From contig CM119371.1 in assembly GCA_051294905.1 (NCBI GenBank), forward strand, positions 39,930,001 through 39,994,000: a stretch of DNA of 64,000 nucleotides, given 5' to 3'. The notes under the pieces were generated by a model, which saw nothing but the letters and a program-made list of their open reading frames with translations, was not told the origin of the DNA and ran no database searches. The position numbers were made by a program, and so were the translations under genes. Positions 1-64,000 of the stretch are shown one piece after another (within the stretch, counting starts at the first letter, position 1; every line of letters begins with the position of its first letter). The DNA comes from Botryllus schlosseri. Taxonomy: Eukaryota.

Positions 1-518
1 TTGTATTCAAGCCAAATTTGGTGTGTAGCGATTATTTAACCAACTTAACAATTTAATCAGTGAATCCTGGGAATCTGGAAAAAAGGTTATTTTTGAACAA
101 TCCTAATGTACGGTATATATGTGTATTGTATAATATTGTATGCATGTATTATGAGCAGACCTGATATGGCACGATAGTGACTTCTACTATACTGTTGCAC
201 TGTTATTATCGGCAAACGATTTGCCGATGTGATGTCAGAACTCACTGTGTTGACCTATTGCTAATCGGATGGGCGCTTTCTTGAGGACTTGAAATCATCT
301 TCTGCGTGCTAATTCATGTGAAATTCATGCACACTCAAGAATTGCCGTGCTCCCAGTAATGTTGCTTGTTACCGAAGGTAGTCGGTGACAAAGCACTTCT
401 ACTTTTTGAAGAACACAAGTCGTTTTCGACTACTTACTCAAGTAAAACTAATATCTTGCTACTTCCACTTCTACTTCATATTAGTTTGCGACTTACATAC
501 TTTCACTATTTACAGTTT

Positions 519-657
519 AAATAGTATACTCATATTGAAATGAACCCGAATATTTTCGGCTGACACTCGTCAGGGGTAATTCGGGTTCATTTCAATATGA
601 ATATACTATTCAATTGTATATTGAAGTTCTGTACCTCCAAGAAGCTCTTCAAATATA
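519..657. mobile_element. Miniature inverted Penelope 3'-end insertion
   Basis: Same sequence as the 32730-32830 tail, in both orientations; probable TSD TACAGTTT (511-518, 658-665). Confidence 0.8.
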
Positions 658-2150
658 TACAGTTTGTGAATTGAAATGATTATTGATTATATTATTCCAA
701 TAGAGAGAGAAAGAGAGAGAGAGAATGAGACTAAAAAAAAATTAGCGAAACATTTTGTCGAGTAGCAAAAATAATTTATGTACCACAAATTTTAAAACGG
801 TTCGGAATGTCCGTTGTGCTTCGAGCGAAATAGATATTGAGCGACAAGAATGTTTTCATGGAACTGTTGGTCAGTATCATTTAGGTAGGGTAGTATTTAG
901 GTATTTGATAACGTACTTTCGCCTATATGACATGTTTCATTACAGTAAATATGGCTCAGAAAAAATATTCGGAACTATCTCATCGTAATCTTGCATTCTA
1001 GCCGCACAGCGAGTGCTCAAACAGGGAAAAAGTGGTTCTTGACTTATTAAAGCTAGACCGTTGAGCGTCAACCACCGTTGAAACTATCTTAAACCTGTTG
1101 TAAATAGTGTAGTTGAATTTCTCTTTATGCACGGTATCATTACAGTTGGTTTTTTAATTAATCTTAGTTCTTTTATCCGAAACACATGCGTATAGAAGTG
1201 CATTTTACAAGGTAAAATTGAACATGAATGGCATTTTGCGATCTACCATATTGTTGTTTAGCGTAACAATCATCACGCAAATCGGTAAAACCGTTTCTGA
1301 TACAACTCCGTATTGCTTCAAGACTCAATTGCAGGCCTTCCAATACTGCGGAGGGCATAATTCCATGACATTATCTGAAATCGAGCTCTGGGGTAAACAA
1401 AAGTTAAGAGCCGCTTCTCTGCAGCAAAATGATCATTTACATCCCACGCTGTGGTCTACTGGTAATTCCTATGTTATAAAACTTTGAGAGCAGCACGATT
1501 CCAGCTCTCTGTGTCTGTACCATCCGAAGGGTCAAGCTTCAGGCTTTTGACATCCAATGATAGCGTATTTACGACTGCTTCTCACAACTACTTACTTAGT
1601 TGCTTACTTGATTAGATTTTAGCGTCGCCATTCCTAATTCTACTTGACGCAATTTTAGGATGCCTAAAAAAGGACTACTTCTACTCGCGCTTGAGTAGAT
1701 TTTACCTTCGCTACTTCTACTGGAGTAGATTATTTGACTACCTTGACCAGCTCTGCTAGTTACTCGCGCAGTGCATTTCGCAGCGGCACGTGGCCTTGGA
1801 ACACGCAACTGCGACATGATTTGTAAAAAATATCGATGCCCAGATTCTGAGTTCATTCATAAGCTTGATCGCCGACGAACTGACAGCTTTTGAGAACGCC
1901 AATATCGAACTACAATCAATTGTGTATTTAGTAGCAAGTTGATTTCTGTGTTTAGGTCTCGACATGCGATAAATGCTCGAATTGCTGTTGCTACTCTACG
2001 TGACTCAATATTTCACTGAATTCGATTGCATAGCTCGATATTAATGAGACGTGCGAATATGAAAACATCAAAGCAACGGTTAATGTACGTCTTATGGATG
2101 AATGCAGATGACATGTAGCAAAATGCCTTCTCTACAACTATGACGTAACG

Positions 2151-3378
2151 CAGTGGTTCTCAACCTTTTTGACCTCGCGGCACCCTTTGGAAATGAAAAA
2201 TAGTTCGCGGCACACCATCACAGTGGTTCAGAACTTTTTATTGGCTTACGGCACCTGCAAACTGCCGGAATACTTATTAGCACCCAGTAGTTACGCCGAC
2301 TCATTCCGGCAGTCAATCCAAAATGTTTCTGTGCTTCCTTTCTTTTGGAATAACCTTCTCCATTTAATTATTTTAAAATGTAAACTTTTGTACGTGAAGC
2401 GTCCCACATATAGCTTACAAAGCCGTAATAGAAAGTCGTCGTTTTCCTCGGGCCAGAATATCGTTCCTTCGTGATTACAACAAACAGGGCGTATTCAGAC
2501 GAAAGTAAAATGGGTCATTTTGAATACGACTTCACAGAAACTTCGGGCTGCCCTTGGATACTATTTCATAGCATTTGTTTGACAATTAATCTGCCCACTG
2601 CCGCATTGGGTCGAAGAGGTCAAGCGCGATCGCCGCTAACGAATACGGAGGGCCGGAGGCGTAGAGGTGCAGGGCTATACCAGGCTATACAATGCATTTC
2701 CACGCAGATCGTGTAGCACGCGTGAGGATAGCCATACCTCAACAGTTCTACTGGCAGCCACCCCCAGTTCAATTTTATTTCTAGCAAACTAAGATTATAA
2801 CCTCAGCGGCGAAGAGGTTTATTAACTGATATAATTTGATCCACATTTCTTCTCAACTCTCATATTCGTCGAGAGTAACACAAAGTTGGGCTACAAGCCT
2901 ACATTTTACCGGATCGGAAGTGCCGGCACGATACCTAACGATCGTAATGTGGATTACCATGTTCGTACTTCGAATTTGCAAGCGCAAACGTCAATTCCAA
3001 AGGAATTCATTTCTCGCTGGTGATTGGGGAGGCAATGAGGATTAGAAAACTGCGTTGTCATACAGGCGCCGCCATGTCGGCTCTTCTCTATGCGATCAAT
3101 CAACGTATTGTGCGAAACTGAATTCAGCCTTCAAGGCACGCGATCTGTCCGGTAAAGTGAATGTGAGAGGCGGTATTAATTGTTGGCATAACATAAATTT
3201 TGATTTGTCAAACGCACAAACTTCACATCAAGCTCGATTTAGATTATTATTGATCGTTTGCTACAGACTAGAATTATTTTGCGCATAATTTCAAAATTCC
3301 GAAGAAATCGCTCGCGGCACACTTGCGAGAGGTAAATGGCACACTAATGTGCCGCGGCACACCGGTTGAGAACCACTG
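2151..3378. mobile_element. hAT MITE
   Basis: TIR CAGTGGTTCTCAACC; 8-bp TSD ACGTAACG. Confidence 0.92.
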
Positions 3379-3483
3379 ACGTAACGGATCGTGAGCGATG
3401 GTAACGTCACAAGTCGCCGGATACCCTCATAAAATTACGCTTACACTTGTTAGTACGCAACTACATCTTAGAATCAAACTCAC

Positions 3484-3588
3484 TTCCCAATCCAAATTTC
3501 CAGATAGCGACTGAATCCGACGATGTCCAAGAAATGAACGTAGTGCTGTGGCCGAGAAATTGTTGCCTATTAAATCTACATCTTTCAC
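3484..3588 (-). CDS. NLR LRR exon (105 nt, phase 0-0), missed by the ORF track
   Basis: Acceptor atcgtttcag and donor gtgagt. Translates VKDVDLIGNNFSATALRSFLGHRRIQSLSGNLDWE, an LRR unit (xxVxLxxNxF), in phase with the 13049 donor. Confidence 0.75.
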
Positions 3589-4070
3589 CTGAAACGATTG
3601 AAACATGATATGAAGTGTTGACCAAAACTAAGTGTGAAAGTCGGTTTGACATCAAATCATCAGCGTCGAAATACAAAGTAACTGAGCCGTAATCAATTCG
3701 CTTTACTATTGAAGGATATTCGATGTAGCCTACATTACAAAGTGATATCTCAAAGGTGGTGATATCAGCGACTGTCAGAGAATAAAATCTCCATTGCGAG
3801 TGTTTGCGACTAATGTCATGTAGTGATATCATGCCATTCATTACCATTATATTTGGAATAATTTCAAAATTCATATTCGCTACGCCTTTAAATTCCAGGA
3901 ATAGGAGTCGATTCCAGATTTACATAATTGTGCGTGTGAGCCGCAATCCCTTACATATTGAACGATATGAAAAAATGGGTCATATTGGAGATTACTGGAG
4001 AAATTTCGACCAACATTCATGAGAAAATGATTTGACAGGAGTATTATTATTATTATACAAATACCCGTAT

Positions 4071-4466
4071 TTGAAGAGCTTCTTGGAGGTACAGAACTTC
4101 AATATACAATTAAATAGTATATTCATATTGAAATGAACCCGAATATTTTCGGCTGACACTCGTCAGGGGTAATCGTCAGCAACTAGTAGAGAATTGGAAA
4201 GAACATTGTATATCAACAATCGTATCACAAAATATGACGTCACCAGCATGAAATTTCGAATGAGAGAGCGTTCAATGTACTATTTTTAGGTGATACACGA
4301 ACTCCTTTTGTTGACAGAGTTTTGGTTGGTGTATTTTGATAAAAGTTGATTCCAAGGCACACAAATGGAATTTCAAATTTCCAATTCTCTACTAGTTGCT
4401 GACGATTACCCCTGACGAGTGTCAGCCGAAAATATTCGGGTTCATTTCAATATGAATATACTATTT
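4071..4466. mobile_element. Short inverted Penelope insertion
   Basis: Minus arm carries the endonuclease C-terminus (...QQKEFVYHLKIVH*) and 3' tail; the plus arm is an inverted tail. TSD AAATACCCGTAT (4059-4070, 4467-4478). Confidence 0.9.
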
Positions 4467-5512
4467 AAATACCCGTATGTGTTCTGAAAATATTCAAATA
4501 ATTCTGCGAAGATGGCAAGTCAATATTTACATTTTAATTATATTATAAAGACGCCAGAAAGATTGTACACAAAATTTCTACGACCAAAGACGGAAAAATA
4601 GAGATTCCTCTATGAAGGCAAACCAAAGACACTCAATTTCATCAAATTCACTATTCTTACCCACAAGGTCTGAGCAGGCGATGATCAACACTATCGTTGA
4701 TGCATTACAAGACTATTAATAATACCAGGCGTCAGCAGTGTTCAGCCCGCCGATTGTTTTGCTCAGGTCCGGATTCAGTTGCACATGTAAAAAGTTTGCA
4801 AGAAACCCAACCTGCTATATCAGTGGTTCTCAAACTTTTTGGACACGCCCCCCTTGATGGTAGTGAAAAGTTCTGCGCCCCCATATCGCCATATCAAAAA
4901 AATATTTAAAAGTGCAACAAGAATACTTGCAATCCCAACGCATAGTCTGATGGTATGTAAGGTTATGACTGTTGAGATACCTTTAAAATATCAAATTCGG
5001 ACTATAGACCAGGCTTGGCCAAACTTTTCAGCCAAAGCGCCACAGGAGATTTACGAACCATTGCGCGGGCCACTTGAAAATTGATGACCTGTTAGTAGTC
5101 GTCCAATAAGAGCGAACCGTATTAGGTAACGGTGAAAACAAGACTTATATTACAACGCACCAAAATAGATAGCAATTATGTCATTAAAACCCAGTGATAG
5201 CCGCGCGAAGCGAGTAAATTTTTCTGAGTTATGAATGAATTCCATCAATAATAATAGTAGCCTACTTGCATATATTGCTAGTCGCCTCTGTATACCGCTG
5301 GGCTCATTTGGCAAGGATTGGATTATTCAGGACGTGGACATATCAATATCGAAGATCATTTTGTGCCAAGGTTTCATCGCCGACAATCTTTCTGCAAGTG
5401 TAGACATGTAGACGCATGTTGGACGACACGTTCTCTCATAATTGCGAATATAGCTAAACTCAATTCTGTAAATTGGGCGTATTATGGATTTTCAGGAGGA
5501 GCACCTAGATAC

Positions 5513-6036
5513 CAGGGTTGTAATGACTCGACTCGAGTCACGATTTTCTGCTGACTCGACTCCTTTTATCCAAATACGGAAATGACTCGACTCTAGTCTA
5601 TCTGTTTATTGACTGGTCTTGGACTCGAGTCATTGCGCATGACTTGAGCCAATTCATATGACCCGAGACTGAGACTGCCAAAACCGACATTTCATTGTAA
5701 TTTCCATGAATAGGTAAGTAACCACACTATTGGGATTTCGTCTTGGTACTGGTACTTGAAATAGGGAGGAAAGTTAGTATATTATAGATACGAACCATTC
5801 AATATCACCAAACAGAGTTATAAAAAGTGGGTTCATCAAGACTTTAACTGGAAACTGAGCAATCAACACAATGACTTAGACTCGGACTTGAGTCATACTA
5901 CCATGACTCGGACTCGACCCTCTGCTCGCTGAATTGACTCGGTGGTGAATTGAAAATGACTAGACTTGACTCGAGTCAAAACTATAAAGTAAGATTGAAT
6001 TGTGACTCGGAGCCTTGTGACTTTGTTACAAGCCTG
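5513..6036. mobile_element. hAT MITE rich in GACTC subterminal repeats
   Basis: CAGGGTTGTAA...TTACAAGCCTG; TSD CTAGATAC/CAAGATAC; same family as 62020-63817. Confidence 0.82.
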
Positions 6037-6049
6037 CAAGATACTAAAA

Positions 6050-6851
6050 GGGGTGTTCAAAGATAACATTTTTCTTCAAATTTCACTGGCTACTTGATAA
6101 ATTGAAAGGTTGGGTAAAAAACTCGGCATACCAGATTTGGTTTAATTCCAACTGATATACCTCAACTTTCGTTTGCTGTATTATGTTTAGTTCCGCAATT
6201 ATGGCTCATTATAATTGATCACTAGTCGACCGTGACAGCCATCGCGCTTCGCTCGTAGTCGCCAGGCTTCACGCTTACGCGGGAGCTTAACGTTGTTTGC
6301 TGCATTTCTTTATCCTTTCAGGTCATAGTGTGATTGGGGTTATTACCTATTAGCTTGCAATAAAACTGTAGTCACACTCATACTGTGTATTGCGTGGGAT
6401 TTATTACCAACCAGTAGTCGCATTGCTACAAGAGAAGAAAGGTTTGGATTTATTATGTAAAAATTAAATAATTTTTTTTTCAAAATTTTTGCAACCAGTG
6501 GAAGCGGATTTATTGCAGTTCAAAAATTTGGATACGAATAAAATAGTAATCCGACCAACCTAAATATTATTTTATTCAAATCCAAATAACGTCGCTCACA
6601 CTGGTTGCAATTGAGCAAAATTTGATGAGCATTGTTTCTGTACACAACCCAACAACATCATGGGTTGAACAGAAAATTTAATTTTTTTTTATTTATTTTT
6701 ATGTAATAAATATCAAACTTTCTTCTCTTGTAGCAATGCGGCTACTGGTTGGAATGGAACGAAATTTGGTGTGCAGCCGGTAATTAGGTAACATAACAAT
6801 TTTATCAAGTATCAAATATGATTTGAGAAAAGAGTCATTTTTTAACACCCC
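6050..6851. mobile_element. Palindromic MITE, superfamily unclear
   Basis: GGGGTGTTCAAA...TTTAACACCCC with long internal inverted repeats. Related fragments at about 1-103, 7107-7500, 8630-8930, 12075-12460 and 51197-51690. Confidence 0.68.
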
Positions 6852-9472
6852 TACTGTACAGATGCTTTACAGACAAGCCATAAAACTATTAGCTATGATA
6901 CACGTAATCACCAGTCACTCCTACATGTCAAAATATTCGCATTCGATGTCGCTTCTGCATTTGACGTGGGCATACGAATCAAATCCCTTCATCATTGCAA
7001 CGATAGAACATAGTAGTTGTACAAGCCATAGTCGTTAAACCAGGGTACGGTGAGTATGCTGCAGTTATCATGCATTGTTAGTAGGCCTAAACGGCATACT
7101 TGCGATAGGAGTATTCAAAAATGACTATTTTTCAAATTCTACTGGATACTTGATAAAATTGTTAGGTTGCCTAGTTGAAGGCTGCACGCCAAATTTGGTT
7201 TAATTCCAAGCAGTAGCCGTATTGGTACAAGAGAACAAAGTTTTGAATTTATTGTTTAAAAAATGAATAAAAATTTTCTTAAGATTTTCTGTTTACCCCA
7301 TGATATTGTTAGATTGTCTATAAACGGTGCTCAGCAAATTTGGCTCAATTTCAACCAGTCGAAGCGGAGTTATTGCAGTCGAAAAATTTGGATTTGAATG
7401 TTATAGTATTTACGGTGGCCAATTCGAGAATTAGCCACCTTAAATATTATTTTATTCAAATCCAAATTTTACGACTGTAATAACACCGCTTCCACTGTCG
7501 AGCCGTGTTACTTGCTAGTGCATTACTCACACGGCGCGTTGTGCGACAATTACGTTGTCAAATATTGATGCAACAACAAATTTTCAGCAGCACAAATTCT
7601 CACAGTATTCGATACATTTCGAACGGGAACCTAGTGTATTCCAAATAATAAATGGCAACAGTTTTCCTAATGGTGTAGAAATTAATTATGGCAAGTACGG
7701 GGAAGCGGCGTATTGAAATTTGTAGCGATATTTGTTATATTGATCAAGGCTTTTGTACAGTTACAGTAGAGTACGACCGAGCCCCGGCTGGTATCATGAT
7801 TATACAATATACATATGTTAATCAAAGGTGGTCAATATAGAAGAAGGCGGGTGTTGAAATAGAAATGGTGATGCAGAATTATATACCGGTATACTCAAAT
7901 ACGAGTTGAAGCAGTGCTGTTCGAAGCAGCTCAAAACTATTTCAAGTGGAAGTCGAATTGCTGTCTTTGAAAACTACTCGAGTAAGTAAGTAGTTTTGAA
8001 AAGCAATAATAAATACGCACTCATAGATCACTAACACCTGGAAACTGAGAGCTGGTTCTGTGTTGCTACATCCCCAGGAAATTATTATGGCATAAGGATT
8101 CTCTTGCATGAGTGTTATTTACTATGATGAAACTGATATATGGGCGATGATGTGGTCTTAAAGTTTGCACATGCCACATAGGACAGCTACATACATCATA
8201 TTGACCGAGAGAGACTGGGCATATACATTTCGCAGAATCATGGTAAAAATTACGAGAAAACAGCCACCGAATTTCATCGTCTTGATCTTATTCATTCTCT
8301 TATCGGATTATTAAAATACACCTTCCTGATAAACTGTAAATAACGAAAAGTAAATAAGTAATTCACCAAATAAAACAAAGTTAAAGAGGAAGTAGCTGGA
8401 AAGGGGATTTACTTGTGTAAGTAGGTACTGAAAGTAGAGGAAAACTACTCATACCCGGTTACACAATACACAGTCACATACTCCTGAACCGGATCGTGAC
8501 CACCTCTGGACTATGAGCAAAGCTTTGCCACGGTGACGTCATAAGTCATTTTGAAATCCATTAGTGGGCGCTAAAGATAGTCCGGAATTTGGGTTGCTGA
8601 AATATGGTAACCCTACTGTAGGCCTACTCAATTTTTATTTCAAATTTCACTGGCTATGTTATACAATTATTGTTTTGGCTAAAACAGCGCTGTACACCAA
8701 ATTTGGCTCAATTTCAACCAGTAGAAGTGAGGTTCTTGCTGTATAAAGTCTTGAATTTATTATTTAAAAAATAAAAATTAGAAAAATTCATATTTTTGCA
8801 GATTCTATAAAATTGTTAGACTGTCAGTAGAGATGATGCACACCAAATTTAGCTCAATTCCAACCAGTAGAAGCAAAGTTATTGCAGTAAAAAAAATTTG
8901 GATTTGAATAAAATAGTAATTGCAGTGGCTTAACTCTTTCAATAATTCTTATTATAAAATCATAGAATTAGAAATTGAACAGTGTATAGAAAAGAGATAT
9001 TTTGCCATTAGAATATTTTGCTACTATAGTTAGGAGCTCCGATCACTTCGTTTGCGGTCAATTTATTTGTGATAGAGGAATGGAGGCCCGCCCAGTAAAA
9101 CGCACAATCTTTGACTGATTGCTCACTCTCTTAGGTTACACCAGCGTATCGAGAACAATCCGAATATAAGCAATATCCGTCATTTTGATCGACACCGTTA
9201 CTTGATGACTTGAAATTGTCTGGTAAATTTTGCTCCGAGTCACGAGTCAATCCACATTTCTGAAACAACGAGTCAAGTCAAGTCATTTTTGCAAAGTGAC
9301 TCGAGTCAAGTCAGAGTGACTCGAGTCAAGTGAAGTCATACGAAAGAAGACTCCTGAAATATGGTATATATATATAATAGTGTTTTTCAAGAGGCACCGT
9401 CTTTCAACTTGAGCTAAATTCTGGGCCGTGCACCAAAAATCATTAATTTCGCACTTGAATGATAGAATAGAT

Positions 9473-11331
9473 CAGTGGTTCTTAACCTTTTTTCCTCCAG
9501 CGCCCCCTTTCAAAAATTATCGTGCTCCAGCGCCCCCCAACCGCATATTGTAAGGAATGTAATAAAGACAATGAGTAAAAGGGAGGGCCGTAACAGCACT
9601 TCGTCATCCCCCCTAAAAATGATTGCCTTGCGCACCCATAGCGTGATAAACCAAACTTCCGAGGGCTTCGCCCCCAAGAACCCCGTAGCGTGATTTCGAT
9701 GGTCAGCAAAGTTTGTGTGGCATGGTCGCCCTAGGTAACAAAATTTTCTATAATGCATGAATGAATAGGTGGTAATTACATATATAAGTCGCTATAAACT
9801 TTTTATCCTCTCAGCCCACGTAATCAGATTTACCAGTAGCGCTGATTGAGCTGTTGTATGGTAAGATGGAGGGCACGTAATTAATAATTAAACATATTCG
9901 GGCGTGCCCGTAGGTACAATTAATTCGTTACCAGGGCCGTAACAGCACTTCGTCAGCCCCCCCAAAACGTTGGTCTTAGCCCCCCCTCCATCGGGTGATA
10001 AACCAAACTTCCGGGGGGCTTCGCCCCCAGACCCCCTTTCGGCTATCCACTATTTGCTGATACTAGTCATCTACATTGGGTGTCCATTTACTGAGCCAGG
10101 TATTCCCGCCTAGACGCGCGAAGCGCTAAAAATTTCAATAATTAATGATTGAATTCGTAAATATGATCGGGAATTGCATGTATATTGATATCAAATTTTA
10201 TCTTCTCTCTGCTCACGTAAACAAATTTACGGGTAGAGCTGAGTGATGTGTGATTGAAAAGGTAGGACCCCTCAATAATAATTATACATCTTCGGGCGTA
10301 TACCCGTCGGCAGGAACGAAACGGCACTTCGTCAGGCCCCCCGAAAAAACTTGGGTCTTGGGCTCCCATAGGGTGATAAACCGACCGCCCTCATCACGTT
10401 GTTCGTTTTGCCACGAAATCAGCTGTACTGTTTAGCGAGCCAGTGCGAAGTGCGAAAACTTTCGATAATTCATGATAAATCGGTCAGTAAGATCGGGAAT
10501 TGCTTATATATTGCTATTAATTTTCTGTCCTCTCTGCTCACGTTACCAGATTTACCGGTAGAGCTGAGTGAGGTGCAATGTTCCGTCTAAGCTGCTCACG
10601 TGCGCAGTGCTGACATGGTATCTGTGCACAGAAAATCTACGTTGCGCACAACTAATCCGAAGTTTTGACCCTTTTTTAGTCGTTACGCACTGCTGTCCAA
10701 GGGTCTGCGCAGTGAGTTTATTGAGTGTGCGCAGACTCATCAAAACGTGGAGCGAACAATGTGAGGTGTCTTGGAAACTGTAGGGCCCGTAACTATAATA
10801 AGTAAAAATATTCGGGCGGGCGAACCCGTTGGTATGACTTCGTTGCATGATGTTATTTCGTGACCTCCTGTCTGCTATATCAAGAATATAGAATCGCCCA
10901 ACAGGGATATCGCCCAACAGGAATATCCCTGTCGCCCAATCGTACTAAACTAAAAGACGCACACGATTTCAAATTGGTATTTCTTCACTGGCATATAATT
11001 TTTCCCTGCCGGATGGAATTCGTCTTCTGGGGTTCAGATTGCCAACACAGGAATATTCGGTGCCAGTCATTTAGGCGCCCATGGACAATTAAACCTATAT
11101 GTCTTTTGTAGGCTATTATATACCAAGTTTTCGGTGTTCATTTTCTCTGAATACTGATTAGGGATATGTCCTACCACCACATCATCTACTGCGAAGCCAT
11201 TTTTCTCCAGCGCCCCCCATACCGCCCCCCTGAGCCCAGCGCCCCCCATATCGCCCCCTGAGCGTTTCCGCCCCCTTTCAAAATCGCCAGCGCCCCCTGG
11301 GGGGCGCTGGAGGCAAGGTTAAGAACCACTG
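9473..11331. mobile_element. hAT non-autonomous element with internal repeats and a captured fragment
   Basis: TIR CAGTGGTTCTTAACCTT; 8-bp TSD GAATAGAT; subterminal GCGCCCCC repeats. Confidence 0.92.
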
Positions 11332-11811
11332 GAATAGATCAATTTAGACAACATAACAAAGTGAACAACATTTTAAGGTCAAAGTAGCCCATTTACAGAC
11401 AATTCCAAATATACTTAAAAACAGCCCTACAATTTCACGGTTGAATGGGCATGAAAAGCATGTTTTTCATCATGCGATAACTTTAAAATTACTCAAGTAA
11501 TTCTTTTCAAATAAATTGCGATTTAGTGAGCTATACTTCATGATGTTTTGAGCCAAATTTCGGCAAATTTCAGCACTATTGTGGTGACGAAATCCATTTT
11601 TTTTGTTCATCAGACATGGAATTACCCCAATACTAAATTTCTTTTTAAAAAAATTCATATTAAAATAACCGTTGCAGAGACCGCCACTGAAGTATAGAAA
11701 GTAGGTTAATGGGGACATGTAGGCTACATCACACCCTCAAGTTTTAACCTATTATGATTTTGACTTGGTCTTCAAAGAGCAGGTACAGAAATTTAATATG
11801 CGATTGAATAA

Positions 11812-11930
11812 TGTATTCACATTGACATACACCCGATTATTTTTGACCGACACTCCTTGAGGTAATCGTCAGCAACTGGAAGAGAATGGGAAAGGACATT
11901 TATTATCGACAGTCATATCACCAAATACAC
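11812..11930 (-). mobile_element. Old, diverged Penelope 3'-tail fragment
   Basis: ggtaatcgtcagcaactggaagagaatgggaaaggacatt resembles the family tail; the hammerhead core is decayed. Confidence 0.6.
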
Positions 11931-13048
11931 CAACGCGATATTTTCTCAGGTTAGGCTACATGTCAAAATTTTCGACTAAATTTTTACAAGTCATAGACGT
12001 TAAGTCAGGGTATGGGGAGTATGCTGCATTTACCCTGTATTTTTCAGTAGGCCTATGCGGCATACCTACAATCGGAGTGTTGAAAAATGATTTTTTTTTT
12101 CAAATCGTACTGGCTACTTGATAAAATTGTTACGTTACCTAATTTAAGGCTGCACACCAAATGTGCTTCAATTCCATTCAGTAGCCGTATTGATAAAAAA
12201 GAAGAAAGTTTTGGATTTACTATATAAAAAACAAATAAAATTGATTTCAAGATTTTCTGTTCACCCCATGAAATTGTTAGGTTGTATATTAGGGTTGTTC
12301 AAAAAAAACTTTTTTTTCCAAATCTCACTCGCCTAGTGACTAAATCGTCAGGATGTCCAAGAAAACGATGCAAACCAAATTTGACTCAATTCCAACCAGT
12401 AAAGGCCGTGCAATCTTGAATTGAAATTTTTAAATTATTAATAAAAATAAAAAAATAAAAATTCTCATAGAGCAGTATCGCAGCAAAGCATACACACTCT
12501 TTTATCTTCATTTACAAACAATGATCAGGATGAAAACTGATTACCGTGAATTATACTGGGCCAATTCGACTTTAGTAAACTTGAATATATTTCAAGTGAC
12601 AAGTAAAAACTGTGGGTGTGATCTGTGACTGACAGCCTGGTAAACTAATTTTGCAATTTACATAAACATGTTTGGAATTGTGGAGGAATGGAAGCGTCGC
12701 CCACAGAGTTAACATTGGTATAATGTCTGTTGTGGAGACGAAAGAGTCCATCACACTAATGTGACGTCGTCCAGCTTCAGATATTGTACGGTTGCTAATT
12801 TGCTGTTCACGTCAAATATGATTTTTAAAATTGCAATCCTTCATACAATAAACCCAAACTACCGGTAGGCCTACATCAGACTATTGGTCCTATACGATTA
12901 CCGGTACAACTATCAGCGCAGCAGGGGAAAGTTGTAAATTCGTGTACGGTTCACATACGGTACGAATGTTTTCATGTAAATTGCTGAATCTAGAAAACCT
13001 CTTCCTGTTGTTTTCCTACGAAAGATATGATTTAATGAAGTGACTCAC

Positions 13049-13362
13049 GTGAATTCGATCCTTGATGCACCTTGCGATGATGCCCAACAGCTCAACGTCG
13101 ATACTGCAGTTGTATAAATTCAAATAACGAAGGCCTTGACTCCTTGCTGCAAGCGATCCAACGACATGAGCTTCATCGCGACTCAACGAGATGTAAGATG
13201 CATCGATGACGTCAAGACCTTTCATGAGATCATCGTCGTCTGATTCATAGGCCGCTGTATAAAGTTCCATGCGAATGCGATTGCGGCCTTCGTCCTCATT
13301 CTTCTCGAGTTGAAGGCGAAGCGATCGAGCCAAGACATGTTTCTTCTCCTTTCCATCCGAGA
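13049..13362 (-). CDS. NLR exon: end of helical domain plus first LRRs (314 nt, phase 1-0)
   Basis: Encodes ...MELYTAAYES...LRYLNLYNCSIDVELLGII (LxxLxLxxC-type LRR). Acceptor gcgtcacag and donor gtgagt. Joins the NACHT exon in frame (LYK|V-SDGKEK). Confidence 0.85.
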
Positions 13363-13599
13363 CTGTGACGCAACAAGCAATATCGTGGTGATCGTTGGCA
13401 TTGCATATTTACGTAACAATTGGAAGATATACGCTACTACGACAACACAGGGTTAGAATGAAGCGATTAAACTATAGATAACTAAGGTAAACCGTAGATG
13501 CGACACTCGCGAGCATTACGTAACGTCACGCGTAACGTCACAAAAACTAACGCGTAACGTCACGCGTAACGTCACAAAAACTATGAGCTGCGCCCGTAA

Positions 13600-14566
13600 A
13601 GGCTGCTGCACACTGGCTTTGCGACACGACTAAAACAGGTAATTCCCCGATCGTGTCGCGCTCACGATCGCGGTAGTTGCGTTCTGCTGCACACTGGGAC
13701 ACCGAGTCGTACACTCGTAACGTAGGCCTATCTGTTCTGTACCAGCTTAATGATTTCGTAACAGTATAGGTTCTTGGTTATTACTTTTGAAGAACACATC
13801 AAGATACTTCCTACACACATATGTGTTTTTTATGTGTACTGAAAGCATTTTGCTGATGCTCCGAATTTTGATAAGGAATACACCATAATGCCACTAACAT
13901 ATTCTCAAATTCGAAAACTCAGTTTATTATTTCAACTCAAGACGCAGATGCCCAATATACAGTACCCAAGATACAAAGAATATAAACAAGAAGGTGTCTA
14001 ATCGTGGATACGCCCCAACATACTCCATCAATCAGATATCTTTATAATACATGGGCCTACTCTTCTTGGCCTACCGGTACTTTCGTAATGTCAAGCATGT
14101 CAGTGGTATTGGCGGGCTAGCGGTCATGTTGTCTGTTATTCATCTTGTATTGTGAACATATCGTAATTTAATTATCAAATATATCTTCATTTCGTTCATC
14201 CATCTTCAAGTTATCAACTTGAGGTTGAATCATTCTTTTTCTGGGCTTGTTGGATATCATACAGCGCCCTGAGTCAATCCCAAGATAAATTACGCATCTG
14301 GTACATGTGTATGTTAAATTAGGAAGTTGAACGATTAGAAAAGATTGCAAAAGCACCGTCGTAATAAGAGCGCGTGCTTATTTTCTACGGCGGCTGAGCC
14401 CGCAACTCGCGACAAAGTTGGATTTTTTCAACTTTGTCGGCGAGTTGCGTAGCCCGCTCGCCGACGCTTTGTTGCGTAGTCTGGCGACGCGGTGTGCATG
14501 GTTTTGTCACAGACAGGCGCGATTCTCTCGTTTTGTCGTGTCGCGAGAGCCAGTGTGCAGCAGCCT
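13600..14566. mobile_element. PIF/Harbinger-like MITE
   Basis: TIR AGGCTGCTGCACACTGGCT...AGCCAGTGTGCAGCAGCCT flanked by TAA and TTA. Confidence 0.68.
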
Positions 14567-16227
14567 TTAGGGCGCAGTATAGAGAAAGCGCGATGGATCC
14601 ACCAAAGTTCTTGTTGGAGTTTTAATTGTAGATATGTCTTTAAATATATGATGAAAAACAAGACATTTGGTGTTTTAGCTAAAGGATCTTCCTCCGTAAG
14701 CTGTCATAGGCGGGCTTAACCCTACCGACAAAAATCCGAAGATTGGTATTTTGGGTAGATATAATGTAACATAAAATCTGGAAAAGTAGTGGATAAAAGG
14801 TAAGATGCAATTAAGAGAAGTAGTTGTAGTATAGATATATGAAGTAATAGATATTCAACAAAAAGATATATAGGTTCCATGTGGTACAGGATTAGAGTAT
14901 GAAAATGCTGTTCGTTGCAAACAGATATATTTGTATGTATAAAAATGAAATAAAACAGGTATAAGATCGTGAAAACATAATATAAGCAGAGGGAATGAAT
15001 ATAGTAAAATGGATATTGACTCGTTCCAAAGCAACTCTACCATAGCACCTTACGTCGTCAGGGGTATAAAGATGTAGGTAGGGCCTTAGCCTCTCCTTTT
15101 CTGTCGCAAATAACCGGTAATGCTTACACCCGAAGGAGCAGTTGCGTATTTTTATATAATTTGGGAGTAATATCCATAGTGCTGTATTACGAAAAGGATA
15201 TAAAATGATAAGATAGATAGAAGTAAAGTGCATATTTACATCATGCATATAAGGTGAGTATAACAGAAATTAATGTAAATAAAATATAATAACATAAAGT
15301 CATTTAATGATCAATTATTTGGGTAATGGGTAATAATAACGAACCTTGGATTTGTTGATATGATGGTTGGGATGGCGATAATGGTTGAGCGTAGCTGTAA
15401 TTCGAAGCTGAAGGCGATGACAAGTAGAAGTAAAGTATAGTGATTTTTTGAATTTGTAAATCTTATGTTTACCGTAGTTGTTGACGACCGAATAATATGG
15501 TTGTGACGTCATAGTGCATTGTTTTATGTGTTCCAGAATATGGCTCATAGTAATTAGCGTATGTTATGCTTGGTTGGTTGAGTTTGTGGCACATGGAAGC
15601 GGTCTGATGGGAAATTCCTTTCTTTGATCGAGTTCTACAGCGGTGTATCTTTATCAATGGTGATATGTAAGTTAATTTGTTTTTATATATCCAAAATATA
15701 GATGTAATATAGGGTTTTGTATTAGGGCTATGGTTTGTGGTTGATATAATGAGATAGTGGGTTAGAGTAATGTTAAGGATATTATACTGTGTGGTAGGTT
15801 AGGGCAGTGAAATGAAGGTTGGGTATGCTATGCGGGTATGAGTTAGTGTTTGTGTATGGTGTATCAGTGTGAGCTCAATTGTTATTTAAATTACAGGAGA
15901 TATAAAGAAAGAGTAAAACCAGGGGTGTTGGCAAAGAGATCTGCGGAAGAAGAAGACAGATATCTGTGTATGTGTGTGGGGAAAGTGCAGGAAGAAGATG
16001 GTGTGGAATCTTTTCTTGTCCTGTAGTAGAAGGTGAATTGGTTATGTGTATCAAGTGTGAAGTGATTAAGAAAATCAAAAACTTCATACAAACTGTGTTT
16101 ATAGTGGACTTTCTATCTGTAAACGGTGTATATTCACAAGAAAGAGTCGACTCTGTGTATATAAACATATATTAAACAGAAAGAGTAACAATAATATTGT
16201 AAATAGTAATAGCTATAATATCTAAAT

Positions 16228-17646
16228 TAGGGTTGCCATACGTCCGGAATTTCCCGGACATGTCCGGAATTTCACTGTTAAAACTGCGTCCGGGAGGAAT
16301 TTCTAAAATATGCCTGAATGTCCGGAATTTTGAAGTAAGCTCAAAATTTTTCTTAAATCAACATAAACAATAATATTTTTGGGCAAATTTATGCCACATT
16401 AAATTTTTCTTCGCGCCTTGCGCGATTTAGTATTATGTATACTGGTTTTAATATGGGACTACCACCCTCCAAAACTGCGATCAACAATAAATAAAATTAA
16501 CATTCAGTAACAGAAATGAGTCTAATTGTTATCGCAATTAGAAGATAACGGTATGTTCATAGAGTCGGTTTAGACCAGGGCGGGCAACATACGGCCCGCG
16601 ACGGGATTTTGTCCGACCCGCGGACAGTTAGTTTCCCGTCTTACATGATAATGTGGCCACGGCCCCAGTCTGCCGAGCTTCCCCACTACTAGATTAAACG
16701 TCAGATGTTAGTGACCGTATGCCATAATATACGCGTGTGGGCAGTGTGCTCTGCCTGCGAGAGTGGAGCTTGCACGTAAGTTCGTCGAAGCGAGAAAAGA
16801 CTTTCATTATCGGCATTTACGATGTACTAAACCCGAATGAATTGATATCTTGGTAAATTTCGGGTACCGGGCTCATCGAACGCCTTGGAATCTTATTTAA
16901 GGATTGCACCGCGTGTGTTAATCGATAAGAGAGAAGCAGTCATGGCGGCGCCTGTATGACAATGCTGTTCTCAAATCCACATTGTCTTCGTCATAGTCGG
17001 CGAGAAATGTCTTTGAAGTGACATTGCTCTCATTAAAATACATTTATTAAATACGATTTATTCCGTGTATATGTGGATGACTGGGCGAATAATTATCGAT
17101 TCACCAATCCGGCCCGCCATGTACATAAATTTCCTATATCCGGCCCGCCAACTGGAGAAGTTGCCCGCCCCTGGTTTAGACCGTTTGGACATGACTTAAC
17201 GATGTACAATTACGCTCCTTGCATTTTCGAAGTCATCATCCTCCACCAGCTCTACCACTAACTCTGATCATGTGGGCGGAGAGAGGATCAAATCATATAG
17301 TATTATATGGAAGAACCAATATTATTGACATAATTCATTCAAATCATTTAACGACCAGATTCATATGGAAACCAGATGCATATAGTAAGTCCCAGAAGTT
17401 GCATCGATTACGATGGGCTAACGATCACGGGAGGAAGCTGAAAAAATGTGGCTTCGGCCCTGGTTACAACGTACAAAACACAACCACATACTGTTGAACC
17501 GGATCGTGACCACCTCTAGTCGATAAACAAAGTATTGCTGGTGTGACGTCATATTGATCCACAATGTGCTCGTACCTCATTTTGAAATCCGCTAGTAGGC
17601 GCTAAAGAGCGTCCGGAATTTGGATTACAAAAATATGGCAACCCTA
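16228..17646. mobile_element. hAT MITE inserted in the decayed Penelope-like element
   Basis: TIR TAGGGTTGCCATA; TSD ATCTAAAT. Related right ends at about 8470-8614 and 20030-20321. Confidence 0.92.
16576..17173. mobile_element. hAT MITE nested in 16228-17646
   Basis: TIR CAGGG(G)CGGGCAAC; TSD GTTTAGAC. Confidence 0.92.
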
Positions 17647-17728
17647 ATCTAAATGTAAAGAAAAACAGATGTATAAGGGGTAAGATATAATATAGAATTA
17701 ATAAGGTAATAAATATAGTCGTCCAAAT

Positions 17729-18289
17729 TCAATTCTTTTTCCAAGGTGTTTTAAATTTCTTTTTTTTGGTAACTTTTTCTTTCCAAATCTTCATTTTACG
17801 ATGTATCAGTTTGTTATTGGTCACAAATTGCTTTAGTTTTCTCCTAGATTTGAAACCGATGCGGAAAGGAAAAGGGTAGGTGGGATGGGTGATGCGCCGG
17901 ATATGTTTCCTATGGTTAAAAGTTTTGGAGAAAGGGTAAGTGATGAAGGTCGAATTGGTAAGGGTGGATTTCTTCCGGGTATTTCTATTGGTGATTTTGT
18001 GTCCTAATCTAAAAAGTCGGTCGGGGTATCCTAATCTAGTAAGTCGTTTTTTAAATCGGTAAATGGTGTTTTGGAGATAGTGGGGGTTCGAATTGGTTCT
18101 TTGATAACGGGTTAGTTCAGTGGCAATAATTCCGGTGTAGGTGTGGGAGGGATGGTTGGAGTCGAAAGGGATATAAGTGTAAAGGGAGGCGGGTTTGAAG
18201 AAAGTATTGTAACCGATCAATCCCTTGGTAAAGGTTCTATGGTCTTCCTTAAATATTAATATTTTTACTTGTTTTCTCCTCGATATCAC
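17729..18289 (-). pseudogene. RT C-terminal/thumb fragment of a second Penelope-like family
   Basis: FFKPASLYTYIPFDSNHPSHTYTGIIATELTRYQRTNS...FKKRLTRLGYP matches the PLE thumb pattern (KP..Y....S.HP.....I....R..R....L...GYP). The decayed element probably continues to about 14700 across the hAT insertion. Confidence 0.8.
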
Positions 18290-20797
18290 GTATAATCATT
18301 TGTAGAATCTGTTTCCGGGCCTCTCGCCGCCGCGAGATATAGTCACACATGGGGGAACTGGGGAAGGAACACAAATTAACCTCTGATGCTTCGGCTACAG
18401 GCGAGAATCGAAATAGGTCCGCCTGCGTAGATTACGTAACGGCTGAGAATTTAGATGCCATAAGTACTACCTGGCGGTTGTAAAATGAAGCACTCCTTCA
18501 AGTTTCGATGACATATTGTATTGATCATACCGTTTGCGCCATTTATTGATAAAACTCGTGTGTTTCAGTTCGTTTGCCTCTCGTTTCGCCAGACAGCATT
18601 GTTGCGTCACACTGCCAATCTCCTCAACAACGAATAATTTGGGGCTGATTGTGGGGGTTCCAGGGCCATGAGTGGAATAAAATTTATATTTTCGTAATCA
18701 GTGCAGAGTCAGCTTTCGATTGATACCCGATTCGTCAAATTTATTGCTCGACAAGCCGGTCAAAGATAACCGTCAAATTGCCTGTAGCCAAATAGAAATT
18801 GTGACGTGATACAATTTCATTGAACCGTGAGATTTGCTTGTGTCGACACCATATAGGACACTATGGTCTAACTATGGATAAGTTATCTACGACAAGGGCT
18901 GGGCACAATCTAAACGAGTACTCGAATGTATCAACTGGCCGACCGTGCGCAAACTTTAATCAAACCGTGCCTGAAGCTGACAGACACTCCATCCGAACAT
19001 ATGAATTGGAATCGCGCAACCGCATCGGAATGACTTTTCCGTTCATTTGATTGCTACGTTTACCGTGCCAGTAAGCGGCAGAAAGTATCGGAAATCGGGT
19101 TCCCTCTAAAGAATAGATGTCGTAGCTATAAAATCAATTTGTCGGTTGTCAGCACTGGAGTAAGTAGGCTACTCTTCAGCTGAAAAGTGTGAATTAAACG
19201 AGAGATTCACTACATTCACTACATTCAATTCCTTTGGGCCGCGAAGACAGAGATTGGTTCAGGGTAACGCCCAAAAGTTAAATCTTAATATCGAAATTAT
19301 GTGCCTTGTATTGTATAAACCCAAGCAACAACAATGATTCCATTATTTTTACTTAGAGCTGTGGCGCTCTACCAGCCATGATTTTCAGTCAGATCGGATT
19401 TTGAATTTCAATGAAATTGTGGAACTAGGGCACCGGCTGAAGATTAGACAATAGTCGTATTTCGATTACGTTAGCATGAATCATGAATTACATAACATTT
19501 ACGCGGCTAATCAGAATCAGTAATTAGCGCTCTTGAATACGACTATTACATAGTACCTAGGGGAATATTTATGCTCATGCATGGTATTTTTCTTCGCGCT
19601 GCGCGCGATTTGCCATCACATTTATTGGTTTTAATATGGGGACTACCAACCTCGCAAAAACTACCATATAAATATAAACAAAAACACCGTTCATTTACTG
19701 GAATAAGCCTAATTGTAATCGCAATTATAGGAGAACGGTATACTCCTAGAGATCGTTCAGACCGTTTAAATGCTTTATTCAAAGACAGTGGTTCCGAACG
19801 CGAATATGTTGAACGTAATCGGTCCGTGAGTAAGTCTGGCCAAAGGTGCTGACTTCTTTTAGCAATCAGCTCGTCAAATTTTTATCTGGGCCACGAAACA
19901 TTTTCAAATTGGAGATGGACTCGTGGAGTCGTGACCATAAAAGGTTGGAAACCACTGGATGGGGGGTGTTTATTATGCTCCGTGGTGAGCACCGGCATAA
20001 GGCTGATAATCAATCTTATCGGTGGGACATGAACATGACTTAACGATGTACAACTATGTTCCCTTTATTTTCGAACTCGTCATCCTCCTCCAGCTCCACC
20101 GCTAACTCTGATGAGATGGCGCAGAGTACCGGTAGCAGCTATATAATAATATGTCAAACAACTGATATTATTGACAGACTTCATTCAAAAAATTTAACGA
20201 CCAGAGAAACCAGATTCATGTAGCAAATCTTTGCTACTGTGATGTCATAACTCATTTTAAAATCCACTAGTGGCCGCTAAAGAGCGTCCGGAATTTGGGT
20301 CACATAAATATGGTAACCCTAGGTGGGCCAGATACAAGATACAAGGTATCTGGTAGACCGAATTCCGGAATAGATACATTATTCGCAGATTTATCCACCT
20401 ATACAAGGAATATATCGTATTTAATGTAAATTTAAAGGTTATTGCAAGACCAAAATCAGTATTCAAAGAATTTATCATTGTAAATAAACTTCAATATCTG
20501 TTGAAGTCAATGAGACATCTGGGGTCGATCAAAACAATCAGCAAGTTCTCTGAACTCTGGACTTAGAAACCATCAGTCAGATTGGAACGCAGCTTTGCCT
20601 TGCTCCTATTCATGGTCGAAAATGTTTGCCTGCAAATGTACGCCTATGTAGACCGGAATAGAACAAGTGGTTTCATGGCCACCTTTCTGAGGTCGACAAA
20701 CTTAGATTCACTCAGTGACGCAGAAACGCACAGCATAAAGAAAACTAAGAGCTATAGAATAACCAACAGTAACTATAGTTTGACGTAGTAAGTAAGT

Positions 20798-22628
20798 TGT
20801 AGCCGTTCGGTCGTAGTCCTCGCTATCTAACTGAATGCGGCTAAGTTACTTCAGGTTCGACTGGATCCAGAGACACATTGCAGATTCGACGGATATATTA
20901 CAACAAAGGCAGGCACAATAAACACATCAATACTTCCAATCCAATCCAAGACTTAACACAGCAACAACTCCATACATAGACCAACTCCAATCCAATCCAA
21001 CTCCTTACCAAACCCAACTACATACAAAAGACTAACTCCAATCACTTCCTCTTTTCCCCATCCCGCATGCTACCTTACGCATGACTGGTCTTGCAACCAG
21101 ATAGTCCGGAGTCATTATGGCTCCGGAGCCGAGCGGTTACACATCCCCGTTCCCAAGTTGAGTGATCTAGTAGTAAAGATCACTCACAAGCGACAAGAGG
21201 GAGCACAAATCAAAAAAAGTATAAAAGTGGCAAGAATATGTACAAAGAAATATGATCATGTAAAACCAGTTACAACGTCCTACAACCGCCAGTAATACAA
21301 AATTTCACAATATCCTCCAACAACGTAAAGACAGCCACCCCAATATCTTCAAAAGTTCACTCAACTGTCAACAAAAAAAAATCCACCATCAACGTAAAAA
21401 AAAACAATTGCCACAGACAGCTCCCCAGAACATAACAACATGCACGAAACCAAGCCAACATCAGAATTCAAACACGAGGTACCAATACCCATAAACAATA
21501 GCAGGTCACTATCAAAGCAAGATCACAGTTCTAACATCTCAATATCAGGGGCGTAGTCCAAGTCCAGTTTCGAATCCCAATGACCCATCATATCACTCAA
21601 ATATCTCTCGAAGTAAAAGCTTTACGGTGCGACGGCTCCTTTACATTCACATTGACACGTTCAATGACCATCTCACATTCCATCAACAACTCGAAAGTTC
21701 GAAGTATATCCGATACGTTCAGTTCTCTGCCAACAAACCCCTTGTTTCCAATTGACGAAGCCACTGTAGCACTTTCACCTCCACAATCCTCATCCAATTG
21801 TTCCTCCATCACAACTCTATCTTCATCATGGCCAACATCATTTGTCTCGTCACACAACTTCAATGGTACCATGACTACCATCCCTGATCCAATATCTTCA
21901 ACAACTGGCGCAGTAATAGTCTCTTCAGAAACCGAATCCATTGTACTCTCATATGCCAACATATCATGAACGATTTCCTCTACATGCGGTTTTTCAAAAT
22001 CCTCCTCTTCCAAGGTCACATCAACAACAGAGTTTCCAGACGAGCATACCGACACATGTTCCAAGCCACCACGTGCCACATTATCCATTTTCCCAACAGC
22101 ACGAGTGTCCAATAACTTCACAATTTGCCGTGCTTCCTTCCCAAGCATTCCTTTTGCTAACTTGTTAAAAAACCGTAATAGCACAATTTCTTCTTTCCTC
22201 TTCAATAACTGTTCACCGCATCCGTCTCCTACTGCAAACGGCATCTCTATACCGGATCCAGCATCAGGGTGCGTGCTCGCCATTTGTAGCCGTTCGGTCG
22301 TAGTCCTCGCTATCTAACTGAATGCGGCTAAGTTACTTCAGGTTCGACTGGATCCAGAGACACATTGCAGATTCGACGGATATATTACAACAAAGGCAGG
22401 CACAATAAACACATCAATACTTCCAATCCAATCCAAGACTTAACACAGCAACAACTCCATACATAGACCAACTCCAATCCAATCCAACTCCTTACCAAAC
22501 CCAACTACATACAAAAGACTAACTCCAATCACTTCCTCTTTTCCCCATCCCGCATGCTACCTTACGCATGACTGGTCTTGCAACCAGATAGTCCGGAGTC
22601 ATTATGGCTCCGGAGCCGAGCGGTTACA
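20798..22628 (-). mobile_element. Small non-autonomous LTR retroelement (TRIM-like, probably Gypsy-dependent)
   Basis: Two 344-bp TG...CA LTRs (20798-21141, 22285-22628) with no difference seen, and a 4-bp TSD AAGT. PBS-like TGGCGAGCACGC and PPT GGGAACGGGGA lie on the minus strand. Confidence 0.92.
21597..22283 (-). CDS. Orphan acidic 228-aa ORF inside the LTR element
   Basis: ATG overlaps the PBS; E/D/V-rich; no gag zinc knuckle, protease, RT or integrase motif. Confidence 0.5.
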   Translation of the reverse strand: MASTHPDAGSGIEMPFAVGDGCGEQLLKRKEEIVLLRFFNKLAKGMLGKEARQIVKLLDTRAVGKMDNVARGGLEHVSVCSSGNSVVDVTLEEEDFEKPHVEEIVHDMLAYESTMDSVSEETITAPVVEDIGSGMVVMVPLKLCDETNDVGHDEDRVVMEEQLDEDCGGESATVASSIGNKGFVGRELNVSDILRTFELLMECEMVIERVNVNVKEPSHRKAFTSRDI

Positions 22629-25600
22629 AAGTACTAAGAGATTGAGGCAGACTGTGGCCGCGGGCCGCATTATCATGTACCACCGGAAACGGCGGGCCGC
22701 TCGAAATCCCGTCGCCTGCTATATGTTGGGTTGGGTTAGTGCAGACTGCAGACGAACACGGTCACTACAGCAGTACATACCCACCGCATGATCCGTCAGT
22801 GTCGTAGGTTTAGAGACGGCATAGGCCTCGGATGTCGTCAAGGATGAGTGAAGGAAAATTATGAAACATTCAATGGTTATCGGTGTCTTCTGTCGAGGTT
22901 TATGAATGACTACATTTTGAACATTTTTATTCTCAAATTCACGGAATTTTCATATTTATTATGGCCACCTTTCTGGCGTTGGCAAACTTGGATTCATTCA
23001 GTGATGCAGAAACGCACAACATAAAGAAAACAATGAGCTATAGAATAACCTACAGTCACTATAGCTTGACGTACTAAGCAAGTAGTGTGAGATTGCGGCA
23101 GACTGTGGCCGCGGGCCGCATTATCATGCAACACCGAATGCGGCGGGCCGCTCAAAATCCCGTCGCCGGCCATATGTTGCCCAACCTGTTTTGTTCAGTT
23201 CGTAATTATCATGTGATTCAAGTGATTCTTTGGTGTCTTTAGCCAAAAAACATACCTACATAACCAAGCAGCTGAGTAACATAAGAAAAAGCAGACCACG
23301 ATATTTGCGTTTGTCAGAAATTTTGATATGCCATACATATTTCTGTTATGGTTGTAGGATCCACGAATGAAAACATTCTAGCGCAGGGAATCTCTCTTTT
23401 AGGGTGGGGTGGGGGGCGTTGAAGCATCTGAGGAGAGGCACGAAGCAGTCTGAGATAAATGTTGTTTCTTCACCTCGGAATGAGTTTAATAGGGATGGTG
23501 TGAACCTCATGACGTCACGTGACTTCATATTGCTAATTCCAACCCTACATTTCAGGGAATTGATATATTAATGTACACCTAGCCACGACTCGGGCCACAA
23601 TGCCCCAATGCTGCAGTACATACTGACTTTTTAAACGTCGCCAAGTGTACAAATGGGGAAATCAAATGATTTAATAATTTCATAAAATCAATATTTTCCG
23701 TCGCTTTGCCAACCATTTTGACGATGACTTGCAAGGGATTATAAGCTTATGCCTTATCGGTCTAGGCAGGACAATGTATACGGCGTCTGAGAGTTGCTAC
23801 GTTGATATTGAGCAGAGTGCGAATCGGGTTTCTATACTTGCTACAGATATTACGCCATTAACAAGTTATACCGCAGTAACCAATACCCCAATCACAGGGA
23901 TTTTGTTATTATGATACAGTAATTATATGAAATCCAGATGGACTCCCAGGCGTCGAGTTACGGGGTGGCGAGGTGGCGCAGCTACCCCATGACACATTTA
24001 TGGGGGGGGCCACCCCATACAATTAGATCAAACGCCCGCCGTCTGTGATTTTAAATCATCAGCGCTGTCAATCAACGAGTTCGTCATAGCGCGTAAATGC
24101 CAACTATTTAGCATTAACAGATACGCGCACGAATAATTGATTACGCTAAATCGTCGGCGACGACGAACTATAACGCCCAATAAGTTGTAATCCGTGATTA
24201 GTATTCAGACAATCGTAGCAACCTCGCTTACGACTTACGACGTCGATTTCGACACGCTTGCGCTGAGAAACAACACCTTCTCTCTCGACCAGAGGAGCGA
24301 ATGCCCGTTCTCTTCTCCTAATTAAATTGTATTTGTGCCAATATTCGTTTAAAAAATACTTCGTTATAATGCACAAACGATTGTCGCGATGTCAGAGTTG
24401 GAAGTTCCAAGTTGAAAGCCCATTGTGCTGTACGCAAGTTGAGGAATTACTGATTAGATGCGCGCTTTCTCGTTTGCTATCATCTGTAGGCTACTAATTC
24501 TTGTCTGCTTTATACAATCGTATTCCATAGGTGTCACTTGTCAGTGTTTCATTTGTTATTAATACAGCGCATTGTGCAGTTCGCGGCGTTGAATTACATT
24601 GTCAAATATTGATGCAACACGAGCTTCTCGATGGCGCAAATTTTGAATTTATCCAATTAGTTTAAACGGGAACCTTCTATGTTCCAGTAAACTTCATTGC
24701 TGGCCGGACTCTATCTAGCCTTTAGACCGAACTCGTAATATACACATTTGCATTTGGATAATGATCTTGTTTCATCACATGAACAATATGTTCAGTGTTC
24801 ACCCACGCGATAAAGCAAATCAGTACTCCACATTAGACGTGCAAATCTTTCTCACACTCATAATATTAACAGCAACTATACTGGGCGATATACTGCAGGT
24901 TTCGATGTGATCAGTAGACCAATAATAAATCGCGCATAGCACTCACATCAAAGCAATAATTGGCTTCAGGTGTTTGGTGGGTACGCCCATTTCATTACGA
25001 CGGAAGAATGTGAACCGAATTTGCAGTCGTTATTGTCGGTGACCAAGCCGTAAAATATGGTCTTTCTCTGTGTGTGTGTGTACGACTGTGAAGCTACAAT
25101 CTACGATATCATACCCATGCTTCACTTGTTAGGATTCGTGCTTAGCATTTTTCGAGATGCATGACGACTGAATTTGCAATCTCGCTCGTTTTACGCACCG
25201 GTATATACTTGTGTTGCGACAATGATCATTGGATGATCATGATCAAGCTTCGAAAATGGATAAACACGTGTTTTTTAGTTTATGTTAACAACTCACGAGT
25301 GTGCACTTGTCAGTTAGTTTGCTCACACGTCAATAATAGAGATTTTCGCGGCGCAGGGAAGATGTTGTTTAAATCTTTATAAACTAATTCACATGCCATA
25401 CAATCCTTACCGCTTCGAACTCGGAAAGTCAATTTGGTAAACTCAATCACCAGATCTCGATAATCACCTGAAGCGATAAACCAAAACCGACGAACGAATA
25501 ATATATAACTTCAGCTGTGCCTACATGTCGATACACCGTCAATACGAAAAGTTACAACGTGTATGATGTTACAAATTCCGCGTGTTCCACAGTGGCTGAG

Positions 25601-25812
25601 CTCATTCATACAAAGTATTTGAAGAAATTGTTGCTTGCGCAGTTATGGTGTGAAAACTGGATGTAAATAAAGCTTGATAGATTCTACCTCGTTCTGGGAG
25701 TATATTGATTCTATCATCATGTATGCTTGAGGTCACCGACAATAACACGAAACAATTGTAATTGTACAAATGTTTTACAGTCGAGAGTTTACTGTCTGTA
25801 ATATTTACACAA

Positions 25813-26082
25813 CTTTTATCAAAATACACCAACCAAAACTCTGTCAACAAAAGGAGTTCGTGTATCACCTAAAAATAGTACATTGAACGTTCTCTCATTC
25901 GAAATTTCATGCTGGTGACGTCATATTTTGTGATACGATTGTTGATATACAATGTTCTTTCCAATTCTCTACTAGTTGCTGACGATTACCCCTGACGAGT
26001 GTCAGCCGGAAATATTCGGGTTCATTTCAATATGAATATACTATTTAATTGTATATTGAAGTTCTGTACCTCCAAGAAGCTC
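25813..26082 (+). mobile_element. 5'-truncated single-orientation Penelope insertion
   Basis: Matches about 32556-32828; TSD TTTACACAA (25804-25812, 26083-26091). Confidence 0.88.
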
Positions 26083-26859
26083 TTTACACAAAAAGGTTGC
26101 AGCTCAAGCGATTACCGCATTGCCATGAGAGTTAATTATGATTTCACCGATGTTGTGCAACATAATATATTGAAAATTAATTTTCACGAGATCCAACCTT
26201 GCATTGCGAGATCAATAAAATCGATTTTGTAAATCCAATCTGGCGAATAGATGGCGGAAGACTCGTAGATCTACAACGCAACCTGTCATATTTGTCCATC
26301 TTGATACATCGTTATTCGAGCAAAGACTACTTTAACCACCTCTGACCGTAACTGCCGCATAACAAATCCCGAATGGGGTGGGGTGGGGGGGGGAGCGTGC
26401 TCGAAGGGGCCCAAAATTATTTTGTGAATTTATACAATTATAGTGTATTTTTCAATTGATGCAACTTTTACCATATTTCTGCGTTATGTGCGATTTAATG
26501 ATGCTAAATATCTTGATGATTGGGCACCCTTCCCCCACGCCAAAAAAATACGCATGATATGTACAAATGAGTATTTCGGCGTCGGCCGCTACCGCGCCAG
26601 GACACACCGAGACATATGAAGTTTTAGGCCATGCGCCATGCGACTCGGAGAAGTTTGCCAGAACGATCGGCAGCGAGAAAATTTTGGCCTAGACGGACTG
26701 CCCTTCTGCTGACCGAAAATTTCGATGTATATACATATTTGTTTAATCGTCTACTATGCTTCCAAATAGCTCGCGCCGAATGTTCCTGTTATGGCAATCT
26801 GAACCTCAAGACAAATAAAATCCTACAGGGAAAAAATACCAATTTGAAACCGTGTACGT

Positions 26860-27727
26860 CAGGGGTGTCAAACTCAAATTGCGTCGCGGGCCGGATTCAA
26901 GCCTTCAAATCGCCCGCAGGCCGGACCGGTCAACTGATTCCAAACTGTTATGCTCGGGCCCTTGCTTTTCACTTGAATACTTTAATATCAAGCATATATA
27001 GATTATAGTACACGGCTCATAGGGGTTTATTCTATCAAGTCGCAACACCTTTATTCGCGAGCAATAGAATTAGCAAAAATACGATGAGTGGCCAGTTTAA
27101 GAAACGATAAAACACTGGCGATAACGACGATATGAGTCGACATATTTATATACTCGGTTTGCTGTAGTCGTAATCTGGCATTCGCCCAGCGTATATACGC
27201 TGTGTGAAATAAAAGATATTTACCTGGAAATGACGGCGTTAGAATTTGGGATATTATCATTAAATCGCAAGTCGGGTTTCTCTCAAGTCCGCGGAACTAT
27301 ATTGGTGGGAATCGAGATAGCAGTGATATAGATAGTTGAATTATAAATTTGTGTAACTAATATATATTTCCATGTGAACTGGATATAACTTATACGCATT
27401 TGCGTTTTCGCTTCTGTGAATAACTACTTGTTGGTCTATTTTTTCATAAAACTCTGAACTCAGTGTGAACTTTTGCCTTCTCGTTAGAGAGAGTAAAACT
27501 ACAACGCCGTAGTCAGGTGGTTATAATATGGCCTATGAACATGCTCGACATTTGCTGTCTTGAGGGAATATTCAATGGAAGTATTTCCCGCTAAAAATCT
27601 CAACATTTGTTACAAATGTGCTGGATATTTTAAGAACTTCTCAATCTACTCAGAATAGCTTCGCGGGCCGGCTGAAATCGTCTGGCGGGCAGGATGTGGC
27701 CTGCGGACCGTATGTTTGACACCCCTG
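26860..27727. mobile_element. hAT MITE
   Basis: TIR CAGGGGTGTCAAAC; TSD GTGTACGT/GTGTGCGT. Confidence 0.88.
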
Positions 27728-28035
27728 GTGTGCGTCTTTTAGTTTAGTACATTTGGGCGATTTCGATATCTTTTTATATAGCAGACATGAAATACCATCA
27801 CGTAACGGAGTCATTGTACCAACGGGTTAGCCTTAAGAGTATTAATTATTATTTACGAGCCATCATTTTCCAATATAACACAACACCGAGATCTACCGGT
27901 AAATCTGATTATGTTAGCAAAAAGAGGATAAAATAAATTATTGCGATATCTATATGCAATTCCCGATCATATTGATCGATTCATTCATGAATTATACTAC
28001 ATTTTCGCGCTTCGCGCAGTTATGCTCGGCTGACG

Positions 28036-28871
28036 CAGGGGCGGGCAACATACGTCCCGCGAAAGGATTGTCTCCGGCCCGCGGACAGTTTTCCGTCTCT
28101 ACATGATGGTGTTGTCCGCGGCCCCAGTCTTCCGAGATTCCCCACTACTTGCTTGCATACGTCAAATTTTAGTGATTGTATGTCATTATACACAGCAAGC
28201 GAGGGTGGAGCATACTCGTAAATTCGTCGAAGCGAGAAGACTTATTGCATTATCTGCATTTACGATGTACTCAACCTTGATGTCATTTGTGGTAAACATG
28301 ATGTTTTTCGACTATAATGGTCATTTACATCAGGCCGATATTTCCTATTTTTGATTCCGTAACCGTCGACTTGTAGCACGGCACACTTCTAGGCTTCTGT
28401 AAGACACCGCTTATGCTAGAGGTCGCCAACTCAAAACGGATCGGGGGCCACTTTCAAATTTCGTGGAGGCCGCGGGCCACATGATTCAATTTCGAGATGA
28501 AATAGGCCACATAGTTATCTCGTCACCTACTAAACCCGAATGAATTGATATCTTGGTAATTTTTTTGTACCAGGCTTATCGAACGCCTTGAAATTTTAAT
28601 TATGAATTGCACCGTATGTTGATTAATCAGAGAGAATCATACATGGTGATGCCTGCATGACGATGTTGTTCTCAAATTCACATTGTCCTTGTCATTATTG
28701 ACAAAAATGGCTTTAAATTTGCATTGCTGTCGTTAAAATACATTCATTAAATACGATTTATTCCTTGTATATGAGGATAAATGGGCGAATAAGGTATCGA
28801 TTCAGCAATCCGGCCGCCAACTTCCTAATTTTCCTATATCCGGCCCGACGACTGGAGAAATATCGCCCCTG
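28036..28871. mobile_element. hAT MITE of the 16576 family with an internal insertion
   Basis: Colinear with 16576-17173 apart from about 250 extra bp (about 28275-28527); no clear TSD. Confidence 0.75.
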
Positions 28872-31505
28872 CACTAAACAGTAGGCTACAACAAACCTCG
28901 CGGATAAGTAGTGACAAAAACGTTTGGTCCCCAACGAAGTGCTGTTTCGATCCTATATATGAATAAACTGTCCACAGAATATTACTCAGTAGGGTTGCAC
29001 AAGTCTATAAAATAAAATATTATAACTATAATCTCAAAAATCTGCATCGACAGAAGCACAGCAGTTCCGCTTCACTGAATCATAGTCTTTATTTTGAAGA
29101 TAGCTCTTCTTATACAGGAGTTTGGCAACTTGCGAACGTTCAAAACTACAAATAGGTGTTCAGATTTGCATCATTGCAGCGAAAACCGATTGTGCCATTA
29201 GTTTGTCATTCAATCACATCGTTTGGTTCTTGCGTCACGGCTCTTTTATCAAACCCATATACAGTCAACAGTTGATGATACACTATATCATTAGTGGATG
29301 GCTACTCCTACATATTTACCATCTTGATGATTTGCTGTTGATGTTGAGAACCAATTGAATATCTTGCTAACATTCCGCCGGATATATTCCCACCAACCTT
29401 CATTTTCCATTTTCCTCTCATCTGTCACAAAATGATACGCCACTCAATTAGAAACATGACATCTCACCCTAAAAATATCGGCGCTTCTTCGATATACGCC
29501 CGAGATCGAAAATGTGTTTCACGTAACATGAGCAAGTGCTTCCCATGAGCACGATACAATTTTATAAACGTCCAAATAAATTATTTTTTTTTTCCTTTGA
29601 AGTCACAGATATTAGGGTTGGAGGTGGGTTAGGGTCACAGTTTGGGTTATGGTATCCCAAGATTAGGGTTGGGGAGCGGTATTAAGGTTGGATGTGGGTT
29701 AGGGTCAAGGTTACGGTCAAAGTTGAGGTTAGGTTTTCCCAATATTACGGTTGGGGAATGGGGTTGGATGCAGCCATGGGGTGATTACTTCATGAATGTA
29801 ATCGATTGCGATTACGACTACTTATGAATCACGCCTTTACGATTACGAATACGATTACAGAAAAATCCGCGAGTAGTCGATTACGATTACGATTACTTTG
29901 GAAAAGTAATCACGATTACTCACGATTACATTCATTTTGCTTCTGAGAAGTTATCTTTGGAAGACAACAATGCGATGAAAAGGCCTCATGAGAGAAGGTC
30001 TTTATTTTTAAATGAAATATAATGACGTCATTTCCTGTGTATGACATAATATACCATGACATGATTCACACAGAAATAGGCATTTCGGTGCCAGCCAATA
30101 CCGCGCCACAACACTACAAGACATGCTACATTGGCCGGAACATTGTGTTTGACCATTGTCCATAGCCGCGCTGGATGGTCGCGAAGAATAGTCTTCTCAA
30201 TCTCAGCCCCACAATACAAATGCCACCGGGGGCACTCACTGAGGAAAATGATGAACCACGTGCATAAATGACAATTTTTGGTGCGTCTCACAAAAGTTTT
30301 TCGTTTAGTTTTCTTTTTGTCCGCTACGTTTGGGCGACTCCAATATCTGCTGACTATATAGCAGACACGGGGTCACGAGTTAACAACATACAATAAATCT
30401 ATAGTCGTAAATTATGTGCCTAAATATTCGCGCCTGACGCGACTTGACAGCAAATTCACAGCGGATCCATCGCATCAAATCGTGTTTTCCAGTTCTTGTG
30501 AAAAGCCCGGCCTTTAACGGGGTTCTGGGGGACTTCGCCCGCCACAAGCTTTATTGATCGCCTTATGGGGAGAACAAGATCACCATTTGTGAGAATGGCG
30601 GTGGCGAAGTGCTGTTTCGGTACTGATTCTAGCTGAAATCCACGCTAACATGGTGTGTAAGCGGATTGCTAGTTGCATATCCGAATGAGTATAAAATTGC
30701 GAAAGAACAATTTTTGCCAGTTTTAAAGGTCAACTATATCGACCGAAACAACTTGAGCTCATTCAGTAGAGTTTTACATGCCGATTCCAAAAATATACAC
30801 CATACCTTCTAAAATTACGTATTTTCTGAGATATCGAGCAGCGAAAGTCGCAAAATGCCACCACAGACGAAAACGGTAGTAAAATCAATGAAGCATGTCG
30901 ATGACGTACTACCATGAGGATTTCTGATGCTGCGGCTGTGGTGTATGTATCGAAGTGGGATAATGTCAACCTCTGAAGCTGTGGACTGAACTAATAGCTA
31001 CACGGTGTCTAGCAAATCTGATTCCGACGCTATTGAGGAATTCCTGTATATAGGTAAGCCATTGAATGGTATATACAATCAGGCATTACTGGCCGACGAA
31101 AGTACCGTACCGTTTGGCCAAATGATTGGACTTGCGCGTCCAAAACAATTAGTGTAACGCATACATGTAAGATTGTGCGGTATGCTGACGATCTAAGCTT
31201 GAAGACCGATGCATATAACTAATACATATTGACTTTTCAGAGACGCTAGACCTGACTAGATTCACTCTAAGGAATTCAGCTCCGCCGCATGCACTGGATC
31301 CGAAGTATTCCGACGTCGCTGATCAGTTCTCACAGACTACTACTTCCACTTTATCTTTGTATGTAATAAAATGGCTTTACTCAAAAGCTTTTACTGGATT
31401 CTAATACATACAGAAAAGTCGAAAGCTTTTATTGGGTTCTAATAAATACAGAATCGCAAAAATTATAATATCATAGAATTGAATAGCATATTCATATTAA
31501 AATGA

Positions 31506-31539
31506 ACCCGAATATTTTCGGCTGACACTCGTCAGGGGT
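31506..31539 (-). ncRNA. Minimal hammerhead ribozyme, opposite-arm copy
   Basis: Exact reverse complement of 32732-32765. Further copies at 544-577(-), 4137-4170(-), 4408-4441(+), 25988-26021(+, GAAA>GGAA), 54490-54523(-) and 54667-54700(+). Confidence 0.8.
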
Positions 31540-31640
31540 AATCGTCAGCAACTAGTAGAGAATTCGAAAGAACAGCGTATATCAACAATCGTAGCACAAA
31601 ATATGACGTCACCAGCACGAAATGTCGAATACGAGAGCGT

Positions 31641-32393
31641 TCAATGTACTATTTTTAGATGATACACGAACTCTTTTTGTTGACACAGCCTTGGCTGGTG
31701 TATTTTGATAAAAGTCGACTCCAAGGCGCACAAATGAAAGTGTGAGCGACCCTTTCCGAGTATGCGAAATCTGTCGTCTCGATAATTTTTCGCACAGGCG
31801 GGATTATCCAACAAGTGTTTGCCAATTGCAGAATTTATGGCCTTTGATTGGTCCGCATCAATCTTGAGCGGGTGAGTTAAGGGTGAGCTTTTCATCGAGC
31901 GTGTTCTAATGAATCTAGGGACATGCTGATTTATGCGTTCCTGCAAGCGCTTTGACGTTCTTCCCACGTAGCCACAATCACAGTGGCACTTAAATTCATA
32001 AACTACATTGCTTTGCTGAAGTGCGGGTAGCACGTCTTTACGTGTTGCGGGGAGCAGTTGCGTTGTCGTGAAAATCACGTTGGTCTTCACTGTGTCGTAA
32101 CACTTATTGACCGCTGAAATCAATTGCTTTTCAAAGCGGGTGGAAATAGGCCCTATCCAAGGTAGATGGATGTAAACATCTTTGGTTGTTCGTTCGGTAG
32201 GCTCTGTTGACTTTTCTGCATTGAAATGTGTTACTTTCCTCTCTATGCCACGGTTGATGACATGTTCAGGGTAACCGTTATCAAGTAAGATTTTCCGGAT
32301 ATTGTCAAGTTCTGAGTTCAGTTTATTACCCGAACATATCATCAACGCTCTATGCACGAGGGTGCCTATGAGGTTGATTTTTCTGCGGCTAGG
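31641..32393 (-). pseudogene. Penelope RT-thumb plus GIY-YIG endonuclease fragment (open frame, 5'-truncated)
   Basis: ORF 31641-32423; its first ~10 codons come from the inverted arm and are not part of the protein. Confidence 0.88.
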
Positions 32394-32731
32394 ACTCACC
32401 CGCTCAAGATTGATGCGGACCAATCAAAGGCCATAAATTCTGCAATTGGCAAACACTTGTTGGATAATCCCGCCTGTGCGAAAAATTATCGAGACGACAG
32501 ATTTCGCATACTCGGAAAGGGTCGCTCACACTTTCATTTGTGCGCCTTGGAGTCGACTTTTATCAAAATACACCAGCCAAGGCTGTGTCAACAAAAAGAG
32601 TTCGTGTATCATCTAAAAATAGTACATTGAACGCTCTCGTATTCGACATTTCGTGCTGGTGACGTCATATTTTGTGCTACGATTGTTGATATACGCTGTT
32701 CTTTCGAATTCTCTACTAGTTGCTGACGATT

Positions 32732-32765
32732 ACCCCTGACGAGTGTCAGCCGAAAATATTCGGGT
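32732..32765 (+). ncRNA. Minimal type-I hammerhead ribozyme in the Penelope 3' repeat
   Basis: accc-CTGACGA-g(tgtcagc)c-GAAA-atat-TC-gggt: intact core, helix I accc/gggt, vestigial helix II, palindromic AATATT in place of helix III. Confidence 0.8.
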
Positions 32766-35700
32766 TCATTTTAATATGAATATGCTATTCAATTGTATAT
32801 TGAAGTTCTGTACCTCAAAGAAGCTGTTCAAATATCATAGAAGGAAATTATCTCAATAAATATCTGTGAATAAGTGATATTCCCAGGATTCTTCGGCGAA
32901 TTTTCTTTTTTTATGTTATGCTCCAGCATGATGCCCTCGACCACGATTGTCAATGTTTCTGAAATAACAATTTACAGCAGAAATTCAATCATATACACTC
33001 ACTAGCACTCCATTTACTTTATTTTTATTGTAACACTGGTTCAATGTCTATATGAAAGCCAGCAGCAGGACAAGAGTTTTTTATGTAAGCCTATAGATCA
33101 TGGGTGGTTGTTTGAATGTTACAAAACTCTGAATTTGTTGGGAAAAGTGAGGTTGAAATAATAATTACCTACCGTGACACGGCATCATCGTGATGTATGG
33201 CTTGATCTCGTTGCAATCTTGCACGTGCAGCAGCAAGGGGAGGGGGTTCTGGCCACACCTCGTGGTCAACTGGTCAATGATATGATTGAGTGACAGATGT
33301 GCCTCCAGAAGTCGTTCTTCACTATTGTACAGCATCCTTTGCGGTAGAGAAAGTGTGATGGCAAAGTGCTCCTACTCCGACTACAGCAGCTTATTGAAAA
33401 ACACTGTACATAGGTGAGCACAGCAGCCTTCCTTATATTGGACTGCAAAAGGGTCTTTCCGGACTTGCTTTTCTTCTCCTCTTCGCATCTGTTTTCATTG
33501 AAGTGCGGGGCAGCTAGCCGTCCTCGTCCTTACCGAGGTGGCGTGTCCATGGAATCAATTAATGAGATGGGAACAGAACTGCTTGCCTTGAACGTGGGCT
33601 TCTGTACTTCCTCTACACAAGTCATCGCAAATTATAAGAACCTAAAGTACCATAAAATGAAGATTGAATAGTCCAGTCGGGCATGACGAATCAAAACAAC
33701 GCAGCATCAGGTAATTTAGGCGAAGACAACAACCAACGATTGACTTAGACATCCCATTCAGTGTTCCATGTATCGGCAAAATCCTCATGGTAGTACGTCA
33801 TCGACACGGTTGCTGATTTTACAGCCGTTTCCCAGAGGTCGGCAGTTTGCACTGCGATATCTCAGAAAATACGTAATTTTAGAAGTTAGGATGTATACTA
33901 TTGGAATCAGCATAAAAAACTCTACAAAATGAGCCAAAGTTGTTTTGGTCGATATAGTTGACCTTTAAGTAGGGCCTTATGAGAATATGATAAGGTAAAC
34001 ATCAACTTCTGACTGCATTCCACTTAATACAAAAATTTCGATCTGCCGTTTTACTATAGTGACGGAAAATAAACGGCTCGGTTATGATTTTTATCAGCAG
34101 CCTGGTTTTTAATGCTTCGATGTAGAAATTGTCATGTTTAATTTGACGGGTACAAAATTTCGAATCGTTGTCCATTGTCTACGTAGCGCAACCACATCGC
34201 GGATCGAATTTCAAACCTTTGGGATATGTATTTCTATTGATGAGGTCACGGCATGCGCCCATAATTTTACGATCATATTCGACAGGCTGATATTAACCAG
34301 CGCGTTGTCGGCATTAAAACCCCAGGTGCGTAGCCCTAGCCAGGTAGTTTCTCATTTATAACTACAAATCCCGTCCTTTTGAAATGTCAATTCACGAAAT
34401 CGTATTATCGATGCTGCGTACTGCAAATTAGCGAGAATCATTTATATGCGAAATTGGTCATCGGTATCTCATGTGCACTATCCGCGGCGGTTTGATTTAG
34501 CGCGTCCGCATGTAGGCTTGCTACCGTCCGCAGATACACTTTCGCCAAACAGTAACAATCCCTGAGTGCAATATTGTTTGTGTTTATGTATCTTTTTCAT
34601 TAAAACCTATGCCCACGTCGGGACAAATTGTGCTCGTTGCCTATGCCTAATCTGGGTATCTAGGTATGACTATAGCACATCATGTAATTGTAATTATCGC
34701 AGGTTAGCGGCATGTCTGCAATTTTGTTATCAGCGCATCTTCTCGGCCGATTGAACATTCCAATGAAATTATTTACTACTATGTATTTCGCACAGCGTAC
34801 TGAGGCTGATTTCAGCAAACTAACGATGTTTATTAGACGAACGAATTCGACCGCATCGTTAGAAACGTAGATTCGAATTACTATCGCGATTTGACGATCA
34901 AATATACGTTCACCTTTTACAAATTAAGGGGCATTATTTGCATTGATGAGGGCTGCAAGCTGCGTTTGAAGTATTTTGTGAACCATTTTTGTGACAAATA
35001 TTCTCGGAGCGCAAAGTCGAACAGTGTTTAATTGTGTGTGCCTGCTAGTTATTCCAGTACCCATAATATTGATCCAATTATGCTTTGGGAACGTAAATCG
35101 GGAAATGCAGCAACGTAGTCAAAATCAATGTTTTAAATAGCAACCTATTTTCGCGATGCGAGCTACTCAATAGTAAGTAAAAACCCTTTGTGATGGCGGT
35201 AAGGGATAAGTACTGATTGGCCGCGCTCGTTTGTAATCATAATTCTTGTCTGTTTTTCGTGCTCTAGAATTGTCGCGCCGTGTTACTGCTCAGTCCAGCG
35301 ACGAATGCCGAGCGCGCGGCAATCAATGACATAATTTTGCAGTCGCAATAATTTCGCAATGGTCGAGGCCCGCGTAACACTGATAATACGACTTGTTGAA
35401 TTGCAACTGAATATTAGGGTCAGAATGGTCATTTCCAAAGGACGGGGTTTTGCATTTCCAAAGGGGTGTCGACACCTGGTTACGCGCCTGTCGCCACCCC
35501 ATGCAAAAATAAAAGTCGGCGCCTATGGGACCCCGTACGCTAGATCTTTTACATCGGACAACGATATCAACTTCATTGGTTGGTTGAATAAGCATCATTC
35601 GCTGACTACGTGTAGTGTATTTCGTTCTTGATGCTGTGTGATTACGGGTCAAGCTTACAGCTGAGTGACACTAAATATTCACAAACGGAGAGCTGGATAT

Positions 35701-37255
35701 TTCAAGCAAACTTTTGTAACCAAGAAAGTAAAATTATTAAGATTGTCAAGGTGCATGCTTGTGCACTGTTGATTTTCCTGCTGCCAGCGCGATGTATAGA
35801 CTGACCCGCAGTTGAAATGCAATAAATTGTGACCAAGGATGTCATAATGACGTGAAAATTGTAATATATCAAAAAGGTTCACAGTGCACAACCGGGGCCT
35901 ATCAAGGTTCGTTTGTGAACGTGAACCTCTAAATTTTAGAGGTTCACATATAGAACGCGAACGCGAACACGAACCTCACAAATCATAAACTGGAATTCTT
36001 TTTTGCGTTCCGCGCCACTTTCTTCCAGCTAGAATTTATTGTCTCTCTGTTCTTTCGTCTGACGTCACGTTAACGTTCATGATCCCCACAAAACTGTAGT
36101 ATAGGCCTAATATACGAATCCGACATAGTGACTTTATGGTTAGGGTTCTGGTAAAAATCCTTTCGCCTCTGCTTAAATTCTCTTCTAATCGAAGCAATAA
36201 ATAAAATCATGATTTTACTAATTATAAAACAATAAAAGAACATGGGATGAATGAGGACCATATCAATTAATATAATGGAACATATCGAATAAACTCAATA
36301 ATTCGCAGTTCGGAGACACCATCCCATAGTTCAAATAGTTCAATCTCACTGGCAGAAATGGGTCGCCAGAATCGCCATTAACCTGTTTCCAGATATGTTG
36401 AGTAGGGCAGGTGCGGGGTTACAGGTCAGAAGGTTCTCAGTCACAAGTCAGTCTCACTTTCACAGTTTTTAATCGAGTCAGGTCGAGTCATTTTCAAATC
36501 ACCACCGAGTGAAGTCCTAGTCGGAGTTGGATGTAGGACAGGCATTATATTTTTGTGGTTGCAAAAAGTGTACATTTTCTAATTTTTCTAGGTCAATGAT
36601 ACAGTTGTTATTTCAATAATGTGTGATACTCGAATATTCGACTAGACGCCAAATGCGCGATCCAGAATCGAATCCCTCAGGTAATCAATTTCGATCAGTG
36701 CAAATGTTGAGTCAAGTCTGAATTATCCATAACACTAGCCTATGTAGCATTAGTATCATTGATGATATCTGGAGTGATTTCTGGGTGCGAAAAACTATGT
36801 CCGGTTTATGTACAATGCACATGATTAATAAATAATAAGCCATATTCATACAACTCCCCAGAAAATGAAACAGCCGCAAAAATATATAAAGTCAGCGCGG
36901 AGGAATTAAATCGAATATCAAGGGTGAATACCTGATATAAATCGACCTGAATTAAATCTGCCTTATAAATTCAATATCGGAGTGAACGGGGCAATATTGA
37001 ATAATTACCAAATACATAACATTTCTTTTAGTGCAACACGCTGTAGATTTTTCCATGGTAATGTGAGTAGGCCTACATTGCAGATTTATTGATATCACGA
37101 TGACATTTTTTAAATCGGAAGAAATCCCGAAAACTTGAACAAAAATGACATTACGGATGGTCCCCACACATTTCCAGATGGTGACCCCTCAATTTCTGCA
37201 CGCAAGTGGATAAAAATGCACATTAACAAACTAAATTAAACATAATATATCTGAC

Positions 37256-38650
37256 CTTTGTAAAGATCGTTTTGTGATTTGGAGAAGACGACGCCTGCCA
37301 CGAATCGTCGCACAACGGACCATCGTTCTTCATGGAGATGTTCTTCATCGAAGCGAGAGAACTCGTTGAGATTCATTTCTGCTATGAAAATCGCTGCCAG
37401 ATATTCTTGAAGGCTTTGATGACAGAAAAACAATGTGAAATTTCCTTCCATCAAATGTCGGCTTAGTAAGTTGTTCCCCGGGACTTTAGTCATCAAATCT
37501 TGGACTTCATCTGCCGAAATTCCAAATTCCTTCAAGTCCGCCTCTTTAAACACGACCCGTCCTTCTCTCATGCCTCGAAATGCCAATGACTTCAGTTTGT
37601 TGACGATCGATAAGATTTGTTCCCGATTTCGAATGTTTTCGACGCTTTGTAGGGATGATATGATCCTGGTGTATAATTCTGTCACCGTTGTTGGAGGAGG
37701 TTTATCTGGATCCCTGCCCATCACAACTGCCGTTAGAACCAGAAAAACGGGCACAGAGATTAAATTGAGCAATCTTGGTGACATAGTCTCAATTTTCTGC
37801 CAGAGCTCCTCACCATTCTCTTTGAGTAAAAATGCAAATAGCCTATGCGCGTCATCATACGTAAGGCCATTCAGCGTGATGATGGTTTCCGGTCGCGCCA
37901 TCGCCGGTAACTCTGAAACCTTGAACTCGCGCGAAGCTATGTAGACATTTACGCGACGTAGGATATTCCGGGATAAAATGTTGTACATGATTGTCCCGCA
38001 GCTTGCTTTTTCGTGCTTTTTCATTTTGCGTGGAGTTTTCTCAAAATCCCACCTTGCTTGATCAAGTCCGTCGAATATTAGGAGTGCATCGGATTGATGT
38101 TTATCCAGCCATTTAAATGCATGATCCTCTTCAAATTCATTTTCGAAGAGCCCTCCAAATAAAAATTTAGATGGTTTAATATCGCCCTTCACTTCGACGT
38201 CCTTCAACTCAATATAATGGACCATTGTTTTACCGTTAGAGTACAGATCTTCAACATGCTCAATGTTGGTGGATGCGCCAAGAGCTCGTCGAGCTATTCT
38301 GCGTGTAAGCGTGGATTTTCCCGATCCAGCAGATGCCACAATAGCGGTTATACCAACAATTCCTGATAAGCCTGATTTTTTCTTTTGCCACATGGATGCC
38401 ACTACGTCCACGATCCCGATATCTTTCGCTCTAAGTGTGTCCTTACGCAGAAATCCAACTTCCTGTGTCAGCTGATTATGGCCATAGCGACCTTTGTAAT
38501 AATCATCAACGTCAACTTGACGCATCTGCGGGTAAACTTGAAAGTCAGGTTGCTGAAGCTTTTCATGTCGGAAGTCATCAAGGATATCAATGGCCGTAAC
38601 ATTTATGGTATTTTCGTTGCAAATTTGTAACAACTTTTCGTTACTGATAT
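37256..38650 (-). CDS. NLR-type receptor, NACHT-domain exon (1395 nt, phase 1-1)
   Basis: 465-codon open frame with Walker A (ASAGSGKST), Walker B (LLIFDGLDQ), sensor-1-like IASR, VPVFL and winged-helix FFCHQSLQEYLAA motifs. Acceptor ttttatttccag before 38650, donor gtcaga after 37256. Confidence 0.93.
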
Positions 38651-38804
38651 CTGGAAATAAAATATGGAAATTATAGGTATGAAAGATAAAGAAAACTTGA
38701 AATCTTCATATAGATACAGTTTGTCGAGCTATCGTTCTCACACGGAAATTTGACTGCAGATGAACGCAAGTAGTAGTATAGATCGCTCGCGATTCGCCAT
38801 TGTG

Positions 38805-39092
38805 GCTTATGGGTGCGGTCGCATGCGGCTGGGAAACTCGTGGTGGCATGCGGCTCTTATTTCTTATGGGTGCGGTCGCATGCGGCTATTGCGTCTTATG
38901 GGTGCGGTGGCAAGCGGCTCTTATTTCTTATGGCGGGGGTCGCAAGCGGCTGGGAAATCCGGGGTGGCATGCGGTTCTTTTGTCTTATGGCGGTGGTGGC
39001 ATGCGGCTCTTTTGTCTTATGGCGGGGGCGGCATGCGGCTCTTTTGTCTTATGGCGGTGGTGGCAAGCGGCTATTGCGTCTTATGGGTGCGG
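38805..39092 (+). repeat. GC-rich subterminal minisatellite of the Polinton-like TIR (mirror copy about 50376-50631, 32 bp shorter)
   Basis: Recurrent cttatggcggtggtggcatgcggct-type units of about 32 bp; boundaries approximate. Confidence 0.8.
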
Positions 39093-42000
39093 CCGTGAAT
39101 CGCCCTTTCGGGTATAGTCAACTCTTGCGCTGTGTTGAAGAAGTATCAGGAATAGTAAATAGTCACGTGATTGATTCTTAGTTAATGTGTATATTACAAA
39201 TTATTAAATATGACCGATTCGAGTTAATCCCAGCGTTTACGGTAAGTACGACAATGATATAACGTTATTCTTATGGCGGTGGTGGCATGCGGCTATTGTA
39301 TCGTGTTCTAACTCAAGTCTTTTCGCGCTGTGCCTATTGATTCCTACGTAACCTGAATAGCACGCCGACTTTCAGATCGGGTTATTCGCACCTTGTATAC
39401 CGCTGTTTCGCACCTACAGAATAGTCTGCTGTTCACAGTCGTGACTTCACCGCGATAGCGCGATTTTCGAATCAGTCGCATGGTAATGTTTTGCTATTTA
39501 GTTTACCACAGAGCGGTGTAGACGACGATTCGAATACCAACAATAACCGCGTTCACATACTAACACTCCAAAAAGGTGTGAAATATTTCCTACGACCACT
39601 CACAAGATAGCACATCAGAATAGTCATCTCTCGTGGTTTGATGTTACAAAGATAGGAATCACGCACAAGTAATATTTTGGTAATAAGTTTGTCACATAAC
39701 CGGCGTAGACGCTGATACCAACAATAGCCGCGTTCACAAACTAACACTTCAAAAAGGTGTGAATTAGGTTGCAAACCCCGCGATCGCTGACAAGATATTG
39801 TCTCGGACATAACCATCTTTCGCGACTTGCTGTTACATACATCCCAATCACTCACAAGATACTATTTTGGTACTTAGTTTGTCACAGAACCGGATTTCAC
39901 TGGTAAAATTTAATAAGTAACGAATAACAGAGCCGGCGTAGACGGTGATTCGAATACCGACAAATTTTCACTTATTTCTGCCCCAACCTCTGTGAAGTTG
40001 ACGCTTATTCAAAAAAGGTGTGAAATAATTGTAAAATCCTACGTCGGTGACGCGATAATGCATGAGACATAGCGATCTAGTTATAGTACGGTGTCGGAAT
40101 CCAATCGCGAGATGTTCTATAGGTAAATTGAGATAATCCGAAACGAAATATTTTGACTTTGGCGTAGTGTGAATTGAAATAGGATTGACAAACATGACTA
40201 TCAACTTTCCCACAGTCCCATATTGATATTATACGCACATTGATTTGAAACAAGTAATGGAACATTGCAACTCTATTCGCGATCCGACTTTTCGTTTGTC
40301 AAAGCGACATTTTAACATCTTACCATACTCAAAAGAATTATTTACAACATTAACAAGTGTTCAAAATCCAGTTTTCACTTACTTGATTATATCACTGCAA
40401 CTCACAAATTTGAATTAATTCATCCTGGATGTATTCGTATGATCGGTCTTTTTTATTCAATTGTAAAGGTCGTTACTATTCTGAAGACAAAGTAAGCTAT
40501 TTACTAATCGACACATGAATGACTTGACATAAACATATTATATTTTGAGTATACGAGATTTGAATGTCTGAACAATAACTGATAAATAATTTATCACAAT
40601 AAAATACGTATATTACAGCGTAAAAGATGTTTGAATGTCAGCAACTCTGTACGGTCATAGTCACTACCACTAATTTACCCGACCAACTCGTCATGATCAT
40701 TCCTGAAATCAACACAAATATGACCACTGACTTGAGTTAACCACAAAACAGCATCAAGTTTTAAATCCACTCGTAGCTTACGGATTATTTGAATGCTGGT
40801 TATGTTTTGTTGTAATTGAGCTAACGAAATAGTATTACGTCTCGACATCTTACCATCTTACCATATTCAAAGAATCAACCACGAAAACATTGTCAAGTAA
40901 ATCCGTTAACCGACCAACTCAAACAGTATCAATACGAAAAACAACCAAACATACACGAATCCATACAATCACTAAAACCTAAAATCCATAACAAACCCGG
41001 TTGTATTCATATCCCAACGCATCTTTTTTATTCACTTGAATATTAAATTATTTGCGTTAATTAGATCTGCATTGTGGTAAATGTTATGACTGCAACAAAC
41101 TTTTCAGAAACATTGTTATTAACATATTGATTTGTAAAACTATGCGTGTCTGAAATGTTTTTGATTTGAAAGATATTCCGTGTTTGTACAAATCACTTTA
41201 CGTATTACGGATATCAGAAAATATTTTTACAAATGTAGTTGTTTCCAGTAACCAACACTAAAGATGGCACAACAATTTCGTTATCCAAACATTGAACACC
41301 CGATGCAAAATGCTTTATTGGTCAAATTCGTGACGGCTAATTGAAACGACTACGTATAGAGTCAGTATATTACAATTTCATGTCGTTACTATTGAATCCA
41401 GCAATTGATACAATTTGTTGTCGGAGTTGTGACAGCGCATTGAAACATACACAACTTACAGAGTGTGAAAATATCACTTTGGGTATCGAGTACCGTTTGA
41501 AGCGTGCGATCAATACATAATTCCGTTCGCACTCTCTAAGACGTTGTGAAGTCTACAGATTTACACTTCAAGACTTTGATCAACACATATGCAATTTGGA
41601 ATATCTTTACTGGATGCATCCTATTCGACTAGACTTGAGTAATACACAAAACTCATAGCATTAACAAAATCGCAATAGGCGCTACACTGAAATCTACGAA
41701 ATGTTTTTCTATTGTTGTTAGTGATCATAAATTATCATTTGAATAAGTAATTGTAATCATAAAACCAAACTTGCGAAAGTCATTACCATAACAAAAGAAT
41801 ATTGTAGGTTGCTTGCTAAATGTATGCCGGAAATATTTGTAGAACGCTCACGACCAAAGAAATTGGAAATTTTCCCATTGTCATTCGTCAAAGTAAATGT
41901 CGTCACAATAATCAGTCACTAAAATACCTTACTTGTATGTGATTGAATCGCCGACAATTAACTCGGTAAATCAAACCCCTGAGAAATTTCACTCAGTCAT

Positions 42001-43789
42001 TGGATAGGAAACAGCGGCACTTAATCGGTGTGAGTCGTTTTTTCTAAATACTAATCATATCTGTCCACCCAAGAACAATTTTCACTCACTTGGGTAACGA
42101 AACCAGTGTCCAATATCAATACAAGATATTTTCGTCACACAAAAATAATCAACTTTACTCGATATTCCCGTACTACGAAACTGTACAATGGTTTCATATT
42201 TTTTGTGTGACATGGAATTAATACCGATCGAAGTAACCGTATTGGAAATAACTTTTAAACAAACACACTCTACGTGGTTAACATTCTCGTCGATTCTATT
42301 GTGATTAATGTATACTTCATGTGATCTGGATTCATTTCGATATGGCTAAACATTCAACCTCGACGGATACGAATTGTCACACACTCAAGTAATATCATAC
42401 CAAATAGTTATTTACAAGACACAGAAAATTTGTTTGGGTCGTTTCGATTTTATTACTGGAGATACTCATCACTTCGCTTAATACAATCTAGATTTAAACT
42501 CCATCGAACCTTTGGTGTCTATCGTTTGCTGGATACGAATTATGTTAGTCTAAGAGTACACAATTTTCACTATCTTGGGTTATGAACTCAGTGTGTTAGC
42601 GATCATTCAATATTTTGTAGTATCAACTAGCTACCTCGTAGGATACGAATGATCATCCTCACAACTCTTACAAAAGTACGAAGGATATTTACATCACACA
42701 AAGTAATCGACTTTACTCGATATCCTCACACTACGAAACTGAATGATTGGTTTGACTCTACAAACTGTTCTGATGTCACAAGAACTTTTTCATACGAATG
42801 GTTACGTATCTAAATATTCAAATAATCCAACACACGACTATAGTACTTACAGAAATATCATAGTTCTTGTAACAAAGTTGTATAAGTATAATGTTTATCG
42901 TAAGTCCTACATAGCCATGATATCCGTCCGAGTTTGACTTTTAGAAAACATTATACCGACTTCGCGACATCTTTCAAAATTAAAACCATGGTGACTGCTT
43001 CAGAGACCTACCAATGATATTGTAGTAATACAGTTACTTCCACAAAAGAGTATGTATTCGACTTACTTACCACAAATCTAACGCACAAAACAATTTACTT
43101 TACTAGCGAGAAGCGCCGAGCCTCACATCCAAACAACTAGAAAGTTGAACTATATTAAAAAACGTCGCTAACCTTTGTGCACCAGCTGTAAATCACACAA
43201 GCAACATGTTTCAAGATTCTGGTTATTGAAAAACGTTAAAGTGTTTCTCCTGCACCAAGTCGTTATGTTGACGAAAGCGTATATTGTAATACCATGATCG
43301 ATTTTCATTCGTTGGTCACAAACTGTCACTACTCTAAATAATTATTTTTCACTCAAACACAAAAGCATACTTGTCACCAATCGTTTTCATCAAGCACGAG
43401 TTCAAGAAGCTTACTTACTACGACATGAATTGTTATTTTTATGTTGTGTAAATAGGTAATAATTTATTTTAGTAACACTACATCAACATCATCGAGTTGT
43501 GCGAATAGATTTACATGTGGTTTTAATCGAAGTACACAGCACGAACTAACTGTAGACTCCTCTCTGTTGTACAGCTACTCGGTAATCGAAATGCATTAAC
43601 ATGTAAACAACGATCTTGTTTCGTCACACCAAAAATATGTTCACTGTCGCGATACTCCGCACAAGACGTGCATAGCCTTTTCACACTCGTAATAGTACAC
43701 CAACGTCAAGCGATAACGTTTAACAAGACCAACGACACTGAAGCCAAGCCGTTTACCTATGTAAAATTACCACTTTCACTTGCCAGTCC

Positions 43790-44240
43790 ATCGTTTACCT
43801 GACTAAACATATTATTTTTCTTTGGAGATCTGACGTTTACCCAGAGTAAGAAACCATTTTCACTTGTAAATATTTTTTTCCTCGGCTAACAAACCTTTTT
43901 TTCACTTGGAAATATATTTTTTCTCTGGTTAACAAACCTTTTTTCACTTGGAAATATATTTTTTCTCTGGTTAGCAAACCTTTTTCCCTGAGCAACACGC
44001 CATTTTGACTTGGTGGTCGTCGTTTACCCGAGTAAAAATATCATTTTCTTTTGGAGATCCGGCGTTTACCCAGTGTAACAATACATTTTCACTTGGAAAA
44101 ACACTTTTGCCTAGAGTAACTAATCATTTCTCCTGGGTAACAAACCCTTTTCGTCTGGAAAACTATCATTTGCCTGAGTACCAATACAGTTTTCACTTGG
44201 AAATCTATCTTTCACCTGGGTAACAATACCATTTTCGTTT
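43790..44240 (+). repeat. Degenerate ~40-bp tandem repeat inside the left arm (mirror about 46685-47135)
   Basis: Repeated ttttcacttggaaa...gtaacaaacc motifs; boundaries approximate. Confidence 0.7.
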
Positions 44241-45811
44241 TGAAAACTGACAACCACACCGGTCAATTTGATATTTTTGTATATTGTTACAACGGACAGT
44301 GACAAAAATACACCAACAACGACTCCGATACATTTGTGTAATCGCATATTCACTTGTTCTGGTGCATCCCGTCAAAACCCTCAGTTACCCACATGTAATG
44401 CGCTATACATCGATGTGAATGTTTTGGAAAATTGGACAATAGGCTTCGATAGTTCTGTGATGTCCGGATTCGTGCTTTGGATTTTCCAGAGTCAAAATGT
44501 CTGAATAAAACACCTCCTTGACGATGGTTGGTATGTGGATAACGGTGTTCGGAAAACGGTTGGATTTATGTCACCCATCGCGATAACAACTCCAGGTCGA
44601 ATTTTCCTCCCGCATGTTTACTATATTGTGTCTTTATTGGTCAATGTATGTCTCGACATTCAGTTTGAAATCGGAAACCCTGATAAAGTATGTAACCGGA
44701 TCCGGATATCAACTGTGAATCGATAAACCAATGGACAATATTCAAAGTAAACATGTTACACCCTGTGTTTCCACGAAAAAATACCATCCAGACATACGTC
44801 GCGCTTGTTTTCCCACACCAGTATACGCGCAAATGGAGGTGTGTGACATTGCATGCAATGTGTTGGTATACAAACATCGATCCACAGACATTATCATAGC
44901 CGGTGGTTTTGATGTAGATCGAATGTCACCCGATAACAATACCAATAAGCCACATTGCAATGACTCTGAGTCAATCTGAAGCATGACATACAGACACACA
45001 AACATGGAACCGTAACATGGGTATTCACACGACGGTGAAAGTGAACTGTACAACATATATCAATATTGTGATCACAGTCGAATATGCGAACCATGCACAA
45101 TCATATACCTTAGTTTTTGTTGGATATGTACGAAACCGATAAATCGATACATTTCTTTTCCTTCGATGTCAATAATACAACCGTCATTCTAATGTATCGC
45201 TCGAATGTAATGTTCGTCGGGTGTAAATGCCATGTCAAATAACACCAAAGTGTGCCTTCTGTGTTTTATTATTTCCACTGACGCTTCTTGCCTGTGTCGT
45301 AACACTATGGTGCTGGGACTTGAAAAACGGCAGATTGTGAAACAGATTGACATGACCAACTGAATCGACGTCAATAGCCTTGTGACGATGGCGTTTCAAA
45401 ATGATACCGATCTCTTGTGGCGATGACCGTTTCGAAATGTCGCCGGACGAACTGGACCCTTATGATGATGTGTTTTATGATTGCGTGTGAAATCACGAGG
45501 TAGTGTTCTATTGTGGTGTACGATTGCAGATTCCACAGAAACACACCTTATTGGATCACAGTATCAGTCCGAGATTTTCAGAATCACTGTTCACGATATT
45601 TATCTGGAGTCGTTATGTGGGAGTAGCGACATCCCGTGATTTAGTGAAAGACTGATCGCAATCATTTCGAGCACCGTACTTCGATAGTTCGCATTGGTCA
45701 AACTTCGGTGTCGACAACACGCTGGATATTGACCGATCTGGGTGGTCTGTCTGGAGATAGGGTCATGACTATCTTGTAATGTTACAACGCGATAAAACCA
45801 TCGAATAAATC

Positions 45812-45969
45812 AGTGAACGGTGTCGAAATATCGATGTAATAGCGCGGACTCAGAGTCATTGCATAGTGAACGGTGTCGAAATATCGATGTAATAGCGCGG
45901 ACTCAGAGTCATTGCATAGTGAACGGTGTCGAAATATCGATGTAATAGCGCGGACTCAGAGTCATTGCA
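45812..45969 (+). repeat. Three tandem copies of a 53-bp unit straddling the spacer/right-arm junction
   Basis: agtgaacggtgtcgaaatatcgatgtaatagcgcggactcagagtcattgca(t) starts at 45812, 45865 and 45918. Confidence 0.92.
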
Positions 45970-48900
45970 ATGTGGCTTATTGGTATTGTTATCGGGTGAC
46001 ATTCGATCTACATCAAAACCACCGGCTATGATAATGTCTGTGGATCGATGTTTGTATACCAACACATTGCATGCAATGTCACACACCTCCATTTGCGCGT
46101 ATACTGGTGTGGGAAAACAAGCGCGACGTATGTCTGGATGGTATTTTTTCGTGGAAACACAGGGTGTAACATGTTTACTTTGAATATTGTCCATTGGTTT
46201 ATCGATTCACAGTTGATATCCGGATCCGGTTACATACTTTATCAGGGTTTCCGATTTCAAACTGAATGTCGAGACATACATTGACCAATAAAGACACAAT
46301 ATAGTAAACATGCGGGAGGAAAATTCGACCTGGAGTTGTTATCGCGATGGGTGACATAAATCCAACCGTTTTCCGAACACCGTTATCCACATACCAACCA
46401 TCGTCAAGGAGGTGTTTTATTCAGACATTTTGACTCTGGAAAATCCAAAGCACGAATCCGGACATCACAGAACTATCGAAGCCTATTGTCCAATTTTCCA
46501 AAACATTCACATCGATGTATAGCGCATTACATGTGGGTAACTGAGGGTTTTGACGGGATGCACCAGAACAAGTGAATATGCGATTACACAAATGTATCGG
46601 AGTCGTTGTTGGTGTATTTTTGTCACTGTCCGTTGTAACAATATACAAAAATATCAAATTGACCGGTGTGGTTGTCAGTTTTCAAAACGAAAATGGTATT
46701 GTTACCCAGGTGAAAGATAGATTTCCAAGTGAAAACTGTATTGGTACTCAGGCAAATGATAGTTTTCCAGACGAAAAGGGTTTGTTACCCAGGAGAAATG
46801 ATTAGTTACTCTAGGCAAAAGTGTTTTTCCAAGTGAAAATGTATTGTTACACTGGGTAAACGCCGGATCTCCAAAAGAAAATGATATTTTTACTCGGGTA
46901 AACGACGACCACCAAGTCAAAATGGCGTGTTGCTCAGGGAAAAAGGTTTGCTAACCAGAGAAAAAATATATTTCCAAGTGAAAAAAGGTTTGTTAACCAG
47001 AGAAAAAATATATTTCCAAGTGAAAAAAAGGTTTGTTAGCCGAGGAAAAAAATATTTACAAGTGAAAATGGTTTCTTACTCTGGGTAAACGTCAGATCTC
47101 CAAAGAAAAATAATATGTTTAGTCAGGTAAACGATGGACTGGCAAGTGAAAGTGGTAATTTTACATAGGTAAACGGCTTGGCTTCAGTGTCGTTGGTCTT
47201 GTTAAACGTTATCGCTTGACGTTGGTGTACTATTACGAGTGTGAAAAGGCTATGCACGTCTTGTGCGGAGTATCGCGACAGTGAACATATTTTTGGTGTG
47301 ACGAAACAAGATCGTTGTTTACATGTTAATGCATTTCGATTACCGAGTAGCTGTACAACAGAGAGGAGTCTACAGTTAGTTCGTGCTGTGTACTTCGATT
47401 AAAACCACATGTAAATCTATTCGCACAACTCGATGATGTTGATGTAGTGTTACTAAAATAAATTATTACCTATTTACACAACATAAAAATAACAATTCAT
47501 GTCGTAGTAAGTAAGCTTCTTGAACTCGTGCTTGATGAAAACGATTGGTGACAAGTATGCTTTTGTGTTTGAGTGAAAAATAATTATTTAGAGTAGTGAC
47601 AGTTTGTGACCAACGAATGAAAATCGATCATGGTATTACAATATACGCTTTCGTCAACATAACGACTTGGTGCAGGAGAAACACTTTAACGTTTTTCAAT
47701 AACCAGAATCTTGAAACATGTTGCTTGTGTGATTTACAGCTGGTGCACAAAGGTTAGCGACGTTTTTTAATATAGTTCAACTTTCTAGTTGTTTGGATGT
47801 GAGGCTCGGCGCTTCTCGCTAGTAAAGTAAATTGTTTTGTGCGTTAGATTTGTGGTAAGTAAGTCGAATACATACTCTTTTGTGGAAGTAACTGTATTAC
47901 TACAATATCATTGGTAGGTCTCTGAAGCAGTCACCATGGTTTTAATTTTGAAAGATGTCGCGAAGTCGGTATAATGTTTTCTAAAAGTCAAACTCGGACG
48001 GATATCATGGCTATGTAGGACTTACGATAAACATTATACTTATACAACTTTGTTACAAGAACTATGATATTTCTGTAAGTACTATAGTCGTGTGTTGGAT
48101 TATTTGAATATTTAGATACGTAACCATTCGTATGAAAAAGTTCTTGTGACATCAGAACAGTTTGTAGAGTCAAACCAATCATTCAGTTTCGTAGTGTGAG
48201 GATATCGAGTAAAGTCGATTACTTTGTGTGATGTAAATATCCTTCGTACTTTTGTAAGAGTTGTGAGGATGATCATTCGTATCCTACGAGGTAGCTAGTT
48301 GATACTACAAAATATTGAATGATCGCTAACACACTGAGTTCATAACCCAAGATAGTGAAAATTGTGTACTCTTAGACTAACATAATTCGTATCCAGCAAA
48401 CGATAGACACCAAAGGTTCGATGGAGTTTAAATCTAGATTGTATTAAGCGAAGTGATGAGTATCTCCAGTAATAAAATCGAAACGACCCAAACAAATTTT
48501 CTGTGTCTTGTAAATAACTATTTGGTATGATATTACTTGAGTGTGTGACAATTCGTATCCGTCGAGGTTGAATGTTTAGCCATATCGAAATGAATCCAGA
48601 TCACATGAAGTATACATTAATCACAATAGAATCGACGAGAATGTTAACCACGTAGAGTGTGTTTGTTTAAAAGTTATTTCCAATACGGTTACTTCGATCG
48701 GTATTAATTCCATGTCACACAAAAAATATGAAACCATTGTACAGTTTCGTAGTACGGGAATATCGAGTAAAGTTGATTATTTTTGTGTGACGAAAATATC
48801 TTGTATTGATATTGGACACTGGTTTCGTTACCCAAGTGAGTGAAAATTGTTCTTGGGTGGACAGATATGATTAGTATTTAGAAAAAACGACTCACACCGA

Positions 48901-49146
48901 TTAAGTGCCGCTGTTTCCTATCCAATGACTGAGTGAAATTTCTCAGGGGTTTGATTTACCGAGTTAATTGTCGGCGATTCAATCACATACAAGTAAGGTA
49001 TTTTAGTGACTGATTATTGTGACGACATTTACTTTGACGAATGACAATGGGAAAATTTCCAATTTCTTTGGTCGTGAGCGTTCTACAAATATTTCCGGCA
49101 TACATTTAGCAAGCAACCTACAATATTCTTTTGTTATGGTAATGAC

Positions 49147-49246
49147 NNNNNNNNNNNNNNNNNNNNNNNNNNNNNNNNNNNNNNNNNNNNNNNNNNNNNN
49201 NNNNNNNNNNNNNNNNNNNNNNNNNNNNNNNNNNNNNNNNNNNNNN
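49147..49246. other. Assembly gap (100 N) in the right arm
   Basis: Run of N. The flanks mirror left-arm positions 41779 and 40221, so about 1.56 kb is missing if the arms are symmetric. Confidence 0.97.
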
Positions 49247-51244
49247 ATGGGACTGTGGGAAAGTTGATAGTCATGTTTGTCAATCCTATTTCAATTCACA
49301 CTACGCCAAAGTCAAAATATTTCGTTTCGGATTATCTCAATTTACCTATAGAACATCTCGCGATTGGATTCCGACACCGTACTATAACTAGATCGCTATG
49401 TCTCATGCATTATCGCGTCACCGACGTAGGATTTTACAATTATTTCACACCTTTTTTGAATAAGCGTCAACTTCACAGAGGTTGGGGCAGAAATAAGTGA
49501 AAATTTGTCGGTATTCGAATCACCGTCTACGCCGGCTCTGTTATTCGTTACTTATTAAATTTTACCAGTGAAATCCGGTTCTGTGACAAACTAAGTACCA
49601 AAATAGTATCTTGTGAGTGATTGGGATGTATGTAACAGCAAGTCGCGAAAGATGGTTATGTCCGAGACAATATCTTGTCAGCGATCGCGGGGTTTGCAAC
49701 CTAATTCACACCTTTTTGAAGTGTTAGTTTGTGAACGCGGCTATTGTTGGTATCAGCGTCTACGCCGGTTATGTGACAAACTTATTACCAAAATATTACT
49801 TGTGCGTGATTCCTATCTTTGTAACATCAAACCACGAGAGATGACTATTCTGATGTGCTATCTTGTGAGTGGTCGTAGGAAATATTTCACACCTTTTTGG
49901 AGTGTTAGTATGTGAACGCGGTTATTGTTGGTATTCGAATCGTCGTCTACACCGCTCTGTGGTAAACTAAATAGCAAAACATTACCATGCGACTGATTCG
50001 AAAATCGCGCTATCGCGGTGAAGTCACGACTGTGAACAGCAGACTATTCTGTAGGTGCGAAACAGCGGTATACAAGGTGCGAATAACCCGATCTGAAAGT
50101 CGGCGTGCTATTCAGGTTACGTAGGAATCAATAGGCACAGCGCGAAAAGACTTGAGTTAGAACACGATACAATAGCCGCATGCCACCACCGCCATAAGAA
50201 TAACGTTATATCATTGTCGTACTTACCGTAAACGCTGGGATTAACTCGAATCGGTCATATTTAATAATTTGTAATATACACATTAACTAAGAATCAATCA
50301 CGTGACTATTTACTATTCCTGATACTTCTTCAACACAGCGCAAGAGTTGACTATACCCGAAAGGGCGATTCACGGCCGCACCCATAAGACGCAATAGCCG
50401 CTTGCCACCACCGCCATAAGACAAAAGAGCCGCATGCCACCACCGCCATAAGACAAAAGAACCGCATGCCACCCCGGATTTCCCAGCCGCTTGCGACCCC
50501 CGCCATAAGAAATAAGAGCCGCTTGCCACCGCACCCATAAGACGCAATAGCCGCATGCGACCGCACCCATAAGAAATAAGAGCCGCATGCCACCACGAGT
50601 TTCCCAGCCGCATGCGACCGCACCCATAAGCCACAATGGCGAATCGCGAGCGATCTATACTACTACTAACGCATGCGATAAGACTTTGTTTGGTGAGGAT
50701 TGCCTATAATTGAAAGCTAATATTCCCAGAAATGATGGTGAATTGTCGCGCAAGGAAACCAATTATTGTGGCAATCACCCATATTTTTCTCTGCAAACGA
50801 GAATACAAGGTTGGGCTAATTATTGTCGTATTCAGATAAGTAGTAGTCGTGATAAGTATTGTTAATCGATTTCGAAGATTACAGCATTTGAAAGTAATGG
50901 TAATCGCAATCGATTTTATTCAATAAATCATAATCGTGCTGATAGTAACCGATTATTTCACATATCTAATCGATTTCTTTGCGAGATAGCGTTCACTTTT
51001 ATTTGTAGAAGGACTATGACAGAACCTGAACATTCGTGAACAAGGAACAGTGCGGTATTATACCTCGTTGCTGATTGCAGAACCGTCGTATTTCCAGACG
51101 CCACTGGTCAGTCACGAGTATTACCTTTGCTTAAAACCGCGTAGCGAATCATCCACACAGTAAATATATATTCGATGTACTTTGTACTTGTACATTTGGG
51201 CTCTTCAAAAAATCACTTGTTCTCAAATCGTACTGGCTACTTGA

Positions 51245-51666
51245 TAGGCTTACCATACGTCCTCTTTTAAGAGGATTTGTCCTCTTTTTTGACTTTTTTG
51301 AAAGTGTCCTCGGAGGACGCCCTTTTGACCTCTTTTTTGAGATTTTGTCCTCTTTTTTGAAAATTTAGGTCTGTTATGCTGCAAATTAGCACTGAAGTGA
51401 CGGTCCGGCGGATATTTCGGAGTAAAAAACGATGAATTTACCTCTGAGCGAAAAGATGACCTTTTTTTTAGTCATTCACCTGGTAATGTAGATAAAAAAA
51501 AACGGTATTTTGAGATCTGAGCGGAAGTGATGACCTTTTTTTTTTAGTCAGCCGATCACAAAGTGGGAAAAATTCACCGATTTTTGAGAATTCTACTCCG
51601 GTTTTGCATCATGTAAATTTCTGAAAAAGTGTCCTCTTTTTGCATTTTCAAAATATGGTAAGCCTA
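51245..51666. mobile_element. hAT MITE
   Basis: TIR TAGGCTTACCATA; TSD CTACTTGA; interrupts a 6050-family MITE fragment. Confidence 0.9.
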
Positions 51667-53252
51667 CTACTTGATAAATTTGACAAAGGTAAAATTATTC
51701 TCGTATATTATTATGCTACGGTTTTAGGGTATTCAGGTGTCGCTAAACCGAGAAATGGCATAAATTTTTTTCCGAATAGACTTTATTTTTTGAAATATTC
51801 CGTATTTTTGTTTCTAATAGTGCTAATTATACGCAAATTCCCTTTATGTACTACAACTTCGATGAGTCTACATCTGACTTTTCAAGTCTGTACATCAAGA
51901 AGTATGCTGATGCGATATCTATAAAGACGCAATTGTTAACACAGATAGCCTTCTATAGCGAATCCTCTTTCATGTGAGAATCAAGCAAAAGTTTTAAAAA
52001 TAAGGTGATATTAGCATGACAACAGATTTTTGCAATGTAAAACAGGTGACGTCAAGGAATAGATATTAATTTTAGTAAGGCTCAACGCTCACTTTCACAA
52101 ATTATTTAATGAAACCAAGTTTTATGTGCAGCGGTGGAATGATGACCCCGGCAACAAAAGTTCCAATCATGATGTTAGCTTCACCTACTGCCATGGAATC
52201 TCTAGTTGGCCACTCTTTCTTTACCCAGTGATCAGTGCACGCTCAGCTATCCCACAAGCAGATAAAACATAGCTATTTTGATAGGTGTCCAATTGGGAGA
52301 GATGTATATTTCAGTTCAAACTGTTTTTCAAACTGTCCATGAATAAGCGCCACTCTTGAGGTCTAAATTGTGGCACTCCCATTTTCAGCAGAAGCCCTTC
52401 GAGGCCGGGGCAGTCAGTGTTCATTTTGTTAGCTAAAATTAGAAAGTAATTATTTTTCTCTTGTAAGGCAGAATGTTATTCAAGCTCCGGTTCCAAGGCA
52501 GTTTTTGTCTTTGAGTCGAGTAAACTTCTTCAAAGTGAGGCGCAGATCACCGAGCAGGTTAAAAATCTGCATAATTCCAAGTATTATGCTTACGACGAGT
52601 AAATTAAAAAAAATTAAATAGGAGTATCGAAATCTTGAGCCAATTCAAAGAAACGGATGTCGTTTTCGGACTCAGCAGACCAAACATACCCAGAAACCAA
52701 TAAAATATTTCTCGCACTGATAAAGATTATTTGTAGTTGTCCAGTGTTATCGTTAACATAACACAAAAATCATCTGGGTTAACGATTCCATTCCGATTCC
52801 ACACCGAAACCATCAGGGTTATGTCATTGAAAGCCGTCGGAATGGAATTAGGGTTACGGTAAGGATTTGGGTTAATGGTTACATTAAGGGTTAGTTTGGG
52901 GTTATATGAAGTCCCATGCCGCAACTCCCCGTGCTAAGGTTTCTATTACTAAACATCTCGTTTTGTTTTTACGGCATGCATAAGTATCGGGCAACCGGTA
53001 CTTCAATGAATAGCATGTACATTATTCTAATTTCATCCAGCCTACGTATGGGTTTTCCCTGCGCATAATTATTGTATCAACAATAACATGCTATCGTGCT
53101 AATACCCAAAACAGTGATTAAATTATCATGAATAGCAGATCTTAAAATATTTTGAAACATATATTGCTCGTCATTGATAAAGTAGCCTACTTTGAAGGTC
53201 ACCATGCTCGTGAGTTGGGACATCGTATTAAAAGAAAAAACATTACACTCAC

Positions 53253-53387
53253 TCTGACTCGACGGACTTGTTTCTCTTTCAGCACTAGTGGTGTTGTGGA
53301 CATTGTTCAGATCCCCGGCCACGATGTTAATAGAGCAATTTTCGAACTTTTGATTGACATTTTCACCTTCAGCCAAAGCTGCAGATC
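53253..53387 (-). CDS. Probable N-terminal NLR exon with RHIM-like motif (135 nt, phase 1-1)
   Basis: Acceptor gtgtgtctcag and donor gtgagt. Encodes SAALAEGENVNQKFENCSINIVAGDLNNVHNTTSAERETSPSSQ. Phase 1 matches the NACHT exon acceptor; the linkage is inferred. Confidence 0.6.
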
Positions 53388-54168
53388 CTGAGACACACGT
53401 TATTAAAATAATTTTATTGGTAATTGCCACTATTTAATATGGGTAATATTATCCGAGTTAACTGCGCTCCAATACATCAGGCATCAATTGCCGCTTGTTC
53501 CCCGTGGTAATAATGTAGACATAACATCAGCGACACCAGAATTGTGATCTCGGACCTCTTCTGCCATGCTATTGATCACGTGGTACTAATTAGATAGGGT
53601 ATACCAAAATACTGAAAATACTTAAAATTTCATTCAACGGTGCATCTTTTCTGAGCAACAGGGCGAGACTATCAGTCCTCAGCACATAGCTATGGTAGAT
53701 CTGATAGATATGTTCGAGCAATATGACCTGGCAACAGTCACATGTCCACAAATAAGTAATACCCTATATCAGTGCTTTTCAACCTGTGTAACGGTTCGCA
53801 CTGGTGCGAATGAAAAAAATTTCAGTGCGAATGACGAAGGTGGTGCGAATAGTGCGAATGAAAATCCGGATCAAGTGCGAATGAAAATCGTGAATAATTG
53901 TTAATTTTTCCTGACATAGAATAATTCAAATAAACCTAAATGGTAAATTAAGGTCAGTGTAACTTTTGTAGTGGCGACGCAATTGTGAAAACTCGTTCTA
54001 CTGATGACGCACCACTTATCGTAGTTCTCAGAAGCCGTAGTGAATTAATATATTCGCACATTGACTATTACGTAACCAAAAGCCTGGTTTGTCAACTGGT
54101 GTTTGTTAGTTTGTTTTGGGGTATTCATGGTGTTTTTCGACTACTAAGGTCATTTACACCAGGCCGAT

Positions 54169-54364
54169 ATTCTTCTTATTTTCCGTAACTGCCGACTTAT
54201 AGCACAGCCCACCTCTAGGCTTTTGTAAGACACCACTGACGCGGATGAGGTGGCGGGGAGGAGCCTAGGTAAACCTCCAACACTTAGGCATCGGAATTCG
54301 GACTCGGACCCGCACCCATTGGTGTTGCAGCCGCGGATTATACCACTGCGCTATCTCGCCACCC
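54169..54364 (-). mobile_element. tRNA-derived SINE
   Basis: Minus strand begins GGGTGGCGAGATAGCGCAGTGG (A-box) ... GGTCCGAGTCC (B-box-like) and ends in an A-rich tail. The 3' part recurs at about 28340-28412. Confidence 0.65.
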
Positions 54365-54477
54365 TTGGAAGCTGGTGTAGTTCAGACATACAGTATATCA
54401 GCCCGTCAGAGCCTACGACAAATTGACTTTCTGCTTTTATTCGCTAAACAATAATCATATTTTCGTAATAACTGTTC

Positions 54478-54764
54478 ATATTGAAATGAACCCGAATATT
54501 TTCGTCTGACACTCGTCAGGGGTAATCGTCAGCAACTAGTAGAGAATTGGAAAGAACATTGTATATCAACAATCGTATCACAAAAATATGACGTCACCAG
54601 CATGAAATGTGATACGATTGTTGATATACAATGTTCTTTCCAATTCTCTACTAGTTGCTGACGATTACCCCTGACGAGTGTCAGCCGAAAATATTCGGGT
54701 TCATTTCAATATGACTATACTATTTAATTGTATATTGAAGTTCTGTACCTCCAAGAAGCTCTTC
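54478..54764. mobile_element. Short inverted Penelope insertion nested in a hAT element
   Basis: Two opposed 3' tails; TSD TAATAACTGTTC (54466-54477, 54765-54776). Confidence 0.88.
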
Positions 54765-56428
54765 TAATAACTGTTCGATTAGCGCGAGACGCGAGGATAG
54801 TTGTAAATACAATTATTACAGACTAACATTTGCAAGTTACTGTAACGCAAATGTTTACCCCTTCAAGGGTTGTTAAAGTATGGATAGCAAAGGGCATAAC
54901 TTTTGGTCGTCGTGATGTAAGAGATATCTGTTAATATGTATGTAATATTTGTTCAATTTATTGCAAAAAATCCTGCTATAATTTTTACATATCTTAGGTC
55001 ACTGTGTTGGGTACTGTAGCCAGTAACCGAGACACGCAGAAAATATAGCTTTATCATGAGAATTTATGATAAGATTTGTACGACTGGTTTCTGGGAAACT
55101 TGGTCGAAGACCGTTGGGACGAACTAGTGTAGGCCTGTAGGGGTGTGCAACGAGTGAGTTCAGGCCTATGAGACTCATTCATTTCGGGGTCAACCCCTTC
55201 TGCGTCGGGGCACATGAAGACGTAAAGTTTTGGCCAACAAGCCGCTGACAAAATACGGTGCCAAAAATATAAGCGGCGACAAAACCTTGTCTAAAAAATG
55301 ATCGATGCTGTATGACAGAACCTTTCTATATGGATATGCTCCCTTGTCGGCACGGAATAGTCCCGTGTCTGCAATCTGATTAGACACGCAGTGGAATTTA
55401 ATTTGCCGTAATTTGAAATCGCGTGCGTCAGGCCTGTTTTGTAGAGCTGTGTTGGATAGAATTGTGGTCTGCGCGTTCCGTATGTCATACCTGTCCGTAA
55501 AATCGTATCATTCAACTGTAATACTAAAATGAATTCATTTTCAAGAGTGAGGCTCCGGTCGCGGGATGCCACAAAAACTCAGATATTAGGGGTGGTCAAG
55601 AATCTGCTATTAAACTGCTATGAATTACATTTGTTACATTTGGCTAAAGAGCTGAGCACACATAGTATCGTGAGTTTCTTTGCTCTTCTCATATAGCCTA
55701 GTCGCGAGACAGAAGTTGGAGCAACGTATCACATAATAGCGAGCTCTAATGTGCCTATACTCTGCTTGATCGTTTTGTAACATATATTCCAAGAGATAAG
55801 GCGAAAGCCTCAACTCAAACATGTGGGTTTTCACCCTTCCGACAAATTTTTGCCTCCGGGACCTTTGTGTCAGCTCTCAAAAACGATTTCTGCCAACAAG
55901 CATTTCTCACTCGCGAAAAATACGCTGTATTTTGGATTGGAGTGCAGAACAGATTTTAAGACCTGGCCATCGAAGCACTAGAAGACGTTGTTGTACAAAA
56001 CCCAACAACTTGTTTGGCTGAGAAGGGTTTTGGTGAAATAGTTGAAATCAAAAAGAGCGAAAAAAGTTGCCTCTCTAATGAGACACTTGACAGCTTAGGC
56101 TCTAGAGAATAGCCAATTTGTTGCACATCTGAACAAAATGTTGTTAAGTGTCGTCATCTCCTTTTTGTATAACAATTTTCGGTTAGGTTGTGCGAATGAA
56201 ATTTATTTTACAAAAAAAGTGCGAATGGAGCTCGAAAAGGTTGAAAAGCACTGCCCTATATTATCAGGAAGCGATGTGTTGAATAATAAATGGTATGAAT
56301 TATACCTTGCGATCAGTTTGTAATTATACGTATCTTCAATTATTTTAAATTAGCTTCTAATTCAGCTGCCCACAAATCAAAACCTTATTAAATACTAGTA
56401 CTACAATTAATGGACCAATCCTATAAAG

Positions 56429-57103
56429 CAGGGGTGTCCAACCTTTTCAGCCAAAGGGCCACATTTGATTTACGAACTATTGCGCAGGCCACTAGCCGCG
56501 CAAAGCGCGAAAATTTTTCGAAGTTCACAGGTCAATATAACTGTCACTTGACTATATTGCGGGCCTGCTCTATATTGCTGGGCTCAGTTTGCAAGGAATG
56601 GACTATTCGGCGCCTGGACATATCAATATCGAAAGCTTCGACCAACATGCGTAAATCATTTTGAGCCTAGGTTTTATAGTCGACGGTCTTTCTGCGAGCG
56701 CAAACGCAAGGTCGCATACGTTGAACGACACTTTGTCTTGTAATCGCGAATATAGTTAGACTCAATCTGATACATTAGACATTCTTTCATTTTCCCAAAG
56801 GGATAACAATATTAAAAGCAAGAAATCGAGTGATAACATGTTGCGCGAAGCAAGCGTGTAGAAATTTTTTATTTTGATGAATCTATCGCAAATTATTCTG
56901 CTTTATTGTAGTGTACGGAGATCTACCAAAATGTGACTGGCTCATGGATCTGCCAATGCGTCGGATCTGATATTTTTTGGTCATCACATCTCAAGTTTTG
57001 CAGCCAGCCTAATGAAATTTTTGGTTCGCAATCTGTGCAATCCAATTTTGATAATATTACTAATTTGGAAATTACCTCGCGGACCATGGGTTGGCCGGCC
57101 CTG
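56429..57103. mobile_element. hAT MITE
   Basis: CAGGGGTGTCCAACC...GGTTGGCCGGCCCTG; TSD CTATAAAG. Confidence 0.88.
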
Positions 57104-57171
57104 CTATAAAGTCTGTCATCAAAAGATACGCTTGCGTTAGTGACCGAACGACATGGTTTGTTTGTTTACGT

Positions 57172-59635
57172 CAGAGGTCAACAATTATTTTCCTCCGCGG
57201 GCCGAATGAGAAGTAGAAAACACGTTGGCGGGCCGAATGAAAATATTGAGCTATGTTATCCAGCGTATTTTAATTTTATTTATATCTAAATTACATCGTT
57301 AATAAATGCTGCTCAGCGAATGTGTTGATGTTGGTTAATTGAAAAATATCTTTTTGCTGTAATCATTCGAAAAGTGTTGGACATAATGCATTTTCACCCC
57401 TCTTTAAACCCCTATCAACACACTAGAACAGTGGTTCTCAAACTGTTTACGCACGCCCCTTATATGATAGTGAAAAATTTCGCGCCCAACCTTCCCATCA
57501 TGATATCGCAACATAATAAAAACCAGAATGTCAGCAATCCCAACCGATAGTTTGCTAGCATGGAAGGTTATGGATGTTGATGGGGAAAATTCTGTAATAT
57601 CAAAGTCGGACAATACACAGAGAAATAACTACACTATAAGCCGGGGTTAACTCGCGCGGAGCGCGAAAGAAATTCACTTAACCGTTTGGCACCGGCGTGT
57701 CTATTTTTCGACATGCCGGTACGAGAGAAGAGTACCGTAATTGAAACCACGATATATTACACATTAATCGTGCTAGGTCGTTGTTTTTCATTTCTGTGAA
57801 TAGATATTGTTCGTACAAGTTCATTGATACCTTGTTATATGATATTTATTATGTCGAAGACGTCAAAATCGTATATCAAACACCATAGATAAATATGTTG
57901 CAAAATACACTGTGTCGGCAATTCGCGCGTCATTGACCACTCTCAGATAACGTTCTGTATGTTTCGTTCAAGCCGTCTTCGCGCATAGTTGTTTCATTAT
58001 GAGAATAGCTAGTGTCCATACAAGTCCACACGTATCTTCATATCTGATATTAGTTACATCTAAGCTGATCAAAAGCTATGTGATAGGCCGCGTGACAAAA
58101 ATATCCGCCGAAGCATCATTTCGCAGACACGCGCGTTCCTCATACGCGCCATATACACTGTCGTTTAGTTGGTTTTATTCGTCATAACCAGCTGTAGTTT
58201 GTTGCTATGAATAGCGATTGTCAGTTTCTGTTTATATTTTGCTAAAGCAACTATACTAGTTAGCTCTATACCGCTCAAGGTTTCATTTGAAAACCGGGAA
58301 GCGAATTCCGTCAGACTACCGTACCAGCTTCAAGCACATAACGTGAAATATATCGTGTTCTAATAGCCACAAACCTTCATAGATTGTGTCTGTGAATTGT
58401 TGCTGCACATATGATTCGAAATAACGGCTAATGGTAGAGAATAATTCGGAATGCATACAATATTACTCAGCGATTATACCTGCGCAAAAGCGTGCGTCTG
58501 GGTATACAAAGAGCTGTCGTACATCGATATACATCTTACGTTGTAGTAATGATAAGCATTTGCAGTAAATCAATATGGTAAGGACTGTAAATATCTGTCT
58601 ACGAATACTAAAATGACTAATATAGGGTCACAACAGTTTGAGTTATAAGCCTTACAAGTTACCATACGCGCGCGAATCATTCGCTATGACTCACTCTCTC
58701 GGAGGCCTGCCGCGAGCTGACTAAAACGGTCGGTATTGTTTTGATTAGAAATTAGCGCCTACTAGACGTAGACCGTCGACTCAGGGCTCTCTAGAACGAT
58801 GAATTCTGAGCCTATACAATACACCAGACTGTATGGTCGTCGAATACCTATACTAAGGTTCATAAGGTCCGCAATTTAGCATTTCTGCTTTCAAGCAACG
58901 TTTTCTCGGCTTGCTCTCGATATAAGTGGCCAGACACAGAGCTCGAAATGATTTGAGTGGCGCAATCGGATCCGCGTTGAAATTCTGAATCGAACGCTAC
59001 CTTGTTCATCGTGCTCCAATCCCATTAAGGCACAGTTTTTCTATTTTGAAAATTGAAGTAAAATTTTTCGAAAATTGCAGCCGTTGCCATTCGGTTAATT
59101 TCGGCTTTCCATTCAGATGCTCTCACGCCTCCCCACCAGTTCTTGAACCACTGCACTGAAATGTATATATGGGATAGTACAAAGCTGTCTTGGTCGCTGC
59201 ATTCCGAGAAGAGTGCCGCTCAAATAGCCTTGATGTTGAGCGAAGTTTGCAGTTTTACTGAAATTCACCCTCCTTGACCGAGTGCTTGGTGTTTTTGTCA
59301 CAATTAAAATCCTTAATCTCGGCGACATGCTCCGCAAAAACTAAAAGAACGGGTCTACCTCGAGCTCCAGCTAGTATAGCCTACAAATATTTAGTGCTCT
59401 AAACCTTTGAGCAGCATGCAAGGTGCGTATAGGCAGTGTAATCGCGCCATATTAATGAACAGGCTGCAAAGTAAACGAATTTCGTGTTTAGTTGATACAG
59501 CCTATGGTTTTAGTCCACGCATCAACATTCAAAAAGCAGGTTTAATCTGATGAATTCCAAGCAACCTTTCGCGGGTCGCACAGAATTGCTTCGCGGGCCG
59601 CATTTGGCCCGCGGGCCGGACTTTGCCCAGGTCTG
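57172..59635. mobile_element. hAT MITE (outer element of a nest)
   Basis: CAGA...TCTG ends, subterminal GCGGGCCG motifs, perfect TSD GTTTACGT. Confidence 0.82.
57429..59153 (+). mobile_element. Decayed hAT element nested in 57172-59635
   Basis: TIR CAGTGGTTC; near-TSD CACTAGAA/CACTGAAA. About 58890-59030 reads, with frameshifts, like a transposase C-terminus (ATFS...RHRARNDL...QSH*). Confidence 0.7.
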
Positions 59636-59904
59636 GTTTACGTTGATTGCTGAAGATTATACTTAGAAGTGGGCGGGTTGAGGGTGTTACACATAATCTA
59701 TGTCATAAGTTGAAAGTTTTCAGTGGAGAATATTCAGCGATTCGGAATCCGTAATATGCAACAGCGAAGTTACACCTGTGAATACGGTATGAAAACATCC
59801 CAAATCACATGGATACTAGGACAAGCATCATCCGGTTGTGCGGGCGGTGCGTAGACGGGGTTAAACCCGCTAGACGCCAACCCGCCACACGCCAAACGCC
59901 ACCC

Positions 59905-60046
59905 TGCGGCTGGGTCTTTACGTGGCGTCTGGCGTCTGAACGGGTTGAAACGCAGACTGGCGGCTGAATTGCCACATGGTGTCTGGCGTGTAAATGGGTT
60001 GAAACGCAGACTGGCGGATGAAGTGCTATATGGTGTCTGGCGTCCA
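59905..60046 (+). repeat. Degenerate ~56-bp tandem repeat (about 2.5 copies)
   Basis: tggygtctggcgt...gggttgaaacgcagactggcgg recurs. Confidence 0.65.
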
Positions 60047-60419
60047 ACATTTTAGGACGCCGTACTGCGACTGTTGGCGGTGCGGCAGCCTCTTGGTTTT
60101 CAGAAATGAAGAAACATTCATTAATAAAATCGGACCAACAACCACATTGGTAATGAGTTTCTATAGAATGACATCGGATGTTTCGCAGTATTTGAAATGC
60201 TCAGTTTATTTGCGCACATTTCTAATCCCCTAGCCTAGAATGTATTACGCGTTTCAGATAACAAACACTCACGCAATATCAACAGAAGTTGCATTTGTCA
60301 AGTAACACGTCTGATGTTTGACATTCGGGATTTGTATGCAGTGTAAGTAGTATAGTACCAGGATAATGACGTAATTCCGACTTGAGCTGATTGCTACTAA
60401 GTAGACCTAGCTGTGGGAC

Positions 60420-61035
60420 CATAGTGTCCTATATGGTGTCGACACAAGCAAATCTCACGGCTCAGTGAAATTGATTCACGTCACAATTTCCATTTGACTA
60501 CAGGCAATTTGACGATCATTTTTGACCGGCTTGCTGAGCATTAAATTTGGTGAAACGGGTATCAGTCGAAAGCTGACTCTGCACTGATTACGAAAACATA
60601 AATTTTATTCTGTCGCGGCCCTGGAACCCCCACAATCAGCCTCTAAATTTTCATTGTTATGGAGATTGGCATTGTGACGCAACAATGCTGTCTGACGAAA
60701 CGAGAGACACTACAATGCTGTCTGGCTCCCTTTTTCTTGAGCTACTATCTCGTTTCACCTGACAGCATTGTTGCGTCACACTGCCAATCTCCTCAACAAT
60801 GAATAATTTGGGGTTTGATTGTGGGGGTTCCAGGGCCATGAGCGGAATAAATTTTATATTTTCGCAAGCAGTACAGCGTCAGCTTTCGATTGATACCCGG
60901 TTCATCAAATTTAATGCTCGGCAAGCCGGTCAAAAATGACCGTCAAATTGCCTGTAGCCAAATGGAAATTGTGACGTGAACCAATTTCACTGAGCCGTGA
61001 GATTTGGTTGTGTCGACACCATATAGGACACTATG
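60420..61035. mobile_element. Hairpin MITE with P-element-like termini
   Basis: CATAGTGTCC...GGACACTATG; arms of about 270 bp; 7-bp TSD GTGGGAC. A half copy lies at about 18580-18865. Confidence 0.78.
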
Positions 61036-62019
61036 GTGGGACTGTGGGTGTGAGTACGTCCGGTACAATAGATTTTTTCCAAGGAAGTTGCAATAATTAG
61101 TGATTGCTTATACGCATTGAATGCAATCAAACATTCCTTGCCCTTTCTCACTTTAGTAGTCGATATAATTATTTTGTTGAACCATGAGGTACGAAAAGAC
61201 GAAGGCTCCATACTGTTCGTATGTGTACCGGATCAGCCTGCAACACGCGATATTGAATTTAAAGATCGTTCAGCAACCGCAGAAGCCTCTACCCTATATT
61301 AAAGTGGAAATCAAATCAGTTGGCGCGCCGACTTTTGATCGTGGTTGTACTGAATAGTGCATTTCACAACACCGTAATTACGAATCGAACTGTAGGCTAC
61401 ATATCAATCCACCTATACCGGTAACTGGTAGCGGGAACTTGGCGTGTAGATGGTTTTGCGTTCAAGATGACACATTGAAGACCGAATTTCGATAGAAGGC
61501 CGCAATTCAAAACCATGCCGTGCTAATGGAATCGTAAACTTGACCTGCAAAATCAGACCTTGTCATTGTGCGGTCCGCGGGACAAATGCGGCCTACAAGA
61601 CGATTTTGAGCGGTGTCACTGCATGTTTCCATATTCACGTTGTAACTTTGTTTGATGCCTGATCTATGGTTTAAAGCACCGTTTGAAAATGAAAAATAGT
61701 TCACGGCAGACTAGCATAGTGGTTCTCAAGATTTTCAGCTCAACAGTCCTGCAAACTACCAGGATACTTAGCAGGATCCATAGCAATGGTCCCTCTAATT
61801 GCTGACGAGCCTGTGCACACTGATCAACTCACTGCACAGACCATTGAACAACAGTGCGTAACGACTATAAAAGGCCATCACTTCGGATTTTTTGTGCGCA
61901 ACTTAGATTTTCTGCGCGCAGTGACCGTCTCAGCACTGCGCATTCGCACACGTGCGCAGCTTGGAGGGAACATTGATCCACAGTCGTACGGAGGTGATCT
62001 CTGACAAAATACTTTTCCA

Positions 62020-63817
62020 CAGTGTTGGGATGACTCGACTCGAATCAATCTGTGTATTGACTTGGCTTGGACTCGAGTCATTGCGCACAGAGGTGGTCAA
62101 AGTAGTCAAGAAAGCTACTTAAGTAGAAGTAGAAGTAGCGACGAAAAAATCTACAAGTACAAGTAGAAGTACTTCTTTCATGAGCAACCTAAAACGACTT
62201 GAAGTAGAAGTAGAATTGACTGACTTTAAAAGTACTCAAGTAAGTAAGTAGTTGTGAAAACGATCCTGATTGGATGGATTATAAAAAGGTGCAAATTGAG
62301 CTATGTGATTGGTGGCGATCTTGATTCATATTGATGCATACCAGCAGGTATCCAATTTTCGATAGCATAAGCATTCGTTCACATCATGAGATGAAAATGA
62401 TAGTATTGATAAGGAAATGCGATACTAATCGTCTGTTTTCTCGAACAACACGTTTTGGAAAATAGCATGGTATGGCGCCATCCCCCATATTATAAGGCCC
62501 GTATAGTTAAGTCGAACAGCAATATGGAGAAGTTGTATAGGATACGGTGTAAACACTTTGCGCGATTAGTAAATGTTAATAAAGAATATGGTGGACCGTA
62601 AAATGCCATATTGTGTAGCTTTATTTCCAGAAATTAAAGGCATTACTGCACTTGCTTTTATACTTCAACATGTATGTTATTCGTACGACAGAACTGATAT
62701 TAATTATAACTCAAGGTATATGATACTGGGAATTGAAAGTGAAATATAAATACTACTTCTAAAAGCAGAATATGTATTTCATGTTTTTAGTCCAGAAAGT
62801 TTCAAAGGTGGTATGCTAAAAAACCTCTAAAACTAAAAAAAGTCAAAGTCCACTCTTCCAGATTAAGACACGTCAAGGACATATATGCTAGATCACGATC
62901 TGACAAGAAAATGCTAGATTTCGAAACATCAGTTTCAAACGTTATGATGAGCCATATATACTGTGATGAATTATTTCATATGGGTGAAGGGCGACAATGT
63001 GGTGTGAACGGTACCACGCCAACCCTCCACCTAAATTATATTCACCGATACTTTCATGAAATCAGACTGGTCACTCCGTATCCACTGCGCGCGAAGCGCG
63101 ACGAAAATTCTGTGCTTTACTAAACTTTAGTGAAAATTAAATGTTAATACTCCGTGAAAACAGCTCCAAAATTCCTCAGACTATCTTCCTAATTGGAAGA
63201 TTGAACTACTTCTACTTGACAAACTGAAAATAGCGAAAAGTAAGTAAGTAGATCACAAAATATTAAGAAGTAGAAGTAGAAGTAGCGAAAATCAGATCTA
63301 CTTGAGTAAGTACCAGAAGTAGAGGAAAAATACTTGAGTACTTCGAAAAAGTAGAAGTACTTCGTTACTGACCACCTCTGCGCATGACTCGAAACAAGTC
63401 AATATGACTCGAGACACGGACGGCCAAGACCGATATTTCATTGTAATTTCGAAGAATATTAAAGTAAGCGCCCTATTGAGATTTTGTCTATTAGTACTAG
63501 TACTTGAAAATGCGATCAGAAACTGCTAGAAGTGAGGAAAACTACTGTATTATAAATGCGAACCATTCAATATCACCACACAGAGTTATAGAAAGTCAGT
63601 TTAACAAGATTTTAGCTGAAAACTGAGCAGTCAAGACTTTGACTTGGACTCGGACTCGAGTCATAATACCATGACTCGGACTCGACCCTCTGATCAATGA
63701 CTTGGACTCGGACTTGACTCGGTGGTGAGTTGAATATGACTCGACTTGACTCAAGTCAAATTTATAAAAGTGACATTGAGTTGTAACTCGGAGCCTTGTG
63801 ACTTGGTGACAACCCTG
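62020..63817. mobile_element. GACTC-repeat hAT MITE (5513 family) split by a nested element
   Basis: Colinear with 5513-6036 on both sides of the 62088-63380 insertion. Confidence 0.8.
62088..63380. mobile_element. MITE with AGTAG subterminal repeats
   Basis: TIR CAGAGGTGGTCA; only CGCA is duplicated at the target. Related fragments at about 380-510, 1570-1750 and 7910-8460. Confidence 0.8.
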
Positions 63818-64000
63818 GTTGAAGGCGACAAGTACAAAACAGATACGAGCTGACTCATCGCTAAACAGCGCAGTTTGCGCGACAATTCGTTTTCGATTCA
63901 TTCATTTTGAGCAGGTACGTGACTGGGGCACCTCAAACCACCCAACTAGAGAGGGCCGAGCTTGAAAAAAGCTTCAAATTATTTTGCAAGTGAACATTAA

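Follow-up and report, generated by a model that had tools for sequence, protein, structure and literature searches.

A palindromic element with Polinton-type ends and no detected genes in Botryllus schlosseri, probably a helper-dependent satellite

The replication cycle of Polintons, with its stem-loop intermediate, protein priming, integration and packaging, has mostly been deduced indirectly, mainly from gene content. The non-autonomous Polintons of Kapitonov and Jurka in 2006 were reportedly internally deleted elements with ordinary terminal inverted repeats (TIRs) and not whole-element palindromes, and gene-free adenovirus genomes arising via inverted repeats are said to have been described by Steinwaerder et al. 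in 1999. Foldback transposons (Drosophila FB and Galileo, and also Tetris) have very long inverted arms, tandem repeats and little or no coding sequence, and those of the FB/Galileo type rely on cut-and-paste transposases for their movement and have different termini and a target-site duplication (TSD) of 7-9 bp.

Vertebrate Polintons are described as having TIRs of 46-1447 bp, eight core genes and a length of 12.7-24.6 kb (Barreat and Katzourakis 2021, PMC8097293). In butterfly polintons, TIRs of ~2 kb are reported to encode hexon and adenain, and polB-less derivatives to be still mobile and to retain other genes; the string 'palindrom' is absent from that text (Igolkina et al., bioRxiv 10.1101/2025.02.07.637071). 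Copy-back or snap-back defective viral genomes are presented as transient and mostly as products of RNA viruses or engineered vectors (PMC13506859), and invertron plasmids as passing through racquet or panhandle replication intermediates (PMC1864894). The main text of the Botryllus genome paper treats palindromes as gene-containing chromosomal blocks and is without Polintons. Our literature search found no published description of a gene-less palindromic Polinton-end element.

The window analysed here is a 64,000-nucleotide stretch of the Botryllus schlosseri genome (contig CM119371.1 of GCA_051294905.1), to which all positions refer. At 38769-50667 it contains an element in which one end occurs twice, inverted, round a unique loop (over 4615 comparable bases). 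Its outline is as follows.

38763-38768, no strand: left TSD copy, AACGCA
38769-38777, plus strand: left terminal motif (AGT)3, of Polinton/Maverick type (motif class as described in PMC8097293)
38769-44972, plus strand: left arm of 6204 bp in which no gene was detected (frames read with X at stops match neither Pfam nor PHROG families)
44973-45952, no strand: unique spacer (loop), 980 bp
45953-49146, minus strand: inner part of the right arm, identical to 41779-44972 in reverse complement
49147-49246, no strand: assembly gap of 100 N, 1557 bp if symmetric
49247-50667, minus strand: right arm, outer part, terminating in (ACT)3
50668-50673, no strand: right TSD copy, AACGCA

The element starts at 38769 with AGTAGTAGT and finishes at 50667 with ACTACTACT, and both flanks carry the perfect 6-bp duplication AACGCA, for which random agreement would be expected at ~1/4096. 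The combination of (AGT)3...(ACT)3 termini and a 6-bp TSD is that of Polintons/Mavericks, and the Polinton-type ends assigned by the original prediction match the published hallmarks described in PMC8097293. The left (AGT)3 motif is likely the integrase and priming end. When viral contigs and metagenome contigs were scanned with the terminal 23-mer, 0 matches were obtained.

The arms, each ~6.2 kb long, make up ~93% of the element. All 3194 positions were identical between the inner arms (41779-44972 and 45953-49146), as were all 1421 aligned bases of the outer arms (38769-40221 and 49247-50667), giving 0 substitutions across 4,615 mirrored bases of the ~6200 per arm. The N gap sits at the place of the mirror of 40222-41778 (1557 bp); if it mirrors the left arm, the element is 13,356 bp long, and a length of ~13 kb is likely. 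Arm alignment and the listing of open reading frames thus confirmed the near-identical arms, the 980-bp spacer and the lack of a long ORF. The arms contain internal repeats.

38806-39092, plus strand: subterminal GC-rich 32-bp minisatellite, ~8 units
39483-39963, plus strand: two diverged direct repeats of ~190-220 bp (74% alike) and a partial third
43770-44248, plus strand: diverged 42-bp tandem array, whose right-arm mirror begins at 46677

The left arm has one 32-bp minisatellite unit more (38998-39029) than the mirror at 50376-50630, a difference left unhomogenised between the arms, and a stray unit lies at 39269-39298. The 42-bp array core, TTTTCACT, is found 10 times in the left half, always on the same strand (0 on the opposite one); these cores are candidate protein-binding sites.

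A six-frame profile search for Polinton proteins, proposed along with the original prediction, found none of the Polinton core genes (pPolB, integrase, ATPase, protease, capsid) in the assembled bases. There were no Pfam families in any of the six frames of 38769-45970 read with X at stops, nothing below E 0.25 among 15 element frames compared with Pfam, no PHROG families below E 0.04 in any of 12 frames, and 0 Rfam matches. The longest stop-to-stop frames were one of 140 aa, which crosses the N gap, and others of 134-138 aa in the terminal minisatellite. Stop-free stretches of at least 60 aa were in excess (28 vs 16.5); this excess was still weakly present under dinucleotide shuffles (fraction 0.02) but was gone under trinucleotide-preserving shuffles (0.36). 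Within the spacer, for which Pfam and PHROGs were compared with the plus-strand frames, there was no intact small gene, the longest ATG ORF fully inside it being 54 aa. One RNA run yielded 180 of 12.9 million reads that fit the element, on both strands and 174 of them partially, and in these thin data no discrete transcript was seen and no starts or joints were listed. Because no genes were found in the assembled bases, integration would have had to occur in trans, as originally predicted. Polinton ends and a TSD without core genes in the assembled bases are what characterizes a non-autonomous Polinton derivative.

Several coding candidates were tried and rejected. Two were suspected from motifs, namely a decayed EEP nuclease close to the inner end of the arm and, in the 42-bp array, a membrane protein with 14-aa repeats. 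Neither had a Pfam match below E 0.25; their best NCBIfam value was E 0.056, their sibling sequences shift frame and, as weak evidence, they had no longer homologues. The sibling ORF calls P0011 and P0013 switch between the window's reading frames, like chance ORFs, and P0011 had no usable Atlas match and a low recognition score. A bacterial match (L001; 19 residues, 47%) was dismissed as chance.

In its long inverted arms, which are modular and contain repeats, the element also matches the foldback type. This raises the quite unlikely alternative that the element is a foldback-type parasite that captured a short Polinton terminal signal, its arms coming from unrelated non-coding DNA with no copy-back origin. 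The arm is pieced together from tandem and dispersed repeats, much as modular foldback TIRs are, and profile searches detected no gene remnant in its 6.2 kb and no stretch traceable to a Polinton gene. These searches lent no support to the original prediction of a copy-back derivative in which one Polinton end was duplicated. However, the large protein library was searched with one frame of 3.6 kb, and old remnants may fall below detection; furthermore, butterfly polintons and their polB-less derivatives are described in a way that shows that the TIRs of real polintons can grow inward (10.1101/2025.02.07.637071). A foldback-parasite origin is compatible with the replication model set out below.

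The element is a member of an abundant family. Contigs from three samples of three studies covered 30 of 30 bins at a summed depth far above that of the flank, a depth that measures neither copy number nor allele frequency; many of these contigs were divergent, and five sibling ORF calls were recovered. With the sibling ORFs as queries, there were no matches in metagenome or viral contigs. The present copy differed from the contigs of the three samples at 290, 308 and 305 places. Among the 40 of 392 differences listed, at least 90% of the depth in sample X1 showed another letter at 16 of 24 mirrored-arm places; the window's letter was on both arms at all 24, which is automatic given the arm identity. 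Arm-to-spacer depth gave no clean 2:1 ratio, inner-arm bins being mostly 3-6x the spacer (X1, X4) and other arm bins below it.

Because this copy has ~300 differences from its relatives and yet identical arms, the arms share a recent common template. The identity itself could also stem from chromosomal conversion or from polishing. In the first case, the element would be the same but replication would be faithful for both arms, which would stay identical via arm-to-arm gene conversion after insertion, a process that operates in Y-chromosome palindromes. A short spacer between long identical inverted arms is a natural substrate for conversion, and neither the arm alignment nor the contig depth data date the homogenization. 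We nevertheless consider this explanation unlikely: the difference of one 32-bp unit remains between the arms, protein-primed ends offer a direct path to stem-loop intermediates, as described for invertrons (PMC1864894), and a triplication is located at the stem/loop boundary.

45812-45969, plus strand: 53-bp unit in three copies, 100% match

Every 53-bp unit closes with the 17 innermost arm bases, and the triplication spans the boundary between the right arm and the spacer; the spacer is 874 bp long after removal of the two extra tandem units. The sibling P0015, called as an ORF on an ENA contig of 5531 bp, carries a single unit, and in it the inner arm end runs directly into the right end of the spacer. 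P0015 is the sole witness, at the protein level and for the right-arm/spacer junction, from a separate ENA assembly. Because it shows this junction in another assembly, the junction appears to be a family trait and an assembly chimera becomes less likely. The original prediction had taken the fold-back to be an event of this copy; the right junction shared with P0015 points instead to an architecture inherited in the family.

In the second case, 45953-49146 would be either chimeric, through fold-back, or the left arm copied by polishing, with an ordinary Polinton body concealed in the gap. The 100% identity continues right up to the 100-N gap, and none of the contigs listed spans the palindrome. 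The misassembly reading of the right arm is, however, weakened by the right junction that P0015 shares, and we regard an artefact as highly improbable. A simple snap-back read should not yield a 980-bp spacer, the right end mirrors 1421 bp past the gap and bears the matching TSD, and an autonomous element would even so open with 7.2 kb of gene-less DNA.

Taken together, the element is probably a non-autonomous, helper-dependent Polinton satellite that helper enzymes copy and insert and whose arms are re-made from each other in replication. A helper protein-primed polymerase would begin at one end and copy one arm and then the spacer. On entering the second arm, the new strand would anneal to the arm it had copied first and use this as the template for its completion; alternatively, mismatches within the 6.2-kb stem might be repaired. 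If the strand is completed on its own arm, or stem mismatches are repaired, both arms would descend from one. The duplex would then be inserted by the helper integrase, which would create the 6-bp TSD. Slippage at the switch point may have left the 53-bp triplication as a scar where stem and loop meet and, more speculatively, selection for fit to the helper capsid may explain why the element is close in length to intact Mavericks. A further-reaching proposal, which we put forward tentatively and consider doubtful, is that such elements form a distinct class of endogenous Polinton-virus satellites: capsid-sized, gene-free hairpin genomes in which folding back at the arm/spacer boundary rebuilds the second arm every round and which are packaged and integrated by a helper. 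If true, hairpin satellite genomes hold information in only half their length, and their copies, together with scars at junctions (the 53-bp triplication, for example), are a genomic record of Polinton replication.

In a gene-free, multi-copy palindrome that has Polinton ends, the cis signals stand alone, namely the short ends, the subterminal minisatellite and the arrays of repeats. Setting arm-versus-arm against copy-versus-copy divergence distinguishes replicative fold-back from chromosomal conversion using genomes alone, and a palindrome size window equal to that of the helper would indicate packaging. Such palindromes disrupt assemblies, as the gap does here, and escape gene-based Polinton screens. 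The present copy contributes junction evidence and the 53-bp triplication.

A host gene lies next to the element.

37236-38705, minus strand: host NACHT/NLR-like coding exon, outside the element (Pfam NACHT, E 4e-15)

A splice-acceptor-like site lies at ~38651, placing the element 117 bp from the start of that exon, and homologue matches of the exon start at 38345-38663; one of the 10 matches is a named NACHT homologue, from Clavelina (29%). The element is probably in an intron or the upstream region of the NACHT gene.

Compared with known systems, the element is unlike foldback transposons in having AGT ends and a 6-bp TSD. With the non-autonomous elements of Kapitonov and Jurka it reportedly shares Polinton ends and a TSD without core genes, as well as, probably, dependence on a helper. 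In common with autonomous Polintons/Mavericks as described, it has (AGT)n//(ACT)n ends, TIRs and a perfect 6-bp TSD (PMC8097293). If symmetric, its 13.4 kb would fall within their range of 12.7-24.6 kb. In contrast to what is described for those elements, its inverted repeats are ~6.2 kb rather than 46-1447 bp and core genes were not found. The butterfly polintons also have enlarged TIRs, although these are, as reported, one third as long and gene-bearing. Like copy-back genomes as they are presented, the element carries one end twice round a unique loop and would rely on a helper; but whereas copy-back genomes are transient and traceable to helper sequence, the element is integrated, heritable and multi-copy.

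The palindromic insertion at 38769-50667 is a real feature. Inspection of the sequence placed its start, AGTAGTAGT, at 38769 and its end, ACTACTACT, at 50667, with AACGCA flanking it on either side as a 6-bp TSD. When the window was compared with itself, the inner inverted block (41779-44972 versus 45953-49146) was identical at 3194 of 3194 bases, and the outer block (38769-40221 versus 49247-50667) at all 1421 aligned bases, the left side of the latter having one additional 32-bp minisatellite unit. Owing to a 100-N gap in the right arm, this arm-to-arm comparison covers 4615 of ~6200 arm bases; if the gap is symmetric with the left arm, the element is 13,356 bp long. The original prediction of a gene-less palindromic Polinton had described the element correctly. 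The features are as follows.

Features of the element and the adjacent exon
37236-38705, minus strand: NACHT exon frame of the host, intact over 489 aa from stop to stop and carrying NACHT and NOD2 winged-helix domains
Near the outer end of each arm: GC-rich 32-bp minisatellite
Within each arm: diverged repeats of ~190-220 bp
Near the inner end of each arm: 42-bp array
44973-45952: spacer between the arms
45812-45969: perfect triplication of a 53-bp unit at the right arm/spacer boundary
49147-49246: assembly gap of 100 N, at the expected mirror position of 40222-41778

Each 53-bp unit is closed by the 17 innermost arm bases. At the very inner end of the arm, 44953-44972 contains two adjoining short palindromes, one a perfect 10-mer and the other a 5-bp stem with a single base between its halves. 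The sole similarity between the left half of the element and the remaining window was 43609-43704 with 24760-24876 (68%, E 4e-7). CpG observed/expected across 38769-45952 was 1.19-1.44 in the element versus 1.08-1.09 in the flanks, with no CpG depletion in either.

No long ORF was present in the assembled bases of the element, and the longest ATG ORF wholly within the spacer was 54 aa. The six-frame profile search that the original prediction called for, run on the left arm and spacer with stops read as X, found no Pfam family in any of the six frames, Polinton protein families included. Shorter frames gave nothing below E 0.25 in Pfam (15 element frames among 17 scanned), 12 frames gave a single PHROGs match (E 0.043), and Rfam gave zero matches in the element. 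An apparent excess of stop-free stretches disappeared under trinucleotide-preserving shuffles. When the minus-strand frame 42371-45970 was compared with 1.84 billion proteins, five matches were obtained, each an unnamed singleton (72-161 aa) on an ENA contig (621-5531 bp); this search took in one of the six frames, so an old gene remnant is possible. The five matches are ORF calls on sibling copies of the element. Two such calls, P0011 and P0013, each match consecutive stretches lying in different window frames, as expected for chance ORFs in non-coding DNA.

All 30 bins of 38500-46050 were covered by contigs from X1, X4 and X5, three samples that each belong to a different study. The summed contig depth, which yields no copy number, was 51,000-534,000, 22,000-625,000 and 500-40,000 in the element, respectively; the corresponding flank-bin values were 159, 692 and 2. 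The gene-less palindromic element with Polinton ends is therefore one copy of an abundant family. The window copy differed from the aligned contigs at 290 (X1), 308 (X4) and 305 (X5) places. We inspected 40 of the 392 difference rows, of which the flank held 3, the spacer 7, unmirrored arm 6 and mirrored arm 24. Another letter made up at least 90% of X1 depth at 16 of these 24 mirrored-arm places, summed contig depth not being an allele frequency, and the window's letter was present in both arms at all 24. Divergence from relatives was ~4% of places, versus 0 substitutions in 4615 bases from arm to arm. On this sequence comparison, the two arms descend from a recent shared template. Polishing could mimic such identity, but, as the 32-bp unit difference shows, neither outer arm is a simple copy of the other.

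An apparent palindrome could also be produced by misassembly, as the right inner arm is 100% identical to the left and abuts the gap. A partial answer comes from P0015, an ORF call on a sibling copy in a separate assembly and a single protein-level witness, for the right junction alone. Its residues 1-36 match the inner arm end (97%), and it then reads IPISHIAMTLSPRYY..., as does the window where the arm passes without interruption into the spacer at its right end. The sibling copy in the separate assembly thus shares this right junction. P0015 crosses a single 53-bp unit only, versus three in the window, so the triplication is not common to that copy; its last ~16 residues have no match to the window. 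A contig of X1, which may be the assembly's own sample, matched 38669-38798 without difference (depth 14.7), covering the element's first 30 bases, a single base below the bridging threshold, and none of the pieces listed for X1, X4 and X5 spanned the palindrome. We consider misassembly very unlikely.

Since it carries no genes itself, the element must depend on the integrase of a helper, which would insert it and leave the 6-bp duplication as its mark; the protein-primed polymerase of the helper probably replicates it. Plain strand displacement would keep differences between the arms, so some process must equalise them. Chromosomal gene conversion is an unlikely one. We favor a fold-back during replication, in which the new strand entering the second arm would pair with its own first arm and be completed on it; alternatively, still by folding back, the stem may be repaired. 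The 53-bp triplication, a single event, would fit slippage at the switch point. No arm stretch was traceable to a Polinton, and the element might be a foldback parasite that captured only the Polinton end signal, an idea compatible with the replication model that we regard as quite improbable. The copy-back origin proposed in the original prediction is plausible for the ancestor of the family. We suggest only tentatively, and with some doubt, that there is a class of capsid-sized hairpin satellites in which one arm is rebuilt from the other.

A splice-acceptor-like site marks the start of the host NACHT exon, and the insertion lies 117 bp from it. Among the exon's 10 homologues, nine showed 41-54% identity and one further, from the tunicate Clavelina, 29%. 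Past the right flank, at 53077-53433 (minus), a 118-aa frame on the strand of the NACHT exon may represent an upstream exon of that gene; its Pfam matches were all weak (E 0.03-0.08). At 31473-32798, a 405-bp inverted repeat (99.75%) encloses a 260-aa frame whose GIY-YIG match is weak and misses the cut-off (E 9e-4); this feature resembles a truncated Penelope-like retroelement end, and related pieces lie at 4068-4468, 25810-26084 and 54475-54769. Identical 345-bp direct repeats ~1.5 kb apart (20797-21141 and 22284-22628), with a 51-bp tandem unit in each, are possibly a small LTR-like element; the 238-aa frame between them had no Pfam match. Smaller self-palindromic elements occur at 60417-61037 (~620 bp, a portion recurring at 18578-18868), 54475-54714 (~240 bp) and 7356-7497 (~140 bp).

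Non-autonomous Polintons as such are already known. Our literature search, with subscription journals mostly outside its scope and the original Polinton papers and Repbase not covered, found no paper describing Polinton palindromes that span the whole element and lack genes in the text available to it, and the accessible portions of PMC6431247, PMC12448946, PMC3185507 and PMC3597656 (a reference-list entry) contained no description of this form. According to the available part of PMC8097293, vertebrate Mavericks are 12.7-24.6 kb long, carry eight core genes, and have (AGT)2//(ACT)2 ends, TIRs of 46-1447 bp and 6-bp TSDs. The element agrees with an autonomous Maverick in end motif and TSD but departs from it in genes and TIR length, and so is not an autonomous member. 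Its shape is common to copy-back or snap-back defective genomes, as far as the accessible text of PMC13506859 describes them, and racquet or panhandle intermediates are described for invertron plasmids in the portion available of PMC1864894. The nearest published intermediates among these sources are butterfly polintons, which in the excerpted text of bioRxiv 10.1101/2025.02.07.637071 have genes within TIRs of ~2 kb and include mobile forms lacking polB. The element behaves like a non-autonomous Polinton derivative.

Follow-up and report, generated by a model that had tools for sequence, protein, structure and literature searches.

The RHIM of RIPK1, RIPK3, ZBP1 and TRIF is a short, non-globular motif that sits in the death-fold slot and is common to sensors and kinases. 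A RHIM-NACHT-repeat protein, BF82280, is described from Branchiostoma in the available text of PMC4262963, according to which tunicates appear to lack RHIMs; the available portion of PMC12119088 reports that no RIPK1 homologue was found in tunicates. The cRHIM of insects and crustaceans (VxxG) is placed by the available sections of PMC13506858 on PGRP, Imd, STING and SRB2 and not on NLRs. In fungi and bacteria, motifs such as HRAM/NWD2-HET-S, PP, sigma and BASS1-10 are N-terminal on NACHT-type receptors, with a matching motif C-terminal on separate effectors of the HeLo/Bell type (10.1101/2020.01.06.895854 and PMC7889193, in their available parts). Finally, zebrafish NLR-B30.2 genes carry N-terminal peptide-repeat exons of ~30 aa that are described as confined to those NLRs in the available main text of PMC4852459, in which the words amyloid and RHIM are absent.

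Here we describe an exon-encoded motif of the tunicate Botryllus schlosseri, found upstream of a NACHT exon in a stretch of 64,000 nucleotides that we call the window. The tunicate nature of the host also shows in its 495-Mb genome, where a cellulose-synthase exon with a QRSRW motif is present. Like the RHIM, it is short, predicted to be non-globular, placed in the death-fold slot and common to sensors and kinases, and it has a RHIM-like look (hydrophobic-x-N ... G-D/N-x-x-N), but it forms a longer two-repeat unit and precedes the kinase where the RHIM follows it. The Branchiostoma protein offers a precedent for the motif-NACHT order, whereas its sequence and effectors, as far as the available text of PMC4262963 describes them, differ. 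With the fungal and bacterial motifs the tunicate motif shares the N-terminal place on NACHT-type receptors and the matching copies on separate putative effectors; unlike them, it is animal, exon-encoded and present in more than 150 copies, its candidate effectors are unlinked kinases and RNases, it stands ahead of the enzyme domains, and its pseudo-repeat measures 17 aa as against 21 in HRAM (10.1101/2020.01.06.895854 and PMC7889193, available parts). The zebrafish exons of PMC4852459 are likewise single-exon modules shuffled to positions ahead of NACHT, in a large family that has expanded; sequence comparison with exons of that type extended to 40 NACHT proteins, among which the motif profile found no match.

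A conserved exon ahead of the NACHT domain

The sequence-only reading had proposed a well-bounded phase 1-1 exon, and the boundaries were borne out: on the minus strand the exon lies between an acceptor gtctcag at 53388 and a donor gtgagt, and it encodes the peptide given in that reading. When its 44-aa translation was used as query against the whole B. schlosseri genome, 150 matches were obtained among 157 candidates, which makes the exon more than a chance reading, and two additional queries added 13 motif places. Across the 70 distinct motif copies in the fetched loci, scanned at phase-1 positions alone, a phase-1 AG is present in 67 and a phase-1 GT(A/G)AG donor in 49. Neither the window nor its 40-kb flanks contain another motif exon for this gene, and that possibility was rejected. 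The coordinates of the gene model and of the insertion within it are collected in the table below.

Features of the motif-NACHT gene and its intronic insertion (window positions)
Feature	Position	Strand	Details
First coding exon	53492..53611	minus	ATG at 53567, 25 low-complexity residues; from paralogue comparison
Motif exon	53253..53387	minus	phase 1-1, 135 nt; from direct sequence reading
Conserved core of motif exon	53305..53385	minus	residues ~1-27; variable linker after
Palindromic insertion	38769..50667	none	11.9 kb, in motif-NACHT intron; AGTAGT termini, 6-bp target duplication AACGCA
NACHT + winged-helix exon	37256..38650	minus	phase 1-1, 1395 nt, open; acceptor ttccag
Helical/LRR-like tail exon	13049..13362	minus	phase 1-0, conserved in paralogues
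LRR-like tail exon	3484..3588	minus	phase 0-0
Additional tail exon			~2.5 kb before window start

The next coding exon found after the motif exon is the NACHT/winged-helix exon (Pfam NACHT PF05729, E=4e-15; winged helix PF17779, E=9e-7), separated from it by a 14.6-kb intron, most of which is the single palindromic insertion. Of the earlier claim that the two exons are spliced in frame, the frame holds, while the junction is a prediction. The gene had also been called a NACHT-LRR receptor: the NACHT part stands, together with a winged helix, and the LRR part is faintly indicated, the best LRR match found being LRR_1 at E=0.16, in a model past which the 3' end of the gene lies, and a Pfam scan of two tail exons giving zero matches. 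Six hand-picked exons of the gene join into a 727-aa frame without a stop, which is open partly by construction since the exon models were chosen by eye.

In the start exon, an in-frame TAG lies six codons 5' of the ATG, and the donor is GC in the window copy and GT in most paralogues. Of the 38 loci that offered 1.4 kb or more of upstream sequence, 15 matched a start-exon pattern (which misses diverged copies), and 12 of these 15 have an in-frame stop within ten codons 5' of the ATG. Each of the 13 genome matches of the ATG exon has a motif match 100-420 nt downstream. Some 7 kb beyond the window the start exon is duplicated intact (L041, window-equivalent 70919-70844); the duplicate has a GT donor, lacks a motif exon of its own and may be the real start of the window gene.

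No death-fold exon had been recognised in the window by the sequence-only reading, and this extends to 40 kb upstream, where none of 75 sense-strand frames of at least 62 aa matches a CARD, DD, DED or PYD; an upstream death-fold exon supplying the effector domain was therefore rejected. The ATG exon with its upstream stop, taken with the lack of an upstream death fold, yields the predicted order short tail, motif, NACHT, helical/LRR-like tail. In these genomic models the motif stands at the N-terminus of an NLR without a folded effector domain, as is characteristic of NLR-associated amyloid motifs, and on the predicted gene structure it occupies the death-fold slot.

The motif core is under purifying selection

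The motif comprises ~27 residues rich in N, Q, V and G, with the consensus SATLAEGENVxQxFxNSxVNVVAGDQ, and the conserved unit, which starts at SAxLAEGENV, is longer than the peptide first noticed. The core is under purifying selection: its dN/dS is 0.31 (0.19-0.50) as against 0.77 for the exon tail in 19 close copies, and 0.20 as against 0.72 in 60 copies, values that are biased low because the copies were collected by protein similarity. The conservation among paralogous NLRs that the earlier reading had asked for is thus found, across 150 genome matches. On the same strand, at least 89 of the 150 motif copies are followed within 40 kb by a NACHT exon listed in the search; among the NACHT matches listed, three of the 150 copies have the NACHT upstream and one has it on the opposite strand, the reference set being 137 positions derived from the 150 listed of 194 matches by leaving out the final 13 rows.

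Within core columns 10-16, conserved and variable positions alternate. The core contains 21% N+Q, 25% V/I/T and 0.3% Pro, with two near-invariant glycines, and an internal pseudo-repeat (LAEGENVN / VVAGDQIN) recurs at an offset of 17, with a score that 54 of 2000 column shuffles equal or exceed. The alternation, composition and internal repeat would be compatible with stacked beta-arches. Read by eye, at least 13 pairs of motif copies lie on the same strand less than 15 kb apart. A tree of the motif built on 34 columns is mostly unresolved and places the kinase-linked copies at three positions.

The motif also precedes kinases, a KEN RNase and other domains

Forty-seven copies without a listed NACHT neighbour were fetched with their surroundings. 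Sixteen precede other NACHT clades (three confirmed by Pfam and the remainder assigned by likeness), six precede IRE1/RNase L-type kinase exons, four NHL exons and two TPR exons, and one precedes an SH2 domain followed by the start of a Src/Frk-like kinase; for the other 18 no downstream partner was assigned within the 10-20 kb of downstream DNA examined. The effectors with a matching motif for which the sequence-only reading had suggested a search thus have candidates in the kinases, the kinase-KEN gene and the SH2-kinase, all of them in-frame predicted models.

At the kinase-KEN locus (L075+L111, G000:C3:46-58 kb), a set of 13 exons, chosen by eye and bounded by AG/GT, gives a 771-aa open frame in the order motif, kinase, kinase, KEN RNase, and the motif exon is the first exon found. 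Pfam Ribonuc_2-5A is matched there at E values of 2e-8 and 3e-9, and the stretch R-N-x-x-H-H, catalytic in IRE1, is present. Like IRE1 and RNase L, the candidate has a kinase followed by KEN, whereas it differs from them in its two kinase domains and motif head; its closest named relatives are nematode kinases with PF06479. The two kinases at this locus could belong to two separate genes. A motif-kinase model of 308 aa has AG/GT ends and no stop. The model of motif, SH2 and kinase start (G000:C10:27.53 Mb; 280 aa, seven exons with AG/GT ends) is out of frame with the acceptor first chosen and in frame with an upstream acceptor. Both of these models, too, were chosen by eye. Kinase-linked motif copies are 35-45% identical to the window exon and keep the core; one motif-linked kinase carries a stop. 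The motif does not extend to the kinase family as a whole: when 16 stretches upstream of kinases were picked blind, one contained it. No effector of the HeLo, Bell or MLKL type occurs at the 29 loci with an assigned partner, and MLKL_N gave no match, a weak negative given that its control was silent too.

The kinase and RNase genes form a large expansion in this genome, with 75 matches for the single-exon IRE1/RNase L-type kinase, many of them on C3:16-22 Mb, and 28 for the KEN RNase domain. In the exons after one motif-linked kinase (L064:2494-5715, G000:C5:3.18 Mb), a weak PARP14-type KH match (E=8e-4) suggests a motif-kinase-KH protein. A Bcl-2 family exon (E=8e-21; L109:308-886, G000:C3:20.07 Mb) lies 17 kb downstream of another motif-linked kinase on the same strand. 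The motif exon precedes NHL-repeat exons at four tandem loci (L033, L063, L104 and L105, G000:C8:3.86-4.02 Mb), which probably represent a recent chimeric family; an NLR-type start exon is also present at L033 and L104.

Relation to RHIMs and to amyloid assembly

The exon had been described as RHIM-like, and scoring with the Pfam RHIM profile had been suggested. This identification failed. A genome search with PF12721 gave three weak matches among ten candidates, all of them below the cut-off and away from the motif loci, and none of 27 family members matched it. Neither the (V/I)Q(V/I/L)G tetrad, and with it the (V/I)Q(V/I)G form of the RHIM, nor the G-hydrophobic-Q-hydrophobic-G core that RHIMs have in common with PP and BASS3 occurs in any of 60 copies. 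We therefore rejected the motif as a RHIM. The pattern [VI]xxG[DN], corresponding to the loose VxxG of the cRHIM, occurs in 49 of the 60 copies; this comparison concerns a four-letter pattern that is too short to discriminate.

Pfam searches of the motif members likewise gave no match to the fungal and bacterial amyloid motif families, and EAD10 matched two of the 27 members (best E=0.0098). AlphaFold2 monomer models (pLDDT 68.6 and 64.4) have no secondary structure, and a fold search with the first of them found no matching fold. A complex prediction with two NLR and two kinase motifs, run without alignments, scored 0.02 and was uninformative; a sequence search of the PDB returned nothing meaningful, and the best score in the ESM Atlas was 0.79. 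We consider it highly probable that the motif is a conserved interaction module, while for amyloid-type assembly, argued from residue pattern and from analogy, we see even odds.

A possible route from sensor to effector and its alternatives

The conservation of the motif, the selection on it, its genomic position and its shared occurrence in different genes are direct observations. Since it stands ahead of NACHT, kinase, SH2-kinase, TPR and NHL genes, it can be read as a homotypic signalling module, and protein-level selection, the death-fold slot and recurrence before unrelated enzymes make a homotypic interaction motif the best reading, one that probably couples sensors to effectors. NLRs oligomerise through their NACHT domain upon ligand binding. 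In the window gene and its paralogues this would cluster the N-terminal motifs, which could then nucleate a stacked beta-arch assembly, probably cross-beta to judge from the sequence features. Such an assembly may recruit proteins with the same motif, namely the IRE1/RNase L-type kinases, among them the predicted two-kinase protein with its KEN RNase, the SH2/Src-like kinase and the TPR and NHL proteins, and recruitment would activate the motif-bearing enzymes. Kinase-KEN enzymes become active on oligomerising, so that the likely output would be phosphorylation and RNA cleavage and not caspase recruitment. Splicing, binding, amyloid state and direction of signalling are the steps that we infer in this scheme. 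To the explanation as a whole, a lineage-specific homotypic motif standing in for the death fold across a very large family of tunicate NLRs, we assign a probability of roughly 0.55. A bolder version, in which a shuffled exon constitutes a second, non-RHIM animal amyloid motif through which more than 100 tunicate NLRs template assembly of IRE1/RNase L-type kinase-RNases and of a Src-like kinase in a death-fold-free pathway ending in RNA cleavage, is put forward tentatively, as somewhat doubtful.

Conservation, selection and shared occurrence would be accounted for equally well by a non-amyloid element, whether a short linear motif or beta-hairpin through which sensors and kinases dock on one folded adaptor, or a sequence forming small discrete oligomers; the negative RHIM tests favour such an element, as does the N-terminal place of the motif in sensors and enzymes alike. 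We nevertheless hold it to be rather unlikely, because 27 conserved, N/Q-rich and proline-free residues with strict in/out alternation and an internal repeat go beyond what a linear motif typically shows, and because the same-strand pairs of neighbouring copies suit avidity or templating. The motif might instead act in cis, through autoinhibition, stability or membrane or organelle targeting, and link no different proteins; it is always near the N-terminus, and its presence on unrelated proteins would suit a portable targeting or degradation tag. However, an autoinhibitory contact could not be common to NACHT, kinase, SH2, TPR and NHL domains, and the motif has neither a hydrophobic helix nor a basic patch, which makes a cis role improbable.

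It is equally improbable, in our view, that the occurrences outside NLRs were carried along as 5' exons or promoters were shuffled out of an expanding NLR family, and that the window copy belongs to a decaying gene. The NHL loci that carry the NLR-type ATG exon together with the motif exon, the stop in one motif-linked kinase and, for the window copy, the GC donor, the 11.9-kb insertion and the lack of reads all point that way. Against it, the kinase-linked copies have diverged and yet retain the core, all six exons found for the window gene are open, and beyond the window the ATG exon is also present intact, with a GT donor. Under the favoured reading of a homotypic motif, the sister group of vertebrates supplies a defined 27-residue candidate whose partners are predicted and which peptides and reporter fusions could test cheaply; should it prove non-amyloid, it would still indicate how a very large death-fold-less NLR family may signal, with a link to a KEN RNase.

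Condition of the window copy and its insertion

RNA depth on the bin that holds most of the motif exon was 0.14, 0, 0 and 0 in three raw runs and one contig set. No RNA joint was seen at the motif exon with reads mapped on 50700-64000, a region that excludes the motif-NACHT junction. Because the reads used made up 6-13% of each raw run, with the signal coming mostly from repeats, and the tissues of origin are unstated, these data neither confirm the junction nor show silence. The window copy may be decaying, given its GC donor and insertion, but its predicted open reading frame argues against decay, and we lean slightly towards a functional copy.

The insertion is a near-perfect palindrome with arms 98-100% identical, contains an N gap (49147-49246) and has no frame longer than 140 aa. 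An assembly artefact was rejected because a target-site duplication is present. Its AGTAGT termini and 6-bp target duplication are marks of Polinton/Maverick-type elements, and it looks like a non-autonomous insertion of that type. Elsewhere in the window, a GIY-YIG frame of a Penelope-like element (31641-32423, E=9e-4) lies in the intron after the NACHT exon, and a 238-aa acidic open frame without a Pfam match (21597-22313) lies between identical 345-bp direct repeats (20797-21141 and 22284-22628).

Occurrence outside this genome

No prior description of the motif was found in the open-access literature, supplements, which may bear on novelty, lying outside that scope. Outside this genome, the motif profile matched 15 proteins, of which two are unrelated repeat proteins and the other 13 are short frames representing this type of exon; the nine short frames looked up are all unnamed singletons. 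A profile search for longer motif-bearing proteins elsewhere gave none that scored, a weak negative. As the matches elsewhere are just short unnamed frames, the motif looks lineage-restricted within those searches. Short, N/Q/I/V-rich, domain-less heads were also seen on a Clavelina NLR (P0033) and on an unnamed NACHT protein (P0001), and they are possible analogues; homology to the motif is not claimed, since 31 and 25 of 500 shuffles, respectively, score as well. Among unnamed ENA proteins (P0013-P0019 and similar), a connexin domain is fused N-terminally to NACHT-LRR.
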